Below are positions 1 to 64,000 of a stretch of DNA of 64,000 bases, one piece after another. How positions within the stretch are numbered: position 1 is the stretch's first letter; every line of letters starts with the position of its first letter. This stretch comes from Candidatus Forterrea multitransposorum CG_2015-17_Forterrea_25_41. Lineage in GTDB: Archaea > Iainarchaeota > Iainarchaeia > Iainarchaeales > CSSED10-239. Made by a program: the position numbers and the translations under genes. The stretch is from contig CP045477.1 in the NCBI GenBank assembly GCA_009392915.1, positions 448,001 through 512,000 on the forward strand, written 5' to 3'. The notes under the pieces are model-generated. The model did no database searches. It was not told the origin of the DNA and saw only the letters and a list, made by a program, of their open reading frames with translations.

Positions 1-133
1 TTAATTCTTCAAGCATTTCTGTTGCATATTGTTTTAAGCCTTCAGGTATCTGTATAGCTAGAGGAGAATCTTTTTCTACAGCTAACTTTTCTTTTAATTT
101 TATTATTTCTTTTAATATTCTTTCTTCATACAT
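1..133 (-). CDS. N-terminal fragment of a Dph2-like diphthamide-synthesis protein; the gene continues past the left window edge
   Basis: Not in the ORF track because it runs off the window. Minus-strand ATG at 131-133 is preceded by a GTGAT SD-like motif. Translation MYEERILKEIIKLKEKLAVEKDSPLAIQIPEGLKQYATEMLEEL carries the 'QxPeGLk' N-terminal motif I associate with archaeal Dph2. Confidence 0.4.
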   Translation of the reverse strand, partial: MYEERILKEIIKLKEKLAVEKDSPLAIQIPEGLKQYATEMLEEL

Positions 134-309
134 ATAATTATCACTTTTTAATATATATTTAAGGGACAAAAATGTTTATAAATATATGATAATTAACTCA
201 TATATTCTTATACTGAAAGAATATTTTTAAGAAAGAAATAAATACTAAAATAATCTATATTATATAACACTTATAACAAAAAAATTAAAAAAAAAGAAAA
301 TGATAAACT

Positions 310-1395
310 ATGAAATCAATATTAATGATAATTACAATAATTTTAATATTCTTTGCAATATACTTTTTTGGACTTTATTTTTCAATAAACAAATTATATT
401 TTTATTTTAATATAAAGCCTCTTTTAAACCCATTAGTAATATCTTTAGTTATCTTTGGTTTAGTTTTTTTAAGTAATTTCTTGCAAGAAAAGTTTAGTAA
501 TTATTTAACACAAGGCCTATACAATGGTGCATATCTTTTATTTGCCTTAGCCTTGATGCTTGTTTTTGTAACTGTTATCTTAGAGGGAATAAAGTTTATC
601 TTTAAGATAAATATCTTAAACCAGACTTTTGGTTTTATAATAATTATAGTTACTTTATTGTTATTTATCTTTTCTTTTATAAATGCCTTAAGCTATAATC
701 AAAAGGAGATTGTTATTAAGAGTGATAAGATATTAGAAAATACAAAAATTATTCATTTATCAGACATTCATCTTTTTGGTATTAACTCTAAACATAGGTT
801 TGAAAATGTTTATAAAAAAGCAATTAAGAATAATCCAGACTATATTGTTATTACAGGAGATTTATTTGATAGACCAGGAAAAATATCTTTAGACACTTTA
901 GAGATTACAAATAAAAATAACATACCTGTTATCTATGCTCATGGAAACCATGACCTTATGTATGGAAAAGAAAAAGTTTTAGATATTTTAAAAGATAGTA
1001 AAGTTATAAATCTTGATACTGATATTTATATAGATGAACAAAGAAACATCACCTTTAGTGGTGTTAGGTATGATAGAGCAAATGACTTTTTAAAAAAAGA
1101 GCTTTCTAAAATAGAGATTGATGCAAATAATTATAATGTTTTATTATACCATGAACCAATTGATATTCCTGTAGCTTCTTCTAAAAAAATAGACTTAATG
1201 CTTTCAGGCCATACTCATGGTGGACAGGCTTTTCCAATAACTCTTTTAGTTAAAGCAATGTATCCTTACTATAGAGGACTTTATGAGTATCAAGATATGA
1301 AAATAATTGTAAGTCAAGGAACAAACTTTTGGGGTCCTAAAATACGTTTAGGAACAAGAAATGAGATAATAACTATTAAACTTGAGAAGATATGA
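310..1395 (+). CDS. Membrane-anchored metallophosphoesterase (calcineurin-like, YkuE/YaeI type)
   Basis: About 4 N-terminal TM helices, then phosphoesterase motifs: HLSDIHL, GDLFD, GNHD, and GHTHGGQ near the C-terminus. Confidence 0.75.
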   Translation: MKSILMIITIILIFFAIYFFGLYFSINKLYFYFNIKPLLNPLVISLVIFGLVFLSNFLQEKFSNYLTQGLYNGAYLLFALALMLVFVTVILEGIKFIFKINILNQTFGFIIIIVTLLLFIFSFINALSYNQKEIVIKSDKILENTKIIHLSDIHLFGINSKHRFENVYKKAIKNNPDYIVITGDLFDRPGKISLDTLEITNKNNIPVIYAHGNHDLMYGKEKVLDILKDSKVINLDTDIYIDEQRNITFSGVRYDRANDFLKKELSKIEIDANNYNVLLYHEPIDIPVASSKKIDLMLSGHTHGGQAFPITLLVKAMYPYYRGLYEYQDMKIIVSQGTNFWGPKIRLGTRNEIITIKLEKI

Positions 1396-1652
1396 ATGAA
1401 CATTTAACTGAAGTTAAAGATTATCCTAGAAGCTTAAAGGAACTTGCAAATGAGGTTGGTTTTCTAAGGTATAAAGAAACAGCTGAATTTTTAGAATATC
1501 TAAAAGAGAATATTAAGGAACAATCAATTGCTGATTTTAAAAAGGATAGAAAAAAGTTATCCCAAAGATTAGAAGAATGTTCTAAGCATTTAGAGAATGC
1601 AAGAAAAGAAATGGAAGAAGCTTGGAATATCTGCGAGCCTTATATGAAATAA
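1392..1652 (+). CDS. Hypothetical small helical protein
   Basis: 86-aa ORF whose start overlaps the upstream stop (ATGA), suggesting translational coupling. No family recognised. Confidence 0.45.
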   Translation: MNEHLTEVKDYPRSLKELANEVGFLRYKETAEFLEYLKENIKEQSIADFKKDRKKLSQRLEECSKHLENARKEMEEAWNICEPYMK

Positions 1653-1840
1653 TTTTAAAAGAGATTATCCAAATAATTTAACTAGTTCTTTTTTACTCAT
1701 TTTTTTAAAACCATATTTTTTAATATGTTTATTTTGAATATCATTAAGCTTTTGTATATATTCTTCTTTAGGAATAGTTTTAGACTTAATATTGTTTTTC
1801 ATAATTTACATCGGATACATATTATTTATTTTAATAAATT

Positions 1841-3403
1841 TTATTTTCTAATATCTTTCTTTCTTAAAAGCCTATTGTAAGTTATAGCAAACCTATGAGT
1901 CTCATCTCTTATCCTCTGTAAAAGCTTTAAAGCTTTTGATTTTCTTGAAAGCTTAAGAGGAATTAAATTATCTTCTAAAAAGATTTCTTCTTCTTTTTTT
2001 GCAAGAGAGATTAAATTTACTTTTTTATAAAGGTTTAAAGAATCAATTGCTTTCTTAGCAGAAGATAATTGCCCTTTTCCACCATCAATAACAATTAGAT
2101 CAGGAAAATCTTTACCTTCTTTTAAAAGTCTTAAATATCTTCTTTTAACAATCTCTTCAATTGCTAGAAAATCATTATTTCCTTCAAAAGATTTAATCTT
2201 AAATCTTCTATATTCTTTTTTATTTTCTCTTCCCTCTTTAAACTGAACCATAGAACCTACAGTAAACTTTCCTGAAAGATGAGAGATATCAAAACATTCA
2301 ATAACTTTTGGAATTTCTTTTAAAGATAAAGCATTTTTAAGTTCTTCTAAAGCAAAAGTGTTTTCTAAAAATTTAATCTCTATGTTCTTATATGCAAAAT
2401 CTAGAAGTTCTTTTTTTTCTCCAGTCTTTGGAACTATTAATTTTATTTTTTTATTTTTCTTTTTAAAATAATCAATAGTTGATTGTTCTGGAAGATAAGG
2501 TAAAATTATTTCAAGAGATTCTTTCTTTTCTAAATATTTATCTAAAATAAAATCATCTAAAATAGTTTCTTCTTCAAAAACATCTAAAGTATATTCTCTT
2601 TTGTTAACTAAGATTCCTTTTGAAATATTAAATATTACAAAATAAGCTTTATTCTTATGTAAAATATAATTAACTAAATCTTGATTATATGTTTTTGTTT
2701 TTTCAACATTTTGTTTTAAAGATAAATAATCAATGGCATTTATCTGATCTCTTAAAACTAAAGCAGACTCAAAATTATTTTCTTTTGAAAAAAATTCCAT
2801 TCTCTCTTTTAAACTTTTTAAAACATCTTCAGTTTTTCCTTTTAAAAGAGAAGAGATTGTTTCAATAGTTTGAAGATATTCTTCTTTTGATATTTTATTT
2901 ATGCAAGGAGCAGAACATTGTCCTATATGGTATCTTATACAAGGTGTTTTAGGTAAAGTTTTACATGTTCTTAGTTTAAAATATTTATTTATATATTTTA
3001 AAAGATTATCTCGTTTTTCAGCAGAAGTAAATGGTCCAAAAGCTATTTGATAATCTTTTGGTTTTTCTCTTAAAATAAATAATCTTGGGAAAGCTTCTTT
3101 GGTTAAGGAAAGATAAGAGTATTCTTTTGAGTCTTTAAAGATGATGTTGTACCTTGGTTTATGCTTCTTAATTAAATTGTTTTCTAAAAGAAGTGCCTCA
3201 AGTTCGTTTTTTGTAACTATAAAGTCAATTGAGGAGATGTTTTCAACTAAAGCCCTAGTCTTTGGGTCTAAATCTTCTTTTGTAAAGTAACTTGTAACTC
3301 TTTTTTTTAAGTTTTTAGCTTTACCTATATAGATTATCATGTTATTTTTATCTTTATAAAGATAACAACCAGGTTCTATAGGTATTTTTGATAGGTCAAG
3401 CAT
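1841..3403 (-). CDS. uvrC: Excinuclease ABC subunit C (UvrC), short form without the C-terminal (HhH)2 domain
   Basis: N-terminal GIY-YIG motif (GCYLYKDKNNMIIYIGKAKNLKKRVTSYF) and a UVR-like helical segment. The C-terminal endonuclease domain ends ...DETHRFAITYNRLLRKK directly at the stop. Confidence 0.9.
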   Translation of the reverse strand: MLDLSKIPIEPGCYLYKDKNNMIIYIGKAKNLKKRVTSYFTKEDLDPKTRALVENISSIDFIVTKNELEALLLENNLIKKHKPRYNIIFKDSKEYSYLSLTKEAFPRLFILREKPKDYQIAFGPFTSAEKRDNLLKYINKYFKLRTCKTLPKTPCIRYHIGQCSAPCINKISKEEYLQTIETISSLLKGKTEDVLKSLKERMEFFSKENNFESALVLRDQINAIDYLSLKQNVEKTKTYNQDLVNYILHKNKAYFVIFNISKGILVNKREYTLDVFEEETILDDFILDKYLEKKESLEIILPYLPEQSTIDYFKKKNKKIKLIVPKTGEKKELLDFAYKNIEIKFLENTFALEELKNALSLKEIPKVIECFDISHLSGKFTVGSMVQFKEGRENKKEYRRFKIKSFEGNNDFLAIEEIVKRRYLRLLKEGKDFPDLIVIDGGKGQLSSAKKAIDSLNLYKKVNLISLAKKEEEIFLEDNLIPLKLSRKSKALKLLQRIRDETHRFAITYNRLLRKKDIRK

Positions 3404-3437
3404 AAATATATAGTTAAGAGAAACATTATAAAAATAG

Positions 3438-4541
3438 TTATCTTGGTCTTTTTGGTCTCTTTATCATTGGGTAACCTTTTGAAGGTTTAATTCTTTTAAG
3501 TTTAAAATCTTTAGAAAATAATCTTTTAAGAAAGCTTTCTTTTTTAACTTTTTGTTTTTCTTTTTTTATTTTTTCTACTTTGTTATTTTCACTAACTTTT
3601 TCTTTTTTAACTTCTTCTTTTGGTCTTAATAATCTTAAATCTTTTTCTTTAATATCTAAAACTTTTTTATTTTTTGTTTTTCCTAAAAGATAATTAATTT
3701 CAATATAAAGACCAGCTTTATTTCTATTTGAAACATTTCTATGAAGATATAGTTCTAATTTTTCATTAGGTGCATAATAAAGAGCATAATTTCCAAAAGG
3801 AATCATTTTTCCATTTTTAGTATGTTCAAAACCAAATTGAACCATAGGCATAAATAAAACTTTTCCTTCTTTTATTTGTGTATGCCCTTGAATGGATAAA
3901 AATTGAGAGGATCTATTATTAGTGTATTTAAGACCAGAAGAATAAACTCCTTCTTGAAATTTAAAATCTAAAATTCCTTCATAACTTGTAATTTTTCCTT
4001 GATCTATTTTTATTGATGCTCCAGCACCTATTTTTTTAGAAGTAACTGAAGATTGTAAAGAGGTTTTATCTAAAGGTTTAATATCTTTTAAAACAAAATT
4101 TGAAATTTCTTTTGAAAAACCAAGTCTTACATCTAAAGGTGTTTTTAAAAGTTTTGATAAATAAAGAGTTGAATAGATTCTTGCAAAAGTTAACTCTGGA
4201 ACTAATTTTCCATTTAAATAAAGATTATTTTTCCCAACTTCAACTGCAAAATTATATTGATTATCTTTTTTAAATTTTTTTCCAAATCTATATTCAAATG
4301 CTTGTTCTATAAATTTTTTAGAAGAAGAATCTGCTTCAAAACCATATGTTTTTGAAGAAAAAACATGTCCTTCTTTATAGATTGTAGGATATAGTTCAGT
4401 TGGGCTTATAAACTGTAAAGATTGAGCAGATATTTTTTGAGAACCAACTATAAGAGATCCAGAAACAGCTAAAGCTGTTAAAATTTTCTTTGGATCTTTT
4501 AAAAAAGATTTAATAAATGTAACTGGTTCTTTAAATTGCAT
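3438..4541 (-). CDS. Exported beta-rich hypothetical protein with a Lys-rich C-terminal tail
   Basis: N-terminal hydrophobic signal-like segment (ILTALAVSGSLIVGSQKISAQS), alternating-polarity beta-strand-like body, and a highly basic tail (KKEKQKVKKE...KRPKRPR). Confidence 0.55.
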   Translation of the reverse strand: MQFKEPVTFIKSFLKDPKKILTALAVSGSLIVGSQKISAQSLQFISPTELYPTIYKEGHVFSSKTYGFEADSSSKKFIEQAFEYRFGKKFKKDNQYNFAVEVGKNNLYLNGKLVPELTFARIYSTLYLSKLLKTPLDVRLGFSKEISNFVLKDIKPLDKTSLQSSVTSKKIGAGASIKIDQGKITSYEGILDFKFQEGVYSSGLKYTNNRSSQFLSIQGHTQIKEGKVLFMPMVQFGFEHTKNGKMIPFGNYALYYAPNEKLELYLHRNVSNRNKAGLYIEINYLLGKTKNKKVLDIKEKDLRLLRPKEEVKKEKVSENNKVEKIKKEKQKVKKESFLKRLFSKDFKLKRIKPSKGYPMIKRPKRPR

Positions 4542-4724
4542 GATTAATTACTTATTTATATATTATATATAATATATAGAAACAGACATTTAAATATTTA
4601 ATGCTTTATTTTATTAAAAAATAGATATAAATCTTCAAAAATATAATAAATTTAGAAAAAAATAAGAATCAAAACCTTTAAACACTTTCTTACATAATAT
4701 AGTTATTAAGAAAAATTTAGAAGA

Positions 4725-5324
4725 ATGATAATTATGAAAAAAATTAAAGAAAAATTTAACCTAAAACATGAAACTAAAAAACATACGTTAAGAAAATTCA
4801 TTCTAGTTTTTTTAGTATTAATTACATATTTTTTAATAACTTCTTTAAAAATTGGTTTTAAAGAAGGAATTTCAATAACATTATTAACATGGTCTTTTTT
4901 TGTTTTGTCAACTCCGATTGCAGATGCTGGTTTTTTATTAGATTTTCCAATAAGATTAATTACAAAATTAAGAATGGTTTATTCAGAAATAATTGTATGG
5001 GTAATTGCAATAGCTTTAAATATTTTTTATTTTTTTACAAATCCTGAAAGTTATAATCAAACCATACTTCTATCTCTATTTAAACAAATATTATCTCAAC
5101 CATACCCTCTATGGATAATAATTATTCTATCGGGAATAGGAACTTTTCTATCAATAATATTTTTTGATGAACTAATGGATGTTAAGTATCATAAACATAG
5201 AAAAAAATATCACAAACACATTAGTAAATATCAATATATATTATTTGTATTCATTATTCTCTTAATAATTACAATATACTACTTTGTAATCAAACAACTA
5301 GGTATAAATATTCCTTTATTTTAA
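4725..5324 (+). CDS. Polytopic membrane protein, unknown function
   Basis: 199-aa ORF with about 5 hydrophobic helices. The start may be the MKKIKEK methionine a few codons in. Confidence 0.55.
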   Translation: MIIMKKIKEKFNLKHETKKHTLRKFILVFLVLITYFLITSLKIGFKEGISITLLTWSFFVLSTPIADAGFLLDFPIRLITKLRMVYSEIIVWVIAIALNIFYFFTNPESYNQTILLSLFKQILSQPYPLWIIIILSGIGTFLSIIFFDELMDVKYHKHRKKYHKHISKYQYILFVFIILLIITIYYFVIKQLGINIPLF

Positions 5325-5327
5325 AAA

Positions 5328-8150
5328 TTAAGAGAAAAGAGGTTTAAGATACTTTCCAGTATAACTTTTCTTTTCTTTTAAAATTTCTTTTACAGGGCCT
5401 TCAAAGATTATCTCTCCACCTTCATCTCCACCCTCAGGACCTAAATCAATTATCCAATCAGAAGCTTTAATAACATCTAAATTATGTTCAATTACTAAAA
5501 CACTGTTTCCCTTGTCAACAAGTTTATTTAAAACTTCAATTAATTTTTTAACATCATGGAAGTGAAGTCCAGTTGTAGGTTCGTCCAACAAATAAAGAGT
5601 CTTACCAGTATCTCTTTTAGATAACTCTTTTGTAATTTTTATTCTTTGTGCTTCTCCACCAGATAAAGTTACAGAACTTTGTCCAAGCTTAATGTATGAA
5701 AGACCAACATCCATTAATGTTTTTAATTTTCTTTTAAGAGAAGGTATATTTTCAAAGAAAGTATAAGCTTCTTCAACTGACATATCTAAAACATCAGCAA
5801 TTGATTTTCCTTTATATTTTACATCTAAAGTTTCATGGTTATATCTTTTACCTTTACATTCTTCACAATCAACATAAATATCAGGCAAGAAATTCATTTC
5901 AATCTTAATTTGTCCATCTCCAGAACATGCTTCACATCTTCCACCCTTAACATTAAAAGAAAATCTTCCTTGATCATACCCTCTTATTTTTGCTTCTTGA
6001 GTTTGTGCGAAAAGACTTCTGATATCATCAAAGACTTTTGTATATGTTGCAGGATTTGATCTAGGAGTTCTTCCAATAGGAGATTGATCAATAGAAATTA
6101 CTTTATCTATTTTATCTTTATAAATAATTTCTTTATGCTTACCAGGACTTTCTTTAGATTTATAAATATCATTCATTAGTTGTTTATATAAAATATCATA
6201 AATTAAAGTTGATTTTCCTGAACCTGAAACACCAGTAACAGAAGTTAAAACACCAGTTGGTATTTTTACAAAAATATTTTTTAAATTATTTTCTTCAGCT
6301 CCAACAATTTCTATAAAGTCTTTTGGTTTTCTAGTTTCTTTTTTAATTTCAACTTTAAGTTCTTTTGACAAATATTTTCCTGTTAAAGAATTTTTATCAT
6401 TTAAAATTTCTTTAGGAGTTCCTTTTGAAACTATATAACCTCCATGAACACCAGCTCCAGGACCAATATCAATTACATAATCTGCTTTTAAAATAGTTTC
6501 ATCATCATGTTCAACAACAATTACAGTGTTACCTAAATCTCTTAGTTTAAATAAAGTTTCAATTAATTTTTCATTATCTCTTTGGTGAAGTCCAATAGAT
6601 GGTTCGTCCAAGATATATAACACACCTGTAAGGTTAGTTCCTAAGTTGGTTGCAAGTCTTATTCTTTGTGCTTCTCCACCTGAAAGAGTTCCTGCCTTTC
6701 TTGAAAGAGTTAAATATCCTAAACCAACTTTTTCTAAAAATTCTAAACGAGAATTAATTTCTTTTAAAATATGTTTTGCAATTTCTTCTTGTTTTTTTGT
6801 AAGCTTTAAATTTTTAAAAAACAAAATTGCATTATTAACAGACATATCAGTAATATCAATAATTGATTTTCCAGAAATTTTAACAGCTAAGACTTTTCTT
6901 TTAAGTCTTTTTCCATGACATTTAGGACATGGTAAAGTTTTCATATATTTTTCCATTTCTTGTTTTCTATAATCAGACTCTGTTTGATGATAAAGTCTTT
7001 CTGTTTGTGGAATTAAACCCTCCCATACACCACTATATGAAAAGTTAGAAGTTCCATTCTTTCCAGAAAGATTAAAATCAATTGGATTTTCAGAACCATA
7101 CATTAAGATATTATATTGTTTTTTTGTAAAATCCTTAATTGGCATTAAAGGAGTAAAACCATATCTTCTTCCAACAGCACTTAAATGTTGTCCTCTCCAT
7201 CCATCAACAGCATTTCTATAAACAGCAATTGCACCATCTGCAATTGATTTTTCTTTATCAGGAATAATTAAATCAGGATCAAAAATCATTTTAATTCCAA
7301 GACCAGAACACTCTTCACAAGCACCAAATGGAGCATTAAAAGAAAACATCCTAGGTTCAAGTTCTTCAAAGGAAAGACCACATATAGGGCATGCCATTTT
7401 TGAAGAATATATTTGTTCTCTTTTTTCTTTTTGAGAATATATTTTTACAAGTCCATCAGGAGATTTTTTAATAGCATTTGTAACTGCTTCTATAAGTCTT
7501 GATTTTTCTTTTTCTTCAGAAGATATTTTATCAATAACTATTTCAATATCATGTTTTTTATATCTATCTAAAGTTATTGTTTCATCAGTTCTTTTTATTT
7601 CTCCATTAACTCTAACTTTAGTATATCCTTCTTTGTTTAGTTCTTCAAAAACTCTTTCATAAGTTCCTTTTTTTTGTCTAATGATTGGTGAAAGAATAAT
7701 TATTTCATCTTTAAAAGAATCTAAAATATTTTCTGTTAGCTTTTGAGGAGATTGATTTTCTATTTTTTGAGAAGGATGATCAGGACAAAAAGGAGTTCCA
7801 ACTCTTGCATATAATAATCTTAAATAATCATAAACTTCAGTAACTGTTCCAACAGTTGATCTTGGATTTTTAGAAGTTGTTTTTTGTTCAATTGAAATTG
7901 CTGGAGATAAACCATCTATAGAATCTACATCTGGTTTTTTCATCATCCCTAAAAATTGTCTTGCATATGCAGAAAGTGATTCAACATACCTTCTTTGCCC
8001 TTCAGCATAAATAGTATCAAAAGCTAAAGTTGATTTTCCTGAACCTGAAAGACCAGTAATAACAACTAATTTATCTTTTGGTATATTTATATCTATATTT
8101 TTTAGATTGTGCTCTCTTGCACCCTTAATAATAATATCTTTTAATGCCAT
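5328..8150 (-). CDS. uvrA: Excinuclease ABC subunit A (UvrA)
   Basis: 940 aa. Two ABC ATPase modules ([23 protein letters not shown]), signature LSGGEAQR twice, and zinc-finger Cys clusters ([13 protein letters not shown]...CEECKG). Confidence 0.97.
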
Positions 8151-8510
8151 GAATTATCTTTCTTTTTAGCTTTAAGTATTTTTATAAAATAAATATAAAT
8201 ATGATTTTTAAATCATATAAAAGTAGTAATATAATATAGAGAGAAAATATTTATAAAAGGATGCAAGGTGCCTGGCCAATAAAGAAAATAAGAAGTTTTA
8301 AAGAAAATCTTTAACTTAAAAGGAGTAGATAAACCCAATAATACATATAAAATTAAAAAATAAGCATAAAATACACTTAAAACCTAAAATATACTAAAAG
8401 TTAACTATTTATTATGTAGTGAATATTTAAAATAAGGTATAAAGATTTATAAAGAGAAAAATACTATTTAAAATATTAAAAGTTTAACAATAAAAATAGA
8501 AAACTATTAA

Positions 8511-8777
8511 GTGTACAGGCACTTACTGGTCGAAAAACAGTTCAAGAAAACATTTAGCTTTATAAAATCTCAAGTCCGCAACCCAAAAAGCATCAAACAC
8601 TTAGGATACTGCTGCTTCCTTCCGGATCTGACAGGGTTTACTAAGATATTCGATCTTAATGGACGAACCGTCAGCAATTTTACAAAGAGTGCCTCCTTGC
8701 TTATTTGCCTTCCAGTAATAATCACTCCGGCTATGTAGATTTCCGGTAACAGGAGACTACAACCCCCCCAGCTAGCC
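8511..8777 (-). ncRNA. Archaeal signal recognition particle RNA (7S/SRP RNA)
   Basis: GC-rich island in AT-rich DNA. The minus strand starts GGCTAGCTGGGGGGGTTGTAGTCTCCTGTTACCGGAAATC, the archaeal Alu-domain 5' pattern. It also contains the near-universal helix-8 motif CCTGTCAGATCCGGAAGGAAGCAGCAG. The 3' segment CCAGTAAGTGCC can pair with the 5' GGC...CTGG. Ends are uncertain by about 15 nt. Confidence 0.85.
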
Positions 8778-8803
8778 TATACAAGTAATTAAAGTGACGA
8801 TAC

Positions 8804-8812
8804 ATTTAAAAA
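8804..8812 (-). promoter_or_regulatory. Candidate TATA box for the SRP RNA gene
   Basis: Minus-strand TTTTTAAAT centred about 31 nt upstream of the inferred RNA 5' end. The background is AT-rich, so specificity is low. Confidence 0.3.
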
Positions 8813-8941
8813 CACTTTGGACAATATATATAACATAAAAATAATGTATTAATTCACTAAAAAACAAAAAAAGGTGTGTTAATACCTTATATACAAAAAA
8901 GAAGCTTAATTTAAGCTTATTTTAATAATGAGGTGGATTGG

Positions 8942-10054
8942 ATGAGATCAATTGTATCAAATGCAGTAGAGCACAAATCTGCAGCTGCTGAGAACATAAA
9001 CGTTAAAGACAGCGAATTTGCAGCCCCAAAGATCATGGTTATGGGAATTGGTGGTGCAGGAAATAATTCTGTAAATAGAATCTGTGCAATGGGTGTTGCA
9101 GGTGCACAACTTGTAGCTATTAACACAGATAGACAACACTTAGGTATCATTTCAGATGATATAACAAAATTATTAATTGGAAAATCAGTAACTAATGGTT
9201 TAGGTGCTGGTGCATACCCTGAAATAGGTGCAAAAGCAGCAGAAGTTTCAAAAGCAGCATTAGAAGAAATCTTAGATGGTGTTGACATGCTTTTCATTAC
9301 TGCCGGAATGGGTGGTGGAACAGGAACAGGTGCAGCTCCAGTAGTAGCTCAAATAGCAAAACAACAAGGTGCAATTGTAATGTGTATAGTAACTTATCCT
9401 TTCGCACTTGAAAGAGCACGTTTAATTAAAGCAGAAGAAGGAATTGACCTTTTAAAAGATATTTGTGACACAGTTGTTGTTATTGATAACAATAGACTTG
9501 TTGAATTAGTTCCAAACCTTCCAATGCAAGATGCTTTCAGAGTAGCTGATGAAGTAATTGCAAGAACAGTAAGAGGAATTACAGAAACAATTACTCAACC
9601 TTCATTAATCAACCTTGATTACGCAGACATAAGAACAGTAATGGGTGGTAAAGGATTATCAGTTATCGCTGTTGGTGAATCACAATCTGTTAACAAAGTT
9701 GAAGAAGTTGTTGAAGACACATTAAAGAATGCTCTTTTAGATGTTGATATAACTGGTGCAACAGGTTGTTTAATCCATATTACAGGTGGAACTGAATTAA
9801 CTTTAGGTGAAGCTAACGCTGTTGGTGAAATGTTAACTGACCAAACAGATTCAAATGCAGCTGTTATCTGGGGTGCAAGAATTGATCCTACTTTTGAGAA
9901 TAAAATAGAAGTAATTGCTATTTTCACAGGTGTAAAATCACCATTCATCAAAGGAAGTAAAATGTTTAGAGGAAAAGATTCACCACAAAGCTACAACGGA
10001 AGTGGCAAAGGTGGAAGATCTTACGATGACAACTATGGATTAGATGTTTTATAA
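8942..10054 (+). CDS. ftsZ: Cell division GTPase FtsZ
   Basis: Tubulin/FtsZ signatures GIGGAGNNSVNRI and GMGGGTGTGAAPVVA. I prefer the ATG at 8942, preceded by GAGGTG (8930-8935). The ORF-track start at 8933 is a GTG inside that SD. Confidence 0.95.
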   Translation: MRSIVSNAVEHKSAAAENINVKDSEFAAPKIMVMGIGGAGNNSVNRICAMGVAGAQLVAINTDRQHLGIISDDITKLLIGKSVTNGLGAGAYPEIGAKAAEVSKAALEEILDGVDMLFITAGMGGGTGTGAAPVVAQIAKQQGAIVMCIVTYPFALERARLIKAEEGIDLLKDICDTVVVIDNNRLVELVPNLPMQDAFRVADEVIARTVRGITETITQPSLINLDYADIRTVMGGKGLSVIAVGESQSVNKVEEVVEDTLKNALLDVDITGATGCLIHITGGTELTLGEANAVGEMLTDQTDSNAAVIWGARIDPTFENKIEVIAIFTGVKSPFIKGSKMFRGKDSPQSYNGSGKGGRSYDDNYGLDVL

Positions 10055-10090
10055 GTAAAACATCTTTTCCTTTTTTTCTTTTTTTTATTA
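10043..10090 (+). terminator. Hairpin plus oligo-T terminator after ftsZ
   Basis: Perfect 9-bp stem gatgtttta/taaaacatc (10043-10064) with loop taag, spanning the stop codon. It is followed by ttttcctttttttctttttttt. Confidence 0.4.
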
Positions 10091-10211
10091 TTTTTCTATT
10101 TCTTTAAAACACAACAATTTTTTATAAAAATACACTATTTTTATACATTTCTTTACACTATTATATTAGTACTTTTAACAAAAATTACAAAAAAAAGGAG
10201 TTTGAAAACAA

Positions 10212-12125
10212 ATGAAAATAAAAATAACATTTCCAGATGGTTCCATAAAAGAAATTGACTCTGGAAAAACAGCAGAAGAAGTAATAAGAGAAGAGATCGG
10301 TGAAGGTCTTTTAAACGCAAGCATAGCTGTAAAAATAAATAATGATATTAAAGACTTATCAACTCCAATAACGAACGATTGTGATTTTAAAGTACTTACA
10401 ACAAAAGATATAGAAGCAAAAGAAGTTTTATGGCATAGTTCAGCACATATCTTAGCTTATGCTATAGAAAAAATATATCCAGAAGTAAAACTAACTATTG
10501 GACCTGCTATTGAAAATGGTTTTTACTATGATTTAGATTTAGACACACCAATAACAGAAGAAGACTTTGAAAAAATAGAAAAAGAAGCTGAAAAAATAAT
10601 TTCAGAAAAACTACCTTTCATAAGAAAAGAATTTAGCTATCAAGAAGCAAAAGAAATGTTTAAAGATAACCCTTACAAAATAGAAATGATTGAAGATTTA
10701 GAAAAAGAAAATCAACCAATAACATACTATTCTTTAGGAGACTTTAAAGATCTTTGTAGAGGACCACACTTAAAACATTCAGGAAAGGTAAAAGCTTTTA
10801 AAGTTTTAAAAACATCAGGTGCCTACTGGAGAGCAAATTCTAAAAATAAACAATTAAAAAGAGTATATGGTATTTCTTTCTTTTCAAAAGAAGAAATGAA
10901 AGAATACTTAATAAAACAAGAAGAAATTGCAAAAAGAGATCATAGAAAAATAGGAAGAGAACTTGATCTTTATTCTTTCCAAGAAGAAGCACCAGGTATG
11001 CCTTTCTTCCATGATAAAGGTTCTTTTATCTGGAATAAACTAGTTGAGTTTGTTTCACAGATAATGGAAGATAGAGATTATGAAGTTAATAAAACTCCAT
11101 TAATCCTAAACAGAAGTTTATGGCTTCAATCAGGTCACTGGGATCACTATAAAGAAAACATGTATTTTACAAAAATAGATAACCAAGACTTTGCAGTAAA
11201 ACCAATGAATTGTCCAGGAAACATCTTAATCTATAAAGCACATCAATATTCATATAGAGATCTTCCTATAAGAGCAGGAGAGTTTGGTTTAGTTCATAGA
11301 CACGAACTTTCAGGAGTTCTTTCTGGTCTTTTCAGAGTAAGAGCTTTTACTCAAGATGATGCCCATGTCTTCTGTACTGAAGAACAACTAAAAAATGAAA
11401 TTAAAGATTTAATTGATTTCATGGATGTTGTTTATAAAACATTTAACTTCTCTTACAGCATGGAACTTTCAACAAAACCTGATAAAGCTATGGGTGACCC
11501 TAAGATATGGGAAATGGCAGAAAATACTTTAGAAGAAGTTTTAAAAGAAATGAAAAAAGACTTTAAGATAAACCCTGGTGATGGTGCTTTCTATGGTCCA
11601 AAAATAGATTTCCATTTAACAGATGCTATTGGTAGAAAATGGCAATGTGGAACAATACAACTTGATTTCCAAATGCCTGAAAAGTTTGATCTAACATATG
11701 AAGCTGCAGATAACACTAAAAAAAGACCAATTATGCTTCACAGAGCTGTTTTAGGCTCAGTTGAAAGATTTATGGGTATTTTAGTTGAGCATTTTGCAGG
11801 TAAATTTCCACTTTGGATCTCACCTATGCAAGTAATTATCCTTCCAATAGCTGATAGACATAACGAGTATGCAGAAAACCTAAGACAAGCACTTAAAAAA
11901 GAAGGTTTTAGAGCAAAGATTAACGATAAAGCAGAGACAATGAACAAAAAGATAAGGTCTGCTCAACTTGAGAAAATAAACTATATTTTAGTTATTGGAG
12001 ATAAAGAGCAAGAAAACCAAACAATAAATGTAAGAACAAGAGATGAAAAGATTTTAGGTGAGATGAAATTATCTGACCTTATTGAACAAATGAAACAAGA
12101 AATTTTAAAGAAAGAGATTAAATAG
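10212..12125 (+). CDS. thrS: Threonyl-tRNA synthetase, bacterial-type architecture (TGS + editing + class II core + anticodon-binding)
   Basis: 637 aa. N-terminal TGS (MKIKITFPDGS...), HSSAH editing-domain motif, class II core (FRVRAFTQDDAH..., GTIQLDF), and an AGGAG SD upstream. Confidence 0.95.
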   Translation: MKIKITFPDGSIKEIDSGKTAEEVIREEIGEGLLNASIAVKINNDIKDLSTPITNDCDFKVLTTKDIEAKEVLWHSSAHILAYAIEKIYPEVKLTIGPAIENGFYYDLDLDTPITEEDFEKIEKEAEKIISEKLPFIRKEFSYQEAKEMFKDNPYKIEMIEDLEKENQPITYYSLGDFKDLCRGPHLKHSGKVKAFKVLKTSGAYWRANSKNKQLKRVYGISFFSKEEMKEYLIKQEEIAKRDHRKIGRELDLYSFQEEAPGMPFFHDKGSFIWNKLVEFVSQIMEDRDYEVNKTPLILNRSLWLQSGHWDHYKENMYFTKIDNQDFAVKPMNCPGNILIYKAHQYSYRDLPIRAGEFGLVHRHELSGVLSGLFRVRAFTQDDAHVFCTEEQLKNEIKDLIDFMDVVYKTFNFSYSMELSTKPDKAMGDPKIWEMAENTLEEVLKEMKKDFKINPGDGAFYGPKIDFHLTDAIGRKWQCGTIQLDFQMPEKFDLTYEAADNTKKRPIMLHRAVLGSVERFMGILVEHFAGKFPLWISPMQVIILPIADRHNEYAENLRQALKKEGFRAKINDKAETMNKKIRSAQLEKINYILVIGDKEQENQTINVRTRDEKILGEMKLSDLIEQMKQEILKKEIK

Positions 12126-12178
12126 TTTCTCTTTATTCTCTTTTCTTTTTTTTTCTTTCGTTTTACTTTTTTTTAAAA
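12111..12178 (+). terminator. Weak hairpin plus long T-tracts between convergent thrS and the DUF134 gene
   Basis: aaagaga/tctcttt 7-bp stem around the thrS stop, then a T-rich run (ttttctttttttttctttcgttttactttttttt). Confidence 0.3.
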
Positions 12179-12181
12179 AAA

Positions 12182-12481
12182 CTATTCTTCAAAATAATAA
12201 TTATTATCATCTTCAAGCTTTATAGCTTTTCCATTTACTAAAGCAGAAGAAATCTTTTTTCTAGCATCAATTAAAAGTCTATGAAAAGTAGGTTGAGAAA
12301 TATTCATTCTTTCAGCACATTCTTTTTGCTCTAAACCTAAAAAATCTTTAAGCCTAATAGCTTCAATTTCAACAAAGCTTAATACTTCTTCTTCAATTTC
12401 TCTTAAAGGTATTCCAGCTGGTTTAAAATAATTAGAGGATGGTTTATGTGAAATATTTCTCATTCTTCTTTTTCTTGGCAT
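12182..12481 (-). CDS. DUF134 (UPF0251) family DNA-binding protein
   Basis: N-terminus MPRKRRMRNISHKPSSNYFKPAGIP matches the MPRxxKxR...FKPxGIP DUF134 signature. The C-terminal half is sigma-70 region-4-like HTH (ECAERMNISQPTFHRLL). Confidence 0.8.
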   Translation of the reverse strand: MPRKRRMRNISHKPSSNYFKPAGIPLREIEEEVLSFVEIEAIRLKDFLGLEQKECAERMNISQPTFHRLLIDARKKISSALVNGKAIKLEDDNNYYFEE

Positions 12482-12500
12482 ATTTTAAAACCTTTTTTTC

Positions 12501-12836
12501 TTAATGTTTACAAGGAGTATTTAAATCTTTTAAATCAGCTATATTTTCAATTACTTCTTTTAAGAAATTATAATCTCCTGTTTTAAGAATAATATTTTTT
12601 TCTACAAATAAATCAATTGCTTTTTTACCCATACCTTTACTAAAAACTGTATCTATATTATTTTCTAAAATTTGATCTACTGGAGATTTAGAACTATTAT
12701 GATCTAAATAATTTTTAATAATTTTTAATTCTTTTAAAACTGTATCATATATTGCAAAAAAATTACAAGTTCCAAAATGATTGCTTAATTTTGAATCTAA
12801 ATTATTATTATCTTCTAATGAAATTAAAATTTTCAT
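12501..12836 (-). CDS. NifX/NifB-like (dinitrogenase FeMo-cofactor-binding fold) protein
   Basis: HFGTCNFFAIYD... and ...GMGKKAIDLF..KNI pattern typical of this family. I prefer the second ATG (MKILISL), which follows a GAGGAT SD. The ORF track starts at 12857. Confidence 0.7.
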   Translation of the reverse strand: MKILISLEDNNNLDSKLSNHFGTCNFFAIYDTVLKELKIIKNYLDHNSSKSPVDQILENNIDTVFSKGMGKKAIDLFVEKNIILKTGDYNFLKEVIENIADLKDLNTPCKH

Positions 12837-12923
12837 AAATAAATCCTCTAGTATCATTTAATATTTTTAAAATTAAATATTTAATGAATATATATAAATA
12901 TATAAAGAAAAGAAATAAAAGAA

Positions 12924-12943
12924 CTACTCTTTTTAAAGAGTAG
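12924..12943 (-). terminator. Perfect hairpin overlapping the DUF5320 stop codon
   Basis: ctactcttt-tt-aaagagtag: 9-bp inverted repeat with a very short loop. Possible attenuator or terminator, function unproven. Confidence 0.25.
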
Positions 12944-13067
12944 CTCTTCTTCTAAGACCCCTTCCTTTTGTTTGAGAAACACTTTCTCTTTCAGGATTGC
13001 ATCTTCCTCTTTTCATTCCAGTCATTGATCCTTTTCCATCAGGACCAGTTCCGTCTTTATTCGGCAT
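12933..13067 (-). CDS. DUF5320-like small protein (44 aa), missing from the ORF track
   Basis: Minus-strand ATG at 13065-13067, 8 nt after GGAGG. Translation MPNKDGTGPDGKGSMTGMKRGRCNPERESVSQTKGRGLRRRATL matches the MPxxDGTGPxGxGxMTGxxxGxC signature. It is first in a three-gene string with the NifX-like and DUF134 genes. Confidence 0.6.
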   Translation of the reverse strand: MPNKDGTGPDGKGSMTGMKRGRCNPERESVSQTKGRGLRRRATL

Positions 13068-13228
13068 ATTAAATTCCTCCTTTTCTTTTATGAATCTATA
13101 TTCATAATCATGTTACGAACAGTTTATAAAGCTATTGAATATATATTCATTTAAATAAAATACAAATATTTATAAAGATAATTAACAACATTAATTTATT
13201 AACAATAATAAATATAGGTGATATTAAT

Positions 13229-14158
13229 ATGGGATTATTTAAAAGAAAAACACCAGTTGTTCAAGAAAAAAAATCAGAATATGGACCAATTAACAGACTT
13301 GTAAGAAATGCTAAAGCAAAATCACAAGCAAAACAAAAAGCAAGAACACTAAAAGAAGTTGCAGAAATTAAATTTAATAAAATAAAAAGTGCTTTAAGAC
13401 TAAGACCTGCAAAAGTAAAAATAACTTATGAAGTTTTATCTAAAGAATATTCTTCTGCAGAAATTAAAAAAATAGATCAAAAACTTGCAATGCTTGAAAA
13501 AAGAGCAGAAGAAAGTCATAAAAGAATACTTGAACTTAAAGGTAAAACATTAAAAGATAATACAAATATCGAAGTTATTAATAGAAAAAAAATTGCACAA
13601 CAACTTCTTAAAGGAGAAGAAGTTAAAAGTATACCTAAAAGAAACGCAATTAATCCTGAAAGCTTAGAGGCAAATAAAGGAACAAAAGCATCTACTAAAA
13701 CCTTAAAAGAAATTGAAGCAGGAGATAAAAAAGTTTTAAAAACAAGAGAACTTGACAAACATTTTACTTCAGAAAAGAAAAGAGCAATGGTTTCAAAAGA
13801 AATAAGAAAAGAAATTGAGAATGCAAGATTAATAAATAAAGAAATTGCAAGTATTCAATCAATAAAATTTAATGACATTATAAAAAATCAACTAAAATCT
13901 TTTGGAACAATAGCAGAAACTAAACAAGCAAGAGAAGAAATTATTAAATCTCTTTACAATAAATATGAAAAAGGAGCAATTAATTTATCTGGTTTAAGAG
14001 ATTTAATTAAATATTTATCTGTTGAAGTTGAGATTGGTAAAAAAATGAATATTATAAATTCTGTTGAAAATGCAAACACTTATCTTTTAGGAAATGCTCA
14101 ACTTATAAATGAAATAAAAGATATTTCTGAAATAAAAAAGAAATTTAAGTTTTTTTAA
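13229..14158 (+). CDS. Lys/Glu-rich coiled-coil hypothetical protein
   Basis: 309-aa ORF with an AGGTGAT SD 7 nt upstream. Low-complexity helical composition, no family recognised. Confidence 0.55.
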   Translation: MGLFKRKTPVVQEKKSEYGPINRLVRNAKAKSQAKQKARTLKEVAEIKFNKIKSALRLRPAKVKITYEVLSKEYSSAEIKKIDQKLAMLEKRAEESHKRILELKGKTLKDNTNIEVINRKKIAQQLLKGEEVKSIPKRNAINPESLEANKGTKASTKTLKEIEAGDKKVLKTRELDKHFTSEKKRAMVSKEIRKEIENARLINKEIASIQSIKFNDIIKNQLKSFGTIAETKQAREEIIKSLYNKYEKGAINLSGLRDLIKYLSVEVEIGKKMNIINSVENANTYLLGNAQLINEIKDISEIKKKFKFF

Positions 14159-14164
14159 AAAAAA

Positions 14165-14728
14165 TTAAAGTTTCTTTGAATAAATACCCCAAAGATAATC
14201 TTTTTTATCTTTGTGGGTTCCTATTTTTTTTAAATTAAAAGAAAGATGCTTATTAATTGATCTTTTATTTTTTATTGGACTTTCTAAAATCTCACAAATA
14301 TATAATGAAAAGTCTAAAGACTTTGCATGTTTAAACATCTCTTTATTTAAAGACTCTCCAATTTTTGGAAAACTTCTATTTGAGACTAACTGTTTACCAA
14401 AAAGAACTTTATTTTCTTTTAATAATTTTTCATCAACATCTATTTCTTCTAAAAAACTAGGATTAAGTTTAATATATTTCTTTAAACTATAAGCTAAAAA
14501 ATAACCAACAACTTCTTCTTTATTTTTTGCAACAAAAAGGAAAGTATTTTTACATCTTAAAGATTTTAAAAGATTTTCAATTGAGACTTCATAGACTAAA
14601 AAACCATTATCTGTAACTTCTTTTTTATTTATTTTTAAATTATATTCTAAAAGTTGAGATTTTTGTAAATTATATATTTGTAAAATATCGTTTTTTTTAG
14701 CTTTTGTAATATTTATTTCTGAATTCAT
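14165..14728 (-). CDS. Possible GNAT-family N-acetyltransferase
   Basis: 187 aa with a GNAT-like layout (..EVVGYFLAYSL.. strand followed by a helical segment), but the Q/RxxGxG/A motif is not clear. The CDS is solid; the functional call is weak. Confidence 0.35.
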   Translation of the reverse strand: MNSEINITKAKKNDILQIYNLQKSQLLEYNLKINKKEVTDNGFLVYEVSIENLLKSLRCKNTFLFVAKNKEEVVGYFLAYSLKKYIKLNPSFLEEIDVDEKLLKENKVLFGKQLVSNRSFPKIGESLNKEMFKHAKSLDFSLYICEILESPIKNKRSINKHLSFNLKKIGTHKDKKDYLWGIYSKKL

Positions 14729-14774
14729 AGGTTATTACCAATTAAAATTATATTTTTCTTTTTAAAAAAAAGAA

Positions 14775-14856
14775 TGCAGGGTACAGGATTCGAACCTGTG
14801 AAGCACTAAGCAATGGATTTTGAGTCCATCCCCTTTGACCGCTCGGGAAACCCTGC
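14775..14856 (-). tRNA. tRNA-Leu (anticodon CAA), long variable arm, no encoded CCA
   Basis: Minus strand GCAGGGTTTCCCGAGCGGTCAAAGGGGATGGACTCAAAATCCATTGCTTAGTGCTTCACAGGTTCGAATCCTGTACCCTGCA. It has a 7-bp acceptor stem, anticodon loop CTCAAAA and T-loop GGTTCGAATCC. Confidence 0.9.
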
Positions 14857-14920
14857 TATATAAATATATTAAGAGAAGATATGTTTTTAAAAAGAAGTTA
14901 AAAGAAAATAATATTTATTG

Positions 14921-15520
14921 TTACTTAAAAAGATTTAAAATTAATAAAAAAACAGACAAAGAAATAAAAAAGAACAATTCAAAGATACCAGTGAAACCAA
15001 ACAAAAATAACATTAAAAGAGAGCCTCCTAAAGTTATTAAAAACCAATTAAAAGATTTTAGATATATTTTCTTATTATAAGAAGAAAGATATTTAGAGAA
15101 TAAAAATAAAGAAAACATTAAGAACAAAGAAAACAAAAAAGCAAATATATTATGAAAATTAAAAAAAGAAGTATTTTTAATTTCATAATCAACAAACTCA
15201 TAATCATTTTCAACAAAAGTGTTATCAATGGTTGGAGTTAAAACAGTCAATACTAAAAAAAGTATTGAAAATAAAAGAAATTTAAAAGATTTTTTATCAT
15301 GATAATTATATTTTTTATAAATATTATATATAGTTATAAATAATAAAATACCAGTTATCAATCCCCAAACTATAAACTTAAGCTTATAATCAAATAGATT
15401 TCCTATCTTACTTAAAGTATACTCAAAAGGAGATTCATTAAAGCTAAACCATAAAGTAAACAAAGGTATGCTTATTATAAAATAAGTTAAAACAGTGTTA
15501 TTAAATTTAGTAAAATACAT
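14921..15520 (-). CDS. Polytopic membrane protein, unknown function
   Basis: 199 aa with about 6 hydrophobic helices rich in Phe/Leu/Ile. Confidence 0.55.
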   Translation of the reverse strand: MYFTKFNNTVLTYFIISIPLFTLWFSFNESPFEYTLSKIGNLFDYKLKFIVWGLITGILLFITIYNIYKKYNYHDKKSFKFLLFSILFLVLTVLTPTIDNTFVENDYEFVDYEIKNTSFFNFHNIFAFLFSLFLMFSLFLFSKYLSSYNKKIYLKSFNWFLITLGGSLLMLFLFGFTGIFELFFFISLSVFLLILNLFK

Positions 15521-15606
15521 ATATATTCTAATATAATATCATGCAATAATTATTAAAAATAGTATTATTTTTAAAATAAAAAAAAATAGAAAAATAATTC
15601 TAAAAA

Positions 15607-16038
15607 TTATTCTTCTAATGAAGTTCTACCTAGATTTTTATTTACACAAACTTTATTTTCACAAGTACAATCTTCTGGAGAGTAAGCTGCCTCATACATG
15701 AAAATCATTGTACAAATTTCTGGTTTTGTAAATTCAGATTCATATTCTTTGTTTATACAAGAAGTTGGATGACAATCAGAAGGCAAAGGAATACAGTCAT
15801 CATCTATTTGACATCCTTGAAATTGATCTAAAGAATCTATTTGTTTTGTAAAAATACCACCATCTTCTGCAATACATTTTTCAGGATAACTTTCTAATAT
15901 AGGATTTCCTGCAGCAACACATTCTTCAAAATTTGTAATTATTAGCTTATCTTTTACAAAAATAACAGGAAGTAAAATTCCAAGTAAAACAACAATAATT
16001 AATAATACAACTCCTAAAATAATATATTTTTTATTCAT
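15607..16038 (-). CDS. Small N-terminally anchored, cysteine-rich extracellular protein
   Basis: AGGTG SD upstream, an N-terminal TM/signal anchor (IILGVVLLIIVVLLGILLPVIFV), then 11 Cys in about 110 aa. Confidence 0.6.
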   Translation of the reverse strand: MNKKYIILGVVLLIIVVLLGILLPVIFVKDKLIITNFEECVAAGNPILESYPEKCIAEDGGIFTKQIDSLDQFQGCQIDDDCIPLPSDCHPTSCINKEYESEFTKPEICTMIFMYEAAYSPEDCTCENKVCVNKNLGRTSLEE

Positions 16039-16084
16039 AATTATACTACACCTTTTTATTTAAAAAAAAGAAAAAAAGAAAAAA

Positions 16085-16963
16085 CTATCTTTTCTTTGAA
16101 TTCTTTTTATTTCTTGAAACTAAATAAACTATCCAACCTAAAAATGCAAATGGAATTATTACAAATAAAAATTTCAATAATGCATTTACACTATTTACAA
16201 AAGATCTTACAAGATCAGATAATTTAACAAGTGCTATATTAGAATAACTGTATTTTTCAGAAATATTTAAATTAATTGTAGAATAATCAACTCTTTGATC
16301 CATGTTCTTTAATGAATCTTCTAAATATTTAATTGTTCTTTCTTGATTAAATATTCTATCATTTAATTCTATTTTATCTGAAATTTTTTCAGCACTATTA
16401 TACATTTCTTGATATCTTAAAAGTCTTTCTCTTTCAACTTCAAGTTCAATTTCTCTATTAGTATAACTTCCAGTTATATCATTTGAATTTTCAGTAAAAT
16501 AAGTAACTTTACCAATCTCTCTTAATTGAGAAACAACAGAATCAAGTTTTGAAGATTCAACTTTAATAGAGTAAGAACCATAATATTCTTCTTTATTACC
16601 ATTTTCTCTTGTATTTAAACTTTCATTTAAAACTATTGAATCAGAAGAAGAAACAATTGACTTTACTTTTGAATCTGCAAGTTTAAATTCTCCACCTTTA
16701 ACTTCTAAAGAAAGACTAGAATTTTTTGTAATTTTTCTATCTTCAACTTCTGGTGCAAAATCTTGACTATAGCTTAAACCATAACCACCAGCATATTCCA
16801 TAGATTTAGAATACATGGCACTATCATTCATTGCAAAAGAATCTCTTGCAGAATAACTAGTTCCATTTGAAACTAAAAAAGTTAAAACTAAGAATGCAAC
16901 AACAACTAAAAGAATTATTAACCAATTTTCTTTTAATCTTATTAATTGTTCTTTAAAGCTCAT
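16085..16963 (-). CDS. DUF4349-like membrane-anchored protein
   Basis: GAGGTG SD and an N-terminal TM. The central pattern (RKITKNSSLSLEVKGGEF..., ...DITGSYTNREIELEVERERLLRYQEMY..., ...RVDYSTINLNISEK) matches the DUF4349 layout, and a C-terminal TM follows. Confidence 0.65.
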   Translation of the reverse strand: MSFKEQLIRLKENWLIILLVVVAFLVLTFLVSNGTSYSARDSFAMNDSAMYSKSMEYAGGYGLSYSQDFAPEVEDRKITKNSSLSLEVKGGEFKLADSKVKSIVSSSDSIVLNESLNTRENGNKEEYYGSYSIKVESSKLDSVVSQLREIGKVTYFTENSNDITGSYTNREIELEVERERLLRYQEMYNSAEKISDKIELNDRIFNQERTIKYLEDSLKNMDQRVDYSTINLNISEKYSYSNIALVKLSDLVRSFVNSVNALLKFLFVIIPFAFLGWIVYLVSRNKKNSKKR

Positions 16964-17092
16964 TTTTTTTATTCACCTCGTAACTATAAGTTTAATTAAC
17001 TAATTATTATATAAAAAGATTTAAAAAGAGGAACAAATACTTAGGAAAAAACCTTAAAGAACATTTCTTTTAAAAAATAAAAAAGATTAAAG

Positions 17093-17175
17093 CGCAGAGG
17101 ACGGGATTCGAACCCGTGTAGTCGTGAGACTCTAGCTTAGCAGGCTAGCGCGTTTGACCACTCTGCCACCTCTGC
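17093..17175 (-). tRNA. tRNA-Ser (anticodon GCU), long variable arm, no encoded CCA
   Basis: Minus strand GCAGAGGTGGCAGAGTGGTCAAACGCGCTAGCCTGCTAAGCTAGAGTCTCACGACTACACGGGTTCGAATCCCGTCCTCTGCG. Anticodon loop is CTGCTAA. Confidence 0.9.
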
Positions 17176-17194
17176 TCTATTTGTTTTATTCTTC

Positions 17195-17201
17195 TTATAA
17201 A
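17195..17201 (-). promoter_or_regulatory. Candidate TATA box for tRNA-Ser
   Basis: Minus-strand TTTATAA lies about 20-26 nt upstream of the tRNA 5' end. Confidence 0.3.
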
Positions 17202-17247
17202 CAATTAGTAAATATTTATGCTTCTAAAAGTATTTAAAGGTATTTTT

Positions 17248-18150
17248 TTATTTTTTAGAGAAAACCTTTCCTAAAAAAACCTTTTTATTAACACCATACC
17301 TTTTAACATCAATATACCCTTTACCTTCTAATTTTTTAAGGTTTCTTGAAACAGTACCTTTTGGTAAAAAACATTCTTTTGAAAGATTTTTTTGCAAAAT
17401 ACCATTCTTTTCTAAAACAATTTTAATTATTTTTTGCTCATTTTCATTAAGTCCTAAAAGAAGATCTTCAGCTTCTATTTTTTCTTTATTTGAAGAAATT
17501 AAAGATTTTTTCTTTTTTAAAATAAACTTAACTAAAACAAAAAATACAAAAAAAGAAATAAAAAATATCATAAAAAACAAAAACCAATTAAATGGTTTTT
17601 TATCAATCATAGAAGAAAAATGAATTGAATAATTAATATCAAAATAAGAAATTGGCTCATTATAAGTTACTAAAAACTTATTATCTTGTATAGTTACATT
17701 TCTATAATCTAGAGAAAGAGAAATTATTTCTGTTTTTTTAGGTAAAATTAAAGAAAAACTATCCACATATTCTTTAAAAATAGGTAAATAACTAACAGAC
17801 CAAACATTTCCATTCTTAAAAGAATAAACATCAGTTAAATAAATTATTTCAAGAGTTAAAGAATTATCTAAAATACAGCAATTATTTAGATTAATTGTTA
17901 AAGTATTAAATGAATAATTATAATTAATATCTTTATTTGTATTCTTTATCTTAAGATCATAAACAGGAATAATTGGAAGAACAATAGAATCTCCTTTTTT
18001 AATTTCTGTAAATAAAACTATATCGTTTACTTGTAAAATACCATTCTCATTAACAGTAATAGAAGTATCTATTTTTTCTATATTATATGCAAAAGAATTA
18101 ACAGAAAATAAAACAATTAATAATAATAATAAAAAATAATAATTTTTCAT
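17248..18150 (-). CDS. Membrane-anchored transcription regulator: signal peptide + extracytoplasmic beta-rich domain + TM + C-terminal winged-helix HTH
   Basis: N-terminal signal (YYFLLLLLIVLFSVNSFA), a ~170-aa non-hydrophobic domain, one TM (WFLFFMIFFISFFVFFVLVKFIL), then an ArsR/MarR-like wHTH (NENEQKIIKIVLEKNGILQKNLSKECFLPKGTVSRNLKKLEGKGYIDVKR). Confidence 0.7.
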   Translation of the reverse strand: MKNYYFLLLLLIVLFSVNSFAYNIEKIDTSITVNENGILQVNDIVLFTEIKKGDSIVLPIIPVYDLKIKNTNKDINYNYSFNTLTINLNNCCILDNSLTLEIIYLTDVYSFKNGNVWSVSYLPIFKEYVDSFSLILPKKTEIISLSLDYRNVTIQDNKFLVTYNEPISYFDINYSIHFSSMIDKKPFNWFLFFMIFFISFFVFFVLVKFILKKKKSLISSNKEKIEAEDLLLGLNENEQKIIKIVLEKNGILQKNLSKECFLPKGTVSRNLKKLEGKGYIDVKRYGVNKKVFLGKVFSKK

Positions 18151-18229
18151 AATAATATATAGTATATTAAAATATTTAAAATGTATTATTTAATTTTTAT
18201 TAAAAAAAAAAGAAAAAGAAGAGAAATAA

Positions 18230-19753
18230 CTATTCAGTTATCTCTACATCTTCAGAAGCATTTAAAGAAACATACTTTTCTCTATGTCCAAAAGGAATAA
18301 AACCAAATAACTTTCTTTGTTCTTTAACCTTTAAAACATATTCAAGTTTGCTATCTACAGAAACAAGTTCAACATTTCCAATAACATTTTCTGTTTTAAT
18401 ATTATTTTCAATTAAAACATTGTTAATTGGTTTTATTTTTCTAACCTTTTCTTGATTTGAAATATACATTTCAGTCATACTTTCATCTGTAAATACTTCA
18501 TAGTCTTCTAAAGTCTCAATTAAAACATCATCACCTTTTTCTTTTCTAAGGTCTTTTTTAGCTTCAGCATTTATTGAAACATTAGATATCTTTACTTGTT
18601 CTTGAACAATCATTCTATTTTGAAGTTTTTCTTGAGCTTTTTCTGAAAGTGTATCAATTGGAGCAAAAGCTACAACAAAATTTTCAGAAACTATTGTTTT
18701 GTAAAGAGGATCTTGACTATCAACTATTCTTCTATTAACTAAACTTACTTCAATAGAATATTTGTTATCTCTAAATTCTTTCCCAAATACTTTTTCAATT
18801 AAATCTAGATTATTTTTTATAGATACTTGATAATTATAAGTATATACTCTTCTCATTTCAGGTAATACACTATTTGCTTGATTTCTAGTAGCAACTGATG
18901 TATTTGCTGAAACTGATCCAGAACCAGAATTATTTACTTGATTTGAAGCAGAAACAGATGCTCTTACTCTTTCAATATTCTTAATAGATTCTAAATTTTG
19001 TGATGAAGAAACTTGAGTATAAACTTCAGCTTTCACAGTTGAAACATCAATTTCAGAAGATTCATTTACAGAAACACTTGAATCAATTCTTTCTGTTGGA
19101 ACTGTTATACCACCTTCACGATCTACCATTAAATAAACTACTTTATCTGATGTTGATATATCAACTAAAGGAGTCATTTTAAAAACTAAATTATATTCTT
19201 CTTTTAAAAGTTCTTTTGAAGAGATTACTCTTGCATGGATTTTTGAATTATTATAGATAAATCCAGAATTATCGTTTACAACAGGAGTAAATTTAACACT
19301 TAAACCTAATTTATTTTCAGTTACTGGAGGTTTAGGTTTTTCTATAAATTTTTCAATACCAACTTTACATTCTTGTTCAGTTTCAAAAGATCTGATATTG
19401 TTAACTCCACAACCACTTCCACATTCTACAAACTCACAAGAATATTCTATTTCAGATTCTTGATTATAATTTGTTTTAGAATCTTCTTCTTGAACATCTA
19501 CATTAGTATGAACTTCAGAAGATATTACCCACATAGGAATACAAACAGCAGGACAGATTTCATCAATATTTCCTTGAGAATTATCAATTGTATCTATATT
19601 AATATTTGCATTCATATTAAGATTAGGAGTATTATCATCAACTACAATCATTTCTGTTACATAATCTGCATTTATTGGAGGAACAGCTAAAATTCCTACA
19701 GCAAATATAAAAGCTAACAGAATAACTGAAATTATTTTTTTTATAACATTCAT
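18230..19753 (-). CDS. Secreted hypothetical protein with an N-terminal Cys-containing module
   Basis: AGGTGG SD and signal peptide (IISVILLAFIFAVGILAVPPINA). Cys cluster (CPAVCIP...CEFVECGSGCG...CK), then a Ser/Asn/Val-rich body. Confidence 0.6.
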   Translation of the reverse strand: MNVIKKIISVILLAFIFAVGILAVPPINADYVTEMIVVDDNTPNLNMNANINIDTIDNSQGNIDEICPAVCIPMWVISSEVHTNVDVQEEDSKTNYNQESEIEYSCEFVECGSGCGVNNIRSFETEQECKVGIEKFIEKPKPPVTENKLGLSVKFTPVVNDNSGFIYNNSKIHARVISSKELLKEEYNLVFKMTPLVDISTSDKVVYLMVDREGGITVPTERIDSSVSVNESSEIDVSTVKAEVYTQVSSSQNLESIKNIERVRASVSASNQVNNSGSGSVSANTSVATRNQANSVLPEMRRVYTYNYQVSIKNNLDLIEKVFGKEFRDNKYSIEVSLVNRRIVDSQDPLYKTIVSENFVVAFAPIDTLSEKAQEKLQNRMIVQEQVKISNVSINAEAKKDLRKEKGDDVLIETLEDYEVFTDESMTEMYISNQEKVRKIKPINNVLIENNIKTENVIGNVELVSVDSKLEYVLKVKEQRKLFGFIPFGHREKYVSLNASEDVEITE

Positions 19754-19985
19754 ATGTTATTACCACCTTTTTATTTTTTGTATAAAATTATATAAAAGAT
19801 TATAACTTACTTTAATTAGCCTTTTAAAAATAATTAAAGCTACATTAAGTTATAAACTACAAAATACTTATAAACTTTATTATTTAAATAGAATAGGTGA
19901 AACATTGCGAAACTTTACGAAAAATAAGCTTAAAAACCAAAGAAAACTATATAATTTTAAAAGTTTTTTAAAAATTAGATAATAA

Positions 19986-20057
19986 GCGCCCCAGGCGGGA
20001 GTCGAACCCGCCCCACAACCTTGACAGGGTCGTATCCTAACCGATAGACTACTGGGG
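19986..20057 (-). tRNA. tRNA-Asp (anticodon GUC), no encoded CCA
   Basis: Minus strand GCCCCAGTAGTCTATCGGTTAGGATACGACCCTGTCAAGGTTGTGGGGCGGGTTCGACTCCCGCCTGGGGCG. Anticodon loop is CTGTCAA. Confidence 0.9.
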
Positions 20058-20074
20058 CTTTTTGTTAAAGATTT

Positions 20075-20083
20075 TAAATTTAT
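20075..20083 (-). promoter_or_regulatory. Candidate TATA box for tRNA-Asp
   Basis: Minus-strand TATAAATTT lies about 18-26 nt upstream of the tRNA 5' end. Confidence 0.3.
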
Positions 20084-20174
20084 ACTAAATAAAATAGTTA
20101 AACTATAAATAAATTAATGCACAAAAACATTTATATTTGTATCTTCTAACAAAATTACATCTAAAAACCATGTA

Positions 20175-20777
20175 TTATTTTATCTTTTTTAAAAAATACC
20201 AAAAAGCAATAAATAACACTACAAAACCAACTAAAAAAATCATTAAAACATTAAAATAATTTAAAACTGATTTTGAAATCTCTTCTCCAAGCTTATAACC
20301 AAGAATTGTTAAAAAAGAAACCCATAAAAAAGATCCTAAAAAAGTGTAAAAAATAAAATCTTTTAAAGGCATTTTTGAAAAACCAGCAGGAATAGAAATA
20401 TACTGTCTTACAACAGGTATTAACCTTCCAAAAAAAGTTGCTGATTTACCATATTTTTTAAAAAACAATTCTGCTTTTTCTAGATGAGAAATATTTATAA
20501 AGAATATTCTTTGGTGTCTTAAAAGATATCTCCTTCCTAAATAATAACCTATAGAATAATTTATTAATGCACCAAAAACAGAACCTAAAGTTCCTAAAAG
20601 AATTACAAGAAATATATTTAAATTACCTACATATGCAAAAGCACCTGCAGGAACCATTATGATCTCTGAAGGAAAAGGAATAAATGAACTTTCAATAGTC
20701 ATTAATAAAAACACCAATAAATGTCCAACAAATCCTGTTAAATAATCAGACAAAAATAAAATCATTTCTTCAAACAT
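20175..20777 (-). CDS. DedA family membrane protein
   Basis: 200 aa. Typical DedA N-terminal region (ESSFIPFPSEIIMVPAGAFA), ..GRLIPVVRQYISIPAG.., and 4-5 TM helices. Confidence 0.8.
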   Translation of the reverse strand: MFEEMILFLSDYLTGFVGHLLVFLLMTIESSFIPFPSEIIMVPAGAFAYVGNLNIFLVILLGTLGSVFGALINYSIGYYLGRRYLLRHQRIFFINISHLEKAELFFKKYGKSATFFGRLIPVVRQYISIPAGFSKMPLKDFIFYTFLGSFLWVSFLTILGYKLGEEISKSVLNYFNVLMIFLVGFVVLFIAFWYFLKKIK

Positions 20778-20805
20778 AAGTTTTCGTCATTTCTTTTTAA
20801 GATAT

Positions 20806-21510
20806 CTAAACTATATAACTAGATACAAAAAAGATTAAAAGACTTACTGGAAGTAAAAAACATAAATAAATCCAAACTTTCTTTGAATTACTATCAATCT
20901 GTGATAAATAAATTGAAGAAATTATAACATATTCAACTAAATATACAATTGCACAATAATAACTTACAATAAACAAACTAGAATTAGAAGTTAAACCAAC
21001 AACTGAAATATCAACAATTCCAGTTAAACTTTTAACCAAAGAAATTACAACCCCTAAAATCCCAGGAACAATAAAACCACCTGCAAAAAGAATAGTGTAT
21101 TTTTGCATTAAAAGAATTGAAGTTCTTTCATCAAACAATTCTCTTGATTTTAAAAAATCTTTAACTAAATTTTTATAATCTTTAGAAGTAACTGTTCCAG
21201 TAAAAACTGAATATTCTAAAAGATCTAAAAAATTTGAAAGAAAAGAAGAATTATATTTATTTTTTAAAATATTAAACACTTCTTTAGGGGTATGCCCTTT
21301 GTTTATTTTATTTAAAATTAATTTAAATTCAGAAGATATTAATTGATTACTGGAAGATGCAAGCTTTACTAAAATTACTTTTAGATCATTTGTTTTAACA
21401 AACCCAGAGATTCTTAAAACTTCATCAATTAAAGCATCTTCAAATTTCTTTCTCTTAATACTAAAAAAATAATCTCCAAATAAGTAATTTAAATACTTCA
21501 TTAATTTCAT
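20806..21510 (-). CDS. Type IV filament platform protein, TadC/FlaJ-half-like (locus A)
   Basis: Cytoplasmic helical T2SS-F-like domain followed by 3 TM helices. Sits directly downstream of a TadB-like gene and a secretion ATPase. Confidence 0.55.
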   Translation of the reverse strand: MKLMKYLNYLFGDYFFSIKRKKFEDALIDEVLRISGFVKTNDLKVILVKLASSSNQLISSEFKLILNKINKGHTPKEVFNILKNKYNSSFLSNFLDLLEYSVFTGTVTSKDYKNLVKDFLKSRELFDERTSILLMQKYTILFAGGFIVPGILGVVISLVKSLTGIVDISVVGLTSNSSLFIVSYYCAIVYLVEYVIISSIYLSQIDSNSKKVWIYLCFLLPVSLLIFFVSSYIV

Positions 21511-21533
21511 AATTAATTAACTCTCATTTTTAT

Positions 21534-22280
21534 TTATGGAAGATTAGCTTTCATTGTTAGGAATATAAACATATCAATTATTGGAAATAAAATAACAATT
21601 ATAAAAATAACAGATAAAGGTGTAAAAGATAATTCTAAAAAATTACTACCAACTAATAAAAACATTAAAAACAAAGCAGGAACAATTGCAGAAACAACAA
21701 TATAGATTAAAGATAAAAGACTTAATTTAGTGGAATAATTTTTAATTAAATAATTTTGTTTTTCAATAATACTTGAAGATAATGTTCTTAAAGATTCAGA
21801 TTTATTTAAAGAACCAGTAGATAAAACATCTTCAATCTGATAAAAAACTCTCTTTAAATCTGAGTTTTCAACACCCACAGAAATAAAAGATTCAGAAAGA
21901 GAATAACCTAAGACATTTACTTTATATAAAACTTTTTTAATAATTTGCCCAATTAAAGAAGAATCAACTCTATTTTCTAAAGCAATTTTTAAAGAAATAT
22001 TCTTATCTAAATCATTTGCAAGGTTATTTAAGAAAAAAGGAATTTCTTTATTTATTTGTCTTTGATGATTTTGAAGCTTAATCTTGTATTTAAAAAAAAT
22101 AATAAAAAAGAACATAAAGAAAAACATAATAAATAAATTAAATAAATAACTATAAGATAAACTAATAACCACTGAATCAATTAATAAAAAAATAATTAAA
22201 ATTATTAAATAGAGAATAATAAATAACAAAAAGTTCTTTCTTGTAAATATTTCTTTCTTTAAAAAAATATAATCAATCAT
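21534..22280 (-). CDS. Type IV filament platform protein, TadB/FlaJ-half-like (locus A)
   Basis: N-terminal TMs, a T2SS-F-like helical domain (EIPFFLNNLANDLDKNISLKIALE...GYSLSESF), and C-terminal TMs. Its start overlaps the ATPase gene by 8 nt. Confidence 0.6.
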   Translation of the reverse strand: MIDYIFLKKEIFTRKNFLLFIILYLIILIIFLLIDSVVISLSYSYLFNLFIMFFFMFFFIIFFKYKIKLQNHQRQINKEIPFFLNNLANDLDKNISLKIALENRVDSSLIGQIIKKVLYKVNVLGYSLSESFISVGVENSDLKRVFYQIEDVLSTGSLNKSESLRTLSSSIIEKQNYLIKNYSTKLSLLSLIYIVVSAIVPALFLMFLLVGSNFLELSFTPLSVIFIIVILFPIIDMFIFLTMKANLP

Positions 22281-24036
22281 AATCTTTTCTAATTAATATT
22301 TCATCAATTATTTTTTCTTGTTTCTTATAAACTTTAAGATAATCTTTTTTATTTTTAATATCAAATGCAAATTTTAATTTATCATAGATTTTAATAGAAT
22401 CATTAACTTTAATTAATTTATTTTTATAAATATCAAAATAAAATAAAACATTTAAAGAAATTTTTCCATCTTTATATATAACTTCACAGATTTCAGTAAT
22501 ATTTCTTAAATCAATAGATTTACCTTTTAAATATTTATTATATCTTCTTTGAGTTATAATTAAATCAATTACACCTAAATCAGTTTCTAAAACACCATAT
22601 GACTTAAACCTTAATAGAGCTTCATTAGCACTTTGAGAATGGAAAGTTGTATATGTACCTTTTGCTTGACCACAAAGCATAGATTCAATTAAATATTTTG
22701 ATTCTTCTCTACTTCTAATTTCTCCAATAACAACTCTATCAGGTCTCATTCTTAAAGTGTTTATAACTAAACTTTCAAGATTAATTCCAATCTCAGGATT
22801 TACAAGTGTAAAAACTTTATGTTTATGAGGGATATTTATCTCTCTAACTTCTTCAACAACAACAAATCTTTCATCTAAAGGAACAAAAGAAAGTAAAGTG
22901 TTTAAAGTGGTTGTTTTTCCAGAACCAGTATTTCCAACAACAATTATATTTGAATCTGTTAAAAAACAAAGACTTAAAAAAACTAAAGCTTCTTTTGAAA
23001 CTGTATTAAAAGAGATTAAATCTTTAATTGTAAATGGTTTTTGAGAAAATTTTCTAATAGTAATACAAGCACTTTCAGTTATTGGGTTTATAACTGCATT
23101 AAGTCTTGAATTATCTTTAAGATAAGTATCTAAAATTGGATTTTTTAAAGTAATATATTTATTTGAGTGCCAAGAAAGTTTATTAATTAAATCCCTTATT
23201 ACTTGAGAAGAAGAATAAGAAAGATTACTTTCAAGCCAACCATAATATTTATGATAAACATAAAGTGATTTTCCTTCTCCAATAATTACAATTTCTTCAA
23301 GATAAGGATCTTTTAATATTTCTGTTAATGGTCCATAATTATAAAGATTATTAAAAGAAATATCTATAATATAATTAAATTGATCTTCTTCAAGCTCTAT
23401 GTTATTAACATAACAATAATCAATTAATTCTTTTTCAATATCTTCTTTTATTCTTTCAGTTGAAACTTTTTCAATATATTCTGTTCTAGTTTTATAAGAA
23501 TCTAAAATAAAGTTAATAACTTCAATTTCTTGGATTGAAAGATTTTGATGAAAAATTAAATATCTTTTAGAAGAATCTTTCATTTCAAATACATTTTTAG
23601 AAATATTTCTTAAGATTTCTTTTTTTAAATCTAAAACAACATAACCTAAATATCTATTAAGAATATATTTCTTTTCATCATCAGTAAACTCATCCATTAT
23701 CTTTAATAAAGCAGGATTATTTTTATAACAAAACATAGAAAAAGAACTTAAAGCACATAAATCACATTTATAAGCTTTATTTTTTCTTAAGATAATAGCA
23801 TTATGTGGACAAGCTTTAAGACACTCACCACACCCATCACATTTTTCAGAATCAATTGCTACAACGCCTTTAGAAACATAATAAATAGCATTTTTTTTAC
23901 AAGCTTTAATACAAGGAGCATCTTTACAATTGGTACAATTGAATACACAAGAAGAGTCTTTTTTTGTAAAATTGTAAGGACAATTTAGAAAAACATCTGT
24001 ATCTTTGATAAAATCTTCTGTTTTCTTAAGATACAT
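22273..24036 (-). CDS. FlaI/VirB11-type secretion ATPase with an N-terminal 2x[4Fe-4S] ferredoxin-like domain (locus A)
   Basis: Cys motifs CTNCKDAPCIKAC and CDGCGECLKACP (residues ~34-77). Intact Walker A VVGNTGSGKTTT (nt 22909-22938), Walker B-like RPDRVVIGEIRSREE, and His-box ..TTFHSQSA. Confidence 0.85.
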   Translation of the reverse strand: MYLKKTEDFIKDTDVFLNCPYNFTKKDSSCVFNCTNCKDAPCIKACKKNAIYYVSKGVVAIDSEKCDGCGECLKACPHNAIILRKNKAYKCDLCALSSFSMFCYKNNPALLKIMDEFTDDEKKYILNRYLGYVVLDLKKEILRNISKNVFEMKDSSKRYLIFHQNLSIQEIEVINFILDSYKTRTEYIEKVSTERIKEDIEKELIDYCYVNNIELEEDQFNYIIDISFNNLYNYGPLTEILKDPYLEEIVIIGEGKSLYVYHKYYGWLESNLSYSSSQVIRDLINKLSWHSNKYITLKNPILDTYLKDNSRLNAVINPITESACITIRKFSQKPFTIKDLISFNTVSKEALVFLSLCFLTDSNIIVVGNTGSGKTTTLNTLLSFVPLDERFVVVEEVREINIPHKHKVFTLVNPEIGINLESLVINTLRMRPDRVVIGEIRSREESKYLIESMLCGQAKGTYTTFHSQSANEALLRFKSYGVLETDLGVIDLIITQRRYNKYLKGKSIDLRNITEICEVIYKDGKISLNVLFYFDIYKNKLIKVNDSIKIYDKLKFAFDIKNKKDYLKVYKKQEKIIDEILIRKDYD

Positions 24037-24140
24037 CTATAATTTAATTATAGAATAAAAAGATTAATAAATAGATCCTAAAATCTATAAAACAGGTTTT
24101 TTAAAAAGATATTTATATCTATCTATATTTAAATATAAGT

Positions 24141-25061
24141 ATGGAAGATGAATATATTATTATTTCAACAAACAAAGAAAAAGCCCAAGCAACAACAATT
24201 GCAAATAAACTAAATCTTACACTTGGAGATATTAATATAAAACAAGTTCAAGGTTCAGAAACAAGTGTTGATGTTAAAAGTTATGTAAATTATAAAAAAG
24301 TATTTTTAATATATAACATATCTCAACCAGTAAATGAATCAATAATGCAACTTTTATTTATAGCTGATGCCATAAGAAAAGAAGGTGCTGAAAAAATATA
24401 TTTAATTACTTCTTATCTTCCTTACACTAAAATAAAATATAGAACAGAATATAAATTAAATTTTAGTTTATTTTCAAGACTTTTACAAGAAACAAATATT
24501 GATAAAATATATACTTTTGGTCTTTATTCTCCAAAAATAAGTTTTTATCTTAAAATACCTCTTTACAATGTTCCTTTAATAAATCTTTTTTCAAAAGTTA
24601 TTGAAGATAATTTCACTAAAAATAAAAATCTAATAATAACTACAATAGATTATGAAATGCAAGAAACTTCAAAAGATATTGCTAAAAAAACAAAATCAGA
24701 AGTTATTTTTCCAACAAAAGACATAATTAACAATAAAATTAAATTTAATATCTCAGGAAATGTTAATGGAAAAGATATTTTAATAATTTCAGATTCAATA
24801 TTTACTGGAGAAAACATTATTGAATATTCAAACTATTTAACACTTAAGGGTGCAAAAAACATATCAGTTATAGCAACACATGGTATTTTAGATAAAAAAG
24901 CAATACCTCTAATTGAAAAATCTGTGATTAAACAAATATATGTAATTAATCATAATTATCAAAAATCAGAAAAAATAAAAATAGTTTCAACAACTAAGAT
25001 AATTGAAGAAATTATTAAAAGAACTGTAGATAAAAAGAACCTTAAAAACGTATTAAAATGA
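24141..25061 (+). CDS. Ribose-phosphate pyrophosphokinase (Prs)-like protein, divergent at catalytic motifs
   Basis: Collinear with Prs (..PVNESIMQLLFIADAIRKEGAEKIYLITSYLPY..; ..ILIISDSIFTGENI..). The YARQDRK, DLH and KRR motifs are replaced by YTKIKYR, GLY and TKDIINNK. Confidence 0.6.
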   Translation: MEDEYIIISTNKEKAQATTIANKLNLTLGDINIKQVQGSETSVDVKSYVNYKKVFLIYNISQPVNESIMQLLFIADAIRKEGAEKIYLITSYLPYTKIKYRTEYKLNFSLFSRLLQETNIDKIYTFGLYSPKISFYLKIPLYNVPLINLFSKVIEDNFTKNKNLIITTIDYEMQETSKDIAKKTKSEVIFPTKDIINNKIKFNISGNVNGKDILIISDSIFTGENIIEYSNYLTLKGAKNISVIATHGILDKKAIPLIEKSVIKQIYVINHNYQKSEKIKIVSTTKIIEEIIKRTVDKKNLKNVLK

Positions 25062-25132
25062 TTTAAATATCTTTCTATACTATATAATATATACTTGTTT
25101 TTGTAAACAATAATTAAAGGTTGTGATGAAAA

Positions 25133-25612
25133 ATGATAAAAAGTGGAATGAAAAACCAAAATGAAAATAATGATAATTATTTAACAATTATCCTTGATGA
25201 TGGGGATGAAGTTGTTTATTGTGTAGAATCTGCTTTTAAAGAAAACTCTATCAAGAAAGCTATATTAGTTTCTGCAGATGGAAAACTAAGAGATTCAAAA
25301 ATGGCAATCTCAAGAGCAGGAAACCTAAGACAAAGAATATATTCAGAACCTTTAAAGATTAAACAAGTTTCAGGAGAATTTAATAAAATAAATGATGATT
25401 ATTTTGGAGATGTTAACATCTCTCTTGAAAAAGACCCAATCCATACTGTAAGTGGAGCTTTACTTAAAGGAATTGCAGATGGAGAAGTAACAATTAGATT
25501 TAAAATAATTAAAGATCTTGATTATCAACCTAATAATACAAAAACAATGGTTAAAGAAAAAATAATACAAGAAACTGTTAAAAAAGAACCTAAGCCTATG
25601 ATTATAGCTTAG
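25133..25612 (+). CDS. Possible PPC/DUF296-domain protein
   Basis: 159 aa. Pattern LTIILDDGDEVVYCVESAFKENSIKKAILVSADGKL... resembles the PPC domain N-terminal half. Weak call. Confidence 0.3.
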   Translation: MIKSGMKNQNENNDNYLTIILDDGDEVVYCVESAFKENSIKKAILVSADGKLRDSKMAISRAGNLRQRIYSEPLKIKQVSGEFNKINDDYFGDVNISLEKDPIHTVSGALLKGIADGEVTIRFKIIKDLDYQPNNTKTMVKEKIIQETVKKEPKPMIIA

Positions 25613-26376
25613 TTTTTTTCTATTTTTTTATATATTTTTAAAATTATTTTTCTTATATTTCTTTTTAGTTTGTTTTTAAAATTTGGATTATTCTTACAAT
25701 AGTTATAAGAATATATTATAAAAAGCAAAAAAACAATTACAAAAAAATAAACTAAAGTATAATCTTTTTCTTCTTCTTTATAGACTACTATTTTTTCTAA
25801 CCTAAAGGGAAGATAACTTTGAGAAAAATCATCTGTTAAATAACTAAAGTTTCTATCAATAATATAAAATTTATTTAAAGATTCTGAAAATACACTATTT
25901 GTTTTAATTATATCTTTTGGAAAATCATAATAAACATTTAAATCATGTAAAGAATAAGTTACAAATAAATAATCTTGATAGTCTTTTTTAGAAATTACCC
26001 TTAAATGAATTTCTTTCTTTGAAATATTTAAAGAATCGTAAAGTTGAGTATAACCAGAAATATTTAAATCTTTTTTTAAAGAAATTTCTTTTTCAGAAAT
26101 AATTTTAAGTTCTGGAAGAGAATCATATTCTTTTAATATCTGCTCATATCTTAAAGAATCATTAGCATCTATTATGGAAAAATCAATTAATGGAAAATCT
26201 AAAAGATAATTATTAAATTCATTTTTTAAAAGATTATAATCTTTTTCTAAAAGATAAAGATTACTTTCAAAATCACTTGCATAAATAAAAGGTGTAAAAA
26301 ATAAGAAGAAGATAAATATTAAGATACAAAAGTAAGATTGTTTAAATAAAGAATTAAGTAAATCTTTATTATTCAT
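25609..26376 (-). CDS. Hypothetical protein with N-terminal signal/TM and C-terminal TM
   Basis: 255-aa ORF. Its 3' end overlaps the convergent upstream gene by 4 nt. No family recognised. Confidence 0.5.
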   Translation of the reverse strand: MNNKDLLNSLFKQSYFCILIFIFFLFFTPFIYASDFESNLYLLEKDYNLLKNEFNNYLLDFPLIDFSIIDANDSLRYEQILKEYDSLPELKIISEKEISLKKDLNISGYTQLYDSLNISKKEIHLRVISKKDYQDYLFVTYSLHDLNVYYDFPKDIIKTNSVFSESLNKFYIIDRNFSYLTDDFSQSYLPFRLEKIVVYKEEEKDYTLVYFFVIVFLLFIIYSYNYCKNNPNFKNKLKRNIRKIILKIYKKIEKN

Positions 26377-26415
26377 TATAAAAATATTAGTTATTAGAAA
26401 ACTATTTAATTATTA

Positions 26416-27180
26416 CTATTTTTTAAAACCAGATATAAAAAATAAAGTTTTCTTTTCAAAAACTTTAAATAACTCAAATCCCTTAAACTCAGGAGAATAT
26501 TTAAGAAGAGAAATATTTTCTTCTAAAAACCATTTTTTAACTTCTTTGATAGTATGGTAAGACTCAAAAGGAACTAAATATCTATCATAAATAGAATTTT
26601 TTGGAGCATTCTTTAATGGTTTTAATAAAAAAGAATGATTAAAATAATAATCTAGTTTTTTAGGATCTTTTGAAAAGAAAGTATGTAGTAAAAACCTAAT
26701 AATTCTATACCTTAATCTTGCAAATTTATGATAAAGTGCAATAGTTATGACACCATTTTTTTTTAAAAGAGAAGTTAGTTTTTTAAAACCTTTAAAAGCA
26801 TCTTCTGTATGATGTAAAACCCCTATTGAAAAAATATAATCAAATGTTCCTAAATCACTTAAATCATCATTTAAAATATCTTTTTGAAAAATTTTAATAT
26901 TTAATTTTTCATCAATTACTCTCTTTCTAAGAACAGACAACTGTCCAGAAGATAGATCAATTGAAGTAACCTTTGCCCCTTTTTTTGCAAGAAAAATAGA
27001 TTTTTCTCCAGTTCCACATCCAGCATCTAGTATTTTTTTACCTCTTAGGTCTTTTAAGTCTGCTTTAGAGTAAGAAATAATACCAGAAATTAGTTTATTA
27101 TGTTTTTTTCTTTGACGATTAGTATAAAGTTTAATTAAAGGATAATTATAGTTATCATAATAATTTTTTACTTCTTTCAT
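26416..27180 (-). CDS. Class I SAM-dependent methyltransferase
   Basis: Motif I ILDAGCGTGEKSIFLAKKGAKVTSIDLS and post-I/II motifs (FDYIFSIGVLHH). Confidence 0.8.
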   Translation of the reverse strand: MKEVKNYYDNYNYPLIKLYTNRQRKKHNKLISGIISYSKADLKDLRGKKILDAGCGTGEKSIFLAKKGAKVTSIDLSSGQLSVLRKRVIDEKLNIKIFQKDILNDDLSDLGTFDYIFSIGVLHHTEDAFKGFKKLTSLLKKNGVITIALYHKFARLRYRIIRFLLHTFFSKDPKKLDYYFNHSFLLKPLKNAPKNSIYDRYLVPFESYHTIKEVKKWFLEENISLLKYSPEFKGFELFKVFEKKTLFFISGFKK

Positions 27181-27836
27181 AATTTAATCAAAGACTTTAG
27201 TTTATTTAAAGTTATTTCTTTAGTACTTTTTACAATTAAAGAAGCTTTTAATTTTTTAAAATCAGAAACTGTAGTAAATTCTGATAACACACCTACAGAT
27301 TTTAGACCAGCTCTATGAATAGAAACAATACCTTGAAGAGAATCTTCTATTCCTACACATTCATTAGATGAAAGTTTTAAAAAAGTTAAAGGATTATAAA
27401 AAGCATCTTTGTAAGGTTTATGTCTTTTAATATCTTCAGAAGTTAAAATTAAATCAAAATAATCTAAAAGATTAAATTTATTAAGTAAAAACAAAATATT
27501 TTCTTTTTCATTTGAAGAAGAAATAACAATTTTAATATTATTTTTCTTTAATGTTTTTAAAAGATTAATTATACCTGGGTTAGGTTTTATTTCTTTTAAG
27601 AAAGAATAAAAAATATCATGTTTTTCAGAAATATAATCTGAAAGCTTTATTGAAAGATTATATTTTTTATTTACATATTTTAGAAAATCTTTAGTTGTTG
27701 TTGCAAGATTTTCTTTTTGTTCTTTTTTTGTAAATTTTATATTATATTTTTTAAAAAAAAGTTCTCTAGTCTTAAGATAATATTTAGCAGAGTTAAATAA
27801 TACTCCATCAAAATCAAAAATAACAGCTTTTAACAT
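27177..27836 (-). CDS. HAD-superfamily hydrolase (beta-phosphoglucomutase-like subfamily)
   Basis: Motif I AVIFDFDGVLFNS, motif II VISSS, and a C-terminal GIEDSLQG. The stop overlaps the next gene's start by 4 nt. Confidence 0.8.
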   Translation of the reverse strand: MLKAVIFDFDGVLFNSAKYYLKTRELFFKKYNIKFTKKEQKENLATTTKDFLKYVNKKYNLSIKLSDYISEKHDIFYSFLKEIKPNPGIINLLKTLKKNNIKIVISSSNEKENILFLLNKFNLLDYFDLILTSEDIKRHKPYKDAFYNPLTFLKLSSNECVGIEDSLQGIVSIHRAGLKSVGVLSEFTTVSDFKKLKASLIVKSTKEITLNKLKSLIKL

Positions 27837-27908
27837 AAATTTACACCTATAAAAAAAATGATTAATAATAAAAAAAAAGAAAAAAGAAAAAATGATTTTA
27901 AAAAAAAA

Positions 27909-28370
27909 TTATCTATCTTTCCATGCAACAAGACCTATTATTACTAAATATGCAATTCCAACAAAAATATTTACTATTGGAATAATAGCTAAAATAGGTA
28001 CTAAAGCAAGCCATCCAGGATACTTTCTTTTCTCAAAGATTCTCCACATGGATATTAAAGCTAGAACCATTACAGCAGCCCATCCTAAAACAGGAACTAA
28101 TAGTAAGAATATTAATGCCCAATGGAATCCACCAAGCTCTAAGATCATTGCATAATTTGCAATTGGGATCCATGCAAGCCAAGCTTTTTTATATTTTAAT
28201 TTTTTTCCAATAGTTTGGAATGCAAGTGCTGTATAAATATATAAAGCAACACCAACTATACCAGCTAATAAAGCCATACCAGCAATTAAAGCAATTATAC
28301 CACCTAATGCTTCAGGACTAGCTGTCATATTAGTGCTATCAACTGCAGCAAATAACATATTTGAAAACAT
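27909..28370 (-). CDS. Small polytopic membrane protein
   Basis: GGAGG SD upstream, 153 aa, 4 hydrophobic helices. Preferred over the overlapping plus-strand ORF 27892-28155. Confidence 0.6.
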   Translation of the reverse strand: MFSNMLFAAVDSTNMTASPEALGGIIALIAGMALLAGIVGVALYIYTALAFQTIGKKLKYKKAWLAWIPIANYAMILELGGFHWALIFLLLVPVLGWAAVMVLALISMWRIFEKRKYPGWLALVPILAIIPIVNIFVGIAYLVIIGLVAWKDR

Positions 28371-28475
28371 TTATTACGCCTCCGTTTTTAATTGTAATTT
28401 ATAACATATATAACATATAAAAGATTTATAAAGGTATTATTTTTAAAAATACCCTTAAATTTCTTTTAAAAACCC

Positions 28476-28937
28476 TTAAATTTCATCTACAGAATAAACA
28501 AAATCTAAATCTATTTTATCATATGAGAATAATTCTTCATCTTTAAAAAATCTTGCAATTTCAATATCTGAAGAAACTTGTGAATCTGAAGCATGTACAA
28601 CATTACATTGCCCACTTAAAGAATAATCTCCTCTAATAGTTCCAGCTTCTGCTTCATAACCTTTTGTAACACCTACAAGATTTCTTACAACAGTAATAGC
28701 ATTTACACCTTCAATTACAAGTAAAACAGAAGGAGCACTTTGCATAAATCTTTTTAAATGAGGGAAAAAAGGCTTATCTTTTAAATGAAAATAATGTTCA
28801 CCTATTAAGTCATCATTTAAGTGCATCATTTTAAGTCCTACAAGTTTTAGTCCTTTTCTTTCAAATCTATGTAGGATTTCTCCAACAAGACCTCTATTTA
28901 ATGAATCTGGTTTAAAAATAACTAATGTTCGTTCCAT
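28476..28937 (-). CDS. ndk: Nucleoside diphosphate kinase
   Basis: ERTLVIFKPD, ...RGDYS.....NVVHASDS (active-site His). I prefer the ATG at 28937, 6 nt after GAGGTG. The ORF-track start at 28946 is a GTG inside the SD. Confidence 0.93.
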   Translation of the reverse strand: MERTLVIFKPDSLNRGLVGEILHRFERKGLKLVGLKMMHLNDDLIGEHYFHLKDKPFFPHLKRFMQSAPSVLLVIEGVNAITVVRNLVGVTKGYEAEAGTIRGDYSLSGQCNVVHASDSQVSSDIEIARFFKDEELFSYDKIDLDFVYSVDEI

Positions 28938-28954
28938 ATTTGACACCTCTAAAT

Positions 28955-30145
28955 TTATTTTCTTTCTAAAATGTATATGTATCTATTGATTTTTGAATCG
29001 TTTGCAGCTGCATAAAAAATAGGATTTTCAATTGAAATTTGGTTTGTAATTTTTGATGTATCTAAATAATCAAAACCATTATTTAAAAATACAGAATCAG
29101 AGACTTTTAATAATTGATTATCATATGTCTTAAGTTCTGGTAAGATACAAACAATTCTTGTTTTTGGTTTTAAATTACTATAAAGATTTCTAAATAAATC
29201 AGAATAAAGTTTATTTAAAGAATCAACTATACTTTTAGCTCTTAAAAAATTTGGTAATTTAGAGATAAAAGGACCCATGTATGGTTCAAAAACAACTCCG
29301 TCTACAGAAAAATTAAGTTTAGATGAATCACCATGAAGTACAGTAAAATCATTTGTATATTTAAAATAAGAAACAGCCCAGGCTAAATTTTTCTTAGAGC
29401 TTATAACTTTTTCTCTTTCTTTGTCAATTCCTAAAACATTATATCCTTTAGATAAACCTTCTATTAAAAAATTTCCAAAACCACAAAAAGGGTCTAAAAT
29501 TCTTTTTCCTTTTTTAAGACCTAAAATATTTATCATTATTTTAATAAGTCTAAAAGAAGTTGAATATAATTTTTCTTGTTCAGGTCTTAAAGTATCTTTT
29601 TTAATTATATCTTTAGGAGAATAACAAACAACTGCATATCCTAAATAATATTTATTATCAACTTTTGTAAAAAAGATTTCAAAACCTTTATCTAAAGAAT
29701 AAGAAAAATAATTATTAGGATTAATAATTGTGTTTTCTTTTTTATCTTTAAACTTTTTTGCTTTTTTTAAAACACCTTTAACTTTCTCTAGTTTAAATTG
29801 TTCTTTAAAAGATTGTTTTAAAAAATCAAGATCATCTTGAGAAATAAATTTATGTGAGATTCCATAATTAAATTTATTTGAATAATCTTTATCAAAAAAA
29901 TTTAAAAAATCACTAGATAGTTTATTAGAACTATAAAAGACTTTATAGATCCTTGTAGTTCCACCTAAATCATCTATGATTTTTGAAAAATCTACTTTTT
30001 GTTTAAAATCAAAAATAGCATAAGTATCTGTACTTGTAATATAAGAAAAGGAAATATTATTTAGTTTAAAATAAGAAAATACCTCAAGTATTGATAATTT
30101 ATAATCCCTTCCAAATAAAAATAAGTACATATATTTCAAACACAA
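28955..30145 (-). CDS. Putative tRNA guanine-N2 methyltransferase (Trm11/Trm-G10-like, UPF0020 type)
   Basis: The N-terminal pattern ..LFGRDYKLSILEV.. resembles archaeal Trm11. SAM-binding motif ILDPFCGFGNFLIEG and ..VFEPYMG (NPPY-like) follow. Confidence 0.5.
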   Translation of the reverse strand: MCLKYMYLFLFGRDYKLSILEVFSYFKLNNISFSYITSTDTYAIFDFKQKVDFSKIIDDLGGTTRIYKVFYSSNKLSSDFLNFFDKDYSNKFNYGISHKFISQDDLDFLKQSFKEQFKLEKVKGVLKKAKKFKDKKENTIINPNNYFSYSLDKGFEIFFTKVDNKYYLGYAVVCYSPKDIIKKDTLRPEQEKLYSTSFRLIKIMINILGLKKGKRILDPFCGFGNFLIEGLSKGYNVLGIDKEREKVISSKKNLAWAVSYFKYTNDFTVLHGDSSKLNFSVDGVVFEPYMGPFISKLPNFLRAKSIVDSLNKLYSDLFRNLYSNLKPKTRIVCILPELKTYDNQLLKVSDSVFLNNGFDYLDTSKITNQISIENPIFYAAANDSKINRYIYILERK

Positions 30146-30190
30146 TTGTTTTTATTTTTTTTAAAAAAATGAAAAAATAAAAGAAGAAAA

Positions 30191-30919
30191 TTACTTCTTC
30201 TTTTTATCATCTTTTTTAGCAGCAGGAGCAGCTTTACCAGCTGGAGCTTTTGAATCTTTACCAGCAACAACTTTACCTTTTGCAGCTTTAAGTTCTTGAG
30301 CTTTTGCTTCTTCTGCTTTCTTTTCTTCTTCTGCCATAGCAGCAAGTTTTCTTCTCTTCTTTGTAGTTCCAACAGATTTTAAGTTGTCTTTATTTTCTTC
30401 AATTACAACTTTCATTCTACAAGGAAGTTTAGAATCAAGTCTTTCAAAGACTTTTTTTACAAATTCAACATTTGCTTCATCAACTAAAACACTAAATAAT
30501 TTTTGATTAGATTTAACTCTTGCAGCAACACCAACAACTTTTCCAAAAGGGCATTGACTCATACCTTGTTGAATTCTGTCGGCTTTAGCACCTTGAGCTT
30601 GTTTATTTTCTCTTAAGAAAAATTGAGGATATACTCTTAATTTCATATAGAAATTTTGAGCAGTTAATTTTTTATTTAAGTTTCTTACAACAGTTGTTCT
30701 TACAGATTCTAAAGCTGAATCTCTAATTTGTATTTTTTCAGAAGTTACATAATGAACTACATGAGAATATTGTTTTTCTCCAAAACCCATATGGTATTGT
30801 CTAACTTTAATACCTGGAGTTCCGCCTACATAGTTCTTTCTATGCACTCTTTTTGCAACTCTTGTATATGCTCTTTTATTTACTTTTGGATTATAACAAT
30901 GTCCTGGTCTAACACCCAT
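30191..30919 (-). CDS. rpl10e: Ribosomal protein uL16 (L10e) with a 56-aa Ala/Lys-rich C-terminal extension
   Basis: N-terminus MGVRPGHCYNPKVNKRAYTRV...GGTPGIKVRQYHMG is typical of archaeal L10e, with a GGTGA SD upstream. The tail is KKRRKLAAMAEEEKKAEEAKAQELKAAKGKVVAGKDSKAPAGKAAPAAKKDDKKKK. Confidence 0.9.
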   Translation of the reverse strand: MGVRPGHCYNPKVNKRAYTRVAKRVHRKNYVGGTPGIKVRQYHMGFGEKQYSHVVHYVTSEKIQIRDSALESVRTTVVRNLNKKLTAQNFYMKLRVYPQFFLRENKQAQGAKADRIQQGMSQCPFGKVVGVAARVKSNQKLFSVLVDEANVEFVKKVFERLDSKLPCRMKVVIEENKDNLKSVGTTKKRRKLAAMAEEEKKAEEAKAQELKAAKGKVVAGKDSKAPAGKAAPAAKKDDKKKK

Positions 30920-31290
30920 AAATACTCACCTATAATTTTAAATTTTTTTATAAATTAACTCCTTTATTTTAAAGTTTTACTTAGTAACAAAGAAATTGTC
31001 TAATATAATATATATATAGAAAAGTATATAAAGTAATATTTTAGAAGTAAAAATAAGATTAAAACTTAATTAAATTGAAAGTAAGAACAGGGATCTGTTA
31101 TATAGGATAACAGTGTGCTCTTACCTTCTTCTTTCTGCCTTTTTTTTCTATTTGTGAAATTAGGTAATAGATTACCGTAAATATTATTGATAAAACTCTT
31201 TTTATAGGTATGGGGGTTGTAAAAAAAAACTAAAATAAGAAAAAAGTTTAGAAAACTAAACTCTTTTATGTTGAAGATAAATTAATAAAA

Positions 31291-33081
31291 TCATCCATAA
31301 GTAGTTGCTTTAATACTTTTAACTACACCACTTACAAGAACCCAGCCACCCCATTGACCAGTATTTCTGGATGAATTGGTTACAGATAAAGTCCAACCAG
31401 GTTCACTGTCACCAACTTCCCAATATTTACATTTTTTAGAAGAACCAAAAGCTTCTACTTTAATATTATAATTACCAGCAGGAACTTTCCAAGATCCATC
31501 TTTATCAGTTGCAAGTTGTGAACCACCATATTTAAGATATAAACCATCATTTCCATAATCATTAGTTATTGAACAAACATATGAAGCACTTGTTGAAGAA
31601 TAATTAAAAGTGAGACCTGCTTGAGAAGTATCATTTTCAGAAGCTAAACTAACTACTCCTTCTAAAACTAAATTACCTTGTGTACTTAAACCCTGGTAAA
31701 AGAAACCTGCAGAAGACCAAAATTCATTTAATTTAACACCACCACCTGAGAACGCAGGCTGAGCTACAACTGTACCACCTGATTGCGACCAACCAGACAA
31801 ACTAGTAATACTAGTTTGATTTAATAAAACTACAGCAGGAGCTGATAGAACAAGATTAATACTTGAACTTGTTGCTGTTCTTGAAGCACCATCTGTTACA
31901 GTTACTCTAATATATTTTGTACCAGTAGTTGAAAATGAATAAGTTGGATTTGAAACTGAAGTTCCAAAAACAATCCAAGTACTTTGATTTGTACTATATT
32001 CCCAGGAATAATTAGATACTCCAGAAACTGCATTACTTACAGAAGAATTAAAACTTATTGTTTGACCAGTATCATAATTTGTACCAGTTGTTGGAGAAGT
32101 AACACTTACAGCTAAAGGATCACTAATTAAAATATTACTAACAGTATCAGAATAAACTTGATTAATAGGAGAAGGTCTTGAAGCATCTGTAACTAAAACT
32201 CTAAACTCATAAGTCCCACCTGTTGCAAAACCATTTGTTGTAGTATAACTATTAGAACCAAAGTTAGTCCAACCAGTACTGTTTCTATTATACTGCCATT
32301 GATAAGATTTAGTACCAATTGCATTTGAAACACCTACATCAAATATTATTCCTTCACTAAGATTATAAACATCACTTGCATCAGGAGTATAAATAGTTGC
32401 TGTTAATGGAAGAACAACTGTAAAATCTTCACTTGAAGTTGAAATATCTCCAGTTCCAGAATCTGTTACTTTATAATAAATAGTATAGCTTCCTGTTGAA
32501 GATAAAGTTTGAGATAAAGAAGCACAATTAGTACCAACTGCAGTATTAGTATCATTTGAGTTTAATATCCATTCACAAGAAACTGTTGAAACATTATTAT
32601 CATAATTTCCAGTAAATGAAATTGTTTCATTATTATTCCAAGTAGTTCTTGACATTGTAATACTTGAAGATAACAAATCTAAAATATTTATTCCAATTGT
32701 TTGAGAATCACTTGAAGAATCAAAATCATCTAAAGTATCTAATTTAATTGAATAATCATTAAATACTGAAAAAGAATAACTTGTATTACAATCAGTACTA
32801 AAAGATGTAAATGATGGTAAGTCAGCTCTCTTATGACTCCAATTACAAGTTACATTTCCAACATTATTACTATATGAAGAATTAAAATTAATTGTTTTTG
32901 TAACATTATAATTTGATTCTTCTGTTGGATTTAATATTGTTGATGAAAAATCATCAAAAATTTCAACAAATAAATCATCACTAAAAGTTCCTTCATCATC
33001 ATTTGCAATTACTAAAATTTCATAAATTCCAGGAGTTGTAAAAGTATAAGAAATATCACACAAGGTATCTGAAGGATTCAT
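31291..33081 (-). CDS. PKD-like-repeat plus lectin/jelly-roll-like surface protein; likely the distal part of a pilin-adhesin gene interrupted by an in-frame TAA
   Basis: Repeats share the pattern [ST]VSCEW.../...Y.F...G.Y.I.V.V.D..G and are Ser/Thr/Asn/Gly-rich. There is no signal peptide, and the annotated Met lies inside a repeat. The frame stays open for 46 more codons upstream, to the stop of ORF 33220-33744. Confidence 0.7.
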   Translation of the reverse strand: MNPSDTLCDISYTFTTPGIYEILVIANDDEGTFSDDLFVEIFDDFSSTILNPTEESNYNVTKTINFNSSYSNNVGNVTCNWSHKRADLPSFTSFSTDCNTSYSFSVFNDYSIKLDTLDDFDSSSDSQTIGINILDLLSSSITMSRTTWNNNETISFTGNYDNNVSTVSCEWILNSNDTNTAVGTNCASLSQTLSSTGSYTIYYKVTDSGTGDISTSSEDFTVVLPLTATIYTPDASDVYNLSEGIIFDVGVSNAIGTKSYQWQYNRNSTGWTNFGSNSYTTTNGFATGGTYEFRVLVTDASRPSPINQVYSDTVSNILISDPLAVSVTSPTTGTNYDTGQTISFNSSVSNAVSGVSNYSWEYSTNQSTWIVFGTSVSNPTYSFSTTGTKYIRVTVTDGASRTATSSSINLVLSAPAVVLLNQTSITSLSGWSQSGGTVVAQPAFSGGGVKLNEFWSSAGFFYQGLSTQGNLVLEGVVSLASENDTSQAGLTFNYSSTSASYVCSITNDYGNDGLYLKYGGSQLATDKDGSWKVPAGNYNIKVEAFGSSKKCKYWEVGDSEPGWTLSVTNSSRNTGQWGGWVLVSGVVKSIKATTYG

Positions 33082-33219
33082 TCTTACTTGTGATCCACCT
33101 GCAATTGTATGATACCATTCACAAGAAACACTTCCTCTTTGATAAAGTGTATCAGTTTCAAAAGAAACAGAAGTGTTTACTCTGAATGAATCAAAATTTG
33201 TAACATTTGAAAAGAAAAT

Positions 33220-33744
33220 TTAAGAAGATGGAAGTTCTACAGCACATTTTCTTAAATCAATTGTTTTTTTAGGACAAGTAGAGTTTGATAAAGTAAAAAC
33301 CTTTAAATCTAAAGGATCAATTATTTCTCCAGAATCAACATTAATATCAGAATTTACAATTGTAAAATCAGTTGTTGATTTTAATTTTTTAATTTCTCCA
33401 GATAAAATAGGATTATCAAAATTACCATACATTTTTAGAACATTTGAAGAATTTTGAGAAGTTCCTTGAATATTTAAAGAAAGATTATAAAAATCAATAG
33501 GGGTTGGGTTTCTTAATAAAACTTCAATATTTCCAGTAGTTGAATCAAGATTACAAGATTCTACAACTAAATTATACTTAATACAATCCATTCTAGAAAC
33601 TTCTTGTAATTGATCTTGTGAAACATCTAATTTTTCTCTAACAGATGTTTTTGACCAAGATAAAAATCCTGCAACTAAAACAGCTGTTACCAAGATTAAT
33701 AAAACTACAGAAATTATTGCCGAAATTGATTTTTTTCTATTCAT
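33220..33744 (-). CDS. Archaeal type IV pilin-like protein (class III signal peptide)
   Basis: N-terminus MNRKKSISAIISVVLLILVTAVLVAGFLSW fits the archaeal pilin N-terminal domain: basic residues, a small residue at -1, then a hydrophobic helix. It ends at a TAA in frame with the next ORF. Confidence 0.7.
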   Translation of the reverse strand: MNRKKSISAIISVVLLILVTAVLVAGFLSWSKTSVREKLDVSQDQLQEVSRMDCIKYNLVVESCNLDSTTGNIEVLLRNPTPIDFYNLSLNIQGTSQNSSNVLKMYGNFDNPILSGEIKKLKSTTDFTIVNSDINVDSGEIIDPLDLKVFTLSNSTCPKKTIDLRKCAVELPSS

Positions 33745-33830
33745 AAATATCTTTTTTAAAATATAATATAATTATAGATATTATAGAAACTATTTTAAAG
33801 GTATCTTTATTCTTTTAAAAAAATAAATAT

Positions 33831-34172
33831 TTAAAAAGAAATAATATCATTTATTTTTATAAAAGAAATATCTGTTTCAATTGGAAGTTCAATTATATAT
33901 TTAGCTTTCTTTTTTGGAGAATAAAAAGTAAAAGGTCTTAATCTTTTTTTAATATCAATAACTTTTTTATTTGAATCTAGAAAAAGAACATTTATTGAAT
34001 AGAAAACAAAAAGCATATGAATTGAAGAGCCTACAATAGATTCATATTCTCTTTTAAAAATAAGACCAAAATCAAATTTCTTTCTTGGAAAAAACATAAG
34101 TCCAAGTCCTTGTTTTAAAGGAGAAATTATTTTCTTTTTTTTAATTATTATTTTATTATTAACTTTTATCAA
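33831..34172 (-). CDS. DUF192 (COG1430) family protein
   Basis: GLGLMF...IHMLFVFYSINVLFLDSNKKVIDIKK...AKYIIELP follows the DUF192 GLM/...M...LD..F.d/...vLE pattern. Confidence 0.65.
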   Translation of the reverse strand: MIKVNNKIIIKKKKIISPLKQGLGLMFFPRKKFDFGLIFKREYESIVGSSIHMLFVFYSINVLFLDSNKKVIDIKKRLRPFTFYSPKKKAKYIIELPIETDISFIKINDIISF

Positions 34173-34178
34173 AAATAA

Positions 34179-35330
34179 TCACACTTTTTTTTTTAAACTT
34201 ACCCTATATAAAATAACAAAATCAATATCAGATTTTCTAATCTCAAAATCAAAAAATACAGCATCTGGTACAAAAATAGCATACTCTGCACAAGAAAGAC
34301 CACATTCACTTTGATCAAAAGGTAAAAAATATAGATTATTACTATATGTTTTATCTAGAATATATTTAGAACTAATAGATTTTAAAGCAATGACTTCAGA
34401 AATATTTACTTGTTCTAGCTGATTACGATTCATATAGGTAATAGTGTCAATTAAAACACTCTCAGCATCTGGTTTTGGAACAGCAATTTGAAAGATTAAA
34501 ATTGTAAATATAAAAAATATGAAAATATATTTGATAAAATTAAAACTACTTTCTTCTTTTATTGCAAACATTATAAAAGAAATAAAGATAGAAAGAACAA
34601 TTGCCATATAAAGAAGGAAATTATCAAAAAATATTCTTGTTATTAAATCTTGATCTGCATACCATAAAAAATTATTACCTAGTATAATATTTATGAATAA
34701 AATTACAACTAAAAAGATTACAAATAAAACAATGGATAAATAATATAAATTTAAAAAATATTTTTTCTTTTGTGTTTCTTCTTTAAAAATAGAAATATCT
34801 TTTGAAATATTTAAAAGAACTCTATCAAGAGGTATAGAACTTTCTTTAAAAGTCTTTAACAATATTAAAGTGTGAGTGATTATTGGACTTTTAATAGTCT
34901 CATTAATACCTGATAAAGCATTTTCAAAATCATCTCCCCAAGAAACTCTATTTGCTATTCTTTTTATTTCTGTATCAATTGAACCATAAACATTTGATGT
35001 TGTGATATTGTTTAATGATATTGATAAATTATTTGTAGATTTATACTCTCTCGATAAATCTTGTAAAAAGAATGTAAAAGAAGTTTCAATTGCTTTCTTT
35101 TTAAAGTGTTTTAAAACATATTCTAAAACAAAACCTAAAAAACTTACGAAAAAACCAAAAAAGAAAACTGCATAGTATAATTCAGTATGAAGAAAATATT
35201 TATTTGATAAATGAACAATTAAAAGACCAGATAAAATACTTGCAAGAATTAATATTTGGTATTCATAATTATAAATTAATAGTTTTAATTTAATATTCAT
35301 TTTATCTAAAAATTTATTTTTTTCTATCAT
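34179..35330 (-). CDS. Type IV filament platform protein, TadC/FlaJ-half-like with an extra C-terminal domain (locus B)
   Basis: N-terminal TMs, a T2SS-F-like helical domain (..IKRIANRVSWGDDFENALSGINETIKSP..), 3 TMs, then a ~90-aa extracytoplasmic tail. Confidence 0.6.
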   Translation of the reverse strand: MIEKNKFLDKMNIKLKLLIYNYEYQILILASILSGLLIVHLSNKYFLHTELYYAVFFFGFFVSFLGFVLEYVLKHFKKKAIETSFTFFLQDLSREYKSTNNLSISLNNITTSNVYGSIDTEIKRIANRVSWGDDFENALSGINETIKSPIITHTLILLKTFKESSIPLDRVLLNISKDISIFKEETQKKKYFLNLYYLSIVLFVIFLVVILFINIILGNNFLWYADQDLITRIFFDNFLLYMAIVLSIFISFIMFAIKEESSFNFIKYIFIFFIFTILIFQIAVPKPDAESVLIDTITYMNRNQLEQVNISEVIALKSISSKYILDKTYSNNLYFLPFDQSECGLSCAEYAIFVPDAVFFDFEIRKSDIDFVILYRVSLKKKV

Positions 35331-35346
35331 TTAAAAATCAATCTCT

Positions 35347-36189
35347 TCATTTATATAAAATCCCAATTAATACAAATTCAATTACTGCAAATATTATTGA
35401 AAAAATCAACAATGATTCTTTTAATAAAAAATAATCTGTAAAAGTTATAAAAAATATTATTAAAATAACAATAAAAAAGAAAAATAAAAATATTGACATT
35501 AAAAATAAAATATTAATTCTACTTTTCTTTTGTTCACTTAACTCTCTTTTAGATTGTTCTAAATTAGTTAAGAAATCAAGAATAACTTGATTTAAGTCTT
35601 CTTTTTGATCAATAACTTCAATTAATTTTCTAAAGAAGTTTTTTTCAACTTCAGAATATGTTTCAGAAATTATTGATTTAAAAGTATCTTTAAGATTATG
35701 ATTTCTTTTATTTAAAGCAATTATTTTCTTTGCTTCTCTGCTTAATATATCATTATTTTCTAAGTTTTCAAAAACATTCAATACATCTTTAATAGTTAGA
35801 TTTTCATCTCTTAAAACAGATAAATGTTTTATAGATCTTTGAAATTCACTACCAATTTCTTTTTTTATATTATTTAAAATAAAAAAAGGATATTTAAATA
35901 AAAGTAAAAAAATCATAAAAGCAAAAGTAAAAGAAATAAAAATAGTTATAAAAAAACTAAAAAGATTAAACAATATTCCAAGTCTAATCATTAAATAAAT
36001 AAAAGCAAACTCTATAACTATTAAAAAAAATATAGAAATAAAAGAAATATTTGAAATATAACTAATAGAATCTTCATTGATACCAGTATATTCTAAAACT
36101 CTATCAAAATTTTTAAAAGTACCTTTAAATTGCATAACAATATCTTTTAAGAAAAATAAAGATATACTTGTTAAGAATTTACTAAACAT
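35347..36189 (-). CDS. Type IV filament platform protein, TadB/FlaJ-half-like (locus B)
   Basis: TMs flank a helical cytoplasmic domain (..IKHLSVLRDENLTIKDVLNVFENL..). The gap to the upstream ATPase-like gene is 7 nt. Confidence 0.6.
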   Translation of the reverse strand: MFSKFLTSISLFFLKDIVMQFKGTFKNFDRVLEYTGINEDSISYISNISFISIFFLIVIEFAFIYLMIRLGILFNLFSFFITIFISFTFAFMIFLLLFKYPFFILNNIKKEIGSEFQRSIKHLSVLRDENLTIKDVLNVFENLENNDILSREAKKIIALNKRNHNLKDTFKSIISETYSEVEKNFFRKLIEVIDQKEDLNQVILDFLTNLEQSKRELSEQKKSRINILFLMSIFLFFFFIVILIIFFITFTDYFLLKESLLIFSIIFAVIEFVLIGILYK

Positions 36190-36196
36190 ATTTTTT

Positions 36197-39100
36197 TCAC
36201 TTTATATCGAGTCTTTTAAACAACTCGTCCTTTTCATAATTATATTGAGAGATAATACTATTAAAATCTTTGTAATTGTATACTTTTGAATCCTTCATCC
36301 ATCTCATAAGTTTCTTTTTCTTTAAAAAATCAACAACATTTATTGAAGAAGATAAAAGATTAATATTGTATTTATTTTCGGATATTTCTAAATCTACAAC
36401 TACACTTTCATTTTTATTAATTATTTCTTTAATATTTACAATTTGATAAGTTTCTTTAAAACCTTGTTTAATTCTTTTAATTTCTATTAGAATAGATTTT
36501 TGATTAACCATTTTTAATTGTTCAATAAATTTATCAGCAACATTTGGTTTTATTGAAAAGATATTTAAGTTATACCAAGAAACATCAAAAATATCTTCTC
36601 CAAACTCATCAATTGCAATAATATCTGGTTTCTGAGAAATTGTTTGTTCAATAATTAAACGTTTACTTAAATCTGCATTATTTGTAAAAATTCTATTAAT
36701 CCATTCTTTTTGAGGAAGTTTAAATCTATCGTATGCCTGAACAGTTATAATTTTCTGATCAGGATAAAATAAAAGTATAGAATTATAAATTACAAAAGAA
36801 TCATCAACATCATGTAAAATAACTTTATAGTTTTCTGAAATTGCAGACCAGATATATGAAAATACATCTACAGAACCAATAGATGTATTAACTAAAGCAA
36901 CAGGTGTTAATGGTTCATCAAGATATTTTTTAATTACAAAAGAAGAACCTTTACTACTAGTATCTCCTAAAGAATAAAGACCTTCAACTTTATAACCATT
37001 AGGTAAATATCCATCAATCACAGGATGTTCTGGAGTTATATAGATACCCATATTTTTAGTTAAAATAGTTACAAAGTTATTTAACTCAATAATATCTTTA
37101 AAACTAATATTTGTTTTTAAAACACCATACTCTACATGGTAAACTATAAGATTTGATTTTTCACCAGAACAACTAACTTCAATTATTTTTTTATCAAGTA
37201 AAAGATTAGTTAAAATACCTAACCCAAAAAATTCTCTTTGAATAAATTTAAGATAAAGTTTTTGTTGTAATTTACCTAAACTATAAGATAATTTTTCAAC
37301 AGAAATATCAAATATTTTTTGAATATATTTATCAAGACTATGTTTATCTCCATTAAAAGAATAATAGTTTTTATCGATTGTATTAAAAAATACTTTTTTT
37401 AATTGAATATATTCTTTTTCTTGTTCACTATTAAGTTCTGGTTGTACTAAATTATAGAAAAGACCTTTAGTATTATCATAATGTATTGTAACATATGTAA
37501 AATCATCTATAGAATATTTATCAAAAATATTTTTTATATTTTCTTCAAATGAAGCAATAGGATCTTGATACACTAAAGAAGAAAATAGAGAATTGTCAGA
37601 AGATAATTTTTCTTGATATATTTCTTTATTTATTTTAACAGGATTTTTTCCAGCATCTTTTGGAAGGATATAATCCATACCTTTTTCTCTTAAGTCTTTA
37701 AATTTTTCTGCAATTAAATCATTTTTAACTTTCGGAGTTAATTTTACTTCTTTGATAATTTTAATTTCTTGTTCTTTTGGTAATGATTCTTTTTTAATTG
37801 TTTTAGATATTTTTTCATCATCATTATCTTCATCAGAATAATTCTCTTTTGAAGTAACTTTTTCTTCTCTTATAGAAGGAGAAATATATTTTTTATTTTT
37901 GTTTGAAATTTTAGATTTATCTTTTTTATTTTTAGGAGAAGAAATTTCTCTCATACCTTTATATATTCTTTCATCATCTTCTTTAGATAAATCAACATCA
38001 GAAAATACTTTTTTAACATCTTCTTCATCTTTATCTATTTTCTCATTTAAAACATTAACATCAAATTTTTCTTTTTCTTTTTCTTCTAAAGTTTTTGATT
38101 TTTTTAATTTAGAAATATTATTTTCAATTTCAGAATTTAATTTTACTTGATTATTATCAATTACAAAATTTGGTGTTTTTTCAGAAGATTCATTTGTTTT
38201 AATTTCAGAAGATAAAGAAGAATCTTCATTTAAAACTTTTAAATCATTTTTTGAATCTTTATCATATACAGAAAACTTATCTTCAACAGTGTTAGATAAA
38301 TCTTTAACATCATCTTCAATTGCAAAAATATCTGGAACTTCAATTTCTTCAAATAAACCATTAGCCTCACCTAAAGAAGAATTATTTAAATGAGAACTAG
38401 AATTTTTAGAATCTATTTCTAAATTACCTGTGTTTTTAGGAAAATCATTTGAATTTGCTAAAGTTTCTTTATTTTGAGAATCTTTATTTTTATTTACAGA
38501 TAAATGATCTATTTTTGAATATAAATTTTTAACATCATACTTTGGAAAATCAATTTTACTTTTTTTAGGTTTATCATCTAAAAAAGAAAATGATTCTAAA
38601 TAAACTTCTTGATCAAGTTTACTTGCTTTTTTATTTAATTGATCTAATAAATCATCTACATTTTCATTTTTTGATTTTACTTCTGAAAAAATATCATTTG
38701 ATTCTTTACTTTCAGAATATTCTTTTGGTTTAGATACATTTTCTAAAATATCTTTCAAAAGAGACATGGTTTTTTTATTATTATTTGATTCATCAAAATT
38801 TATTTCTTTTTTAATTGAATTATCAATATGATCTATTTTAGGCTCACTTATTAAAAATGAATTTGAAGGTTTTATTTTTTTTTCAGAAGATGAATCCGAA
38901 AGTAGTAGTTCATGAGATGAATCAGGGAGTAATAATTCATTATTAATTTTTGATGAAATTAATTTATTAGATGTTGATTTTTTATCAACTTTATCTAAAG
39001 GAACTTCTTTTTTAAAAATATTAGAATTATCAACCTTATCTAAAGGAACTTCTTTTTTAGAAATATTAGAATTATCAACTTTATCTAAAGGAACTTCTTT

Positions 39101-39547
39101 TTTAGAAATATTAGAATTATCAACTTTATCTAAAGGAACTTCTTTTTTAGAAATATTAGAATTATCAACTTTATCTAAAGGAACTTCTTTTTTAGAAATA
39201 TCTAAATTATCAACTTTATCTAAAAGAATCTTTTTTTTTCTAAAAGGATTAAAATCTTTATATTTTTCTTCAATATCAGAAGTGTCAACTTTTAAGTTTA
39301 CTTTCTTAACATCATTATAATTTTTATTTAAAGAAAAATCATCTTTTTTAGTTTCTGGTAAAACTACATCAAATTTTTGTAATTTTTTAGAATTACTATT
39401 ATTTTTTAAAGAACTATCAATTTTATCTTCTTTTAAAGAACTATCAAATTTATTATTTTTTACAGAATCTGAAGCTTTAGATATAGATTTAGATAGAGGA
39501 ATTCTTTTAATAACCTTAAAACCAGAAAAATTATCCTCTCCACCCAT
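36197..39547 (-). CDS. FlaI/ArlI-like secretion-ATPase homologue without a Walker A P-loop, fused to a ~700-aa low-complexity repeat-bearing N-terminus
   Basis: The C-terminal ~400 aa align collinearly with the locus A ATPase and the FlaI pattern (GLGILTNLLLDKKIIEVSCSG...VYHVEYGVLKTNISF...SSFVIKKYLDEPLTPV...). GxxGSGKT is replaced by ILHDVDDSFVI (nt 36788-36814). A Walker-B-like PDIIAIDEFGED is retained. Confidence 0.8.
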   Translation of the reverse strand: MGGEDNFSGFKVIKRIPLSKSISKASDSVKNNKFDSSLKEDKIDSSLKNNSNSKKLQKFDVVLPETKKDDFSLNKNYNDVKKVNLKVDTSDIEEKYKDFNPFRKKKILLDKVDNLDISKKEVPLDKVDNSNISKKEVPLDKVDNSNISKKEVPLDKVDNSNISKKEVPLDKVDNSNIFKKEVPLDKVDKKSTSNKLISSKINNELLLPDSSHELLLSDSSSEKKIKPSNSFLISEPKIDHIDNSIKKEINFDESNNNKKTMSLLKDILENVSKPKEYSESKESNDIFSEVKSKNENVDDLLDQLNKKASKLDQEVYLESFSFLDDKPKKSKIDFPKYDVKNLYSKIDHLSVNKNKDSQNKETLANSNDFPKNTGNLEIDSKNSSSHLNNSSLGEANGLFEEIEVPDIFAIEDDVKDLSNTVEDKFSVYDKDSKNDLKVLNEDSSLSSEIKTNESSEKTPNFVIDNNQVKLNSEIENNISKLKKSKTLEEKEKEKFDVNVLNEKIDKDEEDVKKVFSDVDLSKEDDERIYKGMREISSPKNKKDKSKISNKNKKYISPSIREEKVTSKENYSDEDNDDEKISKTIKKESLPKEQEIKIIKEVKLTPKVKNDLIAEKFKDLREKGMDYILPKDAGKNPVKINKEIYQEKLSSDNSLFSSLVYQDPIASFEENIKNIFDKYSIDDFTYVTIHYDNTKGLFYNLVQPELNSEQEKEYIQLKKVFFNTIDKNYYSFNGDKHSLDKYIQKIFDISVEKLSYSLGKLQQKLYLKFIQREFFGLGILTNLLLDKKIIEVSCSGEKSNLIVYHVEYGVLKTNISFKDIIELNNFVTILTKNMGIYITPEHPVIDGYLPNGYKVEGLYSLGDTSSKGSSFVIKKYLDEPLTPVALVNTSIGSVDVFSYIWSAISENYKVILHDVDDSFVIYNSILLFYPDQKIITVQAYDRFKLPQKEWINRIFTNNADLSKRLIIEQTISQKPDIIAIDEFGEDIFDVSWYNLNIFSIKPNVADKFIEQLKMVNQKSILIEIKRIKQGFKETYQIVNIKEIINKNESVVVDLEISENKYNINLLSSSINVVDFLKKKKLMRWMKDSKVYNYKDFNSIISQYNYEKDELFKRLDIK
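38986..39228 (-). repeat. Near-perfect 45-bp tandem repeat (~5.4 copies) inside the ATPase-like gene
   Basis: Unit caactttatctaaaggaacttcttttttagaaatattagaattat starts at 38986, 39031, 39076, 39121 and 39166, with a partial copy at 39211. It encodes (DNSNISKKEVPLDKV)n in frame. Confidence 0.92.
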
Positions 39548-39630
39548 AAATATGCCTTCTTTAAAATATATTTTAATATATAGATATTAGTTCATTAGAT
39601 TTATAAATCTTTAGATATTTTTTAATAGCT

Positions 39631-40362
39631 TCAAATAACAAAAGAAATAATTTTTGGAATAATTTCAAAAACATATAAAAGAATTAGAAAGATATAACTT
39701 ACTAGGATTAATATAATAAATGGAATTAAAGGAGAAAACCACACCTTAGAAATATTATGATTTTTAGCAATAACTTTAATTTTTTTAATTTCATTTTCTG
39801 GTTCAATATTTGGCATAAAAACAATTTTTGAAATTAATTTATTATTTTCTACATACAATTTTTCTAAAGGAGTATAAAAATTATTTACTTTTTTTAAAGA
39901 TAAAGGAACCCCTAAAAACATTAGATATAATGATTTAAAAAAATTATATTTAGGAAAATTTCTTGAAAATAAATTATATAAAAATAAGAAAACAGGTATA
40001 AGTAAAGTTAAAACTAAAGCAAAAAAGAAAATAAACATTGGAAAATATATATCAAAAATATTTGTAAATGATATTGCAAAAATAGTATAAAGATCCCCTT
40101 CTCCTATATATGTAAAATAACTAATCTTTCCTAAAACATAAAAAATTAATAAAAATATAAAACTTACAGCAAGTTGTATTAAATAACCTTTCCATAAAAT
40201 AAAATCTGTTTTAAAAACAAAAATACCTAAATAAAGAATACTAAAGATGGCTAAGAAAAATAAAGACATTATATTTATTTCTCTATACTTAATATCTTGA
40301 TAAGTTACATACAATAAAATAATTATAGAAAAAATAATTATTGGTAAATAAATATAATCCAT
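39631..40362 (-). CDS. Archaeal prepilin/preflagellin peptidase (A24 family, FlaK/PibD/EppA-like)
   Basis: Polytopic membrane protein with two catalytic-Asp contexts at canonical spacing: YQDIKYREI (Asp23) and YIGEGDLY (GxGD, Asp~89). Confidence 0.8.
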   Translation of the reverse strand: MDYIYLPIIIFSIIILLYVTYQDIKYREINIMSLFFLAIFSILYLGIFVFKTDFILWKGYLIQLAVSFIFLLIFYVLGKISYFTYIGEGDLYTIFAISFTNIFDIYFPMFIFFFALVLTLLIPVFLFLYNLFSRNFPKYNFFKSLYLMFLGVPLSLKKVNNFYTPLEKLYVENNKLISKIVFMPNIEPENEIKKIKVIAKNHNISKVWFSPLIPFIILILVSYIFLILLYVFEIIPKIISFVI

Positions 40363-40369
40363 AAGTTAT

Positions 40370-41281
40370 CTATATTGATCTTTTTGTAAGATACATTAAA
40401 TCTTTATAAGCTTTAACTTTTGTTTTTCTTGCAGTTGATCTTTCAAAAAGATTATCAGTATAATTTCCAGGAGGTCCTACTGATTTAATTTTTTTATTTT
40501 TAATTTTATTTAAAAGAATCTTATTCTTTAAATTATCATCATCTTTATCAAAAAAAGAAGTATTTAGATCAATTGTTAAAATACCACTACCAATCTCAGA
40601 AACATTATAACTTCCAGAACCAGCTGTAATATAGTTTGACATTTTACCAAGCTTAATTGCTGCTTCAAATTTATAAACAACATCATAACTTTTTTGATCA
40701 ATTTTATGAGTTAAATATTCACTAAAACTTGAAAGTCCTAAAGTCTTAAAAAACCTATGAAGCTCTAAATAATCTAAAATATGTCTTAATTTTCTTAAGA
40801 AAAAAGAATCATGCATATAATAAGATAAATACCCAATTGTTCCAGTATATGCTTCAACACCAATTTTTTTTTCTTTAATAATTTTTTCTAATTTATCAAG
40901 TCCTAAAATATAAGTTGCAGAATTTGATATAAGTCCAAAAGGATGTGCAATTGTTATTAAATATCTTTTTTTATAACAAAAATCAATTAATCTTTTAAGA
41001 GAAACTTTATCTTCATAAAGTATAGAATAATTATAAATACTAGCATCTTCAGAAAAAACTAAAACTTCTCCAGAATCAGTTAATATTTTAATACCTGGAA
41101 TTAATAATTTATCTTTTGGTTTAAATTTTAAAAGTTCAAAATATGCTTTTCTAGGATCTAAATAATTATATTCAGTTATAGCTGTACCTAAAAGATTATT
41201 TTCAGAAACTACTTTCCAATATTTTTTTGCAGACTCTTTATTTTTAAAAAGATGAGTATGCATGTCAATATTATATAACAT
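40370..41281 (-). CDS. PHP-domain metal-dependent phosphoesterase
   Basis: N-terminal IDMHTHLF motif and later His-containing motifs (IAHPFG). Confidence 0.6.
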   Translation of the reverse strand: MLYNIDMHTHLFKNKESAKKYWKVVSENNLLGTAITEYNYLDPRKAYFELLKFKPKDKLLIPGIKILTDSGEVLVFSEDASIYNYSILYEDKVSLKRLIDFCYKKRYLITIAHPFGLISNSATYILGLDKLEKIIKEKKIGVEAYTGTIGYLSYYMHDSFFLRKLRHILDYLELHRFFKTLGLSSFSEYLTHKIDQKSYDVVYKFEAAIKLGKMSNYITAGSGSYNVSEIGSGILTIDLNTSFFDKDDDNLKNKILLNKIKNKKIKSVGPPGNYTDNLFERSTARKTKVKAYKDLMYLTKRSI

Positions 41282-41435
41282 ATATTAATATATGAACCTA
41301 TTAATATATATTTATTTTGCTTATATAATATATTACTTATGATGATTATTTAAAAATTTATATAAAAAATTACTATTTAAAATAATTTTTAAAAAAAAAT
41401 ATTAATTTTAAAAAAAACAAGGATGTGAATAAAAA

Positions 41436-42740
41436 ATGAAATTAAAATGTTTAGGAGCCGGAAATGAAGTTGGTAGAAGTGGTTTTTTACTTTACGGTTC
41501 TGATAAAATTTTATTTGATTATGGATTAAAATTAAATCCAAAATATCTAAATGAAAAATCTGAAAAAGTAGATTTTGAAGGAAATGTTGAAGAACCTATA
41601 AAAATAACAGAATACTTAGATGCAGTAATTCTTAGTCACGCGCACTTAGATCATTCTGGAGACATACCTTCTCTTTATAAAAAATATAATCCAAATCTTT
41701 TTTTAACTCAAGCAACTTTAGATTTATCTTCTCTTTTATGGAAAGATACTTTAAAAATTGCAAAATATGAACAAAAAACACCACCTTTTGAAAAAGAAGA
41801 TATGTATGCTGCACAAGATAGTGCTTTCTTTTTAAAACTTAATAAACCTACAGAAATTACAAAGAATTCAAAATTAACTTTTTATGATGCAGGACACATT
41901 ACTGGAAGTGTAATTTCAGTAATTGAAATGGATGGCAAAAAAGTAATGTATACTGGAGATTTTAGAGCTGAAGAAAGTTCATTATTTGCAGGATATGATA
42001 GAAATATACCAGAAGTAGATTATTTAATAATTGAAAGTACATATGGTTCTGAAAATCATATACCTAGAAAAAAAATAGAAGAAGATTTAATTAAAGAGAT
42101 TCAAGATACTTTAAAGAAAAGAGGAATGGTAATGCTTGCATCTTTTGCAATTGAAAGAAGTCAAGAACTAATAAGCCTTATGCATAAATATAAAATTAAA
42201 GCTCCAATATATGTTGATGGAATGGGAGTTAAAGCAACAGACATATTCTTAAACTACCCTGAATTTTTTAAAGATTATAAAGATTTTAAAAAATCAACTA
42301 AAGAAGTAAATTTTATAAGAAATAGCAAAATTAGAAAAAGTTTACTTAGAGAAACAAAACCATCAATTATTATAACTACAGCTGGAATGCTAGAAGGAGG
42401 ACCAATACTTCTTTATCTTAAAGAATTTGGTGATGATCCTAAAAACAAATTAATAACTACTGGATATCAAGTAGATGGTACAAATGGAAGTAGACTAAAA
42501 GAAACAGGTAAACTTTTCATTGATGGTGACTTATATCAACCAAGATGTGAAATTAAACATGCAAGTTTTTCAGGTCATCCAGGAAGAGATGAACTTATTA
42601 AATTTGTTAAAAAAGTAAAACCTAAGAAAGTAGTTTGTGTACATGGGGATCCATCCTCAATTGTAGATTTTAGAAAAACACTTGAAAAAGATGGTTTTGA
42701 AACTATTGCTCCAATGACTGGAGAAATAATTGATTTATAG
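41436..42740 (+). CDS. Metallo-beta-lactamase/beta-CASP ribonuclease (aCPSF2-like, no KH domains)
   Basis: HAHLDHSG motif, DAGH, ESTYG, beta-CASP segment, and C-terminal HGDP. Confidence 0.82.
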   Translation: MKLKCLGAGNEVGRSGFLLYGSDKILFDYGLKLNPKYLNEKSEKVDFEGNVEEPIKITEYLDAVILSHAHLDHSGDIPSLYKKYNPNLFLTQATLDLSSLLWKDTLKIAKYEQKTPPFEKEDMYAAQDSAFFLKLNKPTEITKNSKLTFYDAGHITGSVISVIEMDGKKVMYTGDFRAEESSLFAGYDRNIPEVDYLIIESTYGSENHIPRKKIEEDLIKEIQDTLKKRGMVMLASFAIERSQELISLMHKYKIKAPIYVDGMGVKATDIFLNYPEFFKDYKDFKKSTKEVNFIRNSKIRKSLLRETKPSIIITTAGMLEGGPILLYLKEFGDDPKNKLITTGYQVDGTNGSRLKETGKLFIDGDLYQPRCEIKHASFSGHPGRDELIKFVKKVKPKKVVCVHGDPSSIVDFRKTLEKDGFETIAPMTGEIIDL

Positions 42741-42756
42741 AAAAGTGATATATAAC

Positions 42757-43491
42757 ATGAAGAGATTTTGTCCAAAATGTGGAAAAGAAATAACTGAAGA
42801 TGAAATGATTGATAATTTTTGTATTGATTGTTACATGTCAGAAAATGAACTTATAAAAATACCAGAAATAGACATTTCTCTTTGTGTTAAATGTTTTAAA
42901 ATAAAGATGGGTAAAAAATGGTATAATAATTTTGAAGATCTTGAAGAAGATATTTCAAAAAGTATTAAATCAAATATTTTAATACAACCAAAAAAATCTA
43001 CAAAAGTAAATATCGATCTTGAAAATAACATTCATTTTGCAGAAATTACAGTAAACACCATTATTGGAAATAAATTTAAAGAATTAAAATATAATGTAAA
43101 TATTAATGTTAAGAAAGATACTTGTCTTACATGTTCTAGAATTGCTGGAAATTATTATACAACAATTATACAAATTAGGTTTAATGATAAGAAATTACAA
43201 AAACTTATTTTAGATAAACTAATTAAAGAAATTTATGAAATAATTAATGCAATAAATGAAAAAACAAGTAGACCTTCTGCAAATATAAATATCATAAAAG
43301 AAGTTCCTCAAAAAAATGGAATTGACTTTTATACAGATAATTTAAAGTACAGTAGAAATATTGGTATTCATTTAATGAAACATAAAAGCGCAATTGAAAG
43401 AAAATATTCCAAAAGTCTTGTAGGAATTGATAAAGACGGTAAAGATCTTACAAGAACAACTATTTGTATACACTTTGGAAATAAAGAATAA
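42757..43491 (+). CDS. NMD3-family protein (archaeal ribosome biogenesis/export factor homologue)
   Basis: N-terminal double Cys-pair zinc motifs MKRFCPKCG...FCIDC...LCVKC. I prefer the ATG at 42757, after an AGTGAT SD-like motif. The ORF-track start is 42730. Confidence 0.7.
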   Translation: MKRFCPKCGKEITEDEMIDNFCIDCYMSENELIKIPEIDISLCVKCFKIKMGKKWYNNFEDLEEDISKSIKSNILIQPKKSTKVNIDLENNIHFAEITVNTIIGNKFKELKYNVNINVKKDTCLTCSRIAGNYYTTIIQIRFNDKKLQKLILDKLIKEIYEIINAINEKTSRPSANINIIKEVPQKNGIDFYTDNLKYSRNIGIHLMKHKSAIERKYSKSLVGIDKDGKDLTRTTICIHFGNKE

Positions 43492-43492
43492 A

Positions 43493-44149
43493 TTATTTAA
43501 GTTTCCTTAACTGGGAAACTTTTCCTTTCATGGAAATTACTAATAATTTATCTTTTTTTTCAAGAACCATTTTATCTTCAGTAAATAAAAATTTTCCTTG
43601 TCTGTAAAGACCAATTGTTCTTGTATCTCCTGGAATTTTATCATTAAAAAATTTAACAGTCTGTCCAATATATCTTGAATTATCATCTAAAGCAATTTCT
43701 ACAATTTCAGCATCTCCTTTAGAAAAGAAAGATAAATCTAAAACATCAGGCTGAGTTACAAGTTGTGCAATGTATCCAGCAGCAGCAGCTTCTGGATGAA
43801 TTACAATATCAATACCTAGTTTTTTAATAATTGGACCATGATAATGAACTTTACTTAAAGAAACAGCAACTGTTTTAACTCCTAATTCTTTTGACATAAG
43901 ACCTATAATTAAATTTGTTTCATCAGTCTCTGTTAAAGAAATTAAAACAGCAGCTCTATCAATTCCTGCTTTTTCTAAAACAGAAGGTTCTGTACCGTCT
44001 CCAGTTATAGAAATAATATCTAAATCATTTGCAACTTTTTGACTTCTTAAAGTATCTTTTTCAACAACAACCACATCATGATTTTCAGAGATTAATAATT
44101 CTGTTACATAATAACCTAGATTACCACAACCAACAATTATAATATACAT
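43493..44149 (-). CDS. trkA: Trk/Ktr K+ uptake system, NAD-binding subunit TrkA
   Basis: Rossmann motif MYIIIVGCGNLGYYV, and RCK_N plus RCK_C organisation. Confidence 0.9.
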   Translation of the reverse strand: MYIIIVGCGNLGYYVTELLISENHDVVVVEKDTLRSQKVANDLDIISITGDGTEPSVLEKAGIDRAAVLISLTETDETNLIIGLMSKELGVKTVAVSLSKVHYHGPIIKKLGIDIVIHPEAAAAGYIAQLVTQPDVLDLSFFSKGDAEIVEIALDDNSRYIGQTVKFFNDKIPGDTRTIGLYRQGKFLFTEDKMVLEKKDKLLVISMKGKVSQLRKLK

Positions 44150-44215
44150 ATTTATTTCTTCTTTTTAATTTTTTAATATTAAATATAATAGATGTTTAGA
44201 TTTATAAATGTATTT

Positions 44216-45679
44216 TTAAATTAAATATTTTCTTGAAAAAATAATCCCTATTATTGATAATAAAGGAATAATTTCAAGTCTTCCAACCCACATATTAATA
44301 ATAAGCATAACTTTTAGAGCAGAAGGCATATAACTATTTGTAAGTCCAGTTGTTATACCAACATTGCTTTGTGCAGAAATAACTTCAAAAACACTTTCTT
44401 GAAGAGAATATCCATAAAAAGTAAACATTAAAACACCAATTAAAATAAAAATTATAAAAATAAATATTAAAAAATATACAGATCTTAATCTTGCATTATC
44501 TATAAGTTCCCCATTATATTTTTTTGAAAAATATGCAATATTTGGAAGATTAATTTGTCTTATTTTCCAAAAAATAGATTTTAAAGATAAAATTAATCTA
44601 TCAACTTTAATTCCACCAGTTGTTGAGTTTGTAGAAGCTCCTGTAAACATTAATATTAAAAAAATCACTAAAATAAAAGGTGAGAAAGATAAAATTTGTT
44701 CACTTGCAAAAGTTGAGAAACCCCCACAAGACATCATACCTACAACAGTTAAAAGTATTGTTACAAAATCAATTGAGCCATTTAATTTAAAAAAAATTAA
44801 TAAAGCAGCAATAAGCATAATTAAAAGCATATAAATAAATTGTTTATCATTTAAATAAACCTTAAAACTTTTCTTTAAATAAAATTTATAGTGTAAAATA
44901 AAAGAACTTGCACCTAAAATCATAATTATAATCAAAGTAATATATATTGGAACATTTCCAATTGATAAAAGACTTTGAGAATTAGATTGAGAACCTGTAG
45001 TTGAAACTGCAGACATTGAATAATTAAAAGAATCAAATAAAGACATTCCAAAAATATTTAAAAAAATAACTCCTAATAAAGTTACTACTAAATAAATTAC
45101 CCACATATTTATTATGGTATTTTTAAAACTTGGAGAAATTCTATCATGCCCTTCTGCAGAAATTAATTTTGAAGATCCTCTAGTACCTTTTACAATTCCA
45201 AAAAAAGCTAAAACTACAATTCCAAGTCCACCTATCCATGAAATAAAAGATCTCCAAAGAGAAAGACTTTTAAGAGAAGGAACTAAGTTATCATACATTG
45301 TAAGTCCAGTTGTTGTTAAAGAAGACATGGATTCAAAATAAGAATCAAGTAAAGATAATTCAGAAGATAAGAAATAAAATGGTAAAGATGCAAAAAAAGC
45401 ATAGATTATCCATACAAAAACAACAACTATTAAAGATTGTGTTAAAGTAATACTAAATAGATTATCATTTCCTAAGAAAACTTTTTTTTTAGTAGACTTT
45501 AATAAAAGATAACCTGTTAATAAAGCAAAAAAGAATATTAGTAAATATACAAAAGAAACTCTTAAACTTTCTTTTAAAAATAAAGAAAGAATAAATGGAA
45601 ACAGAAATGTAAAACTACTATAGAATAAAATTTGACCAGTAGAATTTAAAACATTCTTATAATTCCAATAATAACTCAT
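44216..45679 (-). CDS. trkH: Trk/Ktr K+ transporter membrane subunit (TrkH/KtrB family)
   Basis: 487-aa polytopic protein with repeated M1-P-M2 selectivity-filter-like motifs (SLTTTGL, VSTTGS, STTGG, NVGIT). Adjacent to trkA. Confidence 0.85.
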   Translation of the reverse strand: MSYYWNYKNVLNSTGQILFYSSFTFLFPFILSLFLKESLRVSFVYLLIFFFALLTGYLLLKSTKKKVFLGNDNLFSITLTQSLIVVVFVWIIYAFFASLPFYFLSSELSLLDSYFESMSSLTTTGLTMYDNLVPSLKSLSLWRSFISWIGGLGIVVLAFFGIVKGTRGSSKLISAEGHDRISPSFKNTIINMWVIYLVVTLLGVIFLNIFGMSLFDSFNYSMSAVSTTGSQSNSQSLLSIGNVPIYITLIIIMILGASSFILHYKFYLKKSFKVYLNDKQFIYMLLIMLIAALLIFFKLNGSIDFVTILLTVVGMMSCGGFSTFASEQILSFSPFILVIFLILMFTGASTNSTTGGIKVDRLILSLKSIFWKIRQINLPNIAYFSKKYNGELIDNARLRSVYFLIFIFIIFILIGVLMFTFYGYSLQESVFEVISAQSNVGITTGLTNSYMPSALKVMLIINMWVGRLEIIPLLSIIGIIFSRKYLI

Positions 45680-45880
45680 AATTTTTCTTTTTAATAATAT
45701 ATTTTATAATATATAGCAGATAGTAAAGATTTTTAAAGATATATTTTATATATACTAAAAAAAAGAAGAAGAAAAAAGGAGAAAATAAAGAGATGTTTTA
45801 TTTTTATAAAAAAATTAAATAAAACATCTAAGATATAACTTTATTTAAAATAACTAAGATTTCAAAAAAATAACTAAAAA

Positions 45881-45952
45881 CTATTTCTTTTTAGTTTTTT
45901 TTGCAGTCTCTTTAGCAGCTGGTTTTGCTTTAGCTTTAGCTTTTTGAGCCAT
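45881..45952 (-). CDS. Candidate 23-aa Ala/Lys-rich micro-protein
   Basis: Minus-strand ATG 8 nt after GGGGTGA (SD-like). Translation MAQKAKAKAKPAAKETAKKTKKK. Too short for the ORF track and has no homology support. Confidence 0.3.
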   Translation of the reverse strand: MAQKAKAKAKPAAKETAKKTKKK

Positions 45953-46002
45953 TTTTTAGTTCACCCCTTTTTTTAAAGAATCAATTAAAACGTAATTCCA
46001 TT

Positions 46003-46188
46003 TTAATAGTCATCATCATCGTCGAAATCATCATCGTCTTCTTCTTCATAACTTGGTTTCTTTGGTGAAGGTTGTTTTTTAAAATCATTAAGATCTTCTT
46101 CAAAATCTTCATCAAATTCTTCCTCGTCAAAATCCTCATCATCGTAACTTTTTCCCATTGTAATAAATGATTTATTCATAATGACCAT
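46003..46188 (-). CDS. Small extremely acidic protein
   Basis: ORF ending ...EEEDDDDFDDDDDY. GGAGG lies directly upstream of ATG 46188. The ORF-track start at 46197 is a TTG. Confidence 0.45.
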   Translation of the reverse strand: MVIMNKSFITMGKSYDDEDFDEEEFDEDFEEDLNDFKKQPSPKKPSYEEEDDDDFDDDDDY

Positions 46189-46450
46189 TTCCTCCAAATA
46201 ACTATCAATAAAAAATATGATTTATTGATATATATTTAAAAGAACAGACTTAGTTTTTAAACTTAATGCTAGTTGAAAAAGTAGAGTAAAGATTTAAATA
46301 CTTAACCATAGTATATTTAATCAAATATAATAAAATATTAAAAACCCTTATTTTAGAAATAGTTTAAAAAGAGAATACAAGAAATAAAGAAAAAAAGAAC
46401 TCTAAATACTTATTATTAAAGCATTTAAAGTTAATTGTTAAAGACAGATT

Positions 46451-47764
46451 TTATGGATTTAATCTATCTGTGTCCCTTGGAAGGAAAGTAACTTCACGTA
46501 CATTCTTCATATCAAGCATAAGCATTAAAAATCTTGTAGGACTAATAGCAAAACCACCATGAGGAGGACAACCATATCTAAAGAAATTTAAATAATCTTG
46601 TATTAAATCAAGATTAATTTTTTTCTCAATAGCTTGTTCTCTTAAAATATCTGTCCTGTGTTCTCTTTGAGCACCAGTAGTTACTTCTACACCTTTCCAT
46701 ATTAGATCAAAACTTTTTGTAAGCCCACCTTCTTTTTTCATATGGTAAAATGGTCTTGCAGAATATGGATAGTCTTTTATGAAAACAAATTCATGATTAA
46801 AAGTTTCTTTTACATATTCAAAAATTAATTTTTCACCATCAGCATCCAAATCATCTTCTGGTCCCTTATAACCTTTTTTTCTTACAATCTCTTGTGCTTC
46901 TTTCATTGTAAGTCTTGGAAAAGGAAGAGAAGGAACTATAACTTCCTGATTGAAAATATTTTTTATTTCTTCACCATATTCTTCTTTTATTCTTCCTATA
47001 AAATAATTTATCCAGGATTCTTCTAAATGCATTACATCTTCATGAGAATCAATATAAGATATTTCCATATCAATCATTGTAAACTCTGTATCATGTCTAG
47101 ATGTATGAGATGGGTTTGCTCTGAAAACTGGATTGATTTCAAAAATTTTTTCAAAACCAGCAGACATGGCCATCTGTTTATAAAATTGCGGAGATTGTGC
47201 AAGGTATGCTTTTTTTCCAAAATAATCTACAGAGAAAAGTTCTGCACCAGATTCACTTGGAGCACCCATAAACTTAGGAGTATGTATCTGTATAAAATCA
47301 TTCTTTGCCCAAAATTCTCTCATAGCCTTTTCCATGAAAGTACCTATCTTAAATATTAAAAGATTTTTAGGTTTTCTTAAATCAATCCATCTATAATCAA
47401 GTCTTTTTGATAGATCCGCAGAATCTTTTCCTAAAACAACTTGTATTGGAAGATTAACATCTGCAGTTGAAAGAATTTCTATATTGTTTACTAAAAGTTC
47501 AATTTTATTTTCAGTAACCTCTTGACCTTTTACATTTCCTTTTTGAACAATTCCTTTAACTGAAATTACTGATTCTCTTGTAATATTTTTAATTTCTTCA
47601 AAAGAAGGAGAATCACTAGTTACTACAAGTTGCACTATTCCGGAGTAATCTCTTAAAAGTAAAAAAGCTATTTTGCTTTGTGCTCTTATTTCATGTACAA
47701 AACCTTTAAGTAAAACTTCTTGTGAAACCTTATCATTTAACTGATTAATTTTTATTCTTTCCAT
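46451..47764 (-). CDS. aspS: Aspartyl-tRNA synthetase, archaeal/eukaryotic type
   Basis: OB-fold N-terminus and class IIb motifs (FRANPSHTSRHDTEFTMIDMEISY; GGFAISPTRFLM). I prefer the second ATG (MERIKIN). The ORF track starts at 47779. Confidence 0.93.
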   Translation of the reverse strand: MERIKINQLNDKVSQEVLLKGFVHEIRAQSKIAFLLLRDYSGIVQLVVTSDSPSFEEIKNITRESVISVKGIVQKGNVKGQEVTENKIELLVNNIEILSTADVNLPIQVVLGKDSADLSKRLDYRWIDLRKPKNLLIFKIGTFMEKAMREFWAKNDFIQIHTPKFMGAPSESGAELFSVDYFGKKAYLAQSPQFYKQMAMSAGFEKIFEINPVFRANPSHTSRHDTEFTMIDMEISYIDSHEDVMHLEESWINYFIGRIKEEYGEEIKNIFNQEVIVPSLPFPRLTMKEAQEIVRKKGYKGPEDDLDADGEKLIFEYVKETFNHEFVFIKDYPYSARPFYHMKKEGGLTKSFDLIWKGVEVTTGAQREHRTDILREQAIEKKINLDLIQDYLNFFRYGCPPHGGFAISPTRFLMLMLDMKNVREVTFLPRDTDRLNP

Positions 47765-47962
47765 TTTTAAAAACCTCATAAAACTATCTTTTATGTCAAA
47801 TATATATATTATAATTAAAATAATTTATATATGTTACTAATAAGATAAAATGTATAAGAAAATAGAAAAATAGAAGATTAAATTAAAAATTATTTTTTAT
47901 ATTTAGAAAAAAAACATTAATACCATTAAATAACAGTATCTTGCTTTTTTTCCAAATAAAAA

Positions 47963-48235
47963 TTATCTATTCTTAAATAAAACAACAAATTGTATAATTA
48001 CTAAAATTGCAATTACAGCCCACCAAATAATATTTACTAAATCAACATTTTTACAAGTATCTAATGCATTCATTACTGGTAAACTACAATTACTTATTTT
48101 TTCAACAAAAGTAATATAATTACTTCCAAAAAAACCATAATCAACATTAATTATTTTTACATACCTTAATGCAAAAAGTATAGCTGCAATAAACACCCAC
48201 ACAAAACTAAATACCTTTATTTTATTTTTATTCAT
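47963..48235 (-). CDS. Small membrane protein
   Basis: 90 aa with two hydrophobic helices. Confidence 0.45.
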   Translation of the reverse strand: MNKNKIKVFSFVWVFIAAILFALRYVKIINVDYGFFGSNYITFVEKISNCSLPVMNALDTCKNVDLVNIIWWAVIAILVIIQFVVLFKNR

Positions 48236-48304
48236 AATTTATTTTCCCCTTATTATTTTTTATTTTTTAAATTATTTAACAATAATTAATATTTTTAAAA
48301 ATAT

Positions 48305-48589
48305 TTAAACTAATCCAAAAAATTTTAAAATTAACATAATTCCTAAACCAGCAAGACCAAAGATACCTGATATAATTATTGTTAACCAGAAAGGTAGTTT
48401 AATACCTATAATTGTACAAAATATAAAACCTGCAATACCAATTATACTGTTCAATATAAAATTTTTAAAAAATACTAAAAATAAAATTGTTAATACTATT
48501 AAAACAATACCTATAATTAAACTAATAGGATTATTTACTAAATTATTAATACCAACACCAACACTTTGACTAATTATATTTGCATCCAT
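48305..48589 (-). CDS. Small membrane protein
   Basis: 94 aa with three hydrophobic Gly/Ile-rich helices. Confidence 0.45.
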   Translation of the reverse strand: MDANIISQSVGVGINNLVNNPISLIIGIVLIVLTILFLVFFKNFILNSIIGIAGFIFCTIIGIKLPFWLTIIISGIFGLAGLGIMLILKFFGLV

Positions 48590-48770
48590 ATTTATTTTCT
48601 CCTATATTCTTTAAATTTAAAATAAAAAAAGTTGTTATTAAAGTTATAATATTTTAAACAATATACATAAGATGTAATACAAACAGTGTATAAAGTGGCT
48701 TATTTTAAGAAAACAAACAAAAATTAGAAAATAATAAAATATTTAATATAAATTGTAAAATAAATTAAAG

Positions 48771-48845
48771 CAGACCGAGTGGGATTTGAACCCACGATCC
48801 CAAGCTTAGGAGGCTTGTGCGTTATCCTGACTACGCTACCGGCCT
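48771..48845 (-). tRNA. tRNA-Arg (anticodon CCU), no encoded CCA
   Basis: Minus strand AGGCCGGTAGCGTAGTCAGGATAACGCACAAGCCTCCTAAGCTTGGGATCGTGGGTTCAAATCCCACTCGGTCTG. The acceptor stem includes two G-U pairs and the anticodon loop is CTCCTAA. Confidence 0.88.
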
Positions 48846-48988
48846 TTTATTTTAAAGAAAAAAAGAATAAAATATAAAATACTAACCTTTTTAAATCATT
48901 GCAATATTACAAATATATAAGTATACTTAAATTTATATTATATTTGTTTTATATATTATTATAGAAAAATCAATCAAGATAGATATTT

Positions 48989-49552
48989 ATGGCAAAAAAC
49001 ATTCTTATTTTCCTAGGACCACAAGGAAGTGGTAAAAGTACTCAAGCAGAAATTGTTGCAAAAGAAAAAAAATATGTACACATCACAGAATCAGATCTTT
49101 TACATGAATTTGTTAAAAAAAATAACAAAGAATCAAAAATGGTAAAAGAAATGATGAAAAAAGGAGAAATGGTTCCTTTTGAGATAACATGTAAAATTAC
49201 TTTTGAAAAAATAGATAAAATTAAATCAAAAAATATTATTCTAGATGGTTTTCCAAGACTTTTAGATCAAACACATGTTCTTGATTATTATATCTATAAA
49301 GAAAATCATAATCTTTTAGGAATAGTATACATTGATTTACCTAAAAAAGAATGTGTAAAAAGATTACTTTTAAGAAAAAGAGAAGATGATACTTTAAAAG
49401 TAATAAATACAAGATTAAAAATTTATTTTGAAAAAACTAAAAAAGTACTTGACCATTATCAAGAAAAAAAGAAATTAATTAAAATTAATGGAAATCAAGT
49501 TATTGATAAAGTTTCAAAAGAAATATTTAAAAAATTAAAAAACATAGTGTGA
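48989..49552 (+). CDS. adk: Adenylate kinase, short (lid-less) bacterial/eukaryotic type
   Basis: P-loop GPQGSGKSTQA and the ILDGFPR motif. It is not the archaeal AdkA type. Confidence 0.85.
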   Translation: MAKNILIFLGPQGSGKSTQAEIVAKEKKYVHITESDLLHEFVKKNNKESKMVKEMMKKGEMVPFEITCKITFEKIDKIKSKNIILDGFPRLLDQTHVLDYYIYKENHNLLGIVYIDLPKKECVKRLLLRKREDDTLKVINTRLKIYFEKTKKVLDHYQEKKKLIKINGNQVIDKVSKEIFKKLKNIV

Positions 49553-49556
49553 AATT

Positions 49557-51170
49557 ATGTCAGATCAAAGAATTATTGAAAATATCAGAAAATTAAAATC
49601 ATTAGGAATGCCTGATAAAGAAATAATCGAGAATCTTGTAAACATAGGTTTATCCCCTGACGAAAGTGCAAAATTAATAAATGATTCTGGTAAAGAAAAA
49701 GAAGAAAGTGAACTTCAAACAAAAATTAAAGAAATAAAAGATAAACCTAAAAAAGAAAAAACAAAAGAAGTAACTCCAAAAAAGAAAGAAGAAATACCAA
49801 ATGATTTCTTTTCAGATGATCAAGGAGAAATAATTGATTCACCAATTAACAATGATACTGATGATGATATCTTAGAAGACGATACTTCAAAAGAATTAAA
49901 CAAATTAAAAAATATATCTTCAAAAGAAAAAAATGATGAGTTAAGTTTTGATATAGATTTAAAAGAAGATAAAAAAGAAGAACCTGATCTTTATAAGAAA
50001 TACAAAGAAGATGAAAATGAAGATTTATATAAAAAATATGTTACAACAAATGAAAAACCAAACCAAGTAGAAGTTAATAATACTGGAGATGTTTGGCAAA
50101 AAGGATTACTTGCAACCATTAACTCTAAATTAACAGAACTTGAAAATAAACAAAAATCTATTGAAGATGCAATTAAATTAAAAATAGAAAATGAAATGGA
50201 TAATATCCAAAAATATCAAGAAAAAACACAACAAGAAACAAAACAAATAACCAGTAAAATAATTTCATCTGAAACAGATAAATTAAATGCAAAAATTGTA
50301 ACAGAAGTTGCAAAACTAAAAATTGCAGAAGCAAAAATAAATAATAAAATACAAATAATTGAAGAAGATAAAGGAAAAATACAAGAACTTTCAAAAGATT
50401 TTGAATCATTAAAAAAAGATTTAAAAGATAATATTATAGAAACTAAAAAAAGAACAGACTCAATTGTATCTAGAACAGAAGAAAGTCTTTCAAAAATAAT
50501 TACAACAACAACAGTTAAACTTAATGAAAAAATTAAAGAAATCAATAGCACTTTAGCATTACAATCAAAAATAACAGAAGGACTTGTTAAAAATACTCAA
50601 AATACATTATCAACAGAAATTAAAAAATTAATAGAGTTCCAAAAAGATATAAAAACACAAATTGATCCTAAAAAAATATATGATAAAATTAGTGAACTTG
50701 AAGACTTTAAGATTAAACTTGCAAATAGATATGAAGAAAGATTTGAAACTGTTAAAACTGAATTTTTACATAAAGCAAAAATTGCAATAAAATCTGAAAT
50801 TGAAAACGATTTAAAAGAGTTAAACCAAATCAAAGAAGAAGTTGTTTCAAAAACAGATCCAGAAAGAATAGAAAAGAAACTTGTAGAACTTAGAAAACTT
50901 GAAGAAGAACTAGTAGCATCAGTTGATACAAAAATAGAACAATCTTTAAAAATATATCAAGCATCAATAACTAAAGAATTTAAAGATAAAATGGTTGAAA
51001 TTGATAACTATAAAAACAGTTTAGAAAAAAGCAAATTATTAGTTGACGAATTAAAAGATAAAATAAAAGAAATAGATAAATTTAAACAACAGTTTATTGC
51101 TGTAATTGATGAAAATATCGAAAAGATGAATCAAAATATGAAGATTCTTCTAGAACAAAAAAAAGGTTAG
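49557..51170 (+). CDS. Long coiled-coil protein with a small N-terminal helical module
   Basis: 537 aa starting 4 nt after adk. An N-terminal ~45-aa helical module, an acidic/basic linker, then ~350 aa of heptad-like Lys/Glu/Ile sequence. Confidence 0.55.
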   Translation: MSDQRIIENIRKLKSLGMPDKEIIENLVNIGLSPDESAKLINDSGKEKEESELQTKIKEIKDKPKKEKTKEVTPKKKEEIPNDFFSDDQGEIIDSPINNDTDDDILEDDTSKELNKLKNISSKEKNDELSFDIDLKEDKKEEPDLYKKYKEDENEDLYKKYVTTNEKPNQVEVNNTGDVWQKGLLATINSKLTELENKQKSIEDAIKLKIENEMDNIQKYQEKTQQETKQITSKIISSETDKLNAKIVTEVAKLKIAEAKINNKIQIIEEDKGKIQELSKDFESLKKDLKDNIIETKKRTDSIVSRTEESLSKIITTTTVKLNEKIKEINSTLALQSKITEGLVKNTQNTLSTEIKKLIEFQKDIKTQIDPKKIYDKISELEDFKIKLANRYEERFETVKTEFLHKAKIAIKSEIENDLKELNQIKEEVVSKTDPERIEKKLVELRKLEEELVASVDTKIEQSLKIYQASITKEFKDKMVEIDNYKNSLEKSKLLVDELKDKIKEIDKFKQQFIAVIDENIEKMNQNMKILLEQKKG

Positions 51171-51178
51171 AAGTAAAT

Positions 51179-53002
51179 TTAACTTCTAACACTACTTTTA
51201 TGTTTTGTTTTAATAACTCCTGTTGTAAAAAGAATTATTAAAAGTAAAGCTAAAAATATTATACCAAGTAAAATAGATTTAGATAATGTGAAAAAACCTG
51301 TTATAGGGTTTACATCGTCATCATCATATTTTACTAAAGCATCTTTAACTTTTAAAGTTACTGGTTTTGATGTAACAGCTCCAGAATTACTATAGAAAAC
51401 AAAACTGATTTCATATTCTTGAGCAGGTATGTCTCCTGAAATTATTTTTCCAGAAATAACTCTTGATGATTTTTTAGGAATATATGTATATTGATCAATT
51501 TCATAACTTATTTCTTGAGGAAGACCAACAATATCTATTCTTGAAATAGTTATATCTTTATCATCAAAGTTATAAATCTCAAATGAAAAATCTTTAGAAC
51601 CATTTACATCAACTGAAAGTTCTTTTGGGAATGATAAAAATTCAATTTTAAAAATGTCTTTTTGTCTAAAAGAAGTTACATTTAAAACAAATCTTTCAGA
51701 AAAGTTAGATTGATTAGATGCAATAAGTTCAATTTGAGAGCTTTTCTCAACAGTATTTCTACCAGCAGAAACATTAAATACAACAGTCATTGTTGTGTTT
51801 GGAGAAAGTGTTACTCTTTCACTCATATCATTGATTTTAATATCATTTGAAGAAATAAAATCAAAATATATAGTTTCTAAAACATCTCCTTTATTTTCAA
51901 CAACAGCAGTAATATTATAAGATTTACCAATCTCTAAAAGGAAAGAAGATTGTAAAAGTCTTATTTCAAGATTACTTTCTGGTTGTACTAAAAATCTTAA
52001 ATTTCTAGTAGTAGTTGTTCTTTCATCAAAGAAAGATAACTCAACAGGATAATCTCCTGAAGAAATTTCTTGAGTTGCTAAGAAAGTTATAGATACTTCT
52101 TTTAATTCATAAGGAGCAAGTTTAACTTCTCTATTTGAAAAAGAAATTTCTAAAGAATTATCTGATTCTTGAGATATAAAAATATGTTTATTTTTATTAG
52201 AAGTATTTTTAATTGTAAAATCTAAAGTATATTCTTCTCCTTTTGTAAGTAAATGAGTTGTTGATTGAACACCAACTACTGTAAAATCAGGAGTTAAAAC
52301 TTCTTGACAATCTGAAACATAAACATTAAATGTTTTCTTTGAAGTTATTTCATCATTTGAAATTGTTAAAGTAATTAAATGACTACCTGTGCTTGCATTA
52401 AAAGTTTCTATTTGAATAGGAATTTCTACATCGTCTTTTAAATATCTATTATTTCCACCTTTAATATTTGCAATAATAGTATCACTTGATAATGAAAGAT
52501 TATAGAAATCATTCATTGAAACATCTTCAAAAGTTAAAATTACTTCTTGAGCATTATTATTACAATAAGAAGTTCTTGATAAATCAACTTCAAATTTACC
52601 ATCTTCAGAATCATCATCAACATCTATTCTTAAAGAATAATCTCTAATACTGTTTGTTTTCATATCTTTTACAAAGAAAGTAACATCTGAAGATCCATCA
52701 TCTAAAGATTTAATAATAAATGAACTATCAATTGAAGAAAATTGATTAAATGTAAATACTTTTGAAAAATCACATTCAAGTTCATCTTCATCACAGAAAG
52801 TATATACTAATACTTCTTGAGATGTTGAATTATTATTTTCAATTGTAAAATTTATTTTTAAAGTATCATCATCCATCATAGAATAACTATTTTTTTCAAA
52901 ACTAACATTTATTTGGTCTATAGGCTCTGAAAAAACACCAACACTTAAAAGTGCTAAAACCACTAAAATTATTCCAAAAAATAAATAATATTTTTTATTC
53001 AT
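51179..53002 (-). CDS. Large cell-surface protein: signal peptide, several beta-sandwich-like modules, C-terminal TM anchor
   Basis: Signal peptide (YYLFFGIILVVLALLSVGVFS) and repeated ~100-aa modules of similar pattern. C-terminal TM (ILLGIIFLALLLIILFTTGVI) with a basic tail. Confidence 0.6.
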   Translation of the reverse strand: MNKKYYLFFGIILVVLALLSVGVFSEPIDQINVSFEKNSYSMMDDDTLKINFTIENNNSTSQEVLVYTFCDEDELECDFSKVFTFNQFSSIDSSFIIKSLDDGSSDVTFFVKDMKTNSIRDYSLRIDVDDDSEDGKFEVDLSRTSYCNNNAQEVILTFEDVSMNDFYNLSLSSDTIIANIKGGNNRYLKDDVEIPIQIETFNASTGSHLITLTISNDEITSKKTFNVYVSDCQEVLTPDFTVVGVQSTTHLLTKGEEYTLDFTIKNTSNKNKHIFISQESDNSLEISFSNREVKLAPYELKEVSITFLATQEISSGDYPVELSFFDERTTTTRNLRFLVQPESNLEIRLLQSSFLLEIGKSYNITAVVENKGDVLETIYFDFISSNDIKINDMSERVTLSPNTTMTVVFNVSAGRNTVEKSSQIELIASNQSNFSERFVLNVTSFRQKDIFKIEFLSFPKELSVDVNGSKDFSFEIYNFDDKDITISRIDIVGLPQEISYEIDQYTYIPKKSSRVISGKIISGDIPAQEYEISFVFYSNSGAVTSKPVTLKVKDALVKYDDDDVNPITGFFTLSKSILLGIIFLALLLIILFTTGVIKTKHKSSVRS

Positions 53003-53017
53003 ATCTAATCATTTTCC

Positions 53018-53827
53018 TTATTTTTTATTTATATGTCTTATGTATCTAGTTGAGAAAGATAAAACTAAAACAACTAAAAATACAACTAAAAGTATTTTAA
53101 AATATATAGAATCTAAAAAATCTCCTATAAATTTAAGAGAAAAATAACCTGACAAAGGATTATTTTCTAAAATATTAATTTCTTTATTAAATATTAAATT
53201 ATTACAAGTGTAGATAACATTTATTTTATTTTCATACTCTGAATATATAGTACTGTATAAATATTCTGAATTATTTGAAATACTTATTTCTTTTTCTTCA
53301 GTTAAATTAGCACCTATAATATCTGTAATTTTTACTAATTTTATATCATCAGAAGAATTTTTAAATAACATTTTTAAGTTAATAGAACCATCTTCTAAAT
53401 TATCATAAGATAAATCTAAAGATAAATCTTCACAATTTTTATTAAATACTTGATTTATTGTAAAATATTCAACAAATCTATTACCTGCAAAAGAAGTCTC
53501 TATACTTGCAGTATAAGTTTGAGATAAAGAATTATTCAAAGGATATAACTTATAAGTTATTGTTTTATACTCATTTGGAAGTAAAAGTACCTTTTCAACA
53601 GAAAGGTCTGAAGTAAATGGAGAAGTATTTAACTTTATATCAAAGTATACAGCTTCAGATAGAAAATTGTATAAAACAACCTCTTTTTCAATAGCTTCAT
53701 CAGTTAAGTACACGTTATTTTGAAGAGATATAACTGAATTTGAACCTTGAAGAGAGCTTGAGAAAACTAAAGTTATGATTATTGAAGATACTATAAAAAA
53801 CATTAAATTTTTTATATATTTTTTCAT
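53018..53827 (-). CDS. Cell-surface protein with signal peptide and C-terminal TM anchor
   Basis: Same topology as the downstream 607-aa protein, at a 15-nt gap. Confidence 0.55.
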   Translation of the reverse strand: MKKYIKNLMFFIVSSIIITLVFSSSLQGSNSVISLQNNVYLTDEAIEKEVVLYNFLSEAVYFDIKLNTSPFTSDLSVEKVLLLPNEYKTITYKLYPLNNSLSQTYTASIETSFAGNRFVEYFTINQVFNKNCEDLSLDLSYDNLEDGSINLKMLFKNSSDDIKLVKITDIIGANLTEEKEISISNNSEYLYSTIYSEYENKINVIYTCNNLIFNKEINILENNPLSGYFSLKFIGDFLDSIYFKILLVVFLVVLVLSFSTRYIRHINKK

Positions 53828-54212
53828 AATTCTTTAAATCTCCTTATATTTTTTTATTATTAAATTTTTTAAAAGTTTTTGGGGAAAAAGGTTAAAAAGA
53901 AGGTAAGATAGTCTTTGTTAAATGAAGTTAATTTTTTATTAACTTATTAACTGTAAGGATTTGTTATTATATATCTTAAGAAGAAAAAGATTTATAAAGG
54001 AATCTATTTATTATGTATAGTTAAATAATTACTTATATTTAAAAACCTTATTATATCTTTTATGATTAATAATAGATATTAAAAAAGACTATAACTTCTA
54101 GCTTTCCTCTCTGGATCTTAAAGTATATAGCATTCTCCAGAATAAAGATAACTATAATCTGTAAAGATTAATTATCTATATATTTAACATATCATATAAG
54201 AATCTAAAATAT

Positions 54213-57200
54213 TTATTTTAAATTTAAACCAATAACAGAAGTATGTTCCTTTAAAGTTACACCAATAATCTGATCTGCACCAGAAACAAAAGCACCATTG
54301 TGAGATACAGAGATAATAGTTGTATCTTTTGCAAGTTCTTTTACAAAATTAAGTAAAGTTCCTGCATTATAATCATCTAAAGCAGCATCAACTTCATCTA
54401 AAATATAGAAAGGAGCTTTTCTATAAGCATAAAGAGAGAAAATAAAAGCAAGAGCAGTAATTGTCTTTTCTCCACCAGACATTATATCTATATCTTTTGT
54501 TTTACCATTCTTTGTAATATTTATCAAAAGCTTAGAAGTTAAGATATCATCTCCTTCTAAAACAAGTTCACCAGATAAAAGTTTTGACATTTGTTTAATA
54601 ATATTTTTAAATTCTTTATTAATCTTATTAAAACAATCAATAAACACTGTTTTTTTCTTTAAATTTATTTCATTTAACATACTTTCAACTTCTTCTTTTT
54701 CTTTTGAAAGTATACTACATTTTTCTAAAATTTCATCATATTCTTTTGCAAGCTTTCCATAAGAATCAATTGCATTAAAATTAATATTTCCTAAAGCATT
54801 CTTATCTCTTTTAACTTTTCTTAATTCAGAACTAATTTCTTCAAGAGAGATTTCATCCATTAAAACCATATCTTCTTCTTTAAGATCTAAAAGTTTTAAA
54901 TTTTGTTCAATTTGGTTTGCTTTACTTTGGTTTGTTGAAATTAATATCTTTAAGTTATTTAAAGAAAGATTAAGATCTGATATTTGAGAATCATAAAGAT
55001 ATATCTTTTGTGAAATTTCAGTAATTCTTTTAGAAACATCTTGTTTTTCAGAATAAAGTTTATTTTTCTTAATATCTTCTTCTTCAAAATCATTTGAAAT
55101 TTTTATAAGTCTGTTTTCAATATCTTGTTTTCTATCTTCAAGAATTGTAATTTCTTCTTTAAGTTTTGATATTTTATTAGTATTTATTTCAATATAATCT
55201 TTTTTATTTAATATTTTTTCTTGTAAAATCTTTTCATCAGAAGATTTTGAAATAACGCTTTGTTCTAAAAGATTAATTTCTGAGATTAAATCATCATATT
55301 CATTTCTTAGAGAATCATTAATACTTACATTAAATTTTTTTAATTTAATTTCTAAAGATTCCTTTTTTTCTGAAATTTTAGAAATATCATTTTCAAGAGA
55401 AGAGATTTCATTTTCAAGAGAAGAGATGTCTGTTGAAACTCTTAAGATTGTTGTTTGGTTTGTTTTAGTTAAGCTTTCTTCGTTTAATTTTTCAGTTAAA
55501 TCTTGTTTAATTGCTTTTTTTGTGTTTATTGAAATATTTAAAGATTCTTTTTTATCTTTAAAAGAATTTATTTCTTTTAAAAGAGAAGAATTTTCTTCAA
55601 TTAAAGAAGCATATTCTTCTTTTTTATTTTTAAGATCAGATTCTATTTTTAAAATATCAGACTCAAGTTTAGAAGTATCTTTATAGAGAATCTTTCTAAA
55701 AGAAAAACCATCAAAATAATAATCTTTTAAAGAAAGAGAAGGTTTTTTAGAACCTAAGCTATTCTTAAAATAAGAAGCTAATTCTTTTTGTCCAAGATTT
55801 AAGGCACTTAATATTACAAAAGATAAATTATAATCAATATTTGAAAGTATTTTTTTAATTTCACTATCATCTTTTAAAACAACATAAGAAACATAAAAAG
55901 ATTTTTCTGAATCTGAAAGAGAAATTACTTCATCTAAAAAACCAATAAATGTTTTAAAGTCTGAAACTTTTTCTTTAATCTCTTTTCTTTTATCTGTTAT
56001 ATTTGAAGAAGAAGATAAATCTTTCTTTAAAGAAGATAAATCAATCTTTAAATTATTAAGAGTATTTTCTAATGTTTGTTTTTTAATTATATTATTTTCT
56101 AAATTTTTTTCTTTATCTTCAAGTTCTTTAAAAATTAAAGAGATTTCTTTTTCAAGAGAAGATATTTCTTCAGTTAGAGATTTTGATTTTTCTGTAAAAG
56201 ATTGAACTCTTGAAACAATTTCTTTATTTTGTTTTTCTAAATTTTCTTTTTGTAAAGAAAAAGCATTAAGTCTACTTTTTTTCTCAAAGAAAAGATCTTG
56301 TTTTTCATTTAAAGATTTATTTTCAAGAGATAATTTTTCATAAAGCTCTTCTTGCATAGCTTTAATCTCTTCAAATTCTCTTTTATTTTTATCTAAATCT
56401 ATTTTTAAAGCATCTTTAGTTTTTTGTTTTTCAGAAATTTTAGTTTTAATATTTGAAACAATTATTTTAATTTCATCAATTTCTTTTACAAAAGAAGATA
56501 GTTCTTGTGAAGCTTTATTATTTTCAGAAATTAAATAATTTAAATTATTTTTTGAAGAATTTAAAGAATTTGTAACTATTTCTTTAGAAGCATTAATTTC
56601 AGATAATTGTTTTCCAATGGTTGTTTGTACTTTTTCAGAATGAGCAATTAATTCTTGATTTATTTGTTCTAATTTTTCATCAAGTTCTTTTGTTTTTAAA
56701 TTACCATCTTGTTTTTCTATGGTCAAAAGATTAAGTTTTTCTTCTTTTTCTTCTAAATCATTTCCATAATCATTTATTTCTTGAGTATACAAATCAATTT
56801 GTTTTTTATAAAGATTATAATTATATTTATTTTCTAAAGTTTCAAGTTCTTTATACTTAATAGCATTATCTTTTTCTTCTCTTAATTGTTCAACATATGG
56901 CTTTCTTTCATTTAAAGCAATGTTTACTTTATCAAGTCTTTCTTTTACTTTTTTTAAATTAACTTCAGCTTCTTTTTTTCTAGCATCAAAAAGAGAAATT
57001 CCTGAAACATCATCAATGATTGTTCTTCTCTCTTCTGAATTAAGATTTATAATTTTTGTAACATCTCCTTGCTGTACTGTGTTAAAACCATCAGTATCAA
57101 GACCTAATTCGTTTAAATAAGACATTATTTCATGAAGAGCTTGTTTTTTACCATTTAGAGAAAAAATAGATTTACCTTCTTTATCAATCTCTCTTGAAAC

Positions 57201-57461
57201 TTCAATTTCTTGATCTTCGTTTTTTAAAACTGCTCTTACAAGAGCAGTATTTGCTTTTGTATGATGATTAATAAGGTTTGTAAGTTTATCAACTCTTAAT
57301 CTTTTAAGAGAAGTTGCTCCAAAAACAAAAAGTAAAGCATCTACTATATTACTTTTTCCAGAACCATTAGGCCCAACAACAATATGTAGTCCTTTATCAA
57401 AAGGTATTTTAGTATATTCAAAGGATTTGAAATTTTTAATAATAAGTTCTTTTAATTGCAT
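54213..57461 (-). CDS. smc: Chromosome segregation protein SMC
   Basis: N-terminal FKSF...GPNGSGKSNI Walker A, long coiled coils with a central hinge, and C-terminal LSGGEKT...LDEVDAALD. Confidence 0.93.
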   Translation of the reverse strand: MQLKELIIKNFKSFEYTKIPFDKGLHIVVGPNGSGKSNIVDALLFVFGATSLKRLRVDKLTNLINHHTKANTALVRAVLKNEDQEIEVSREIDKEGKSIFSLNGKKQALHEIMSYLNELGLDTDGFNTVQQGDVTKIINLNSEERRTIIDDVSGISLFDARKKEAEVNLKKVKERLDKVNIALNERKPYVEQLREEKDNAIKYKELETLENKYNYNLYKKQIDLYTQEINDYGNDLEEKEEKLNLLTIEKQDGNLKTKELDEKLEQINQELIAHSEKVQTTIGKQLSEINASKEIVTNSLNSSKNNLNYLISENNKASQELSSFVKEIDEIKIIVSNIKTKISEKQKTKDALKIDLDKNKREFEEIKAMQEELYEKLSLENKSLNEKQDLFFEKKSRLNAFSLQKENLEKQNKEIVSRVQSFTEKSKSLTEEISSLEKEISLIFKELEDKEKNLENNIIKKQTLENTLNNLKIDLSSLKKDLSSSSNITDKRKEIKEKVSDFKTFIGFLDEVISLSDSEKSFYVSYVVLKDDSEIKKILSNIDYNLSFVILSALNLGQKELASYFKNSLGSKKPSLSLKDYYFDGFSFRKILYKDTSKLESDILKIESDLKNKKEEYASLIEENSSLLKEINSFKDKKESLNISINTKKAIKQDLTEKLNEESLTKTNQTTILRVSTDISSLENEISSLENDISKISEKKESLEIKLKKFNVSINDSLRNEYDDLISEINLLEQSVISKSSDEKILQEKILNKKDYIEINTNKISKLKEEITILEDRKQDIENRLIKISNDFEEEDIKKNKLYSEKQDVSKRITEISQKIYLYDSQISDLNLSLNNLKILISTNQSKANQIEQNLKLLDLKEEDMVLMDEISLEEISSELRKVKRDKNALGNINFNAIDSYGKLAKEYDEILEKCSILSKEKEEVESMLNEINLKKKTVFIDCFNKINKEFKNIIKQMSKLLSGELVLEGDDILTSKLLINITKNGKTKDIDIMSGGEKTITALAFIFSLYAYRKAPFYILDEVDAALDDYNAGTLLNFVKELAKDTTIISVSHNGAFVSGADQIIGVTLKEHTSVIGLNLK

Positions 57462-57559
57462 TAATAATCAAGGATTTATAATTTTATATTTAGTAAATAT
57501 ACTAAAATATATTATACCAAAATATATTTAAATACTACAATAAAGAAAAAAAAAGAAAA

Positions 57560-58852
57560 TTAGAAGAAATTTTCATTCTTCTTAATTTCTGTCTTTCCAT
57601 ACATATAAGGAACTAAAACTTCAGGAACTTTTATGTTTCCTTCCTTTGTTTGGAAGTTTTCAATAATAGCAACTAAAGTTCTTTGAGTAGGTATAGCTGT
57701 ATTATTTAAAGTATGAACATAATACTTTTCCCCTTGCTTTGTTTTTCCTTTAATGTTAAGACCAATTGCTTGAGCTTCTGTAAGATTTGAACAAGAACCA
57801 AGCTCTATAAAACCATTTCTTCTTGGAGAATGTGCTTCTAAGTCTATTTGTCTGTATTTCATGTCACCTAAATCTCCAGAACAAATCTCTAAAATTCTTA
57901 TTGGAAGACCTAAGCCTTTAAAGATCTCTATAGAGTTATTTTTAAGTTCTTCAAATATTTTTTCAGATTCATCTGCTTTACAGATTACAACTTGCTCTAT
58001 CTTATCAAATTGATGAAGACGGAAAAGACCTCTTTCTTCAATACCATGAGCTCCAATCTCTTTTCTAAAACATGAAGTATAAGAGTAAAGTTTTAAAGGT
58101 AATTTTTCTTCAGGAATAGTCTTATCCATAAACATTGAGATTAATGGATGCTCTGAAGTTCCTATCATGTAAAGGTCTTCATTTTCTATTTTATAGACCA
58201 TATCTTTAAAGAAAGTAAAATCAATAACACCATCACATGCTTTTTTATTAATCATTAATGGTGGTAGGACGTATGTATATCCTTTCTTTGCTAAGATATC
58301 TTGAGCATACCTTATTAAAGCATTGTTAAGTAAAGCAAGATCTCCTAAAAGATAATAAAAGCCTTTACCAGAGTTATCTCTTGAAGAATCAAAGTCTACA
58401 ATGTTTAGTTTTTCTGCAATCTCAGCATGACCTTTTATTTCAAAATCAAAGTCTCTTATTTTCCCATACTCTTCAGTTACAACATTTTCTTTATCATCTT
58501 TACCTATTGGTGTTTCTTTACTTATAAGGTTTGGTATTTGATTTAAGAGCGTATCAATTTCTTCTTTTTGTGTTTTTAAAACAACATCCATTTCTTTTAT
58601 TTTTTCAGGTAAAGCTTTAACTTCAGCTAAGACATCGCTTGCATCTTGACCATTATGTTTTCTTTTTGCAACTTCTTCAGTTAAGATGTTTCTTTGATTT
58701 CTTAATTGATTTGCTTTTTTTAAAGTCTCTCTGTATTCTATATCTAAAGCAATTAATTTTTCTAGGGAAGAAACCTTATGCTCCTGGAATTTCTTCTTTA
58801 AGTTTTCAATAACTGCTTCTTTGTTTTCTCTTATATATTTTATGTCAAGCAT
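57560..58852 (-). CDS. serS: Seryl-tRNA synthetase (standard type)
   Basis: MLDIKYIREN start, N-terminal coiled-coil arm, class II core motifs, GGAGG SD. Confidence 0.95.
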   Translation of the reverse strand: MLDIKYIRENKEAVIENLKKKFQEHKVSSLEKLIALDIEYRETLKKANQLRNQRNILTEEVAKRKHNGQDASDVLAEVKALPEKIKEMDVVLKTQKEEIDTLLNQIPNLISKETPIGKDDKENVVTEEYGKIRDFDFEIKGHAEIAEKLNIVDFDSSRDNSGKGFYYLLGDLALLNNALIRYAQDILAKKGYTYVLPPLMINKKACDGVIDFTFFKDMVYKIENEDLYMIGTSEHPLISMFMDKTIPEEKLPLKLYSYTSCFRKEIGAHGIEERGLFRLHQFDKIEQVVICKADESEKIFEELKNNSIEIFKGLGLPIRILEICSGDLGDMKYRQIDLEAHSPRRNGFIELGSCSNLTEAQAIGLNIKGKTKQGEKYYVHTLNNTAIPTQRTLVAIIENFQTKEGNIKVPEVLVPYMYGKTEIKKNENFF

Positions 58853-58943
58853 AGTAATTTCCTCCTTTTACACTTTTTATGTTAAAATATATATATATTT
58901 ATTATATCAAAACAAATATAAATAGAAAATAAAAAGAAAAAAC

Positions 58944-61571
58944 CTAAGATTCTATTTTCCAGAATCTTTTAGATTTGTTTATTTTCTTTAATAAATCATA
59001 AATAATTACAAAAAATAAACCAATAGAAATAGCAACAACCCATTCAATAAACATTAAAGGAGTTGTTCCAAAAGATACATTTAATGGAGTATAAATAATT
59101 ATAACTGTTGCAGCAATAGAAATTAAGGATGCATAAAATAAATATTTGTTAACTAATGGAGATCTATTTAAAACTCCTTTTCTAAAAGACCTAAAATTAA
59201 AAGCACCTAATATCTCAAGCATAATTAAAGTTAAAAGTGCAGTTGTTGCTGCATGAACTTGATTTAAACCTAAAATATTAAAAGTTATATAGTATACAGT
59301 TAAAGTAAATAATGTCATTAAGATACCAGAAAAGAAAAGTAAAATTAATAGATTTTTAGTTAAGATTTGTCTTTTAATTGGTTTCTCATTCATAATATCA
59401 TTTGAAGATGGATTAAACCCTAAAGCTATTGCTGGAAGATTATCAGTTACAATATTCATAAATAAAATTTGAAGTGGTAAAAGAATAGGTATTGGCCATC
59501 CAAAATTACTAGCAAGCAAAACACCAAAGATAACTATAAATAATTCAGAAAAATTACAAGAAAGTTGATAAGTCATAAACTTTCTAATATTTGTAAAAAT
59601 TGTTCTTCCTTCTTTTACAGCATAAACAATTGTTGCAAAATTATCATCCTTTAAAGTTAAATCAGCAACAGATCTTGAAACATCAGTTCCTGCAATACCC
59701 ATTGCAACTCCAACATGTGCTTCTTTTAAAGCAGGAGCATCATTTACACCATCTCCTGTCATGGTTACAATTTCTCCATTTTCTTTTAAAGCTTTAACAA
59801 TTCTTAATTTATGTTCAGGTCTTACTCTTGCAAAAACAGAAACATCTTTTATAATTTGTTTTAATTCTTCATCTGAAAAATCATCAATTTGAAAACCTTC
59901 TAAAACTTTTCCATCTAAAAGTCCAATTTCTTTTGCAATTGCAATTGCTGTTTCTTTATTATCACCAGTAATCATTTTAACATTTATACCAGCTCTTCTA
60001 CAAAGAGAAATTGTATCTTTAACTTCTTCTCTTGGAGGATCTTCCATTCCAACAAAACCAATAAATATTAATTCTGATTCAAGATCATTATAATTCTTAT
60101 CTTTATAAGCAAACGCTAAAGTCCTTAAAGCTCTTTTTGTCATTTCTTGGTTTTCTGCTAATATTTTTTTAACATCTGATTCTGTTATTTTATAGACTTT
60201 TTCATTTTTTAGAATATGTGTACATTTCTTTAAAACATATTCAATCGCACCCTTAACATACACTTCTTTATTTTCATCTTTAGAAATTAAAACACTCATC
60301 ATTTTTCTTTCAGAAGAAAATGGAATTTCTTCATCTCTAACAATATTAAAATCTTCTTTATAAATACCTGCTTTTGAAGCTAAAACTAAAAGAGAAGCTT
60401 CTGTTGGAGTTCCTGTAATTTTAAAATAATTTTCATTTTCAATTTCTGAAATATAAGAATCATTACAAAGAACTGAAGATTTTAAAAGAAGAGATAAATC
60501 TTTTTCTTTTACAAGATCAATTTCTTTTTTATTATTTAAAAATAAACCATGTTTTTCATAACCAACACCAGTAACATCAAATAATTTGTTATCAATATAT
60601 ATTTTTCTTACAGTCATTTCTCCTTTTGTAATAGTTCCTGTTTTATCTGAACAAATAACTGTTGTTTCTCCTAAAGTTTCAATGATTGACATTCTACTTA
60701 CAACTGCATTCTTTTGTGCCATTCTATAAGCACCTGAAGAAAGAGTAGTTACTAAAACAACAGGAAGACCTTCTGGGAAAGATGCAACTGAAATTGCAAT
60801 AACAAGTATCAATACTTCAACTATAACTTCACTTGTAATAACTGGAGACTTTAATAAAACTAGAATACCTGTTAAGATAGATAAAGAGAGACCAATAAAT
60901 GCAAGAACTTTTGTGATTTTATTTATTTTTTTCTGTAACAATATTTCTTTTTCGGTTCCAGAAATTAATTTTGCAATCTTTCCAAACTTTGTATTCATTC
61001 CTGTATGTGTAACTTTTAAAATAGCTTTTCCTGAAACTACAAAAGATCCCATAAAAGCTTTATTTTCATCAGTTAATTCTTTTTCAGTTGAGATTGTTTT
61101 TCTAACTTCTTTAGATTCTCCTGTAAGAATAGATTCATTTAAAGAAATATTTTTTTCACTTATCAAAACACCATCAGCAGGAACTCTTTCTCCTGTTCTT
61201 AAAATTAAATAATCTCCAGGCACAATTTCACTTGAAGGTATTTCTATTTCTTTTGAGTCTCTAATAACTAAAGAAACAGAAGTTATCATTTTTTTAAGAG
61301 CAGAAACTGCTTTTTCAGCTCTGTATTCTTGGAAAAAACCTACCCCCACAACTAAAAGGATAACTGCTATAACTGTATAACCAGTTGCTGTTTTTCCAAC
61401 TAAAAAAGATAAAAAAGAAGCTGCAAGTAAAAGATAAACTATAAAGTTTGATTTAACTTGTCTTAAAAGAATATCATACCATTTAATTTTATTTACTTCT
61501 ATGATTTCATTAAGACCATATTGTTTTAAATTTTCTTTAGCTTCCTTTGTAGTTAACCCTGTATACTTCAT
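58944..61571 (-). CDS. P-type cation-transporting ATPase (P2, Ca2+-ATPase-like)
   Basis: Cation_ATPase_N (GLTTKEAKENLKQYGLNEI), TGES, phosphorylation site DKTGTIT, and TGDGVNDAPAL. I prefer the ATG at 61571. The ORF-track start at 61592 is a TTG. Confidence 0.93.
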   Translation of the reverse strand: MKYTGLTTKEAKENLKQYGLNEIIEVNKIKWYDILLRQVKSNFIVYLLLAASFLSFLVGKTATGYTVIAVILLVVGVGFFQEYRAEKAVSALKKMITSVSLVIRDSKEIEIPSSEIVPGDYLILRTGERVPADGVLISEKNISLNESILTGESKEVRKTISTEKELTDENKAFMGSFVVSGKAILKVTHTGMNTKFGKIAKLISGTEKEILLQKKINKITKVLAFIGLSLSILTGILVLLKSPVITSEVIVEVLILVIAISVASFPEGLPVVLVTTLSSGAYRMAQKNAVVSRMSIIETLGETTVICSDKTGTITKGEMTVRKIYIDNKLFDVTGVGYEKHGLFLNNKKEIDLVKEKDLSLLLKSSVLCNDSYISEIENENYFKITGTPTEASLLVLASKAGIYKEDFNIVRDEEIPFSSERKMMSVLISKDENKEVYVKGAIEYVLKKCTHILKNEKVYKITESDVKKILAENQEMTKRALRTLAFAYKDKNYNDLESELIFIGFVGMEDPPREEVKDTISLCRRAGINVKMITGDNKETAIAIAKEIGLLDGKVLEGFQIDDFSDEELKQIIKDVSVFARVRPEHKLRIVKALKENGEIVTMTGDGVNDAPALKEAHVGVAMGIAGTDVSRSVADLTLKDDNFATIVYAVKEGRTIFTNIRKFMTYQLSCNFSELFIVIFGVLLASNFGWPIPILLPLQILFMNIVTDNLPAIALGFNPSSNDIMNEKPIKRQILTKNLLILLFFSGILMTLFTLTVYYITFNILGLNQVHAATTALLTLIMLEILGAFNFRSFRKGVLNRSPLVNKYLFYASLISIAATVIIIYTPLNVSFGTTPLMFIEWVVAISIGLFFVIIYDLLKKINKSKRFWKIES

Positions 61572-61658
61572 AAATATCTTTATTTTAAACAAAAATCAGT
61601 TGTTATAATATATGTTGTATATTATATTTATAAAGATATCTTTTAGAAATTATAAAAA

Positions 61659-63359
61659 TTAAACCTCTTCAAAATGAAGGTCTTCTCTGTTTTCAAAAGA
61701 AGAAATATGTTTAAACTTTTCTTCTAAAAATTTCTTTTTATTAAAACCGTGTTTTTCAATCATTGAAGAAATATGCTCTCCACCTAAAAGATCAGGCATA
61801 ATAACATGAGTTGCACCTTCTTTATAAAGACTAAAAGTATTCTCTACATTATTAGAAGTTACAATAATTATTAAATCTTTATTAATCTCTTTTATTTTAT
61901 TAATAAACATTATATTTGATTCATAACTAGAAATAATAGATATAACCATCTTAGTTTCTTTTAGATTAAGATCATCTAAAAGTTCCATGTTTGTAACATC
62001 CCCATAGATACATGGAATTCTTCTTCTTGTAAGTTTTTGAATAGTTAAAGGATCATAATCAACTATTAAAAAATTAATATTATTTCTTTTAAAATGTTTT
62101 AAAAGATCATGGCCTACTCTATCATAACCAAAGACAATAACATCGTGAGGTTTATCTTGATTGTAAGATGCATCATCAACTTTCTTTCCTTGTTTTTCAA
62201 ATATTTTTAAATATTTTGAAATATATGGAAAGATCTTATCAGCATAAATAATCATGTAACTTGAACCAGCCATTGTTATTAAACCAACAGCAGTAACTAA
62301 AGAAAGAATAGTAGTATCAACATGTCCTACAGTTACACCAAGAGCAACTAAAATTAAAGAAAATTCACTAATCTGTGCAACAGTTAAACCTGCTAAAAAA
62401 CCATTTCTTCTTGAATATCCTAATTTACCCATTAGAATAATAACAATTAAAGGATTTCCAATTAAAACAAATAAAGATAAAAGAATAATTGGTACAATGT
62501 ATAAACCTACACTTGAAAAATTCATTTGGTATCCTAAAAGTATAAAGAAAATTACAATAAAGAAATCTCTTATAGGTCTCATTCTAGAACTAATCTCATG
62601 CCTGTAAGGAGACATTGAAAGAGTCATTCCTGCTAAAAAAGCTCCAACTTCAATTGAGAAATTAAAAAAATGAAATACAGCAGATAAAATTAAAGCCCAA
62701 CTTATTGAAAAAAGAATTAAAAGTTCTTGAGATTTTGCTAAAAATTTTGTAAATCTTGGAAGAACATATAAACCTATTAAAAAGAAAATTACAACTAGTA
62801 AAATACCTATTAAAACAGTTTTTATAATTTCAAAAGTAATATTTGTTCCTTGAGAACCTGCAATTGAAGATACAACCATTAATATTAATACAGCTAAGAT
62901 GTCTTGAACTATTAAAAAACCAATAGAAATTTTACCATATAGTCTATTTGTATCTCCTCTATCAGAAAGAAGTTTCATAATAATAATAGTACTACTAAAG
63001 GTAAGAGCTATTGCAATATAAATAGAAATTACTGTTGAAAAACCTAAAAGTATAGATACTAAAAAACCTATTACAGAAGTAAAAATAACTTGACCTAAAC
63101 CAGTAATTAAAGAAACCTTTCCAACTTCTTTTATAATTTTTGGATTTAAGTGAAGCCCTACAACAAACAATAAAAGAGCAATACCAATTTTTGAAAATAA
63201 TTCAATTGTTGATATGTTTGATAAGATATTTAAAGCAGAAACAATAATTCCAGTAACAATATACCCTATAAGTAAAGGTTGTTTTAATTTTTGCATAATT
63301 AAACCAACTAAGGTTGCAATTCCGATAATAAGGGCAATTTCAAAAAATACTTGAATCAT
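61659..63359 (-). CDS. CPA2-family cation/proton antiporter with a C-terminal RCK/TrkA-N domain (KefB/YbaL-like)
   Basis: About 12 TM helices with Kef-like motifs, then a Rossmann-type VIVFGYDRVGHDL. Confidence 0.9.
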   Translation of the reverse strand: MIQVFFEIALIIGIATLVGLIMQKLKQPLLIGYIVTGIIVSALNILSNISTIELFSKIGIALLLFVVGLHLNPKIIKEVGKVSLITGLGQVIFTSVIGFLVSILLGFSTVISIYIAIALTFSSTIIIMKLLSDRGDTNRLYGKISIGFLIVQDILAVLILMVVSSIAGSQGTNITFEIIKTVLIGILLVVIFFLIGLYVLPRFTKFLAKSQELLILFSISWALILSAVFHFFNFSIEVGAFLAGMTLSMSPYRHEISSRMRPIRDFFIVIFFILLGYQMNFSSVGLYIVPIILLSLFVLIGNPLIVIILMGKLGYSRRNGFLAGLTVAQISEFSLILVALGVTVGHVDTTILSLVTAVGLITMAGSSYMIIYADKIFPYISKYLKIFEKQGKKVDDASYNQDKPHDVIVFGYDRVGHDLLKHFKRNNINFLIVDYDPLTIQKLTRRRIPCIYGDVTNMELLDDLNLKETKMVISIISSYESNIMFINKIKEINKDLIIIVTSNNVENTFSLYKEGATHVIMPDLLGGEHISSMIEKHGFNKKKFLEEKFKHISSFENREDLHFEEV

Positions 63360-63434
63360 GTTTTATACACTATTAATAACTTTTTATAAATATATAAAAA
63401 TATAATATAAAACATTTAAAAACAGAACTAATTA

Positions 63435-64000
63435 TTAGTTTTTAAAAATAAGAAACCTTCTTTTTTCAAGGAAAATATTTTTTTTAAAATAAAGATATAA
63501 ACCAAAAAATAATATTGAAAAACCAAGAAAATAACCAGCTAAAACATCTGTAAACCAGTGAATATTAATTATTATTCTTGAAAATCCCATAAAAATAAAT
63601 AATAGTAAAGAAATAATTGAAATAAATTTGTTATTTTTATAAAACAAGAAAAAAATAAAACCAAAAAGAACAACACCCATAGTTGCATGTCCACTTGGAA
63701 AACTTAAAGTTGTAAGAAAAAGATTATCAGGTCTAATTCTTCCAATAATGTGTTTTAAAGAATAAACTATTAAAAGATCTAAAAAAACTAAAACATAGAG
63801 AAGATTAATTTCTTTATGTTTATTTAATAAACTTAAATAAATAGTTAATAGAATAACAATTATTAAAACACCATAAACAGAACCAATTGCAGAGATTATT
63901 TTTGCAAAAGAATAAGTAAAAGTATTTGTTAAATCAACTGTGCTACTGCTTACAAAATTATCTAATGAATTTGTAAGATTTATTTTAAATAAAACTAATA
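63435..64000 (-). CDS. PAP2-family membrane phosphatase; the 5' end lies beyond the right window edge
   Basis: The ORF track starts at an internal Met (63680), but the frame is open to the window end. All three PAP2 motifs are present: KHIIGRIRP, PSGH, SRIIINIHWFTD. Confidence 0.75.
   Translation of the reverse strand, partial: LVLFKINLTNSLDNFVSSSTVDLTNTFTYSFAKIISAIGSVYGVLIIVILLTIYLSLLNKHKEINLLYVLVFLDLLIVYSLKHIIGRIRPDNLFLTTLSFPSGHATMGVVLFGFIFFLFYKNNKFISIISLLLFIFMGFSRIIINIHWFTDVLAGYFLGFSILFFGLYLYFKKNIFLEKRRFLIFKN

Follow-up and report, generated by a model that had tools for sequence, protein, structure and literature searches.

A polyferredoxin-fused filament ATPase locus and a neighbouring locus with a P-loop-less ATPase homologue in a DPANN archaeon

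Background

Two platform genes define the archaeal System 1 (clade 1, Epd-like), and they also occur in clade 2, clade 4B and some DPANN 4A loci (PMC4858521; bioRxiv 10.64898/2026.04.22.720090). System 1 itself has been reported in DPANN. A split platform is thus already known in archaea, and the preliminary description of the DNA analysed here, which took it for a departure from the archaeal norm, has to be corrected on this point. ATPase/TadC modules were described as working with pilins in trans (PMC4858521). Subclade 4F of the same study (Makarova, Koonin and Albers 2016) includes 'nanoarchaea' ATPases without identifiable cognate pilins, for which its authors suggested use of other pilins in trans. 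Further, PilT that has lost its catalytic activity can still support retraction powered by PilU (PMC11656802).

Here we describe two loci, A and B, within one window, that is, the whole stretch of 64,000 nucleotides that was analysed. Together with two 10-kb flanks, the inspected region amounts to about 84 kb, out of a contig that is at least 663 kb long. The host is a tiny symbiotic-type archaeon. Both loci have the two platform genes by which System 1/clade 1 is defined.

Results and discussion

Gene content of locus A

Locus A occupies positions 20806-24036 of the window on the minus strand. It consists of three ORFs, followed by a fourth gene:

22273..24036, minus strand: Type IV filament assembly ATPase, predicted active, 587 aa, with predicted N-terminal poly-[4Fe-4S] domain (Pfam T2SSE and Fer4 families)
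21534..22280, minus strand: platform half 1, TadB-like, 248 aa (weak Pfam T2SSF match, 18.0 bits; orthology)
20806..21510, minus strand: platform half 2, TadC-like, 234 aa (Pfam T2SSF, 30.1 bits; cut-off 25.2)
20175..20777, minus strand: DedA/VTT-family membrane protein (Pfam VTT_dom, 83.4 bits)

The preliminary description had reported a Fer4-ATPase with two half-size platform proteins, and its coordinates were reproduced, as were the 8-nt overlap of the ATPase gene with platform half 1 (22273-22280) and the 23-nt gap between the two halves (21511-21533). This order, an ATPase followed by two separate single-T2SSF-domain platform genes, is shared with System 1/clade 1 and with bacterial Tad pili (CpaF/TadA-TadB-TadC). 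The ATPase gene would be translationally coupled to the platform genes, with the DedA gene after them. Platform half 1 on its own stays under the T2SSF cut-off of 25.2 bits; it is orthologous (E 3e-25) to a gene annotated as T2SSF in L096, and its orthologues come after the ATPase in L008, L012, L015, L017, L018, L096 and L097. The position of platform half 2 is conserved in all A-type loci examined. The DedA gene starts 28 nt downstream of half 2, and its product scores 111 bits with an UptA-like NCBIfam model, under the cut-off of 250. Its position is kept in L008-L013, L098, L107 and L109, and it is absent in L018, L096 and L097. Within the window's clade, the operon has DedA as a conserved fourth gene.

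Unlike System 1 and Tad loci, locus A carries in cis neither pilin nor peptidase genes, nor any for TadZ or a secretin. A scan for class III signals in all window ORFs of at least 40 aa gave a single match, 33220-33744 in locus B, and none near locus A; the two flanks added no pilin. The sole A24 peptidase found (39631-40362) also belongs to locus B. The earlier observation that locus A is accompanied by neither pilin nor prepilin peptidase is thereby upheld. The wider search for other class-III-signal pilins and ATPases that the preliminary description had proposed covered 84 kb of the contig of at least 663 kb, in which no further T2SSE, T2SSF or class III pilin genes were detected beyond loci A and B. 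The pilin of about 70 aa that is the major type of clade 1 was not found in these 84 kb either. The same holds for relatives: no pilins or other substrates in cis were found in any of the A-type loci examined (the window, L008-L013, L014-L018, L096-L098 and L100).

The ATPase of locus A

The locus A ATPase matches Pfam T2SSE (PF00437) with 122.4 bits (cut-off 24.9). Its Walker A (GNTGSGKTT), Asp box (VVVEEVREI), Walker B (RPDRVVIGEIR) and His box (TFHSQS) are intact, as are the N2D arginines (TIRKF and NSR), and the catalytic motifs are invariant or almost so across 46 homologues. Among PDB sequences, it matches afGspE (E 9e-45), FlaI (7e-37) and CpaF (1.6e-34). The AF2 model (pLDDT 90.7) displays the two-domain fold of N2D and RecA-like CTD; Foldseek ranks 2oap first (E 2e-34, TMt 0.71) along with 4ihq and 8rjf, and FlaI and CpaF come after 2oap. 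By motifs and model, this is an intact hexameric-type secretion ATPase, predicted to be active.

Assignment to either well-known subfamily was rejected. With 175 bits against an equivalog cut-off of 550 (NF058587) it is not an archaellum FlaI/ArlI, and no archaellin, ArlH or ArlJ context is present in the inspected 84 kb. With 146.8 bits against 373 (TIGR03819) it is not a TadA/CpaF. These scores, far under both equivalog cut-offs, set it apart from Tad and archaellum ATPases, and its similarity to CpaF is comparable to that to FlaI.

A further difference from System 1 and Tad is the N-terminal polyferredoxin (aa ~1-115, nt ~23692-24036). Three Fer4 models score above their cut-offs (Fer4_6 33.3/25, Fer4 32.2/21.1, Fer4_11 30.8/26.2), and PDB matches include PsrB/NrfC (1.5e-8), FdnH (1.8e-8) and hydrogenase Fe-S subunits. 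Twelve cysteines are invariant in the 46 homologues (C19, C34/37/42/46, C66/69/72/76 and C91/94/103). Members of the window's clade have 12-13 cysteines; distant members have 16-18, arranged in four groups. The clade lacks the first three cysteines of group I and the fourth of group IV, all four of which are present in distant members. In ligand sets of this family, three cysteines come from one group and the fourth from a partner group, which we take to be established; the four absent residues would then be the ligands of one cluster, by the coordination accepted for DmsB/FdnH. The cysteine pattern and the Fer4 models thus predict [4Fe-4S] clusters in the locus A ATPase, with three complete ligand sets in a DmsB/NrfC-like polyferredoxin domain in the window's clade.

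The ATPase resembles those of subclade 4F. The authors of that subclade read the cysteines as possible disulfides (PMC4858521), whereas the pattern found here would correspond to 3-4 [4Fe-4S] clusters and fits Fer4 models. The Methanosarcinales ATPases that we retrieved for this comparison have no Cys-rich N-terminus. Cysteine or metal-cluster modules tied to Type IV filament motors are also represented by the AapX-type Fe-S protein of Aap pilus loci and by the tetracysteine Zn motif of bacterial GspE/PilB. AapX is a separate protein, whereas here the ferredoxin domain is fused to the ATPase; the Zn motif belongs to the C-terminal domain, whereas the multi-cluster ferredoxin is at the N-terminus. 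The Fe-S domain may render the ATPase activity redox- or oxygen-sensitive.

Such a fusion could also be read in another way. Locus A might reuse the ATPase/platform chassis for redox-linked membrane translocation (such as the uptake or secretion of DNA or proteins or, with DedA, a lipid-carrier-linked modification of the surface) and not for a pilus. The polyferredoxin, the consistent absence of pilins in cis, the DedA neighbour conserved within the clade and the large Sec-signal proteins that flank distant A-type members all fit this. We nevertheless regard it as quite improbable: to our knowledge, every ATPase-plus-TadB/TadC module characterised so far builds Type IV filaments, and the DedA linkage is confined to one clade. 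Moreover, DUF192 genes are the immediate upstream neighbours of A-type ATPases in L014, L015, L017 and L018, four further DPANN loci, and also adjoin bacterial CpaF-TadB-TadC loci, so that A-type ATPases and DUF192 co-localise as in bacterial Tad loci. DUF192 is a recurrent accessory gene of Tad-like loci. On the reading that we favour, at about even odds, locus A supplies motor and platform to a Tad/Epd-like Type IV filament machine in a DPANN (Iainarchaeota-like) archaeon, its substrates being provided in trans.

Locus B and its ATPase homologue

Locus B (31291-40362) is encoded on the same minus strand, 7.25 kb from locus A edge to edge (24036 to 31291), in accord with the earlier figure of about 7 kb. 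Its genes and the adjacent upstream gene are:

40370..41281, minus strand: conserved neighbour of 303 aa, starting with 'IDMHTH' (orthologues at equal position)
39631..40362, minus strand: class III signal (prepilin) peptidase of family A24, 243 aa, first gene of the locus (Arc_PepC_II)
36197..39547, minus strand: P-loop-less ATPase homologue, 1116 aa (afGspE alignment, AF2 fold)
35347..36189, minus strand: platform half 1, 280 aa (Pfam T2SSF, 37.8 bits against 25.2)
34179..35330, minus strand: platform half 2, 383 aa (Pfam T2SSF, 34.6 bits against 25.2)
33831..34172, minus strand: DUF192 protein, 113 aa (Pfam DUF192, 37.4 bits)
33220..33744, minus strand: pilin-like protein with class III signal, 174 aa (class III scan)
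31291..33081, minus strand: PKD-repeat surface protein, 596 aa (Pfam PKD_4, 38.1 bits)

Pilin, peptidase, platform proteins and ATPase homologue were thus all found where locus B had been described. The peptidase scores 40.1 bits with Arc_PepC_II (cut-off 29.9) and 22.1 with Peptidase_A24, under the cut-off of 26.5, and both catalytic Asp motifs are there ('YQDIKYREI' and 'GEGD'). This 243-aa A24/Arc_PepC_II type differs from the 9-TM EppA type of clade 1. The pilin-like protein begins with MNRKKS|ISAIISVVLLILVTAVLVAGF, in which we recognise a short basic leader, a cleavage motif of the [KR][GAS] type and a hydrophobic helix some 20 residues long. No pilin Pfam model matches it; it has three database homologues only. 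With a LamG pilin-like protein of 389 aa in L094 it shares 31% identity, over the N-terminal part of the latter. DUF192 follows the TadC-like gene, as in several bacterial Tad loci, and in L095 platform half 2 is fused to it.

The 1116-aa protein aligns to Archaeoglobus fulgidus GspE (E 3.5e-30) and FlaI (2.7e-21). No Pfam T2SSE match was obtained, and its FlaI score (NF058587) is 106 bits against a cut-off of 550. The C-terminal ~476 aa (nt 36197-37627) comprise the full GspE/FlaI fold; the AF2 model has a pLDDT of 83.5 and a TM-score of 0.74 (TMq) to 2oap. The N-terminal ~640 aa are hypervariable and rich in K, S, D and N, and this region contains a 45-bp tandem repeat in 5.7 copies (38982-39239). 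At the Walker A site the protein reads ILHDVDDSFVIYNS, versus VVGETASGKTTTLN in A. fulgidus GspE and in FlaI. Walker A, both N2D arginines (replaced by K), the Asp-box Glu (replaced by Q) and the His box (deleted) are lost in all members of the family. From these motifs we conclude that the protein is a structural homologue and not an ATPase.

GxxxxGK[ST] is absent from the 18 representatives scoring at least 660 bits and from P0254 and P0257. It is present in 39 of the 41 listed matches inspected from 208 bits down, the two exceptions being P0297, without the motif, and P0295, with a single off-position match. Judged by sequence, the dead ATPase forms a discrete conserved family; it comprises at least 18 clusters at 50% identity, all of them devoid of a P-loop.

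One could take locus B for the remains of a degenerating system, with an ATPase homologue that is the functionless product of a pseudogene. All catalytic motifs are lost, and locus B content varies among relatives, platform or pilin genes being gone in some. This explanation is hardly credible, since the C-terminal part of the dead ATPase has a dN/dS of 0.035 (48 synonymous versus 8 non-synonymous differences), and platform halves 1 and 2 have 0.065 and 0.055, respectively; such low values are not those of a decaying relic. At least 18 clusters (50% identity) have kept an intact ORF, the predicted fold is confident, and relatives that have lost other locus B genes still retain the dead ATPase. 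The domain is therefore under strong purifying selection; the N-terminal part has a dN/dS of 0.48, and the active ATPase of locus A one of 0.093. Strong conservation despite the loss of all nucleotide-handling motifs suggests that the dead ATPase acts non-catalytically.

Origin and distribution of the two loci

We wondered if the two loci had arisen by duplication, as the preliminary description had considered. ATPases of loci A and B were grouped together in none of 200 neighbour-joining bootstraps, an A-type clade being recovered in 197, and BLAST detects no significant similarity between the platform halves of the two loci. Duplication is thus not supported; on this sequence comparison, the dead ATPase is of a different lineage and not a duplicate of the locus A ATPase.

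A-type operons are widespread in many DPANN lineages without locus B and are far commoner than the latter. The close relative L100 has locus A and no locus B at the syntenic site; synteny shared in L098, L107 and L109 links the two loci. The P0138/P0158 species has peptidase, dead ATPase and DUF192 in its locus B, from which platform genes and pilin are absent. A Fer4-ATPase of the P0031 cluster, whose locus has two platform halves of its own, shares the 813,239-bp contig with this locus B and is present in the same three MAGs (HNW05581/HNW06044, HPV66543/HPV66356 and HRS42799/HRS42581). The accessions MFH0905865 and MFH0906441, taken as a pair, point to one more case in which the two locus types co-occur.

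Do the two loci form one machine?

Mutual dependence of the loci had been proposed earlier. What stands is that locus A is an active-ATPase/platform module without substrates, that locus B has substrates with a dead ATPase, that locus B of the P0138/P0158 species has no platform, and that DUF192 links both locus types. Mutuality has to be given up: A-type operons exist without locus B, as in L100, so that any dependence would be of B on A. As A is near-universal in the clade, co-occurrence may reflect just that. Within the inspected ~84 of at least 663 kb, interdependence is plausible and unproven, and we would not lean to either side.

Alternatively, the loci may be two independent systems, A using pilin-like genes elsewhere (for a filament or secreted cargo) and B being served by an outside active ATPase or having no motor. 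This is possible, if doubtful. It accords with the many operons lacking locus B, the empty site in L100, the different lineages of ATPases and platform halves, the inspected part of the contig being ~84 of at least 663 kb, and the stand-alone pilin genes common in archaea (PMC4858521). Unrelatedness of the platform halves at the BLAST level, together with the limited cross-complementation reported between archaeal ATPases and platforms, argues against promiscuous pairing. Against independence speak the lack of any other T2SSE, T2SSF or class III pilin gene in the 84 kb, the DUF192 connection and the P0138 species, where locus B without its own platform cannot be autonomous.

If the loci do cooperate, pilins, class III signal peptidase and DUF192 would be supplied in trans to A-type operons, and the sole candidate substrates in the inspected 84 kb would be those of locus B, 7-12 kb off (12.2 kb between the ATPase and the pseudo-ATPase). 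The dead paralogue may serve as an adaptor or scaffold on the platform, recruiting or positioning the active Fe-S ATPase, or gating access of pilins. The Fe-S ATPase would then energise pilin extraction and polymerisation and thus power the locus B filament. Mixed rings of the two proteins are speculation.

The proposed partnership has parallels. In the archaellum, ArlI/FlaI also has a non-hydrolysing nucleotide-fold partner, ArlH/FlaH. ArlH is KaiC/RecA-like and still binds ATP, whereas the locus B protein is a full-length GspE/FlaI-fold paralogue without P-loop. In the PilT-PilU pair of bacterial type IVa pili a non-hydrolysing ATPase is the platform-engaging partner and the active paralogue powers the machine (PMC11656802), as we propose here. 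There, inactivity of PilT was engineered by mutation and pili are retracted, whereas the dead form described here is natural, ancient and family-wide; it shares its locus with pilin and peptidase, and its action would be in assembly. Tentatively, and with the odds rather against it, this DPANN lineage may possess a two-component pilus motor, split over two operons, in which a redox-controlled polyferredoxin-ATPase requires an ancient P-loop-less GspE/FlaI paralogue as obligatory adaptor. It is similarly unlikely, although conceivable, that this adaptor, which has a long hypervariable, disordered N-terminus, couples the motor to platform, peptidase and pilins. If true, Type IV filament motors would have their first naturally occurring 'pseudo-ATPase' subunit.

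Two genes at the borders of locus B deserve mention. The PKD-repeat protein, a candidate adhesin or filament cargo, is fast-evolving (74-81% identity between strains, dN/dS 0.60), and no N-terminal signal is recognisable in the called ORF. The 303-aa neighbour has no Pfam match, looks PHP-phosphoesterase-like by eye and is an uncertain part of the system. Its orthologues, 56-62% identical, occupy an equal position in L003-L007, L094, L095, L102, L104 and L108, always upstream of the peptidase.

Gene content of locus A and locus B

The window has a G+C content of 20-32%, mostly 20-26%. Among its genes are those for archaeal ribosomal protein L10e (30191-30919) and for four tRNAs. The exact sequence of the locus-A ATPase also occurs on JGI metagenome contig Ga0100381_1000002 (663,621 bp), and near-identical copies carry the annotation 'archaeon' or 'Candidatus ainarchaeum sp.', which makes the organism a member of DPANN of the Iainarchaeota/Diapherotrites kind. 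Genes of both loci are listed below; platform halves are single-domain T2SSF proteins (TadB-like or TadC-like), and the dead ATPase is a GspE/FlaI homologue without P-loop.

Genes of locus A (20806-24036) with the gene following it, and of locus B (31291-40362)
22273-24036, minus: ATPase with 4Fe-4S domain (Fer4-ATPase), 587 aa; Pfam T2SSE 122.4 bits, several 4Fe-4S models above cut-off
21534-22280, minus: locus A platform half 1, 248 aa; Pfam T2SSF below cut-off alone, orthologue of T2SSF-annotated genes in relatives
20806-21510, minus: locus A platform half 2, 234 aa; passes Pfam T2SSF
20175-20777, minus: DedA/VTT-family membrane protein, fourth gene, 28 nt after half 2
39631-40362, minus: A24 peptidase, both catalytic Asp motifs
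36197-39547, minus: dead ATPase, 1116 aa
35347-36189, minus: locus B platform half 1 (T2SSF)
34179-35330, minus: locus B platform half 2 (T2SSF)
33831-34172, minus: DUF192 protein
33220-33744, minus: pilin, class III signal
31291-33081, minus: PKD-repeat protein, downstream of pilin

Locus A is spaced exactly as the preliminary description had it, with an 8-nt overlap of ATPase and half 1 and a 23-nt gap between the halves. The position of DedA after the platform genes is constant across the clade. The ATPase had been described as active, and alignment with its structural homologues reveals intact Walker A, Asp box, Walker B, His box and N2D arginines. Its nearest solved structures are those of A. 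fulgidus GspE (9e-45), FlaI (7e-37) and CpaF (1.6e-34); the AlphaFold model (46 homologues, pLDDT 90.7) matches GspE, FlaI and CpaF structures.

The reported lack of pilin and peptidase near locus A was reproduced. Scanning of all window ORFs of at least 40 aa for class III signals yielded one convincing pilin (33220-33744), which lies in locus B, and the sole A24 peptidase found in the window belongs to locus B as well. Pfam scans detected no further T2SSE or T2SSF gene among the other window proteins, and no further ATPase or pilin was found in the two 10-kb flanks (in total about 84 kb of the 663,621-bp contig). Homologue search with the pilin retrieved only three sequences (61-62% identity), none of them pointing to extra copies in this genome. 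The content ascribed to locus B (pilin, peptidase, two platform proteins and an ATPase homologue without P-loop) was found as described. The split platform, presented earlier as unusual for archaea, is not new, being already known in the literature.

Among the genes compared, that of the PKD-repeat protein evolves fastest (74-81% identity between strains, dN/dS 0.60); its called ORF seems to begin mid-domain, without signal peptide, and displays internal repeat similarity. A 303-aa protein (40370-41281, starting with MLYNIDMHTH) is constantly encoded upstream of the locus B peptidase, with orthologues in the relatives' loci L003-L007, L094, L095, L102, L104 and L108. Its start resembles PHP phosphoesterases by eye, and it has no Pfam match. 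In relatives, an ATP-grasp_5 gene precedes it, which is absent from the window.

Dead ATPases as a family

The last ~476 residues of the 1116-aa protein can be aligned over their full length with GspE and FlaI (E 3.5e-30), HDVDDSFV standing in place of the GETASGKTT of these ATPases. Alignment of homologues reveals further family-wide changes: two N2D arginines are replaced by lysines, the Asp-box Glu by Gln, and the His box has been lost by deletion. In the predicted structure, the GspE/FlaI fold is nonetheless complete (pLDDT 83.5, TM 0.74 to 2oap).

A word-indexed search returned 22 homologues (41-73% identity), none with a Pfam T2SSE match, followed by active Thermoplasmata ATPases at ~25% identity. 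In an exhaustive HMMER scan of 1.84 billion representatives, 18 members scored at least 660 bits, after which scores dropped sharply. The GxxxxGK[ST] motif is absent from all 18 and from the weaker outliers P0254 and P0257. Among matches listed from 208 bits down, it is present in 39 of the 41 inspected, P0297 having none and P0295 only one off-position. Judged by these searches, the dead ATPase is a discrete family and not an accident.

Selection was estimated by comparison with sister strain L107 (dS 0.18). The ATPase-like part differs by 48 synonymous and 8 non-synonymous changes, and its dN/dS of 0.035 is tighter than that of the active ATPase (0.093). The locus B platform halves reach 0.055-0.065 and the N-terminal ~600 residues of the dead ATPase (37748-39547) 0.48. 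These values, together with conservation of the family, indicate that locus B is functional and that the dead domain fulfils a conserved role other than catalysis. The opposite reading of locus B, as a decaying relic, is contradicted by the dN/dS values and is essentially excluded.

The N-terminal region of the dead ATPase is rich in K, S, D, N and E and hypervariable, with 44-78% identity between strains versus 97-100% for the rest of the protein, and contains a 45-bp tandem repeat in 5.7 copies (38982-39239). This fast evolution occurs in a protein predicted to be cytoplasmic, despite the lack of signal peptide or TM segment. In homologues the region is shorter (~330 aa), with a few conserved short motifs (PFxExxSFL, LIEEIEIPE, DYxLPxD). 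P0256, a distant match of the dead-ATPase profile (1154 aa), has two complete ATPase modules per chain (Walker A at residues 393 and 903, Walker B at 461 and 971) and represents a tandem-duplicated secretion ATPase.

Origin of the two loci

The question of duplication versus separate origin, raised in the preliminary description, was addressed for ATPases by a neighbor-joining tree (440 columns, 48 taxa, 200 bootstraps) and for platform halves by BLAST, and both speak for separate origin. In the tree, ATPases related to that of locus A, with or without Fer4 domain (A-type), form a clade in 197/200 replicates and the dead family is monophyletic in 200/200; the two groups are sisters in 0/200, with the caveat of the long branch of the dead family. 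BLAST between the A and B platform halves found no significant similarity. With the dead-ATPase profile, long active ATPases (P0087, P0083) reach 250-262 bits, Thermoplasmata ATPases 205 and members of the Fer4 family at most 124. By these comparisons, the ATPases of locus A and locus B are of separate origin.

Recent duplication of the locus-A ATPase into locus B was also considered, and is ruled out by the profile scores and the tree.

Cysteine pattern of the locus-A ATPase

Twelve cysteines are invariant in 46 homologues (35-84% identity): C19, C34, C37, C42, C46, C66, C69, C72, C76, C91, C94 and C103. Distant members (at most 45% identity) have 16-18 cysteines in the four-group pattern of DmsB/NrfC/FdnH-type proteins; members of the window's clade (at least 53% identity) have 12-13, the missing four being Cys1-3 of group I and Cys4 of group IV. 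Following the established DmsB/NrfC/FdnH coordination scheme, these four ligate one single cluster, so one cluster would have been cleanly lost and three kept. Such clean loss of a whole cluster is the expected outcome if the Fe-S clusters are real.

'Cysteine-rich' N-termini have been noted on subclade 4F ATPases, and disulfides were proposed (Makarova et al., PMC4858521). The pattern found here argues for Fe-S clusters. No such N-terminus was present in the Methanosarcinales and other archaeal ATPases retrieved for comparison with subclade 4F. The best 50 Foldseek results for the full ATPase model were ATPases only, without any Fe-S domain match.

Two clusters of close-clade Fer4-ATPases, P0018 and P0021 (L098:10001-11839), have only 8 cysteines within their first 150 residues and give no Fer4 match in Pfam, which suggests that more clusters were lost stepwise. 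In the tree, A-type ATPases without Fer4 are intermixed with Fer4-bearing ones, implying repeated domain loss (or gain).

Both loci in related genomes

A profile scan of contigs with the Fer4-ATPase alignment detected distant A-type and bacterial CpaF loci, with best identities of 36-45% among the matches listed, and missed close relatives. In loci of the close clade, PCC and PRPP synthetase (divergently transcribed) are followed by Fer4-ATPase, two platform halves and DedA, to which one genus adds a 327-aa gene. The orthologous operon of more distant archaea (Micrarchaeota, Woesearchaeota and unclassified DPANN: L014, L015, L017, L018) consists of DUF192, ATPase and two halves, the ATPase (464-494 aa) being without Fer4 domain. 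The distant Fer4-bearing L096 and L097 are neighboured by large Sec-signal proteins, and one of them has a KaiC-like ATPase with DUF192 7 kb upstream.

No class III pilin or peptidase was found in any of these A-type loci. This agrees with earlier published remarks that ATPase/TadC modules evolve independently of pilin sets and that 'nanoarchaeal' ATPases have no identifiable cognate pilins. A role of locus A other than in a pilus seems improbable to us.

Conserved synteny of locus B comprises TrkH, TrkA, NMD3, beta-CASP, (ATP-grasp), the 303-aa protein, peptidase, dead ATPase, two halves, DUF192, pilins, L10e, methyltransferase and NDK. Halves and pilins are variable: L094 encodes two large pilin-like proteins, half 2 is fused to DUF192 in L095 (L095:13268-14752), and the species represented by P0138/P0158 has neither halves nor pilin. 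Peptidase, dead ATPase and DUF192 form the invariant core, together with the neighbouring 303-aa protein.

In the P0138/P0158 species, a Fer4-ATPase of cluster P0031, whose loci consist of Fer4-ATPase, two halves and DedA, shares an 813,239-bp contig with the dead ATPase. Accession pairs confirm this co-occurrence in three MAGs (HNW05581/HNW06044, HPV66543/HPV66356, HRS42799/HRS42581), and the pair MFH0905865/MFH0906441 suggests co-occurrence of both loci in another. The A-B synteny of the window is common to L098, L107 and L109. Locus A is present in every B-bearing genome that could be checked. The reverse is not true: L100 (P0166 species) has locus A and nothing of locus B upstream of L10e, and the Fer4-ATPase family greatly outnumbers the dead-ATPase family.

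Possible dependence of locus B on locus A

The two loci had been proposed to be interdependent. Dependence of locus B on locus A remains plausible; the opposite direction does not stand, as locus A occurs without locus B (at the syntenic site in L100). Locus A would be a generic motor-and-platform module and locus B a lineage-specific module of substrate, processing and adaptor, with mixed hexamers as one speculative sub-case. We give this model even chances. It is favoured because locus B contains nothing that could energise it and, though motorless, is under strong selection, because one species dropped the B platform while keeping dead ATPase and locus A, and because DUF192 crosses between both locus types. 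Mechanistic precedent for a dead partner with an active motor is PilT/PilU, where Walker-box-inactive PilT still allows PilU-powered retraction (PMC11656802); there, PilT mutants were engineered, whereas here the putative partner is a natural paralogue.

Several points weigh against dependence. About 87% of the genome lies outside the ~84 kb inspected, the two loci come from different lineages, and archaeal ATPase-platform pairs have been reported to cross-complement poorly. Co-occurrence of A and B carries little weight, given how common locus A is in the clade. That the two systems work independently is accordingly a serious, if less probable, reading.

DPANN archaea are thought to need surface filaments for host attachment, and most of their type IV filament loci count as 'dark matter'. 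Should the reading of both loci be right, it has three consequences. A natural dead secretion-ATPase paralogue would be kept as structural part of a pilus motor, an idea so far backed only by engineered PilT mutants. The 'cysteine-rich' N-terminus of some archaeal pilus ATPases would be a ferredoxin domain with several clusters, which implies that redox state or oxygen controls filament assembly in organisms that have no respiratory chain. DUF192 would become a candidate for an unrecognised accessory that is widespread among Tad-like machines of both domains. The literature searched describes no GspE/FlaI paralogue that naturally lacks the P-loop across a whole family, no pilus ATPase fused to a ferredoxin or polyferredoxin reading of its N-terminus, and no link between DUF192 and pilus or Tad systems; relative to it these three points are new, which is not proof of novelty.

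DUF192 and other genes

DUF192 (COG1430) recurs beside Tad-like ATPase operons in both domains: in the window (33831-34172), in L014, L015, L017, L018, L044, L060, L095 and L096, and in the bacterial loci compared (L075, L076, L081, L091, L092, L093). It is located immediately upstream of DPANN A-type ATPases and, in several bacterial CpaF loci (Acidobacteriota, Chloroflexota), after TadC-like genes. In L076, DUF192 and a TadE-like MVEFVVVGP motif are encoded by a single ORF.

L10e/uL16, encoded next to locus B, is extended C-terminally by ~70 aa with abundant lysine, alanine and glutamate (…AEEAKAQELKAAKGKVVAGKDSKAPAGKAAPAAKKDDKKKK). It is similarly long in most relatives (238-255 aa), the L095 version having 218 aa. 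Bacterial-type UvrC (1841-3403) and UvrA (5328-8150) genes are also found in the window of this small archaeal genome.

What the first reader, a model, noticed from the sequence alone, without database searches (positions are those of the whole stretch)
22273..24036. Secretion/pilus ATPase fused to an N-terminal 2x[4Fe-4S] ferredoxin-like domain
The first ~105 residues contain 13 Cys, including CTNCKDAPCIKAC and the canonical CDGCGECLKACP (nt ~23728-23982), a dicluster ferredoxin signature. A complete FlaI/VirB11-type ATPase follows, with intact Walker A, Walker B and His box. I am not aware of a described Fe-S domain on type IV filament ATPases. It would suggest redox or oxygen control of filament assembly, or a purely structural Cys-metal module.
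Basis: partly seen in the sequence, partly recalled or inferred. Interest (0 to 1): 0.6.

Follow-up and report, generated by a model that had tools for sequence, protein, structure and literature searches.

The report
Iron-sulfur module on archaeal pilus motor
A tiny symbiotic-type archaeon (DPANN group) encodes a pilus-assembly motor ATPase with a built-in chain of three predicted iron-sulfur clusters at its front end. This design is common in these archaea but I found no description of it, and it hints that pilus building is tied to the cell's redox or iron-sulfur state.

Summary

The module is a HycB/DmsB-type four-cluster ferredoxin that has lost one cluster, so 12 of the 13 Cys form three complete ligand sets.

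Across ~190 homologues the Cys count is quantised at 16, 12 or 8. Ligands disappear only as whole cluster sets that span distant motifs, which is strong evolutionary evidence for real Fe-S binding.

The fusion is present in some 200 protein clusters. All named ones are DPANN archaea (Iainarchaeota, Micrarchaeota). It always sits in an operon with two TadC-like platform genes. Split (two-gene) and Fer4-less variants exist, so the module is accessory.

I found no paper describing it. A 2026 survey states that no ATPase fusions are known.

Function is unknown. The best guess is a redox/Fe-S-dependent regulatory or docking module on a type IV pilus motor. I class it as a new variant of a known kind.

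The parts
22273..24036 (-). Whole gene: 587-aa Fe-S-module-plus-secretion-ATPase fusion (stop codon 22273-22275)
   Evidence: ORF list and sequence. Pfam Fer4 families plus T2SSE. AlphaFold model with pLDDT 92 and pTM 0.79.
23692..24036 (-). Residues 1-115: HycB/PsrB-type polyferredoxin module with three predicted [4Fe-4S] clusters
23980..23982 (-). C19, in 'NCP': the only survivor of motif I (its 4th Cys); predicted 4th ligand of the cluster held by C91/C94/C103
   Evidence: C19 is invariant in 59 homologues. Ligand logic follows the alignment to NarH 1q16_B and the co-loss pattern.
23899..23937 (-). Motif II, CTNCKDAPCIKAC (C34, C37, C42, C46)
23806..23841 (-). Motif III, CDGCGECLKACP (C66, C69, C72, C76)
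23728..23766 (-). Motif IV without its 4th Cys, CDLCALSSFSMFC (C91, C94, C103)
   Evidence: The 4th Cys of motif IV is present only in relatives that also keep motif I Cys 1-3.
23167..23691 (-). [quoted passage not shown]
   Evidence: Secondary structure of the model. Alignment to afGspE 2oap residues 55-450. Invariant G131.
22537..23166 (-). Residues 291-500: RecA-like catalytic domain with Walker A (nt 22909-22935), Asp box (22837-22863), Walker B (22714-22752) and His box (22630-22656)
   Evidence: T2SSE hit on residues 294-498. Invariant motif residues. Foldseek to 2oap, 4ii7 and 8rjf. Coordinates.
22276..22536 (-). Residues 501-587: C-terminal beta-sheet and helical tail
   Evidence: Model. 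This is the least conserved region.
21534..22280 (-). TadC/FlaJ-like half-size platform protein 1 (248 aa); its start overlaps the ATPase stop by 8 nt
   Evidence: Weak T2SSF hit. Two T2SSF genes follow the ATPase in every related locus examined.
20806..21510 (-). TadC/FlaJ-like half-size platform protein 2 (234 aa)
   Evidence: T2SSF at 30.1 bits, above the 25.2 cut-off. Conserved synteny.
20175..20777 (-). DedA/VTT-domain membrane protein, probably the last gene of the operon (tRNA-Asp follows at 19986-20058)
   Evidence: VTT_dom at 83 bits. Conserved after the two TadC genes in close relatives L001 and L085. tRNA.
33220..40362 (-). Probable partner type IV pilus locus: A24 prepilin peptidase, pseudo-ATPase, two T2SSF genes, DUF192 and a pilin-like gene. 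In distant relatives this locus lies directly upstream of the Fe-S ATPase operon.
   Evidence: Pfam. Pseudo-ATPase analysis. Synteny in L084, L086 and L088.

Best explanation
The gene encodes the motor ATPase of a type IV pilus-like (Tad/FlaI-like) assembly machine of a DPANN archaeon (Iainarchaeota). An accessory HycB/DmsB-type iron-sulfur module is fused to its N-terminus.

Supported by computation: residues 1-115 adopt the fold of four-cluster ferredoxin subunits. They keep three complete Cys4 ligand sets, equivalent to FS2, FS3 and FS4 of NarH/DmsB. The FS1 set has been lost as a unit. Residues ~128-587 are a catalytically intact secretion ATPase. The gene is co-transcribed with two half-size TadC platform proteins.

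Inferred: the protein forms a hexamer docked on the TadC pair and uses ATP to drive pilin assembly. The pilins and the prepilin peptidase are encoded about 10 kb away. Each subunit carries three [4Fe-4S] clusters. The module is not part of the motor chemistry, because orthologues exist without it or with it as a separate upstream gene. Instead it serves as a regulatory or docking add-on that makes motor assembly or activity depend on intact, possibly reduced, clusters. This would couple pilus production to anoxia, redox state or iron-sulfur supply, by analogy with Fe-S domains on other NTPases such as ABCE1.
For: Fe-S identity:
- Pfam Fer4 families score above their cut-offs.
- There are sequence hits to solved HycB-like, PsrB and FdnH chains.

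Evolutionary signature:
- In 192 N-termini the FS2 and FS4 ligand sets are complete in about 99-100%.
- FS1 is complete in 105, wholly absent in 77 and partial in 10.
- FS3 is complete in 181 (162 canonical, plus 19 scored three-of-four, most or all being CxC-spaced variants or alignment offsets) or absent in 11.
- The lost ligands were replaced by substitution, not deletion.

ATPase:
- T2SSE scores 122 bits and the motifs are invariant.
- Foldseek matches 2oap, 4ii7 and 8rjf with target TM about 0.7.

Operon:
- ATPase followed by two T2SSF genes in every locus examined; for the second fused clade only the first gene after the ATPase has a T2SSF hit.

The module is accessory and a separable partner:
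- L086 and L088 carry a conserved split into a 125-aa Fer4 gene plus a 422-425-aa ATPase gene, with the same AAAATGA stop/start overlap.
- L089 and L090 are Fer4-less orthologous operons that keep the GW linker.

Purifying selection:
- The module is as conserved as the ATPase N-terminal domain, 0.54 against 0.50 identity within the clade.

Pilus link:
- The prepilin peptidase/pilin locus is in the window and is adjacent in relatives.
- A second fused clade sits in a locus with small pilin-sized ORFs.

Precedent:
- The Fe-S protein AapX is required for Aap pilus assembly in Sulfolobus, and its function is unknown (PMC11178785).
Against: - No biochemical data exist, so cluster binding is inferred from sequence, fold and ligand co-evolution only.
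- Redox sensors usually need one cluster, so a three- to four-cluster chain looks more like an electron wire.
- No redox partner gene is conserved next to the operon in the window's clade.
- The co-loss pattern reflects only two evolutionary events, not about 90 independent ones.
- The operon itself encodes no pilin, so a role other than pilus assembly (secretion, DNA transfer) is not excluded.
Confidence: 0.5

Rival explanations
1. Electron-transfer role. The module is a working electron wire, as in HycB/DmsB subunits. It connects a cytoplasmic donor (reduced ferredoxin, or a flavin reductase-like protein) to an acceptor at the pilus base, or it recruits a redox enzyme to the motor. The clusters would then turn over electrons rather than merely report redox state.
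For: All closest structural relatives are electron-transfer subunits with chains of four clusters. Most family members keep all 16 ligands. A Flavin_Reduct (PF01613) gene lies two to three genes downstream of the operon in three four-cluster loci, L082, L084 and L086. The split form behaves like a separate ferredoxin subunit.
Against: The window's clade has lost FS1. A nested clade (P0018/P0021) has also lost FS3, leaving FS2 and FS4. In NarH-type proteins these are non-adjacent members of the chain, so a through-wire would be broken (cluster order from published NarH/DmsB structures). No Flavin_Reduct or other redox gene flanks the operon in the window, L001 or L085. Fer4-less orthologues exist. 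DPANN archaea of these groups generally lack electron-transport chains (PMC8561730).
Confidence: 0.15
2. Purely structural metal module. The clusters are constitutive and only stabilise a compact N-terminal domain. That domain serves as a spacer or docking surface for the TadC pair or for lineage-specific accessory proteins, with no redox or oxygen signalling.
For: Archaeal pilus ATPases commonly carry variable, subsystem-specific N-terminal domains, proposed to be interaction surfaces (bioRxiv 10.64898/2026.04.22.720090). Cys-rich N-terminal domains have been noted in subclade 4F and arCOG05558 ATPases (PMC4858521). The P0021 clade keeps the domain length with only two clusters, which suggests the scaffold matters more than the chain.
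Against: Fe-S clusters are costly and oxygen-labile for a mere scaffold. Cluster ligand sets are otherwise kept complete with very high fidelity. Any structural dependence on labile clusters would make the domain oxygen- and iron-responsive in practice, so this rival merges with the main explanation.
Confidence: 0.25
3. Not Fe-S at all. The Cys-rich region is a zinc-ribbon or disulfide-stabilised domain, as was suggested for other archaeal secretion ATPases, or the fusion is an assembly or gene-calling artefact.
For: Makarova et al. read the N-terminal Cys-rich domains of other archaeal ATPases as disulfide-forming. Bacterial GspE/PilB proteins bind zinc through a tetracysteine motif (general knowledge).
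Confidence: 0.03

Closest known systems
Archaeal secretion ATPases afGspE (PDB 2OAP) and FlaI/ArlI (PDB 4II7)
   Same: Same two-domain architecture (N-terminal domain plus RecA-like C-terminal domain) and the same Walker A, Asp box, Walker B and His box motifs. Sequence E-values are 9e-45 and 7e-37. Foldseek target TM is about 0.70-0.72.
   Different: Neither has an Fe-S domain. About 115 extra N-terminal residues are present here. The NCBIfam FlaI score is 175 against a cut-off of 550. No archaellum accessory genes are nearby. The partner platform is split into two half-size TadC proteins.
Four-cluster ferredoxin subunits of oxidoreductases (HycB, PsrB/NrfC, FdnH, DmsB, NarH; Pfam Fer4_11)
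   Different: Here the module is fused to, or in some relatives encoded beside, a motor ATPase rather than a molybdo-/tungsto-pterin or hydrogenase catalytic subunit. In the window's clade the FS1-equivalent cluster, which faces the catalytic subunit in those enzymes, is missing.
AapX of the Sulfolobus Aap adhesion pilus (arCOG07320)
   Same: An Fe-S protein genetically tied to an archaeal type IV pilus machine. Its deletion abolishes pilus assembly and its function is unknown (PMC11178785; bioRxiv 2026).
   Different: AapX is a separate protein, not fused to the ATPase, and is found in Sulfolobales, Thaumarchaeota and others. Homology to this module was not tested because no sequence was available to me. 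The 2026 survey reports Aap-like systems in DPANN that lack aapX.
ABCE1/Rli1 (ABC ATPase with an N-terminal 2x[4Fe-4S] domain)
   Same: An NTPase motor with an N-terminal ferredoxin-like Fe-S domain that is essential but is not used for bulk electron transfer (general knowledge; analogy only).
   Different: Different ATPase superfamily, different Fe-S domain subtype, two clusters instead of three or four, and a universal rather than lineage-specific distribution.
Cys-rich N-terminal domains of subclade 4F and arCOG05558 archaeal pilus ATPases (Makarova, Koonin and Albers 2016)
   Same: An extra N-terminal Cys-rich domain on an archaeal type IV pilus ATPase.
   Different: Those were interpreted as disulfide-forming and occur in Methanomicrobia, Halobacteria and Thermoproteales. 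Whether they are related to this Fer4 module was not tested.

Membership tests
Type II/IV secretion system ATPase superfamily (Pfam PF00437 T2SSE) | Profile match above the curated cut-off | tested here: met
   122.4 bits against a cut-off of 24.9, on residues 294-498.
Type II/IV secretion system ATPase superfamily (Pfam PF00437 T2SSE) | Walker A, Asp box, Walker B and His box intact | tested here: met
   GNTGSGKTT, VVVEEVREI, RPDRVVIGEIR and TFHSQS are present. K374, T375, E395, E399, D433, E439, R441 and H466 are invariant in 59 homologues.
Type II/IV secretion system ATPase superfamily (Pfam PF00437 T2SSE) | Two-domain fold (N-terminal plus C-terminal domain) like solved members | tested here: met
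   Foldseek gives 2oap at E 1e-33 with target TM 0.70-0.71, and 4ii7 with target TM 0.71-0.72.
Type II/IV secretion system ATPase superfamily (Pfam PF00437 T2SSE) | Hexameric ATPase activity coupled to a TadC/FlaJ/PilC platform | not testable with these tools
   Only the conserved operon with two T2SSF genes is seen.
Archaellum motor ATPase FlaI/ArlI (NCBIfam NF058587) | Equivalog score at or above 550 bits | tested here: not met
   175.2 bits.
Archaellum motor ATPase FlaI/ArlI (NCBIfam NF058587) | Archaellum accessory genes (arlF/G/H, arlX or arlCDE, archaellins) in the locus | tested here: not met
   The neighbours are two T2SSF genes, DedA, PRPP synthase and a PCC-domain protein.
VirB11 / TrbB conjugation ATPases (TIGR02788, TIGR02782) | Equivalog score above the cut-off | tested here: not met
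   137.7 bits against 249.95, and 116 bits against 304.55.
TadA/CpaF Flp-pilus ATPases (TIGR03819) | Score above the cut-off | tested here: not met
   146.8 bits against 373.15. The protein resembles CpaF structurally (8rjf) but is not an orthologue.
HycB/DmsB-type four-cluster ferredoxin (Pfam PF13247 Fer4_11) | Profile match above the cut-off | tested here: met
   30.8 bits against a cut-off of 26.2, on residues 33-95.
HycB/DmsB-type four-cluster ferredoxin (Pfam PF13247 Fer4_11) | Four Cys motifs (16 Cys) ligating four clusters | tested here: not met
   The window protein keeps 12 canonical Cys, lacking motif I Cys 1-3 and motif IV Cys 4. Relatives at 35-45% identity keep all 16. It is therefore a three-cluster derivative.
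HycB/DmsB-type four-cluster ferredoxin (Pfam PF13247 Fer4_11) | Fold of solved members | tested here: met
HycB/DmsB-type four-cluster ferredoxin (Pfam PF13247 Fer4_11) | Actual binding of [4Fe-4S] clusters | not testable with these tools
   Inferred from ligand conservation and cluster-wise co-loss.
Zinc-binding tetracysteine site of bacterial GspE/PilB, or a zinc-ribbon N-terminus | Paired CxxC...CxxC knuckles (in the C-terminal domain for GspE/PilB) | tested here: not met
   The Cys outside the module (208, 324, 357, 455, 517) are isolated. The N-terminal Cys follow ferredoxin spacing and fold.
AapX-type Fe-S accessory protein of Aap pili (arCOG07320) | Sequence homology to AapX | not tested
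This is a functional parallel only.

The most novel reading that the evidence does not exclude
The iron-sulfur chain makes this a redox-gated pilus motor. Electrons from the fermentative ferredoxin pool, or from a flavin reductase-like partner, would set the oxidation state of 18 clusters per hexamer (24 in the four-cluster relatives). That state would switch the single ATPase between active and inactive modes, or even between extension and retraction, since archaea lack PilT. An ultra-small symbiont could then deploy or withdraw its host-attachment pili according to its own, or its host's, redox and energy state. In this genome the motor may also serve the neighbouring pilus locus, whose own ATPase has lost its P-loop.
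Probability: 0.1. Interest if true: 0.85.

Novelty: new variant of a known kind. Interest (0 to 1): 0.55.

Why it matters
Type IV filament motors are among the best-studied prokaryotic machines, yet I found no description of one carrying iron-sulfur clusters. The latest archaeal survey states that ATPase fusions are unknown. Here a three- to four-cluster ferredoxin is a conserved part of the motor across two DPANN phyla, which depend on pili for host contact. If the clusters are real, pilus assembly in these organisms is linked to redox state, oxygen or iron-sulfur supply. That would be a new regulatory principle for this machine family. It may also bear on the unexplained requirement for the Fe-S protein AapX in Sulfolobus pilus assembly. 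The natural series of four-, three- and two-cluster, split and module-less variants provides ready-made constructs for experiments.

Tried and rejected
1. Genome-collection scan with the family alignment.
2. The AFDB50 fold search for named full-length look-alikes was unavailable.
3. Zinc-ribbon, disulfide and mis-joined-ORF readings were rejected (see rivals).
4. Membership in FlaI, VirB11, TadA or BasE was rejected on NCBIfam cut-offs.
5. I tested whether the fused family reaches Methanomicrobia (Makarova's subclade 4F) by searching with the most divergent fused protein, P0312. Its clade contains only unnamed metagenome proteins and a Ca. Burarchaeum (Micrarchaeia) relative, so no link was established.
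6. Literature searches for a description of the fusion found none.
7. A neighbour-joining tree of the catalytic core was too poorly resolved to count gains and losses of the module. It shows only that fused and module-less forms are intermixed within one clade.
8. Inter-domain contacts and cluster-to-cluster distances could not be measured, because model coordinates are not exposed.
Full report
**Observation**

Window 22273-24036 on the minus strand is a single uninterrupted ORF of 587 codons. The first 105 residues hold 13 cysteines and the remaining 482 residues hold five. Cys makes up 0.58% of 38 other ORFs in this 24% G+C window, so the enrichment has a binomial P of about 7e-14.

Pfam places Fer4_6, Fer4, Fer4_11, Fer4_9 and Fer4_7 on residues 33-95, all above their gathering scores. 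It places T2SSE on residues 294-498 at 122 bits. Walker A, Asp box, Walker B and His box are present, and their key residues are invariant in an alignment of 59 homologues.

The window is archaeal, since it carries an archaeal SRP RNA at 8512-8783. The gene's 90% cluster is labelled 'archaeon' and 'Candidatus ainarchaeum sp.', meaning Iainarchaeota in the DPANN kingdom Nanobdellati. A 98% identical copy with identical neighbours lies on an independent 160-kb contig.

**What the N-terminal module is**

Alignment with more distant homologues shows it is a derivative of the four-motif, 16-Cys polyferredoxin found as the electron-transfer subunit of HycB, PsrB/NrfC, FdnH, DmsB and NarH enzymes. 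Relatives at 35-45% identity read as follows:
- Motif I: CxxCxxCxxxCP
- Motif II: CxxCx4CxxxC
- Motif III: CxxCxxCxxxCP
- Motif IV: CxxCx(3-8)CxxxC

The window protein keeps:
- only the last Cys of motif I (C19, in 'NCP');
- all of motif II (C34, C37, C42, C46);
- all of motif III (C66, C69, C72, C76);
- the first three Cys of motif IV (C91, C94, C103).

In solved members of this family, the first three Cys of a motif bind one cluster and the fourth binds the neighbouring one. In NarH numbering this gives FS1 = I(1-3)+IV(4), FS2 = IV(1-3)+I(4), FS3 = II(1-3)+III(4) and FS4 = III(1-3)+II(4). This comes from published NarH/DmsB structures. The register is confirmed by the HMMER alignment of residues 34-94 to NarH 184-247.

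On that scheme the window protein has lost exactly the four ligands of FS1 and keeps complete sets for FS2, FS3 and FS4. C30 is not conserved.

**Evolutionary evidence that the clusters are real**

In the first 120 homologues the number of N-terminal Cys is quantised at 16, 12 or 8, plus occasional extras. In 192 aligned N-termini:
- the FS2 ligand set is complete in 188 and the FS4 set in 191;
- FS1 is complete in 105, wholly absent in 77 and partial in 10;
- FS3 is complete in 181 or wholly absent in 11. The 181 comprise 162 with canonical spacing and 19 scored three-of-four; the ones inspected are CxC-spaced variants or small alignment offsets.

The lost ligands were substituted, not deleted, because the segment lengths are preserved.

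These patterns stem from only two loss events. One is at the base of the window's clade. The second is in the nested P0018/P0021 clade. The evidence is therefore two events, each removing precisely one cross-motif ligand set. If four of the available Cys were lost at random, the chances would be about 4/1820 and 3/495. The fidelity with which all other sets are then maintained adds to this. It is hard to explain unless the cysteines work in the cluster-wise groups known from solved relatives.

The module as a whole is as conserved as the ATPase's own N-terminal domain.

**The ATPase and its operon**

The full-length model has pLDDT 92 and pTM 0.79. Its best structural matches are afGspE (2OAP), FlaI (4II7/4IHQ) and CpaF (8RJF), with target TM about 0.7. 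Sequence searches give the same order.

NCBIfam scores are far below the equivalog cut-offs of FlaI, TadA, VirB11, TrbB and BasE. No archaellum genes are nearby. The protein therefore works like these ATPases but is an orthologue of none.

The stop codon overlaps the start of a 248-aa T2SSF-like gene. A 234-aa T2SSF gene, a DedA/VTT gene and then tRNA-Asp follow. The arrangement of ATPase followed by two half-size platform genes is kept in every related locus examined; in the second fused clade only the first of the two downstream genes has a T2SSF hit. It matches published descriptions of DPANN/methanogen-type pilus systems with two platform genes.

**Distribution and variants**

Two database searches returned about 200 distinct 90% clusters with Fer4 plus T2SSE domains. 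Every named one comes from Iainarchaeota/Diapherotrites, Micrarchaeota or an unclassified archaeon. JGI's pipeline already labels some 'Flp pilus assembly CpaF family ATPase/ferredoxin'.

An exhaustive profile search of 1.84 billion representatives, using the N-terminal 280 positions, found 49 proteins at E of 1e-30 or better. About 30 of these are full-length fusions.

A second, more divergent fused clade of 715-803 aa exists. It includes a relative from Ca. Burarchaeum (Micrarchaeia) and sits upstream of several small pilin-sized ORFs.

Three further variants are informative:
1. **Split genes.** In L086 and L088 the module is a separate 125-aa gene. Its stop overlaps the start of a 422-425-aa ATPase gene at the same AAAATGA junction. 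This is an inherited gene split, not an assembly error.
2. **Module-less operons.** In L089 and L090 the same operon lacks the module, and the ATPase starts a few residues before the conserved GW linker.
3. **Cluster-number series.** Members carry four, three or two clusters.

The module is therefore a separable accessory partner of the motor, not part of its catalytic core.

**Literature**

Full-text searches found no description of a ferredoxin or Fe-S domain on a type IV filament ATPase.
- Makarova, Koonin and Albers (2016) noted 'cysteine-rich' N-terminal domains in subclade 4F and arCOG05558 ATPases and attributed them to disulfides. DPANN archaea were not covered.
- A 2026 preprint surveying archaeal type IV filament systems reports variable N-terminal domains. 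[quoted passage not shown]
- The nearest functional precedent is AapX. [quoted passage not shown] Its role is unknown.

**Mechanism**

*Supported by computation:*
- an intact motor ATPase;
- a three-cluster HycB-type module with complete ligand sets;
- an operon with two platform genes;
- the accessory and separable nature of the module.

*Inferred:*
- The protein forms a hexamer on the TadC pair.
- It drives assembly of pilins that are processed by the A24 peptidase encoded about 16 kb away.
- The module makes motor assembly or activity depend on intact, possibly reduced, clusters. This would link piliation to anoxia, redox state or iron-sulfur supply.

I give this regulatory/docking reading about 0.5.

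A true electron-transfer role gets about 0.15. The wire-like relatives and a Flavin_Reduct gene conserved near four-cluster loci favour it. Three things weaken it. The P0021 clade retains only the non-adjacent FS2 and FS4. The window's clade has no nearby partner gene. Module-less orthologues exist.

A purely structural role gets about 0.25, but it shades into the main explanation, because any fold that depends on labile clusters is oxygen- and iron-sensitive in practice. A non-Fe-S reading is essentially excluded.

**Verdict**

The feature is a widespread DPANN variant of a well-known machine that has been auto-annotated but, as far as I could find, never described. I class it as a new variant of a known kind. 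Interest is moderate to good for specialists (0.55). It is real, conserved and experimentally tractable, but its function is unknown and it is not categorically new.

Noticed in passing
window 36197-39547 (-): A 1116-aa protein with no Pfam hit. Its C-terminal ~440 residues are homologous to secretion ATPases (28% identity, E 1e-38, to the 653-aa T2SSE of L084), but the Walker A P-loop is gone (GGTATGKTS becomes HD--VDDSF). It is a pseudo-ATPase. Its N-terminal ~680 residues are low-complexity and include tandem 'KKEVPLDKVDNSNIS' repeats (about aa 118-185). Within this window the Fe-S ATPase is therefore the only catalytically intact pilus-type ATPase.
   Followed up: partly
window 33220-40362 (-): A canonical type IV pilus locus. 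It comprises an A24 prepilin peptidase (39631-40362), the pseudo-ATPase, two T2SSF genes (35347-36189 and 34179-35330), DUF192 (33831-34172) and a pilin-like ORF with a class III signal-peptide-like N-terminus, MNRKKSISAIISVVLLIL (33220-33744). A PKD-domain protein follows (31291-33081). In distant relatives (L084, L086, L088) the equivalent locus, ending in DUF192, lies immediately upstream of the Fe-S ATPase operon.
   Followed up: partly
L086 3642-5278 and L088 2627-4269: In two Micrarchaeota/Iainarchaeota-type MAGs the Fe-S module is a separate 125-aa gene. Its stop overlaps the ATPase start at an identical AAAATGA junction, which marks a conserved gene split. Stand-alone 125-131-aa modules also appear among the database representatives (P0265, P0281, P0282).
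   Followed up: yes
L082 10737-12059, L084 10194-11906, L086 6785-8104: In the four-cluster loci L082, L084 and L086 the ATPase-TadC-TadC operon is followed by a PAC2-family gene and a Flavin_Reduct (PF01613) gene. PAC2 also follows in L083, L089 and L090. The flavin reductase-like protein is a candidate redox partner. Neither gene is near the operon in the window.
   Followed up: no
window 17248-18150 (-) and 18230-19753 (-): Two genes lie downstream of the operon and are conserved in the 98% relative L001. One is a 300-aa protein with an N-terminal signal/TM segment, a further TM segment and a C-terminal winged-helix (HTH_24/MarR/TrmB) domain. The other is a 507-aa secreted protein with no Pfam match. 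A membrane-anchored transcription regulator next to a pilus operon may be worth a look.
   Followed up: no
window 12182-12857 (-): A gene pair: DUF134 (a sigma-70 region 4-like HTH, 99 aa) and a Nitro_FeMo-Co family protein (118 aa). This pairing is typical of anaerobes and may relate to metallocluster handling.
   Followed up: no
window 8512-8783 (-); 14775-14856, 17092-17175, 19986-20058, 48770-48845 (-): An archaeal SRP RNA (118 bits) and four tRNAs (Leu-CAA, Ser-GCT, Asp-GTC, Arg-CCT). The 75-aa ORF at 8511-8738 on the plus strand is a spurious ORF lying over the SRP RNA gene.
   Followed up: yes

Follow-up and report, generated by a model that had tools for sequence, protein, structure and literature searches.

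What can a type IV filament operon do if its ATPase homologue has lost the motifs that bind nucleotide? The window, by which we mean the whole 64,000-nucleotide stretch of DNA that we analyzed, raises this question at positions 31291-40362, where there are seven minus-strand ORFs with successive gaps of 83, 7, 16, 6 and 86 nt. A first-pass annotation of the sequence had described a run of seven ORFs separated by 6-86 nt, and the run is real. It had also assigned the run to a type IV filament locus of a DPANN archaeon; this too was upheld, and a 98%-identical relative is Candidatus ainarchaeum, of the phylum Iainarchaeota. The ORFs and most of the protein families proposed for them stood. Three other claims did not: that the locus encodes the only ATPase homologue, that the pilin is joined to the adhesin, and that the adhesin ends in a lectin-like domain. 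The interpretation built on these observations was supported in part.

A FlaI/GspE homologue without a Walker A motif

We found that the second gene of the run (36197-39547, minus strand) encodes a 1116-aa homologue of FlaI and GspE with a long N-terminal extension, here called the pseudo-ATPase. A Pfam search with this protein gave no match, T2SSE included. NCBIfam FlaI matched aa 668-955 at 1.9e-30, and the PDB sequences matched were afGspE (2OAP, 9.5e-31) and FlaI (4IHQ, 3e-21). The FlaI/GspE-like part, aa 650-1116 (36200-37600, minus strand), comprises an N-terminal domain and a RecA-like domain. An AF2 model of this part had a pLDDT of 87.3 and a pTM of 0.86, and in a Foldseek search of the PDB it resembled 2OAP (TM 0.78) and 4IHQ/4II7 (TM up to 0.72). 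That is, both the profile search and the predicted fold bear out the FlaI/GspE assignment.

The segment equivalent to Walker A, VILHDVDDSFVIYNS (aa 909-923; 36779-36823, minus strand), has a deleted P-loop and no GK[ST]. When aligned to afGspE and FlaI, the pseudo-ATPase has HDVDDSFV at the position where active homologues have GGTA[ST]GKT, confirming that a FlaI-like protein here lacks Walker A. The equivalents of the Asp box, ITVQAYDRFKL (aa 934-944), and of Walker B, PDIIAIDEFGED (aa 974-985), lie at 36593-36748 on the minus strand. The pseudo-ATPase has no Asp-box Glu in the alignment, its family does not conserve the Walker B Glu, and the His-box segment that follows the Walker B equivalent is deleted. 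From these motifs we infer that the pseudo-ATPase probably does not bind ATP.

The pseudo-ATPase shares its two-domain fold over the full length (TM up to 0.78) with FlaI (ArlI), afGspE and the Pfam T2SSE family (PF00437). The sequence similarity runs through the N-terminal domain, to an E value of 1e-30, and the gene is directly upstream of platform genes. Unlike FlaI and afGspE, it has no P-loop, 2-3 residues being deleted there, in addition to the losses above, and it bears an N-terminal extension. In a 2026 survey of archaeal type IV filament (TFF) ATPases, functional motifs were present throughout (10.64898/2026.04.22.720090).

Conservation of the motif-less protein

Loss of every nucleotide-binding motif would fit a decaying locus, in which the ATPase gene is turning into a pseudogene and the operon is unused. 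A nonsense codon within the pilin-adhesin gene (below) could be another symptom, and a relative, locus L005 (relatives' loci are numbered L001 onward), has a frameshift at the same place. The distribution of the protein argues against decay. The motif-less protein was found with the same gene order in 16 Iainarchaeota species genomes and one more distant lineage. That order, which runs peptidase, pseudo-ATPase, two platform halves and DUF192, holds for the 16 species genomes and for L001-L003. The core order is kept even around a family member with 26% identity. The motif-less state and the gene order together extend over at least 17 divergent lineages. The family comprises 16-18 clusters scoring 589-782 bits, none of which has a Walker A motif. 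It is discrete; the next score in a search of 1.84 billion representative proteins was 258 bits. In a scan for Walker A, none of the 25 top family members had the motif, and Gx[TS]AxGKT was present in nearly all of ~130 more distant homologues.

The pseudo-ATPase is under strong purifying selection. The dN/dS of its FlaI-like part was 0.044 compared to L004 (dS 0.18) and 0.14 compared to L005; the value of 0.044 is on par with that of the first platform half (0.05). Across the peptidase, the pseudo-ATPase core, the platform halves and the DUF192 gene, dN/dS was 0.04-0.19. In addition, the 1116-codon ORF is intact in DNA of 20-23% GC, and the 642 codons after the TAA in the pilin-adhesin gene have stayed open, with 21 synonymous and 29 non-synonymous changes in the window lineage. 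An intact ATPase at this position in relatives, with the present copy evolving neutrally, would have pointed to decay; every relative with the same gene order was motif-less, and the comparison favors the annotation's view of a functional variant. The low dN/dS and the shared motif-less state and gene order largely refute decay, which we consider very improbable.

The N-terminal extension

The extension, aa 1-649 (37601-39547, minus strand), is rich in K, S, D, N and E, and is probably disordered, judging from this composition. A 45-nt tandem repeat identified by TRF (38982-39239, minus strand; 5.7 copies, 96% match) encodes KKEVPLDKVDNSNIS and is missing, in the alignment, from the near-identical protein P0014 (1080 aa). 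Of the huge disordered repeat region described in the first-pass annotation, the repeat was thus confirmed, and the composition is consistent with the disorder. Among relatives the extension varies from 330 to 665 aa. It has four conserved short motifs (aa 295-309, 314-352, 398-413 and 623-634), present in 19-20 family members, and its dN/dS compared to L004 was 0.37.

Short motifs conserved within a long, variable extension are typical of interaction hubs, and the pseudo-ATPase might be a regulator that competes with or caps an active ATPase on the platform. It would then act as a brake or switch on filament assembly and retraction, with the extension receiving the signal. Retention of the fold and the N-terminal domain after loss of the catalytic motifs fits such a role, as does an active paralogue encoded nearby (below). 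However, the gene is in the canonical ATPase position and directly precedes its own platform genes, at gaps of 7 and 16 nt, which suggests a stoichiometric part of the machine, and Pfam and NCBIfam searches detected no sensor or signaling domain in the protein. We think it quite unlikely that regulation is its role.

Peptidase, platform and DUF192 proteins

The first gene (39631-40362, minus strand) encodes a 243-aa class III signal (prepilin) peptidase of family A24 and of the FlaK/PibD type (Pfam Arc_PepC_II 5.8e-10 and Peptidase_A24 2.2e-4; NCBIfam FlaK 1.3e-7). Both catalytic Asp residues that had been noted, D23 (YQDIKYREIN) and that of the GEGD89 motif, are conserved in 19 of 19 aligned orthologues. 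The two half-size platform proteins were also correctly recognized, each having a single T2SSF domain. The first (280 aa; 35347-36189, minus strand; Pfam 2.1e-9) resembles TadB or the N-terminal half of FlaJ and matches NCBIfam ArlJ/FlaJ at 5.2e-9 over profile positions 20-242 of 555. The second (383 aa; 34179-35330, minus strand; Pfam 2e-8) is TadC-like, and its orthologues have the identical position in every relative whose locus extends far enough. The DUF192 assignment of the 113-aa product of 33831-34172 (minus strand) held as well (PF02643, 2.9e-9, 37.4 bits against a cutoff of 27; NCBIfam PRK03760, 1.2e-21). This protein has no obvious signal peptide, and in other lineages DUF192 also adjoins type IV filament modules with an intact ATPase. 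Upstream of the peptidase gene, after a 7-nt gap, is a gene for a 303-aa PHP/CehA-like metallohydrolase (40370-41281, minus strand; NCBIfam CehA_McbA 0.0011) with a dN/dS of 0.04. It is upstream in 14 loci, and in L001 another gene intervenes before the peptidase; it is uncertain whether it is part of the operon.

Loci of the archaeal TFF system 1 (Epd-like) and of subsystem 4A likewise have a two-gene platform, a dedicated class III peptidase, and adhesin-like class-III-signal proteins beside the machinery; their split platform and occurrence in DPANN have been described (Makarova 2016, PMC4858521; Sivabalasarma & Albers 2026 preprint). The label Epd was nevertheless not supported. The peptidase here is of the short FlaK/PibD type with Arc_PepC_II and not the 9-TM EppA, which is tied to the Epd clade (Makarova 2016, PMC4858521). 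The operon also differs in its predicted non-catalytic occupant of the ATPase seat and its DUF192 gene, and no small pilins of the Epd type were seen. The bacterial Tad/Flp pilus (TadA/CpaF, TadB, TadC, TadV) is similar in its separate TadB and TadC halves, its dedicated A24 peptidase and its adhesive role, and DUF192 is found beside Tad genes in Bulleidia extructa (PMC12786226). Unlike Tad/Flp, the ATPase seat here appears to be dead, no TadZ was seen, and there is no secretin because the host is an archaeon. In addition, the pseudo-ATPase matches CpaF (E 4e-5) far more weakly than FlaI or GspE.

Interruptions between pilin and adhesin

The 174-aa pilin module (33223-33744, minus strand) has a class III signal pattern, KKS followed by ISAIISVVLLILV, and is the sole class-III-signal-like ORF of the window. 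A module of ~170 aa is common to 13 paralogues and orthologues, with conserved Cys54 and Cys157-Pro158. AF2 gave an N-terminal helix and beta strands with a pLDDT of 52, which does not confirm a pilin fold; the signal pattern and the conserved module stand, and identify the protein as a putative pilin. The adhesin module (31291-33219, minus strand; 642 open codons) has the five PKD-like repeats that had been reported (PKD_4, 1.6e-9 to 1.9e-9) and a ~180-aa C-terminal domain, for which searches gave no support as lectin-like. Its first Met is 46 codons in, it has no signal peptide of its own, and a weak PF00801 match (aa 12-86) starts immediately after the stop.

In this genome the pilin frame does not run on into the repeats, as had been claimed. 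An in-frame TAA (33220-33222, minus strand) lies at the boundary, where the residues are ...ELPSS-X-IFFSNVTNFDSFR; the codon is CAA (Gln) in L004, L032 and L033, and the same TAA allele is found in an independent metagenome contig, L031. Pilin and adhesin form one uninterrupted ORF in L004, L032, L033 and L034. Other fusions, including pilin-LamG and pilin-Ig, occur in L001, L009, L010 and L018, and in about half of the relatives the locus lacks a pilin gene. The Sulfolobus bindosome and the class-III-signal binding proteins that "functionalise" TFF machines are similar in that a large extracellular binding domain follows a class III signal and a pilin-like N-terminus, and is presented by a TFF-type machine. 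They differ in that the N-terminal part here is a conserved ~170-aa module with a probable disulfide, and the cargo consists of PKD, LamG or Ig repeats and not solute-binding proteins.

Interruptions at the module boundary are independent in at least four lineages, with no decay downstream: a TAA in the window and L031, a TAA in L027 and L035, a TAA in L010, and a TGA (+1 shift) in L005. Because the closest relatives and L034 do not share the stop and are uninterrupted, fusion is the ancestral state, from which the stops arose recently. The C-to-T change here (CAA to TAA) in an ancestrally single ORF would leave the bare 174-aa pilin as the main product.

It is possible, but doubtful, that the stop and the L005 frameshift are programmed leaky signals that yield mostly bare pilin and some read-through product. 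Read-through would probably insert Gln and determine what share of the subunits carry the adhesin, as in the Q-beta A1 protein and the luteovirid (luteovirus) coat read-through domain, where the stop of a structural gene is likewise followed in the same frame by a large surface extension. All four interruptions are at the boundary, and the three PKD-type ones are at most ~5 codons apart within an ORF of ~817 codons. Downstream, 638-1078 codons remain open, compared to an estimated ~9% stops among random codons at this composition. The parts downstream lack both a start codon and a signal peptide, the first PKD domain abuts the stop, and no other comparable same-frame ORF pair was found in the window or in 28 loci. 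CAA, the sense codon of relatives, encodes Gln, the amino acid that near-cognate tRNAs usually insert at UAA. Unlike the viral stops, which serve only as an analogy, this one is not shared by relatives and has no known stimulatory signal. It is not in a known leaky context, no RNA structure follows it (z-scores -0.7 to +1.8), and no suppressor tRNA was found within the window. Moreover, TAA is the main genuine stop (26 of 46 window ORFs), and recurrent selected truncations that turn the adhesin off, of which only those at the boundary leave a working pilin, would account for this pattern too.

A second module as a possible source of energy

The pseudo-ATPase had been taken to be the only ATPase homologue, which is wrong. 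An ORF at 22273-24036 (minus strand) encodes an intact 587-aa secretion ATPase (Pfam T2SSE 2.3e-35; Walker A GNTGSGKT) with an N-terminal 2x[4Fe-4S] ferredoxin domain that matched Fer4 families in Pfam. With its two platform halves of 248 and 234 aa (20806-22280, minus strand; Pfam T2SSF 0.003 and 5.4e-7) it makes up a module at 20.8-24.0 kb, ~10 kb from the pseudo-ATPase operon. The ATPase-platform-platform order is conserved in L011, L020 and L022, and both ATPases are on one contig in JAQVTI010000004.1 and CAZQEL010000011.1. No peptidase or class-III-signal gene was found beside this module in the window, L020 or L022. The intact module has an ATPase and a platform and neither peptidase nor pilin, and therefore the two modules would be complementary. 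We infer a putative functional link between the two ATPases. Members of the intact-ATPase family occur widely among DPANN lineages without a pseudo-ATPase, so the partner is not required.

In the explanation that we favor, the pseudo-ATPase, which keeps the whole FlaI/GspE fold and occupies the ATPase seat, would not hydrolyze ATP and would be a structural subunit docked to its own platform pair. The extension, with its four short motifs, may tether partners, and the ferredoxin-fused ATPase of the neighboring module would power extraction and assembly of the pilin in trans. A platform pair in each module equally fits two independent machines. Among the loci examined the modules are adjacent only in L011, where the intact-ATPase orthologue is directly downstream of DUF192, and many relatives have no pilin gene, as noted above.

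Alternatively, the operon could be a display platform that works independently of ATP. Adhesin-bearing pilins would stay anchored to the membrane or to a short stub that the platform and pseudo-ATPase hold in place, somewhat as in a bindosome; the peptidase would cleave the class III signal, no motor would be needed, and the ferredoxin-fused ATPase module would be a separate machine. The operon is complete but for a working motor, each module has a separate platform pair, and in most relatives the pilins of the locus all bear a large adhesin domain that would fit awkwardly into a long homopolymeric filament. Class-III-signal binding proteins have been proposed to "functionalise" TFF machines (preprint 10.64898/2026.04.22.720090). 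Against this, the entire two-domain ATPase fold is strongly conserved, which suggests that ATPase-type contacts persist, and the two modules occur in synteny and in one case side by side. To our knowledge, all characterized TFF systems, including the bindosome (Bas), require an ATPase. We regard display without ATP as unlikely.

The combination of parts had been thought undescribed. Split platforms and adhesin-fused class-III-signal proteins are on record for archaeal systems (PMC4858521; preprint 10.64898/2026.04.22.720090), but the conserved pseudo-ATPase and the recurrent stops at the module boundary appear to be undescribed. We hold with moderate confidence to energy supplied in trans: the operon, conserved in this lineage, would be a functional TFF module for presenting adhesins at the cell surface, with a structural role for the pseudo-ATPase.

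A type IV filament operon with a P-loop-less ATPase homologue

We found that a seven-ORF type IV filament (TFF) operon in this DPANN archaeon (phylum Iainarchaeota) has, in its motor seat, a FlaI/GspE homologue without nucleotide-binding motifs, hereafter the pseudo-ATPase. A first-pass annotation of this region was largely right, and its central point survives: the ATPase homologue has no P-loop and is not decaying. The ORFs lie at 31291-40362 on the minus strand, with spacings of 83, 7, 16, 6 and 86 nt; the window has a GC content of ~23%.

The first ORF (39631-40362, minus strand) encodes a FlaK/PibD-type class III signal peptidase of family A24 (Pfam Arc_PepC_II, 5.8e-10, above cutoff). 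The two catalytic Asp contexts ascribed to it, D23 and GEGD89, are kept in an alignment of 19 orthologues. The product is 243 aa, with ~6 hydrophobic segments on direct reading of the sequence. After the pseudo-ATPase (36197-39547, minus strand) come the two proposed half-size platform proteins (35347-36189 and 34179-35330, minus strand), each with a single T2SSF domain above the Pfam cutoff (37.8 and 34.6 bits). The DUF192 protein (PF02643; 33831-34172, minus strand) was likewise recovered, at 37.4 bits vs a cutoff of 27, and had no match in the PDB by sequence.

A 174-aa pilin-like protein (33223-33744, minus strand) follows. Its N-terminus resembles a class III signal (KKS followed by ISAIISVVLLILV), and it is the sole ORF of this kind within the window. 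No small stand-alone pilins were seen there. The pilin module had no family match in Pfam or NCBIfam. It is conserved among 13 sequences, and an AlphaFold (AF2) model from a four-sequence alignment reached a pLDDT of only 52. A homologue search returned 3 proteins only; the metagenome scan for this module used the 4-sequence alignment.

The last ORF (31291-33219, minus strand) encodes five PKD-like repeats and then a domain of ~180 aa. The annotation had described PKD-like repeats and a lectin-like domain, and the first part of this description holds. One repeat matched PKD_4 (1.6e-9; 38.1 bits vs a cutoff of 27), the remaining repeats were weak, and all five have a recurring C/Y-x-W motif on direct reading. 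The lectin (LamG) label found no support: the C-terminal domain had no sequence match in Pfam, NCBIfam or the PDB, and it did not resemble the LamG_3 domain that a paralogue in the related locus L001 carries.

The usual neighbours of the locus are a PHP-like gene at one end and the gene for ribosomal protein L10e at the other. In the window, the PHP/CehA-like metallohydrolase gene (40370-41281, minus strand) is 7 nt upstream of the peptidase gene. It keeps this position in most relatives and evolves at a very low rate (dN/dS 0.04). L001 has a further gene in between, and membership of the operon is uncertain. The L10e protein (30191-30919, minus strand) has a Lys/Ala/Glu-rich C-terminal tail of ~55 aa.

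The pseudo-ATPase retains the fold and lacks the motifs

The pseudo-ATPase is 1116 aa and had no Pfam match at E values up to 0.1. The NCBIfam FlaI model matched it at 1.9e-30, with a score of 106 bits vs a cutoff of 550, that is, below the curated cutoff. In a PDB sequence search, the last 467 residues matched the secretion ATPase afGspE (2OAP; E 9.5e-31) and FlaI (4IHQ/4II7; about 1e-21). The AF2 model of this FlaI-like part (pLDDT 87.3, pTM 0.86) has the two-domain T2SSE/FlaI/GspE fold, an N-terminal domain and a RecA-like C-terminal domain. Using Foldseek, the model superposed on 2OAP, 4II7 and 4IHQ over both domains (E about 1e-30, TM 0.6-0.78).

We aligned the pseudo-ATPase with active homologues. 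In place of the P-loop GGTA[ST]GKTT it has HDVDDS-FV, in which 2-3 residues are deleted, and the Walker A motif G-x-x-G-x-GK[ST] is missing from every member of the family. The Asp box IEDTxE has become VQAYDRF and its Glu is gone. Walker B (VGEVRG) is replaced by IDEFGE, LDNFTx or VDNFVE among family members; thus, its Glu is not conserved. A deletion has removed the His-box segment.

The first 649 residues form an extension rich in K, S, D, N and E, which is about 330-665 aa long among relatives. Four short motifs in it (aa 295-309, 314-352, 398-413 and 623-634) are kept in 19-20 family members. The extension also contains a 45-nt tandem repeat (38982-39239, minus strand; 5.7 copies, 96% identity). 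This repeat is missing from P0014, an otherwise 99%-identical pseudo-ATPase of 1080 aa, indicating strain-level variation in length.

The pseudo-ATPase family is conserved

We searched 1.84 billion representative proteins with a profile and obtained 16-18 clusters at 589-782 bits, followed by a fall to 258 bits, where ordinary ATPases start. None of the members of the top group has a Walker A motif, and nearly all of the ~130 weaker matches have one. One ordinary archaeal secretion ATPase homologue, P0056, has an insertion of ~470 aa, apparently an intein, immediately following the lysine of Walker A (GGTATGK-C...HN-TT).

The related genome loci are all (16/16) from Iainarchaeota/Diapherotrites or other archaeal metagenome-assembled genomes. 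The annotation had asked whether the gene order recurs, and it does: every related locus of sufficient length reads peptidase, pseudo-ATPase, platform half, platform half, DUF192. One member, at only 26% identity, has kept the N-terminal motifs, in a locus that reads peptidase, pseudo-ATPase, T2SSF, T2SSF. In one relative (L002, 13268-14752), the public gene call joins the second platform half and DUF192 as one protein of 494 aa despite a separating TGA; we assume that this TadC-DUF192 fusion is a gene-calling artefact.

We calculated dN/dS relative to the closest relative (L004), at a dS of 0.18, which is unsaturated. Values were 0.044 for the FlaI-like part of the pseudo-ATPase, 0.052 for platform half 1 and 0.042 for the PHP-like gene. 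The N-terminal extension had a dN/dS of 0.37. The annotation had raised the possibility of a decaying locus, with an intact ATPase in relatives and a copy here that evolves neutrally. The relatives carry the same motif-less protein, and decay was rejected because of the low dN/dS and the conservation across lineages. The closest intact ATPases are only 22-25% identical to the pseudo-ATPase, and downstream of one of them lie two T2SSF genes and a DUF192 gene. Based on this, the most likely origin of the pseudo-ATPase operon is an ordinary operon of the ATPase/T2SSF/T2SSF/DUF192 type.

An intact ATPase in a second module

The annotation took the pseudo-ATPase for the only ATPase homologue, and for the window this is wrong. 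An intact ATPase of 587 aa is encoded at 22273-24036 (minus strand; Pfam T2SSE, 2.3e-35), with the Walker A sequence GNTGSGKT and an N-terminal two-cluster 4Fe-4S ferredoxin domain. It belongs to a second TFF-like module (20175-24036, minus strand) that also encodes a pair of T2SSF proteins, each with a single domain, and, at its end, a VTT/DedA membrane protein. Some 2 kb past the gene for the latter lies one for a 300-aa protein (17248-18150, minus strand) that has a signal-like stretch at its N-terminus, a transmembrane helix and, at its C-terminus, a winged-helix domain (MarR/TrmB-like); it is possibly a membrane-anchored transcription factor.

The two modules are repeatedly linked. In the related locus L011, the ferredoxin-ATPase module is directly downstream of DUF192. 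In two further genomes it is on one contig with the pseudo-ATPase operon, and in other relatives it is in the same syntenic place. There is no peptidase or class-III-signal gene beside the ferredoxin-ATPase module. The pseudo-ATPase operon has both and lacks a cognate motor with working Walker A and B motifs; the intact one is found only in the separate module. Because the modules are complementary in this way, with the motor in one and the peptidase and pilin in the other, we prefer a model in which the intact ferredoxin-fused ATPase would supply energy in trans to the pseudo-ATPase operon. However, each module carries its own pair of platform genes, and the ferredoxin-ATPase family occurs widely in DPANN (thousands of matches), including lineages without the pseudo-ATPase; both points count against this model. 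The fusion itself suggests that a secretion ATPase is under redox-linked control.

The pilin-adhesin junction is recurrently interrupted

The annotation had the pilin joined to an adhesin. In this genome it is not: the pilin and PKD ORFs share a frame and are separated by a single TAA (33220-33222), with the residues ELPSS-X-IFFSNVTNFDSFR around the stop. The first PKD repeat starts right after the TAA. The adhesin part lacks its own signal peptide, and its first Met comes 46 codons after the stop. We found no comparable pair of same-frame ORFs elsewhere in the window or in 28 loci.

We compared the junction in related loci. Three close relatives (L004, L032 and L033; 94-98% identical) have CAA (Gln) at the boundary and a single ORF, 811-933 aa long in the complete cases (L004 ends at the contig end), and the boundary is also uninterrupted in L034 (77% identical). 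The TAA is present in the window and in an independent metagenome contig, L031. A second species, represented by L027 and L028 from two samples, has a TAA three codons away (L027, 2752-2754). L005 has a TGA and a one-base shift at the same spot (about 15139), and L010, which has a different adhesin, has a TAA at the linker (15097-15099) followed by 1078 open codons. That is, four independent lineages are interrupted exactly at pilin/adhesin boundaries, and 638-1078 codons stay open after each interruption, with no further stops in any interrupted gene. L005 also has an extra stand-alone pilin paralogue of 175 aa (13936-14463), with a double stop at its end, just upstream of the interrupted pilin-PKD gene.

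In more distant relatives, the pilin is fused without interruption to LamG, Ig or other domains, in proteins that reach 1216 aa. A pilin module of ~170 aa is common to all fusions, with conserved Cys54 and Cys157-Pro158. From the junction states across relatives we infer that the fused gene is ancestral and that the window allele is a derived C-to-T nonsense change. Of the codon changes specific to the window lineage in the adhesin part, 21 are synonymous and 29 non-synonymous; constraint is thus not visibly relaxed.

An assembly error is an unlikely source of the TAA, as the same allele is in contig L031 and the L027 allele was found in a second sample (L028/L035). Global reassignment of TAA was rejected, because TAA is the stop of 26 of the 46 long ORFs, with ordinary adjacent genes beginning right after it. 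More likely, the interruptions are recurrent selected truncations at the sole position that leaves a working pilin, giving adhesin-off variants. It is also possible, if doubtful, that the stops are leaky and give both a short and a long product. In keeping with leakiness, the in-frame stop here is followed by a long frame that is kept coding and has no start of its own, but the stop is not conserved, since the closest relatives read CAA. Nor did we find a known stimulatory context, a suppressor tRNA within the window, or RNA structure 3' of the stop above that of shuffled controls.

A broader reading would join the two modules of Iainarchaeota in one adhesive machine. The dead paralogue would be an obligatory partner or stator of a redox-sensing ferredoxin-ATPase, and leaky boundary stops and frameshifts would dose adhesin-bearing subunits into a filament of bare pilin. 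We regard this reading as a long shot.

Comparison to known systems and implications

To our knowledge, all described type IV filament machines run on a PilB/FlaI-type ATPase. Surveys of archaeal TFF systems from 2016 (PMC4858521) and 2026 (10.64898/2026.04.22.720090) do not mention a motif-less ATPase, and in the 2026 survey the TFF ATPases keep functional motifs. Our literature search did not turn up a motif-less FlaI/GspE/PilB paralogue in any TFF locus, and searches on DUF192 in archaeal pili and on pilin read-through returned nothing specific.

The combination of features had been thought undescribed, and this is only partly so, as two of the four unusual features were already known. Two-gene platforms and fusions of a class III signal to adhesin or binding domains occur in archaeal TFF systems, including those of DPANN (PMC4858521; 10.64898/2026.04.22.720090). 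The operon had also been labelled Epd-like. As in Epd ('system 1' of Methanococcus), the platform is encoded by two genes. In contrast, Epd has a 9-TM EppA peptidase (PMC4858521) and the peptidase here is of the FlaK/PibD type, so the label does not fit. There is one earlier record of DUF192 next to Tad genes, from a bacterium (PMC12786226). We found that it also adjoins TFF modules with active ATPases in several unrelated archaeal lineages (L025, 5848-6150; L030, 9629-9979), and it therefore looks like a general, uncharacterised accessory of TFF systems.

What is new is a small conserved family of pseudo-ATPases in the motor seat of an Iainarchaeota TFF operon, whose mechanism we infer, along with its motif-bearing N-terminal extension, the linkage of its operon to a ferredoxin-fused ATPase module, and the recurrent interruptions at the pilin/adhesin boundary. 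A motif-less paralogue under strong selection in the motor seat would be a clear pseudoenzyme of this superfamily. It raises the question of a role for the ATPase scaffold beyond ATP hydrolysis, with platform gating, partner recruitment and mixed rings with an active paralogue as candidates. The repeated, precise interruptions between pilin and adhesin point to one of two things: on/off variation of the adhesin, or recoding during translation of an archaeal surface protein. The operon is an obvious candidate for the attachment apparatus of the Iainarchaeota, a barely studied DPANN phylum.
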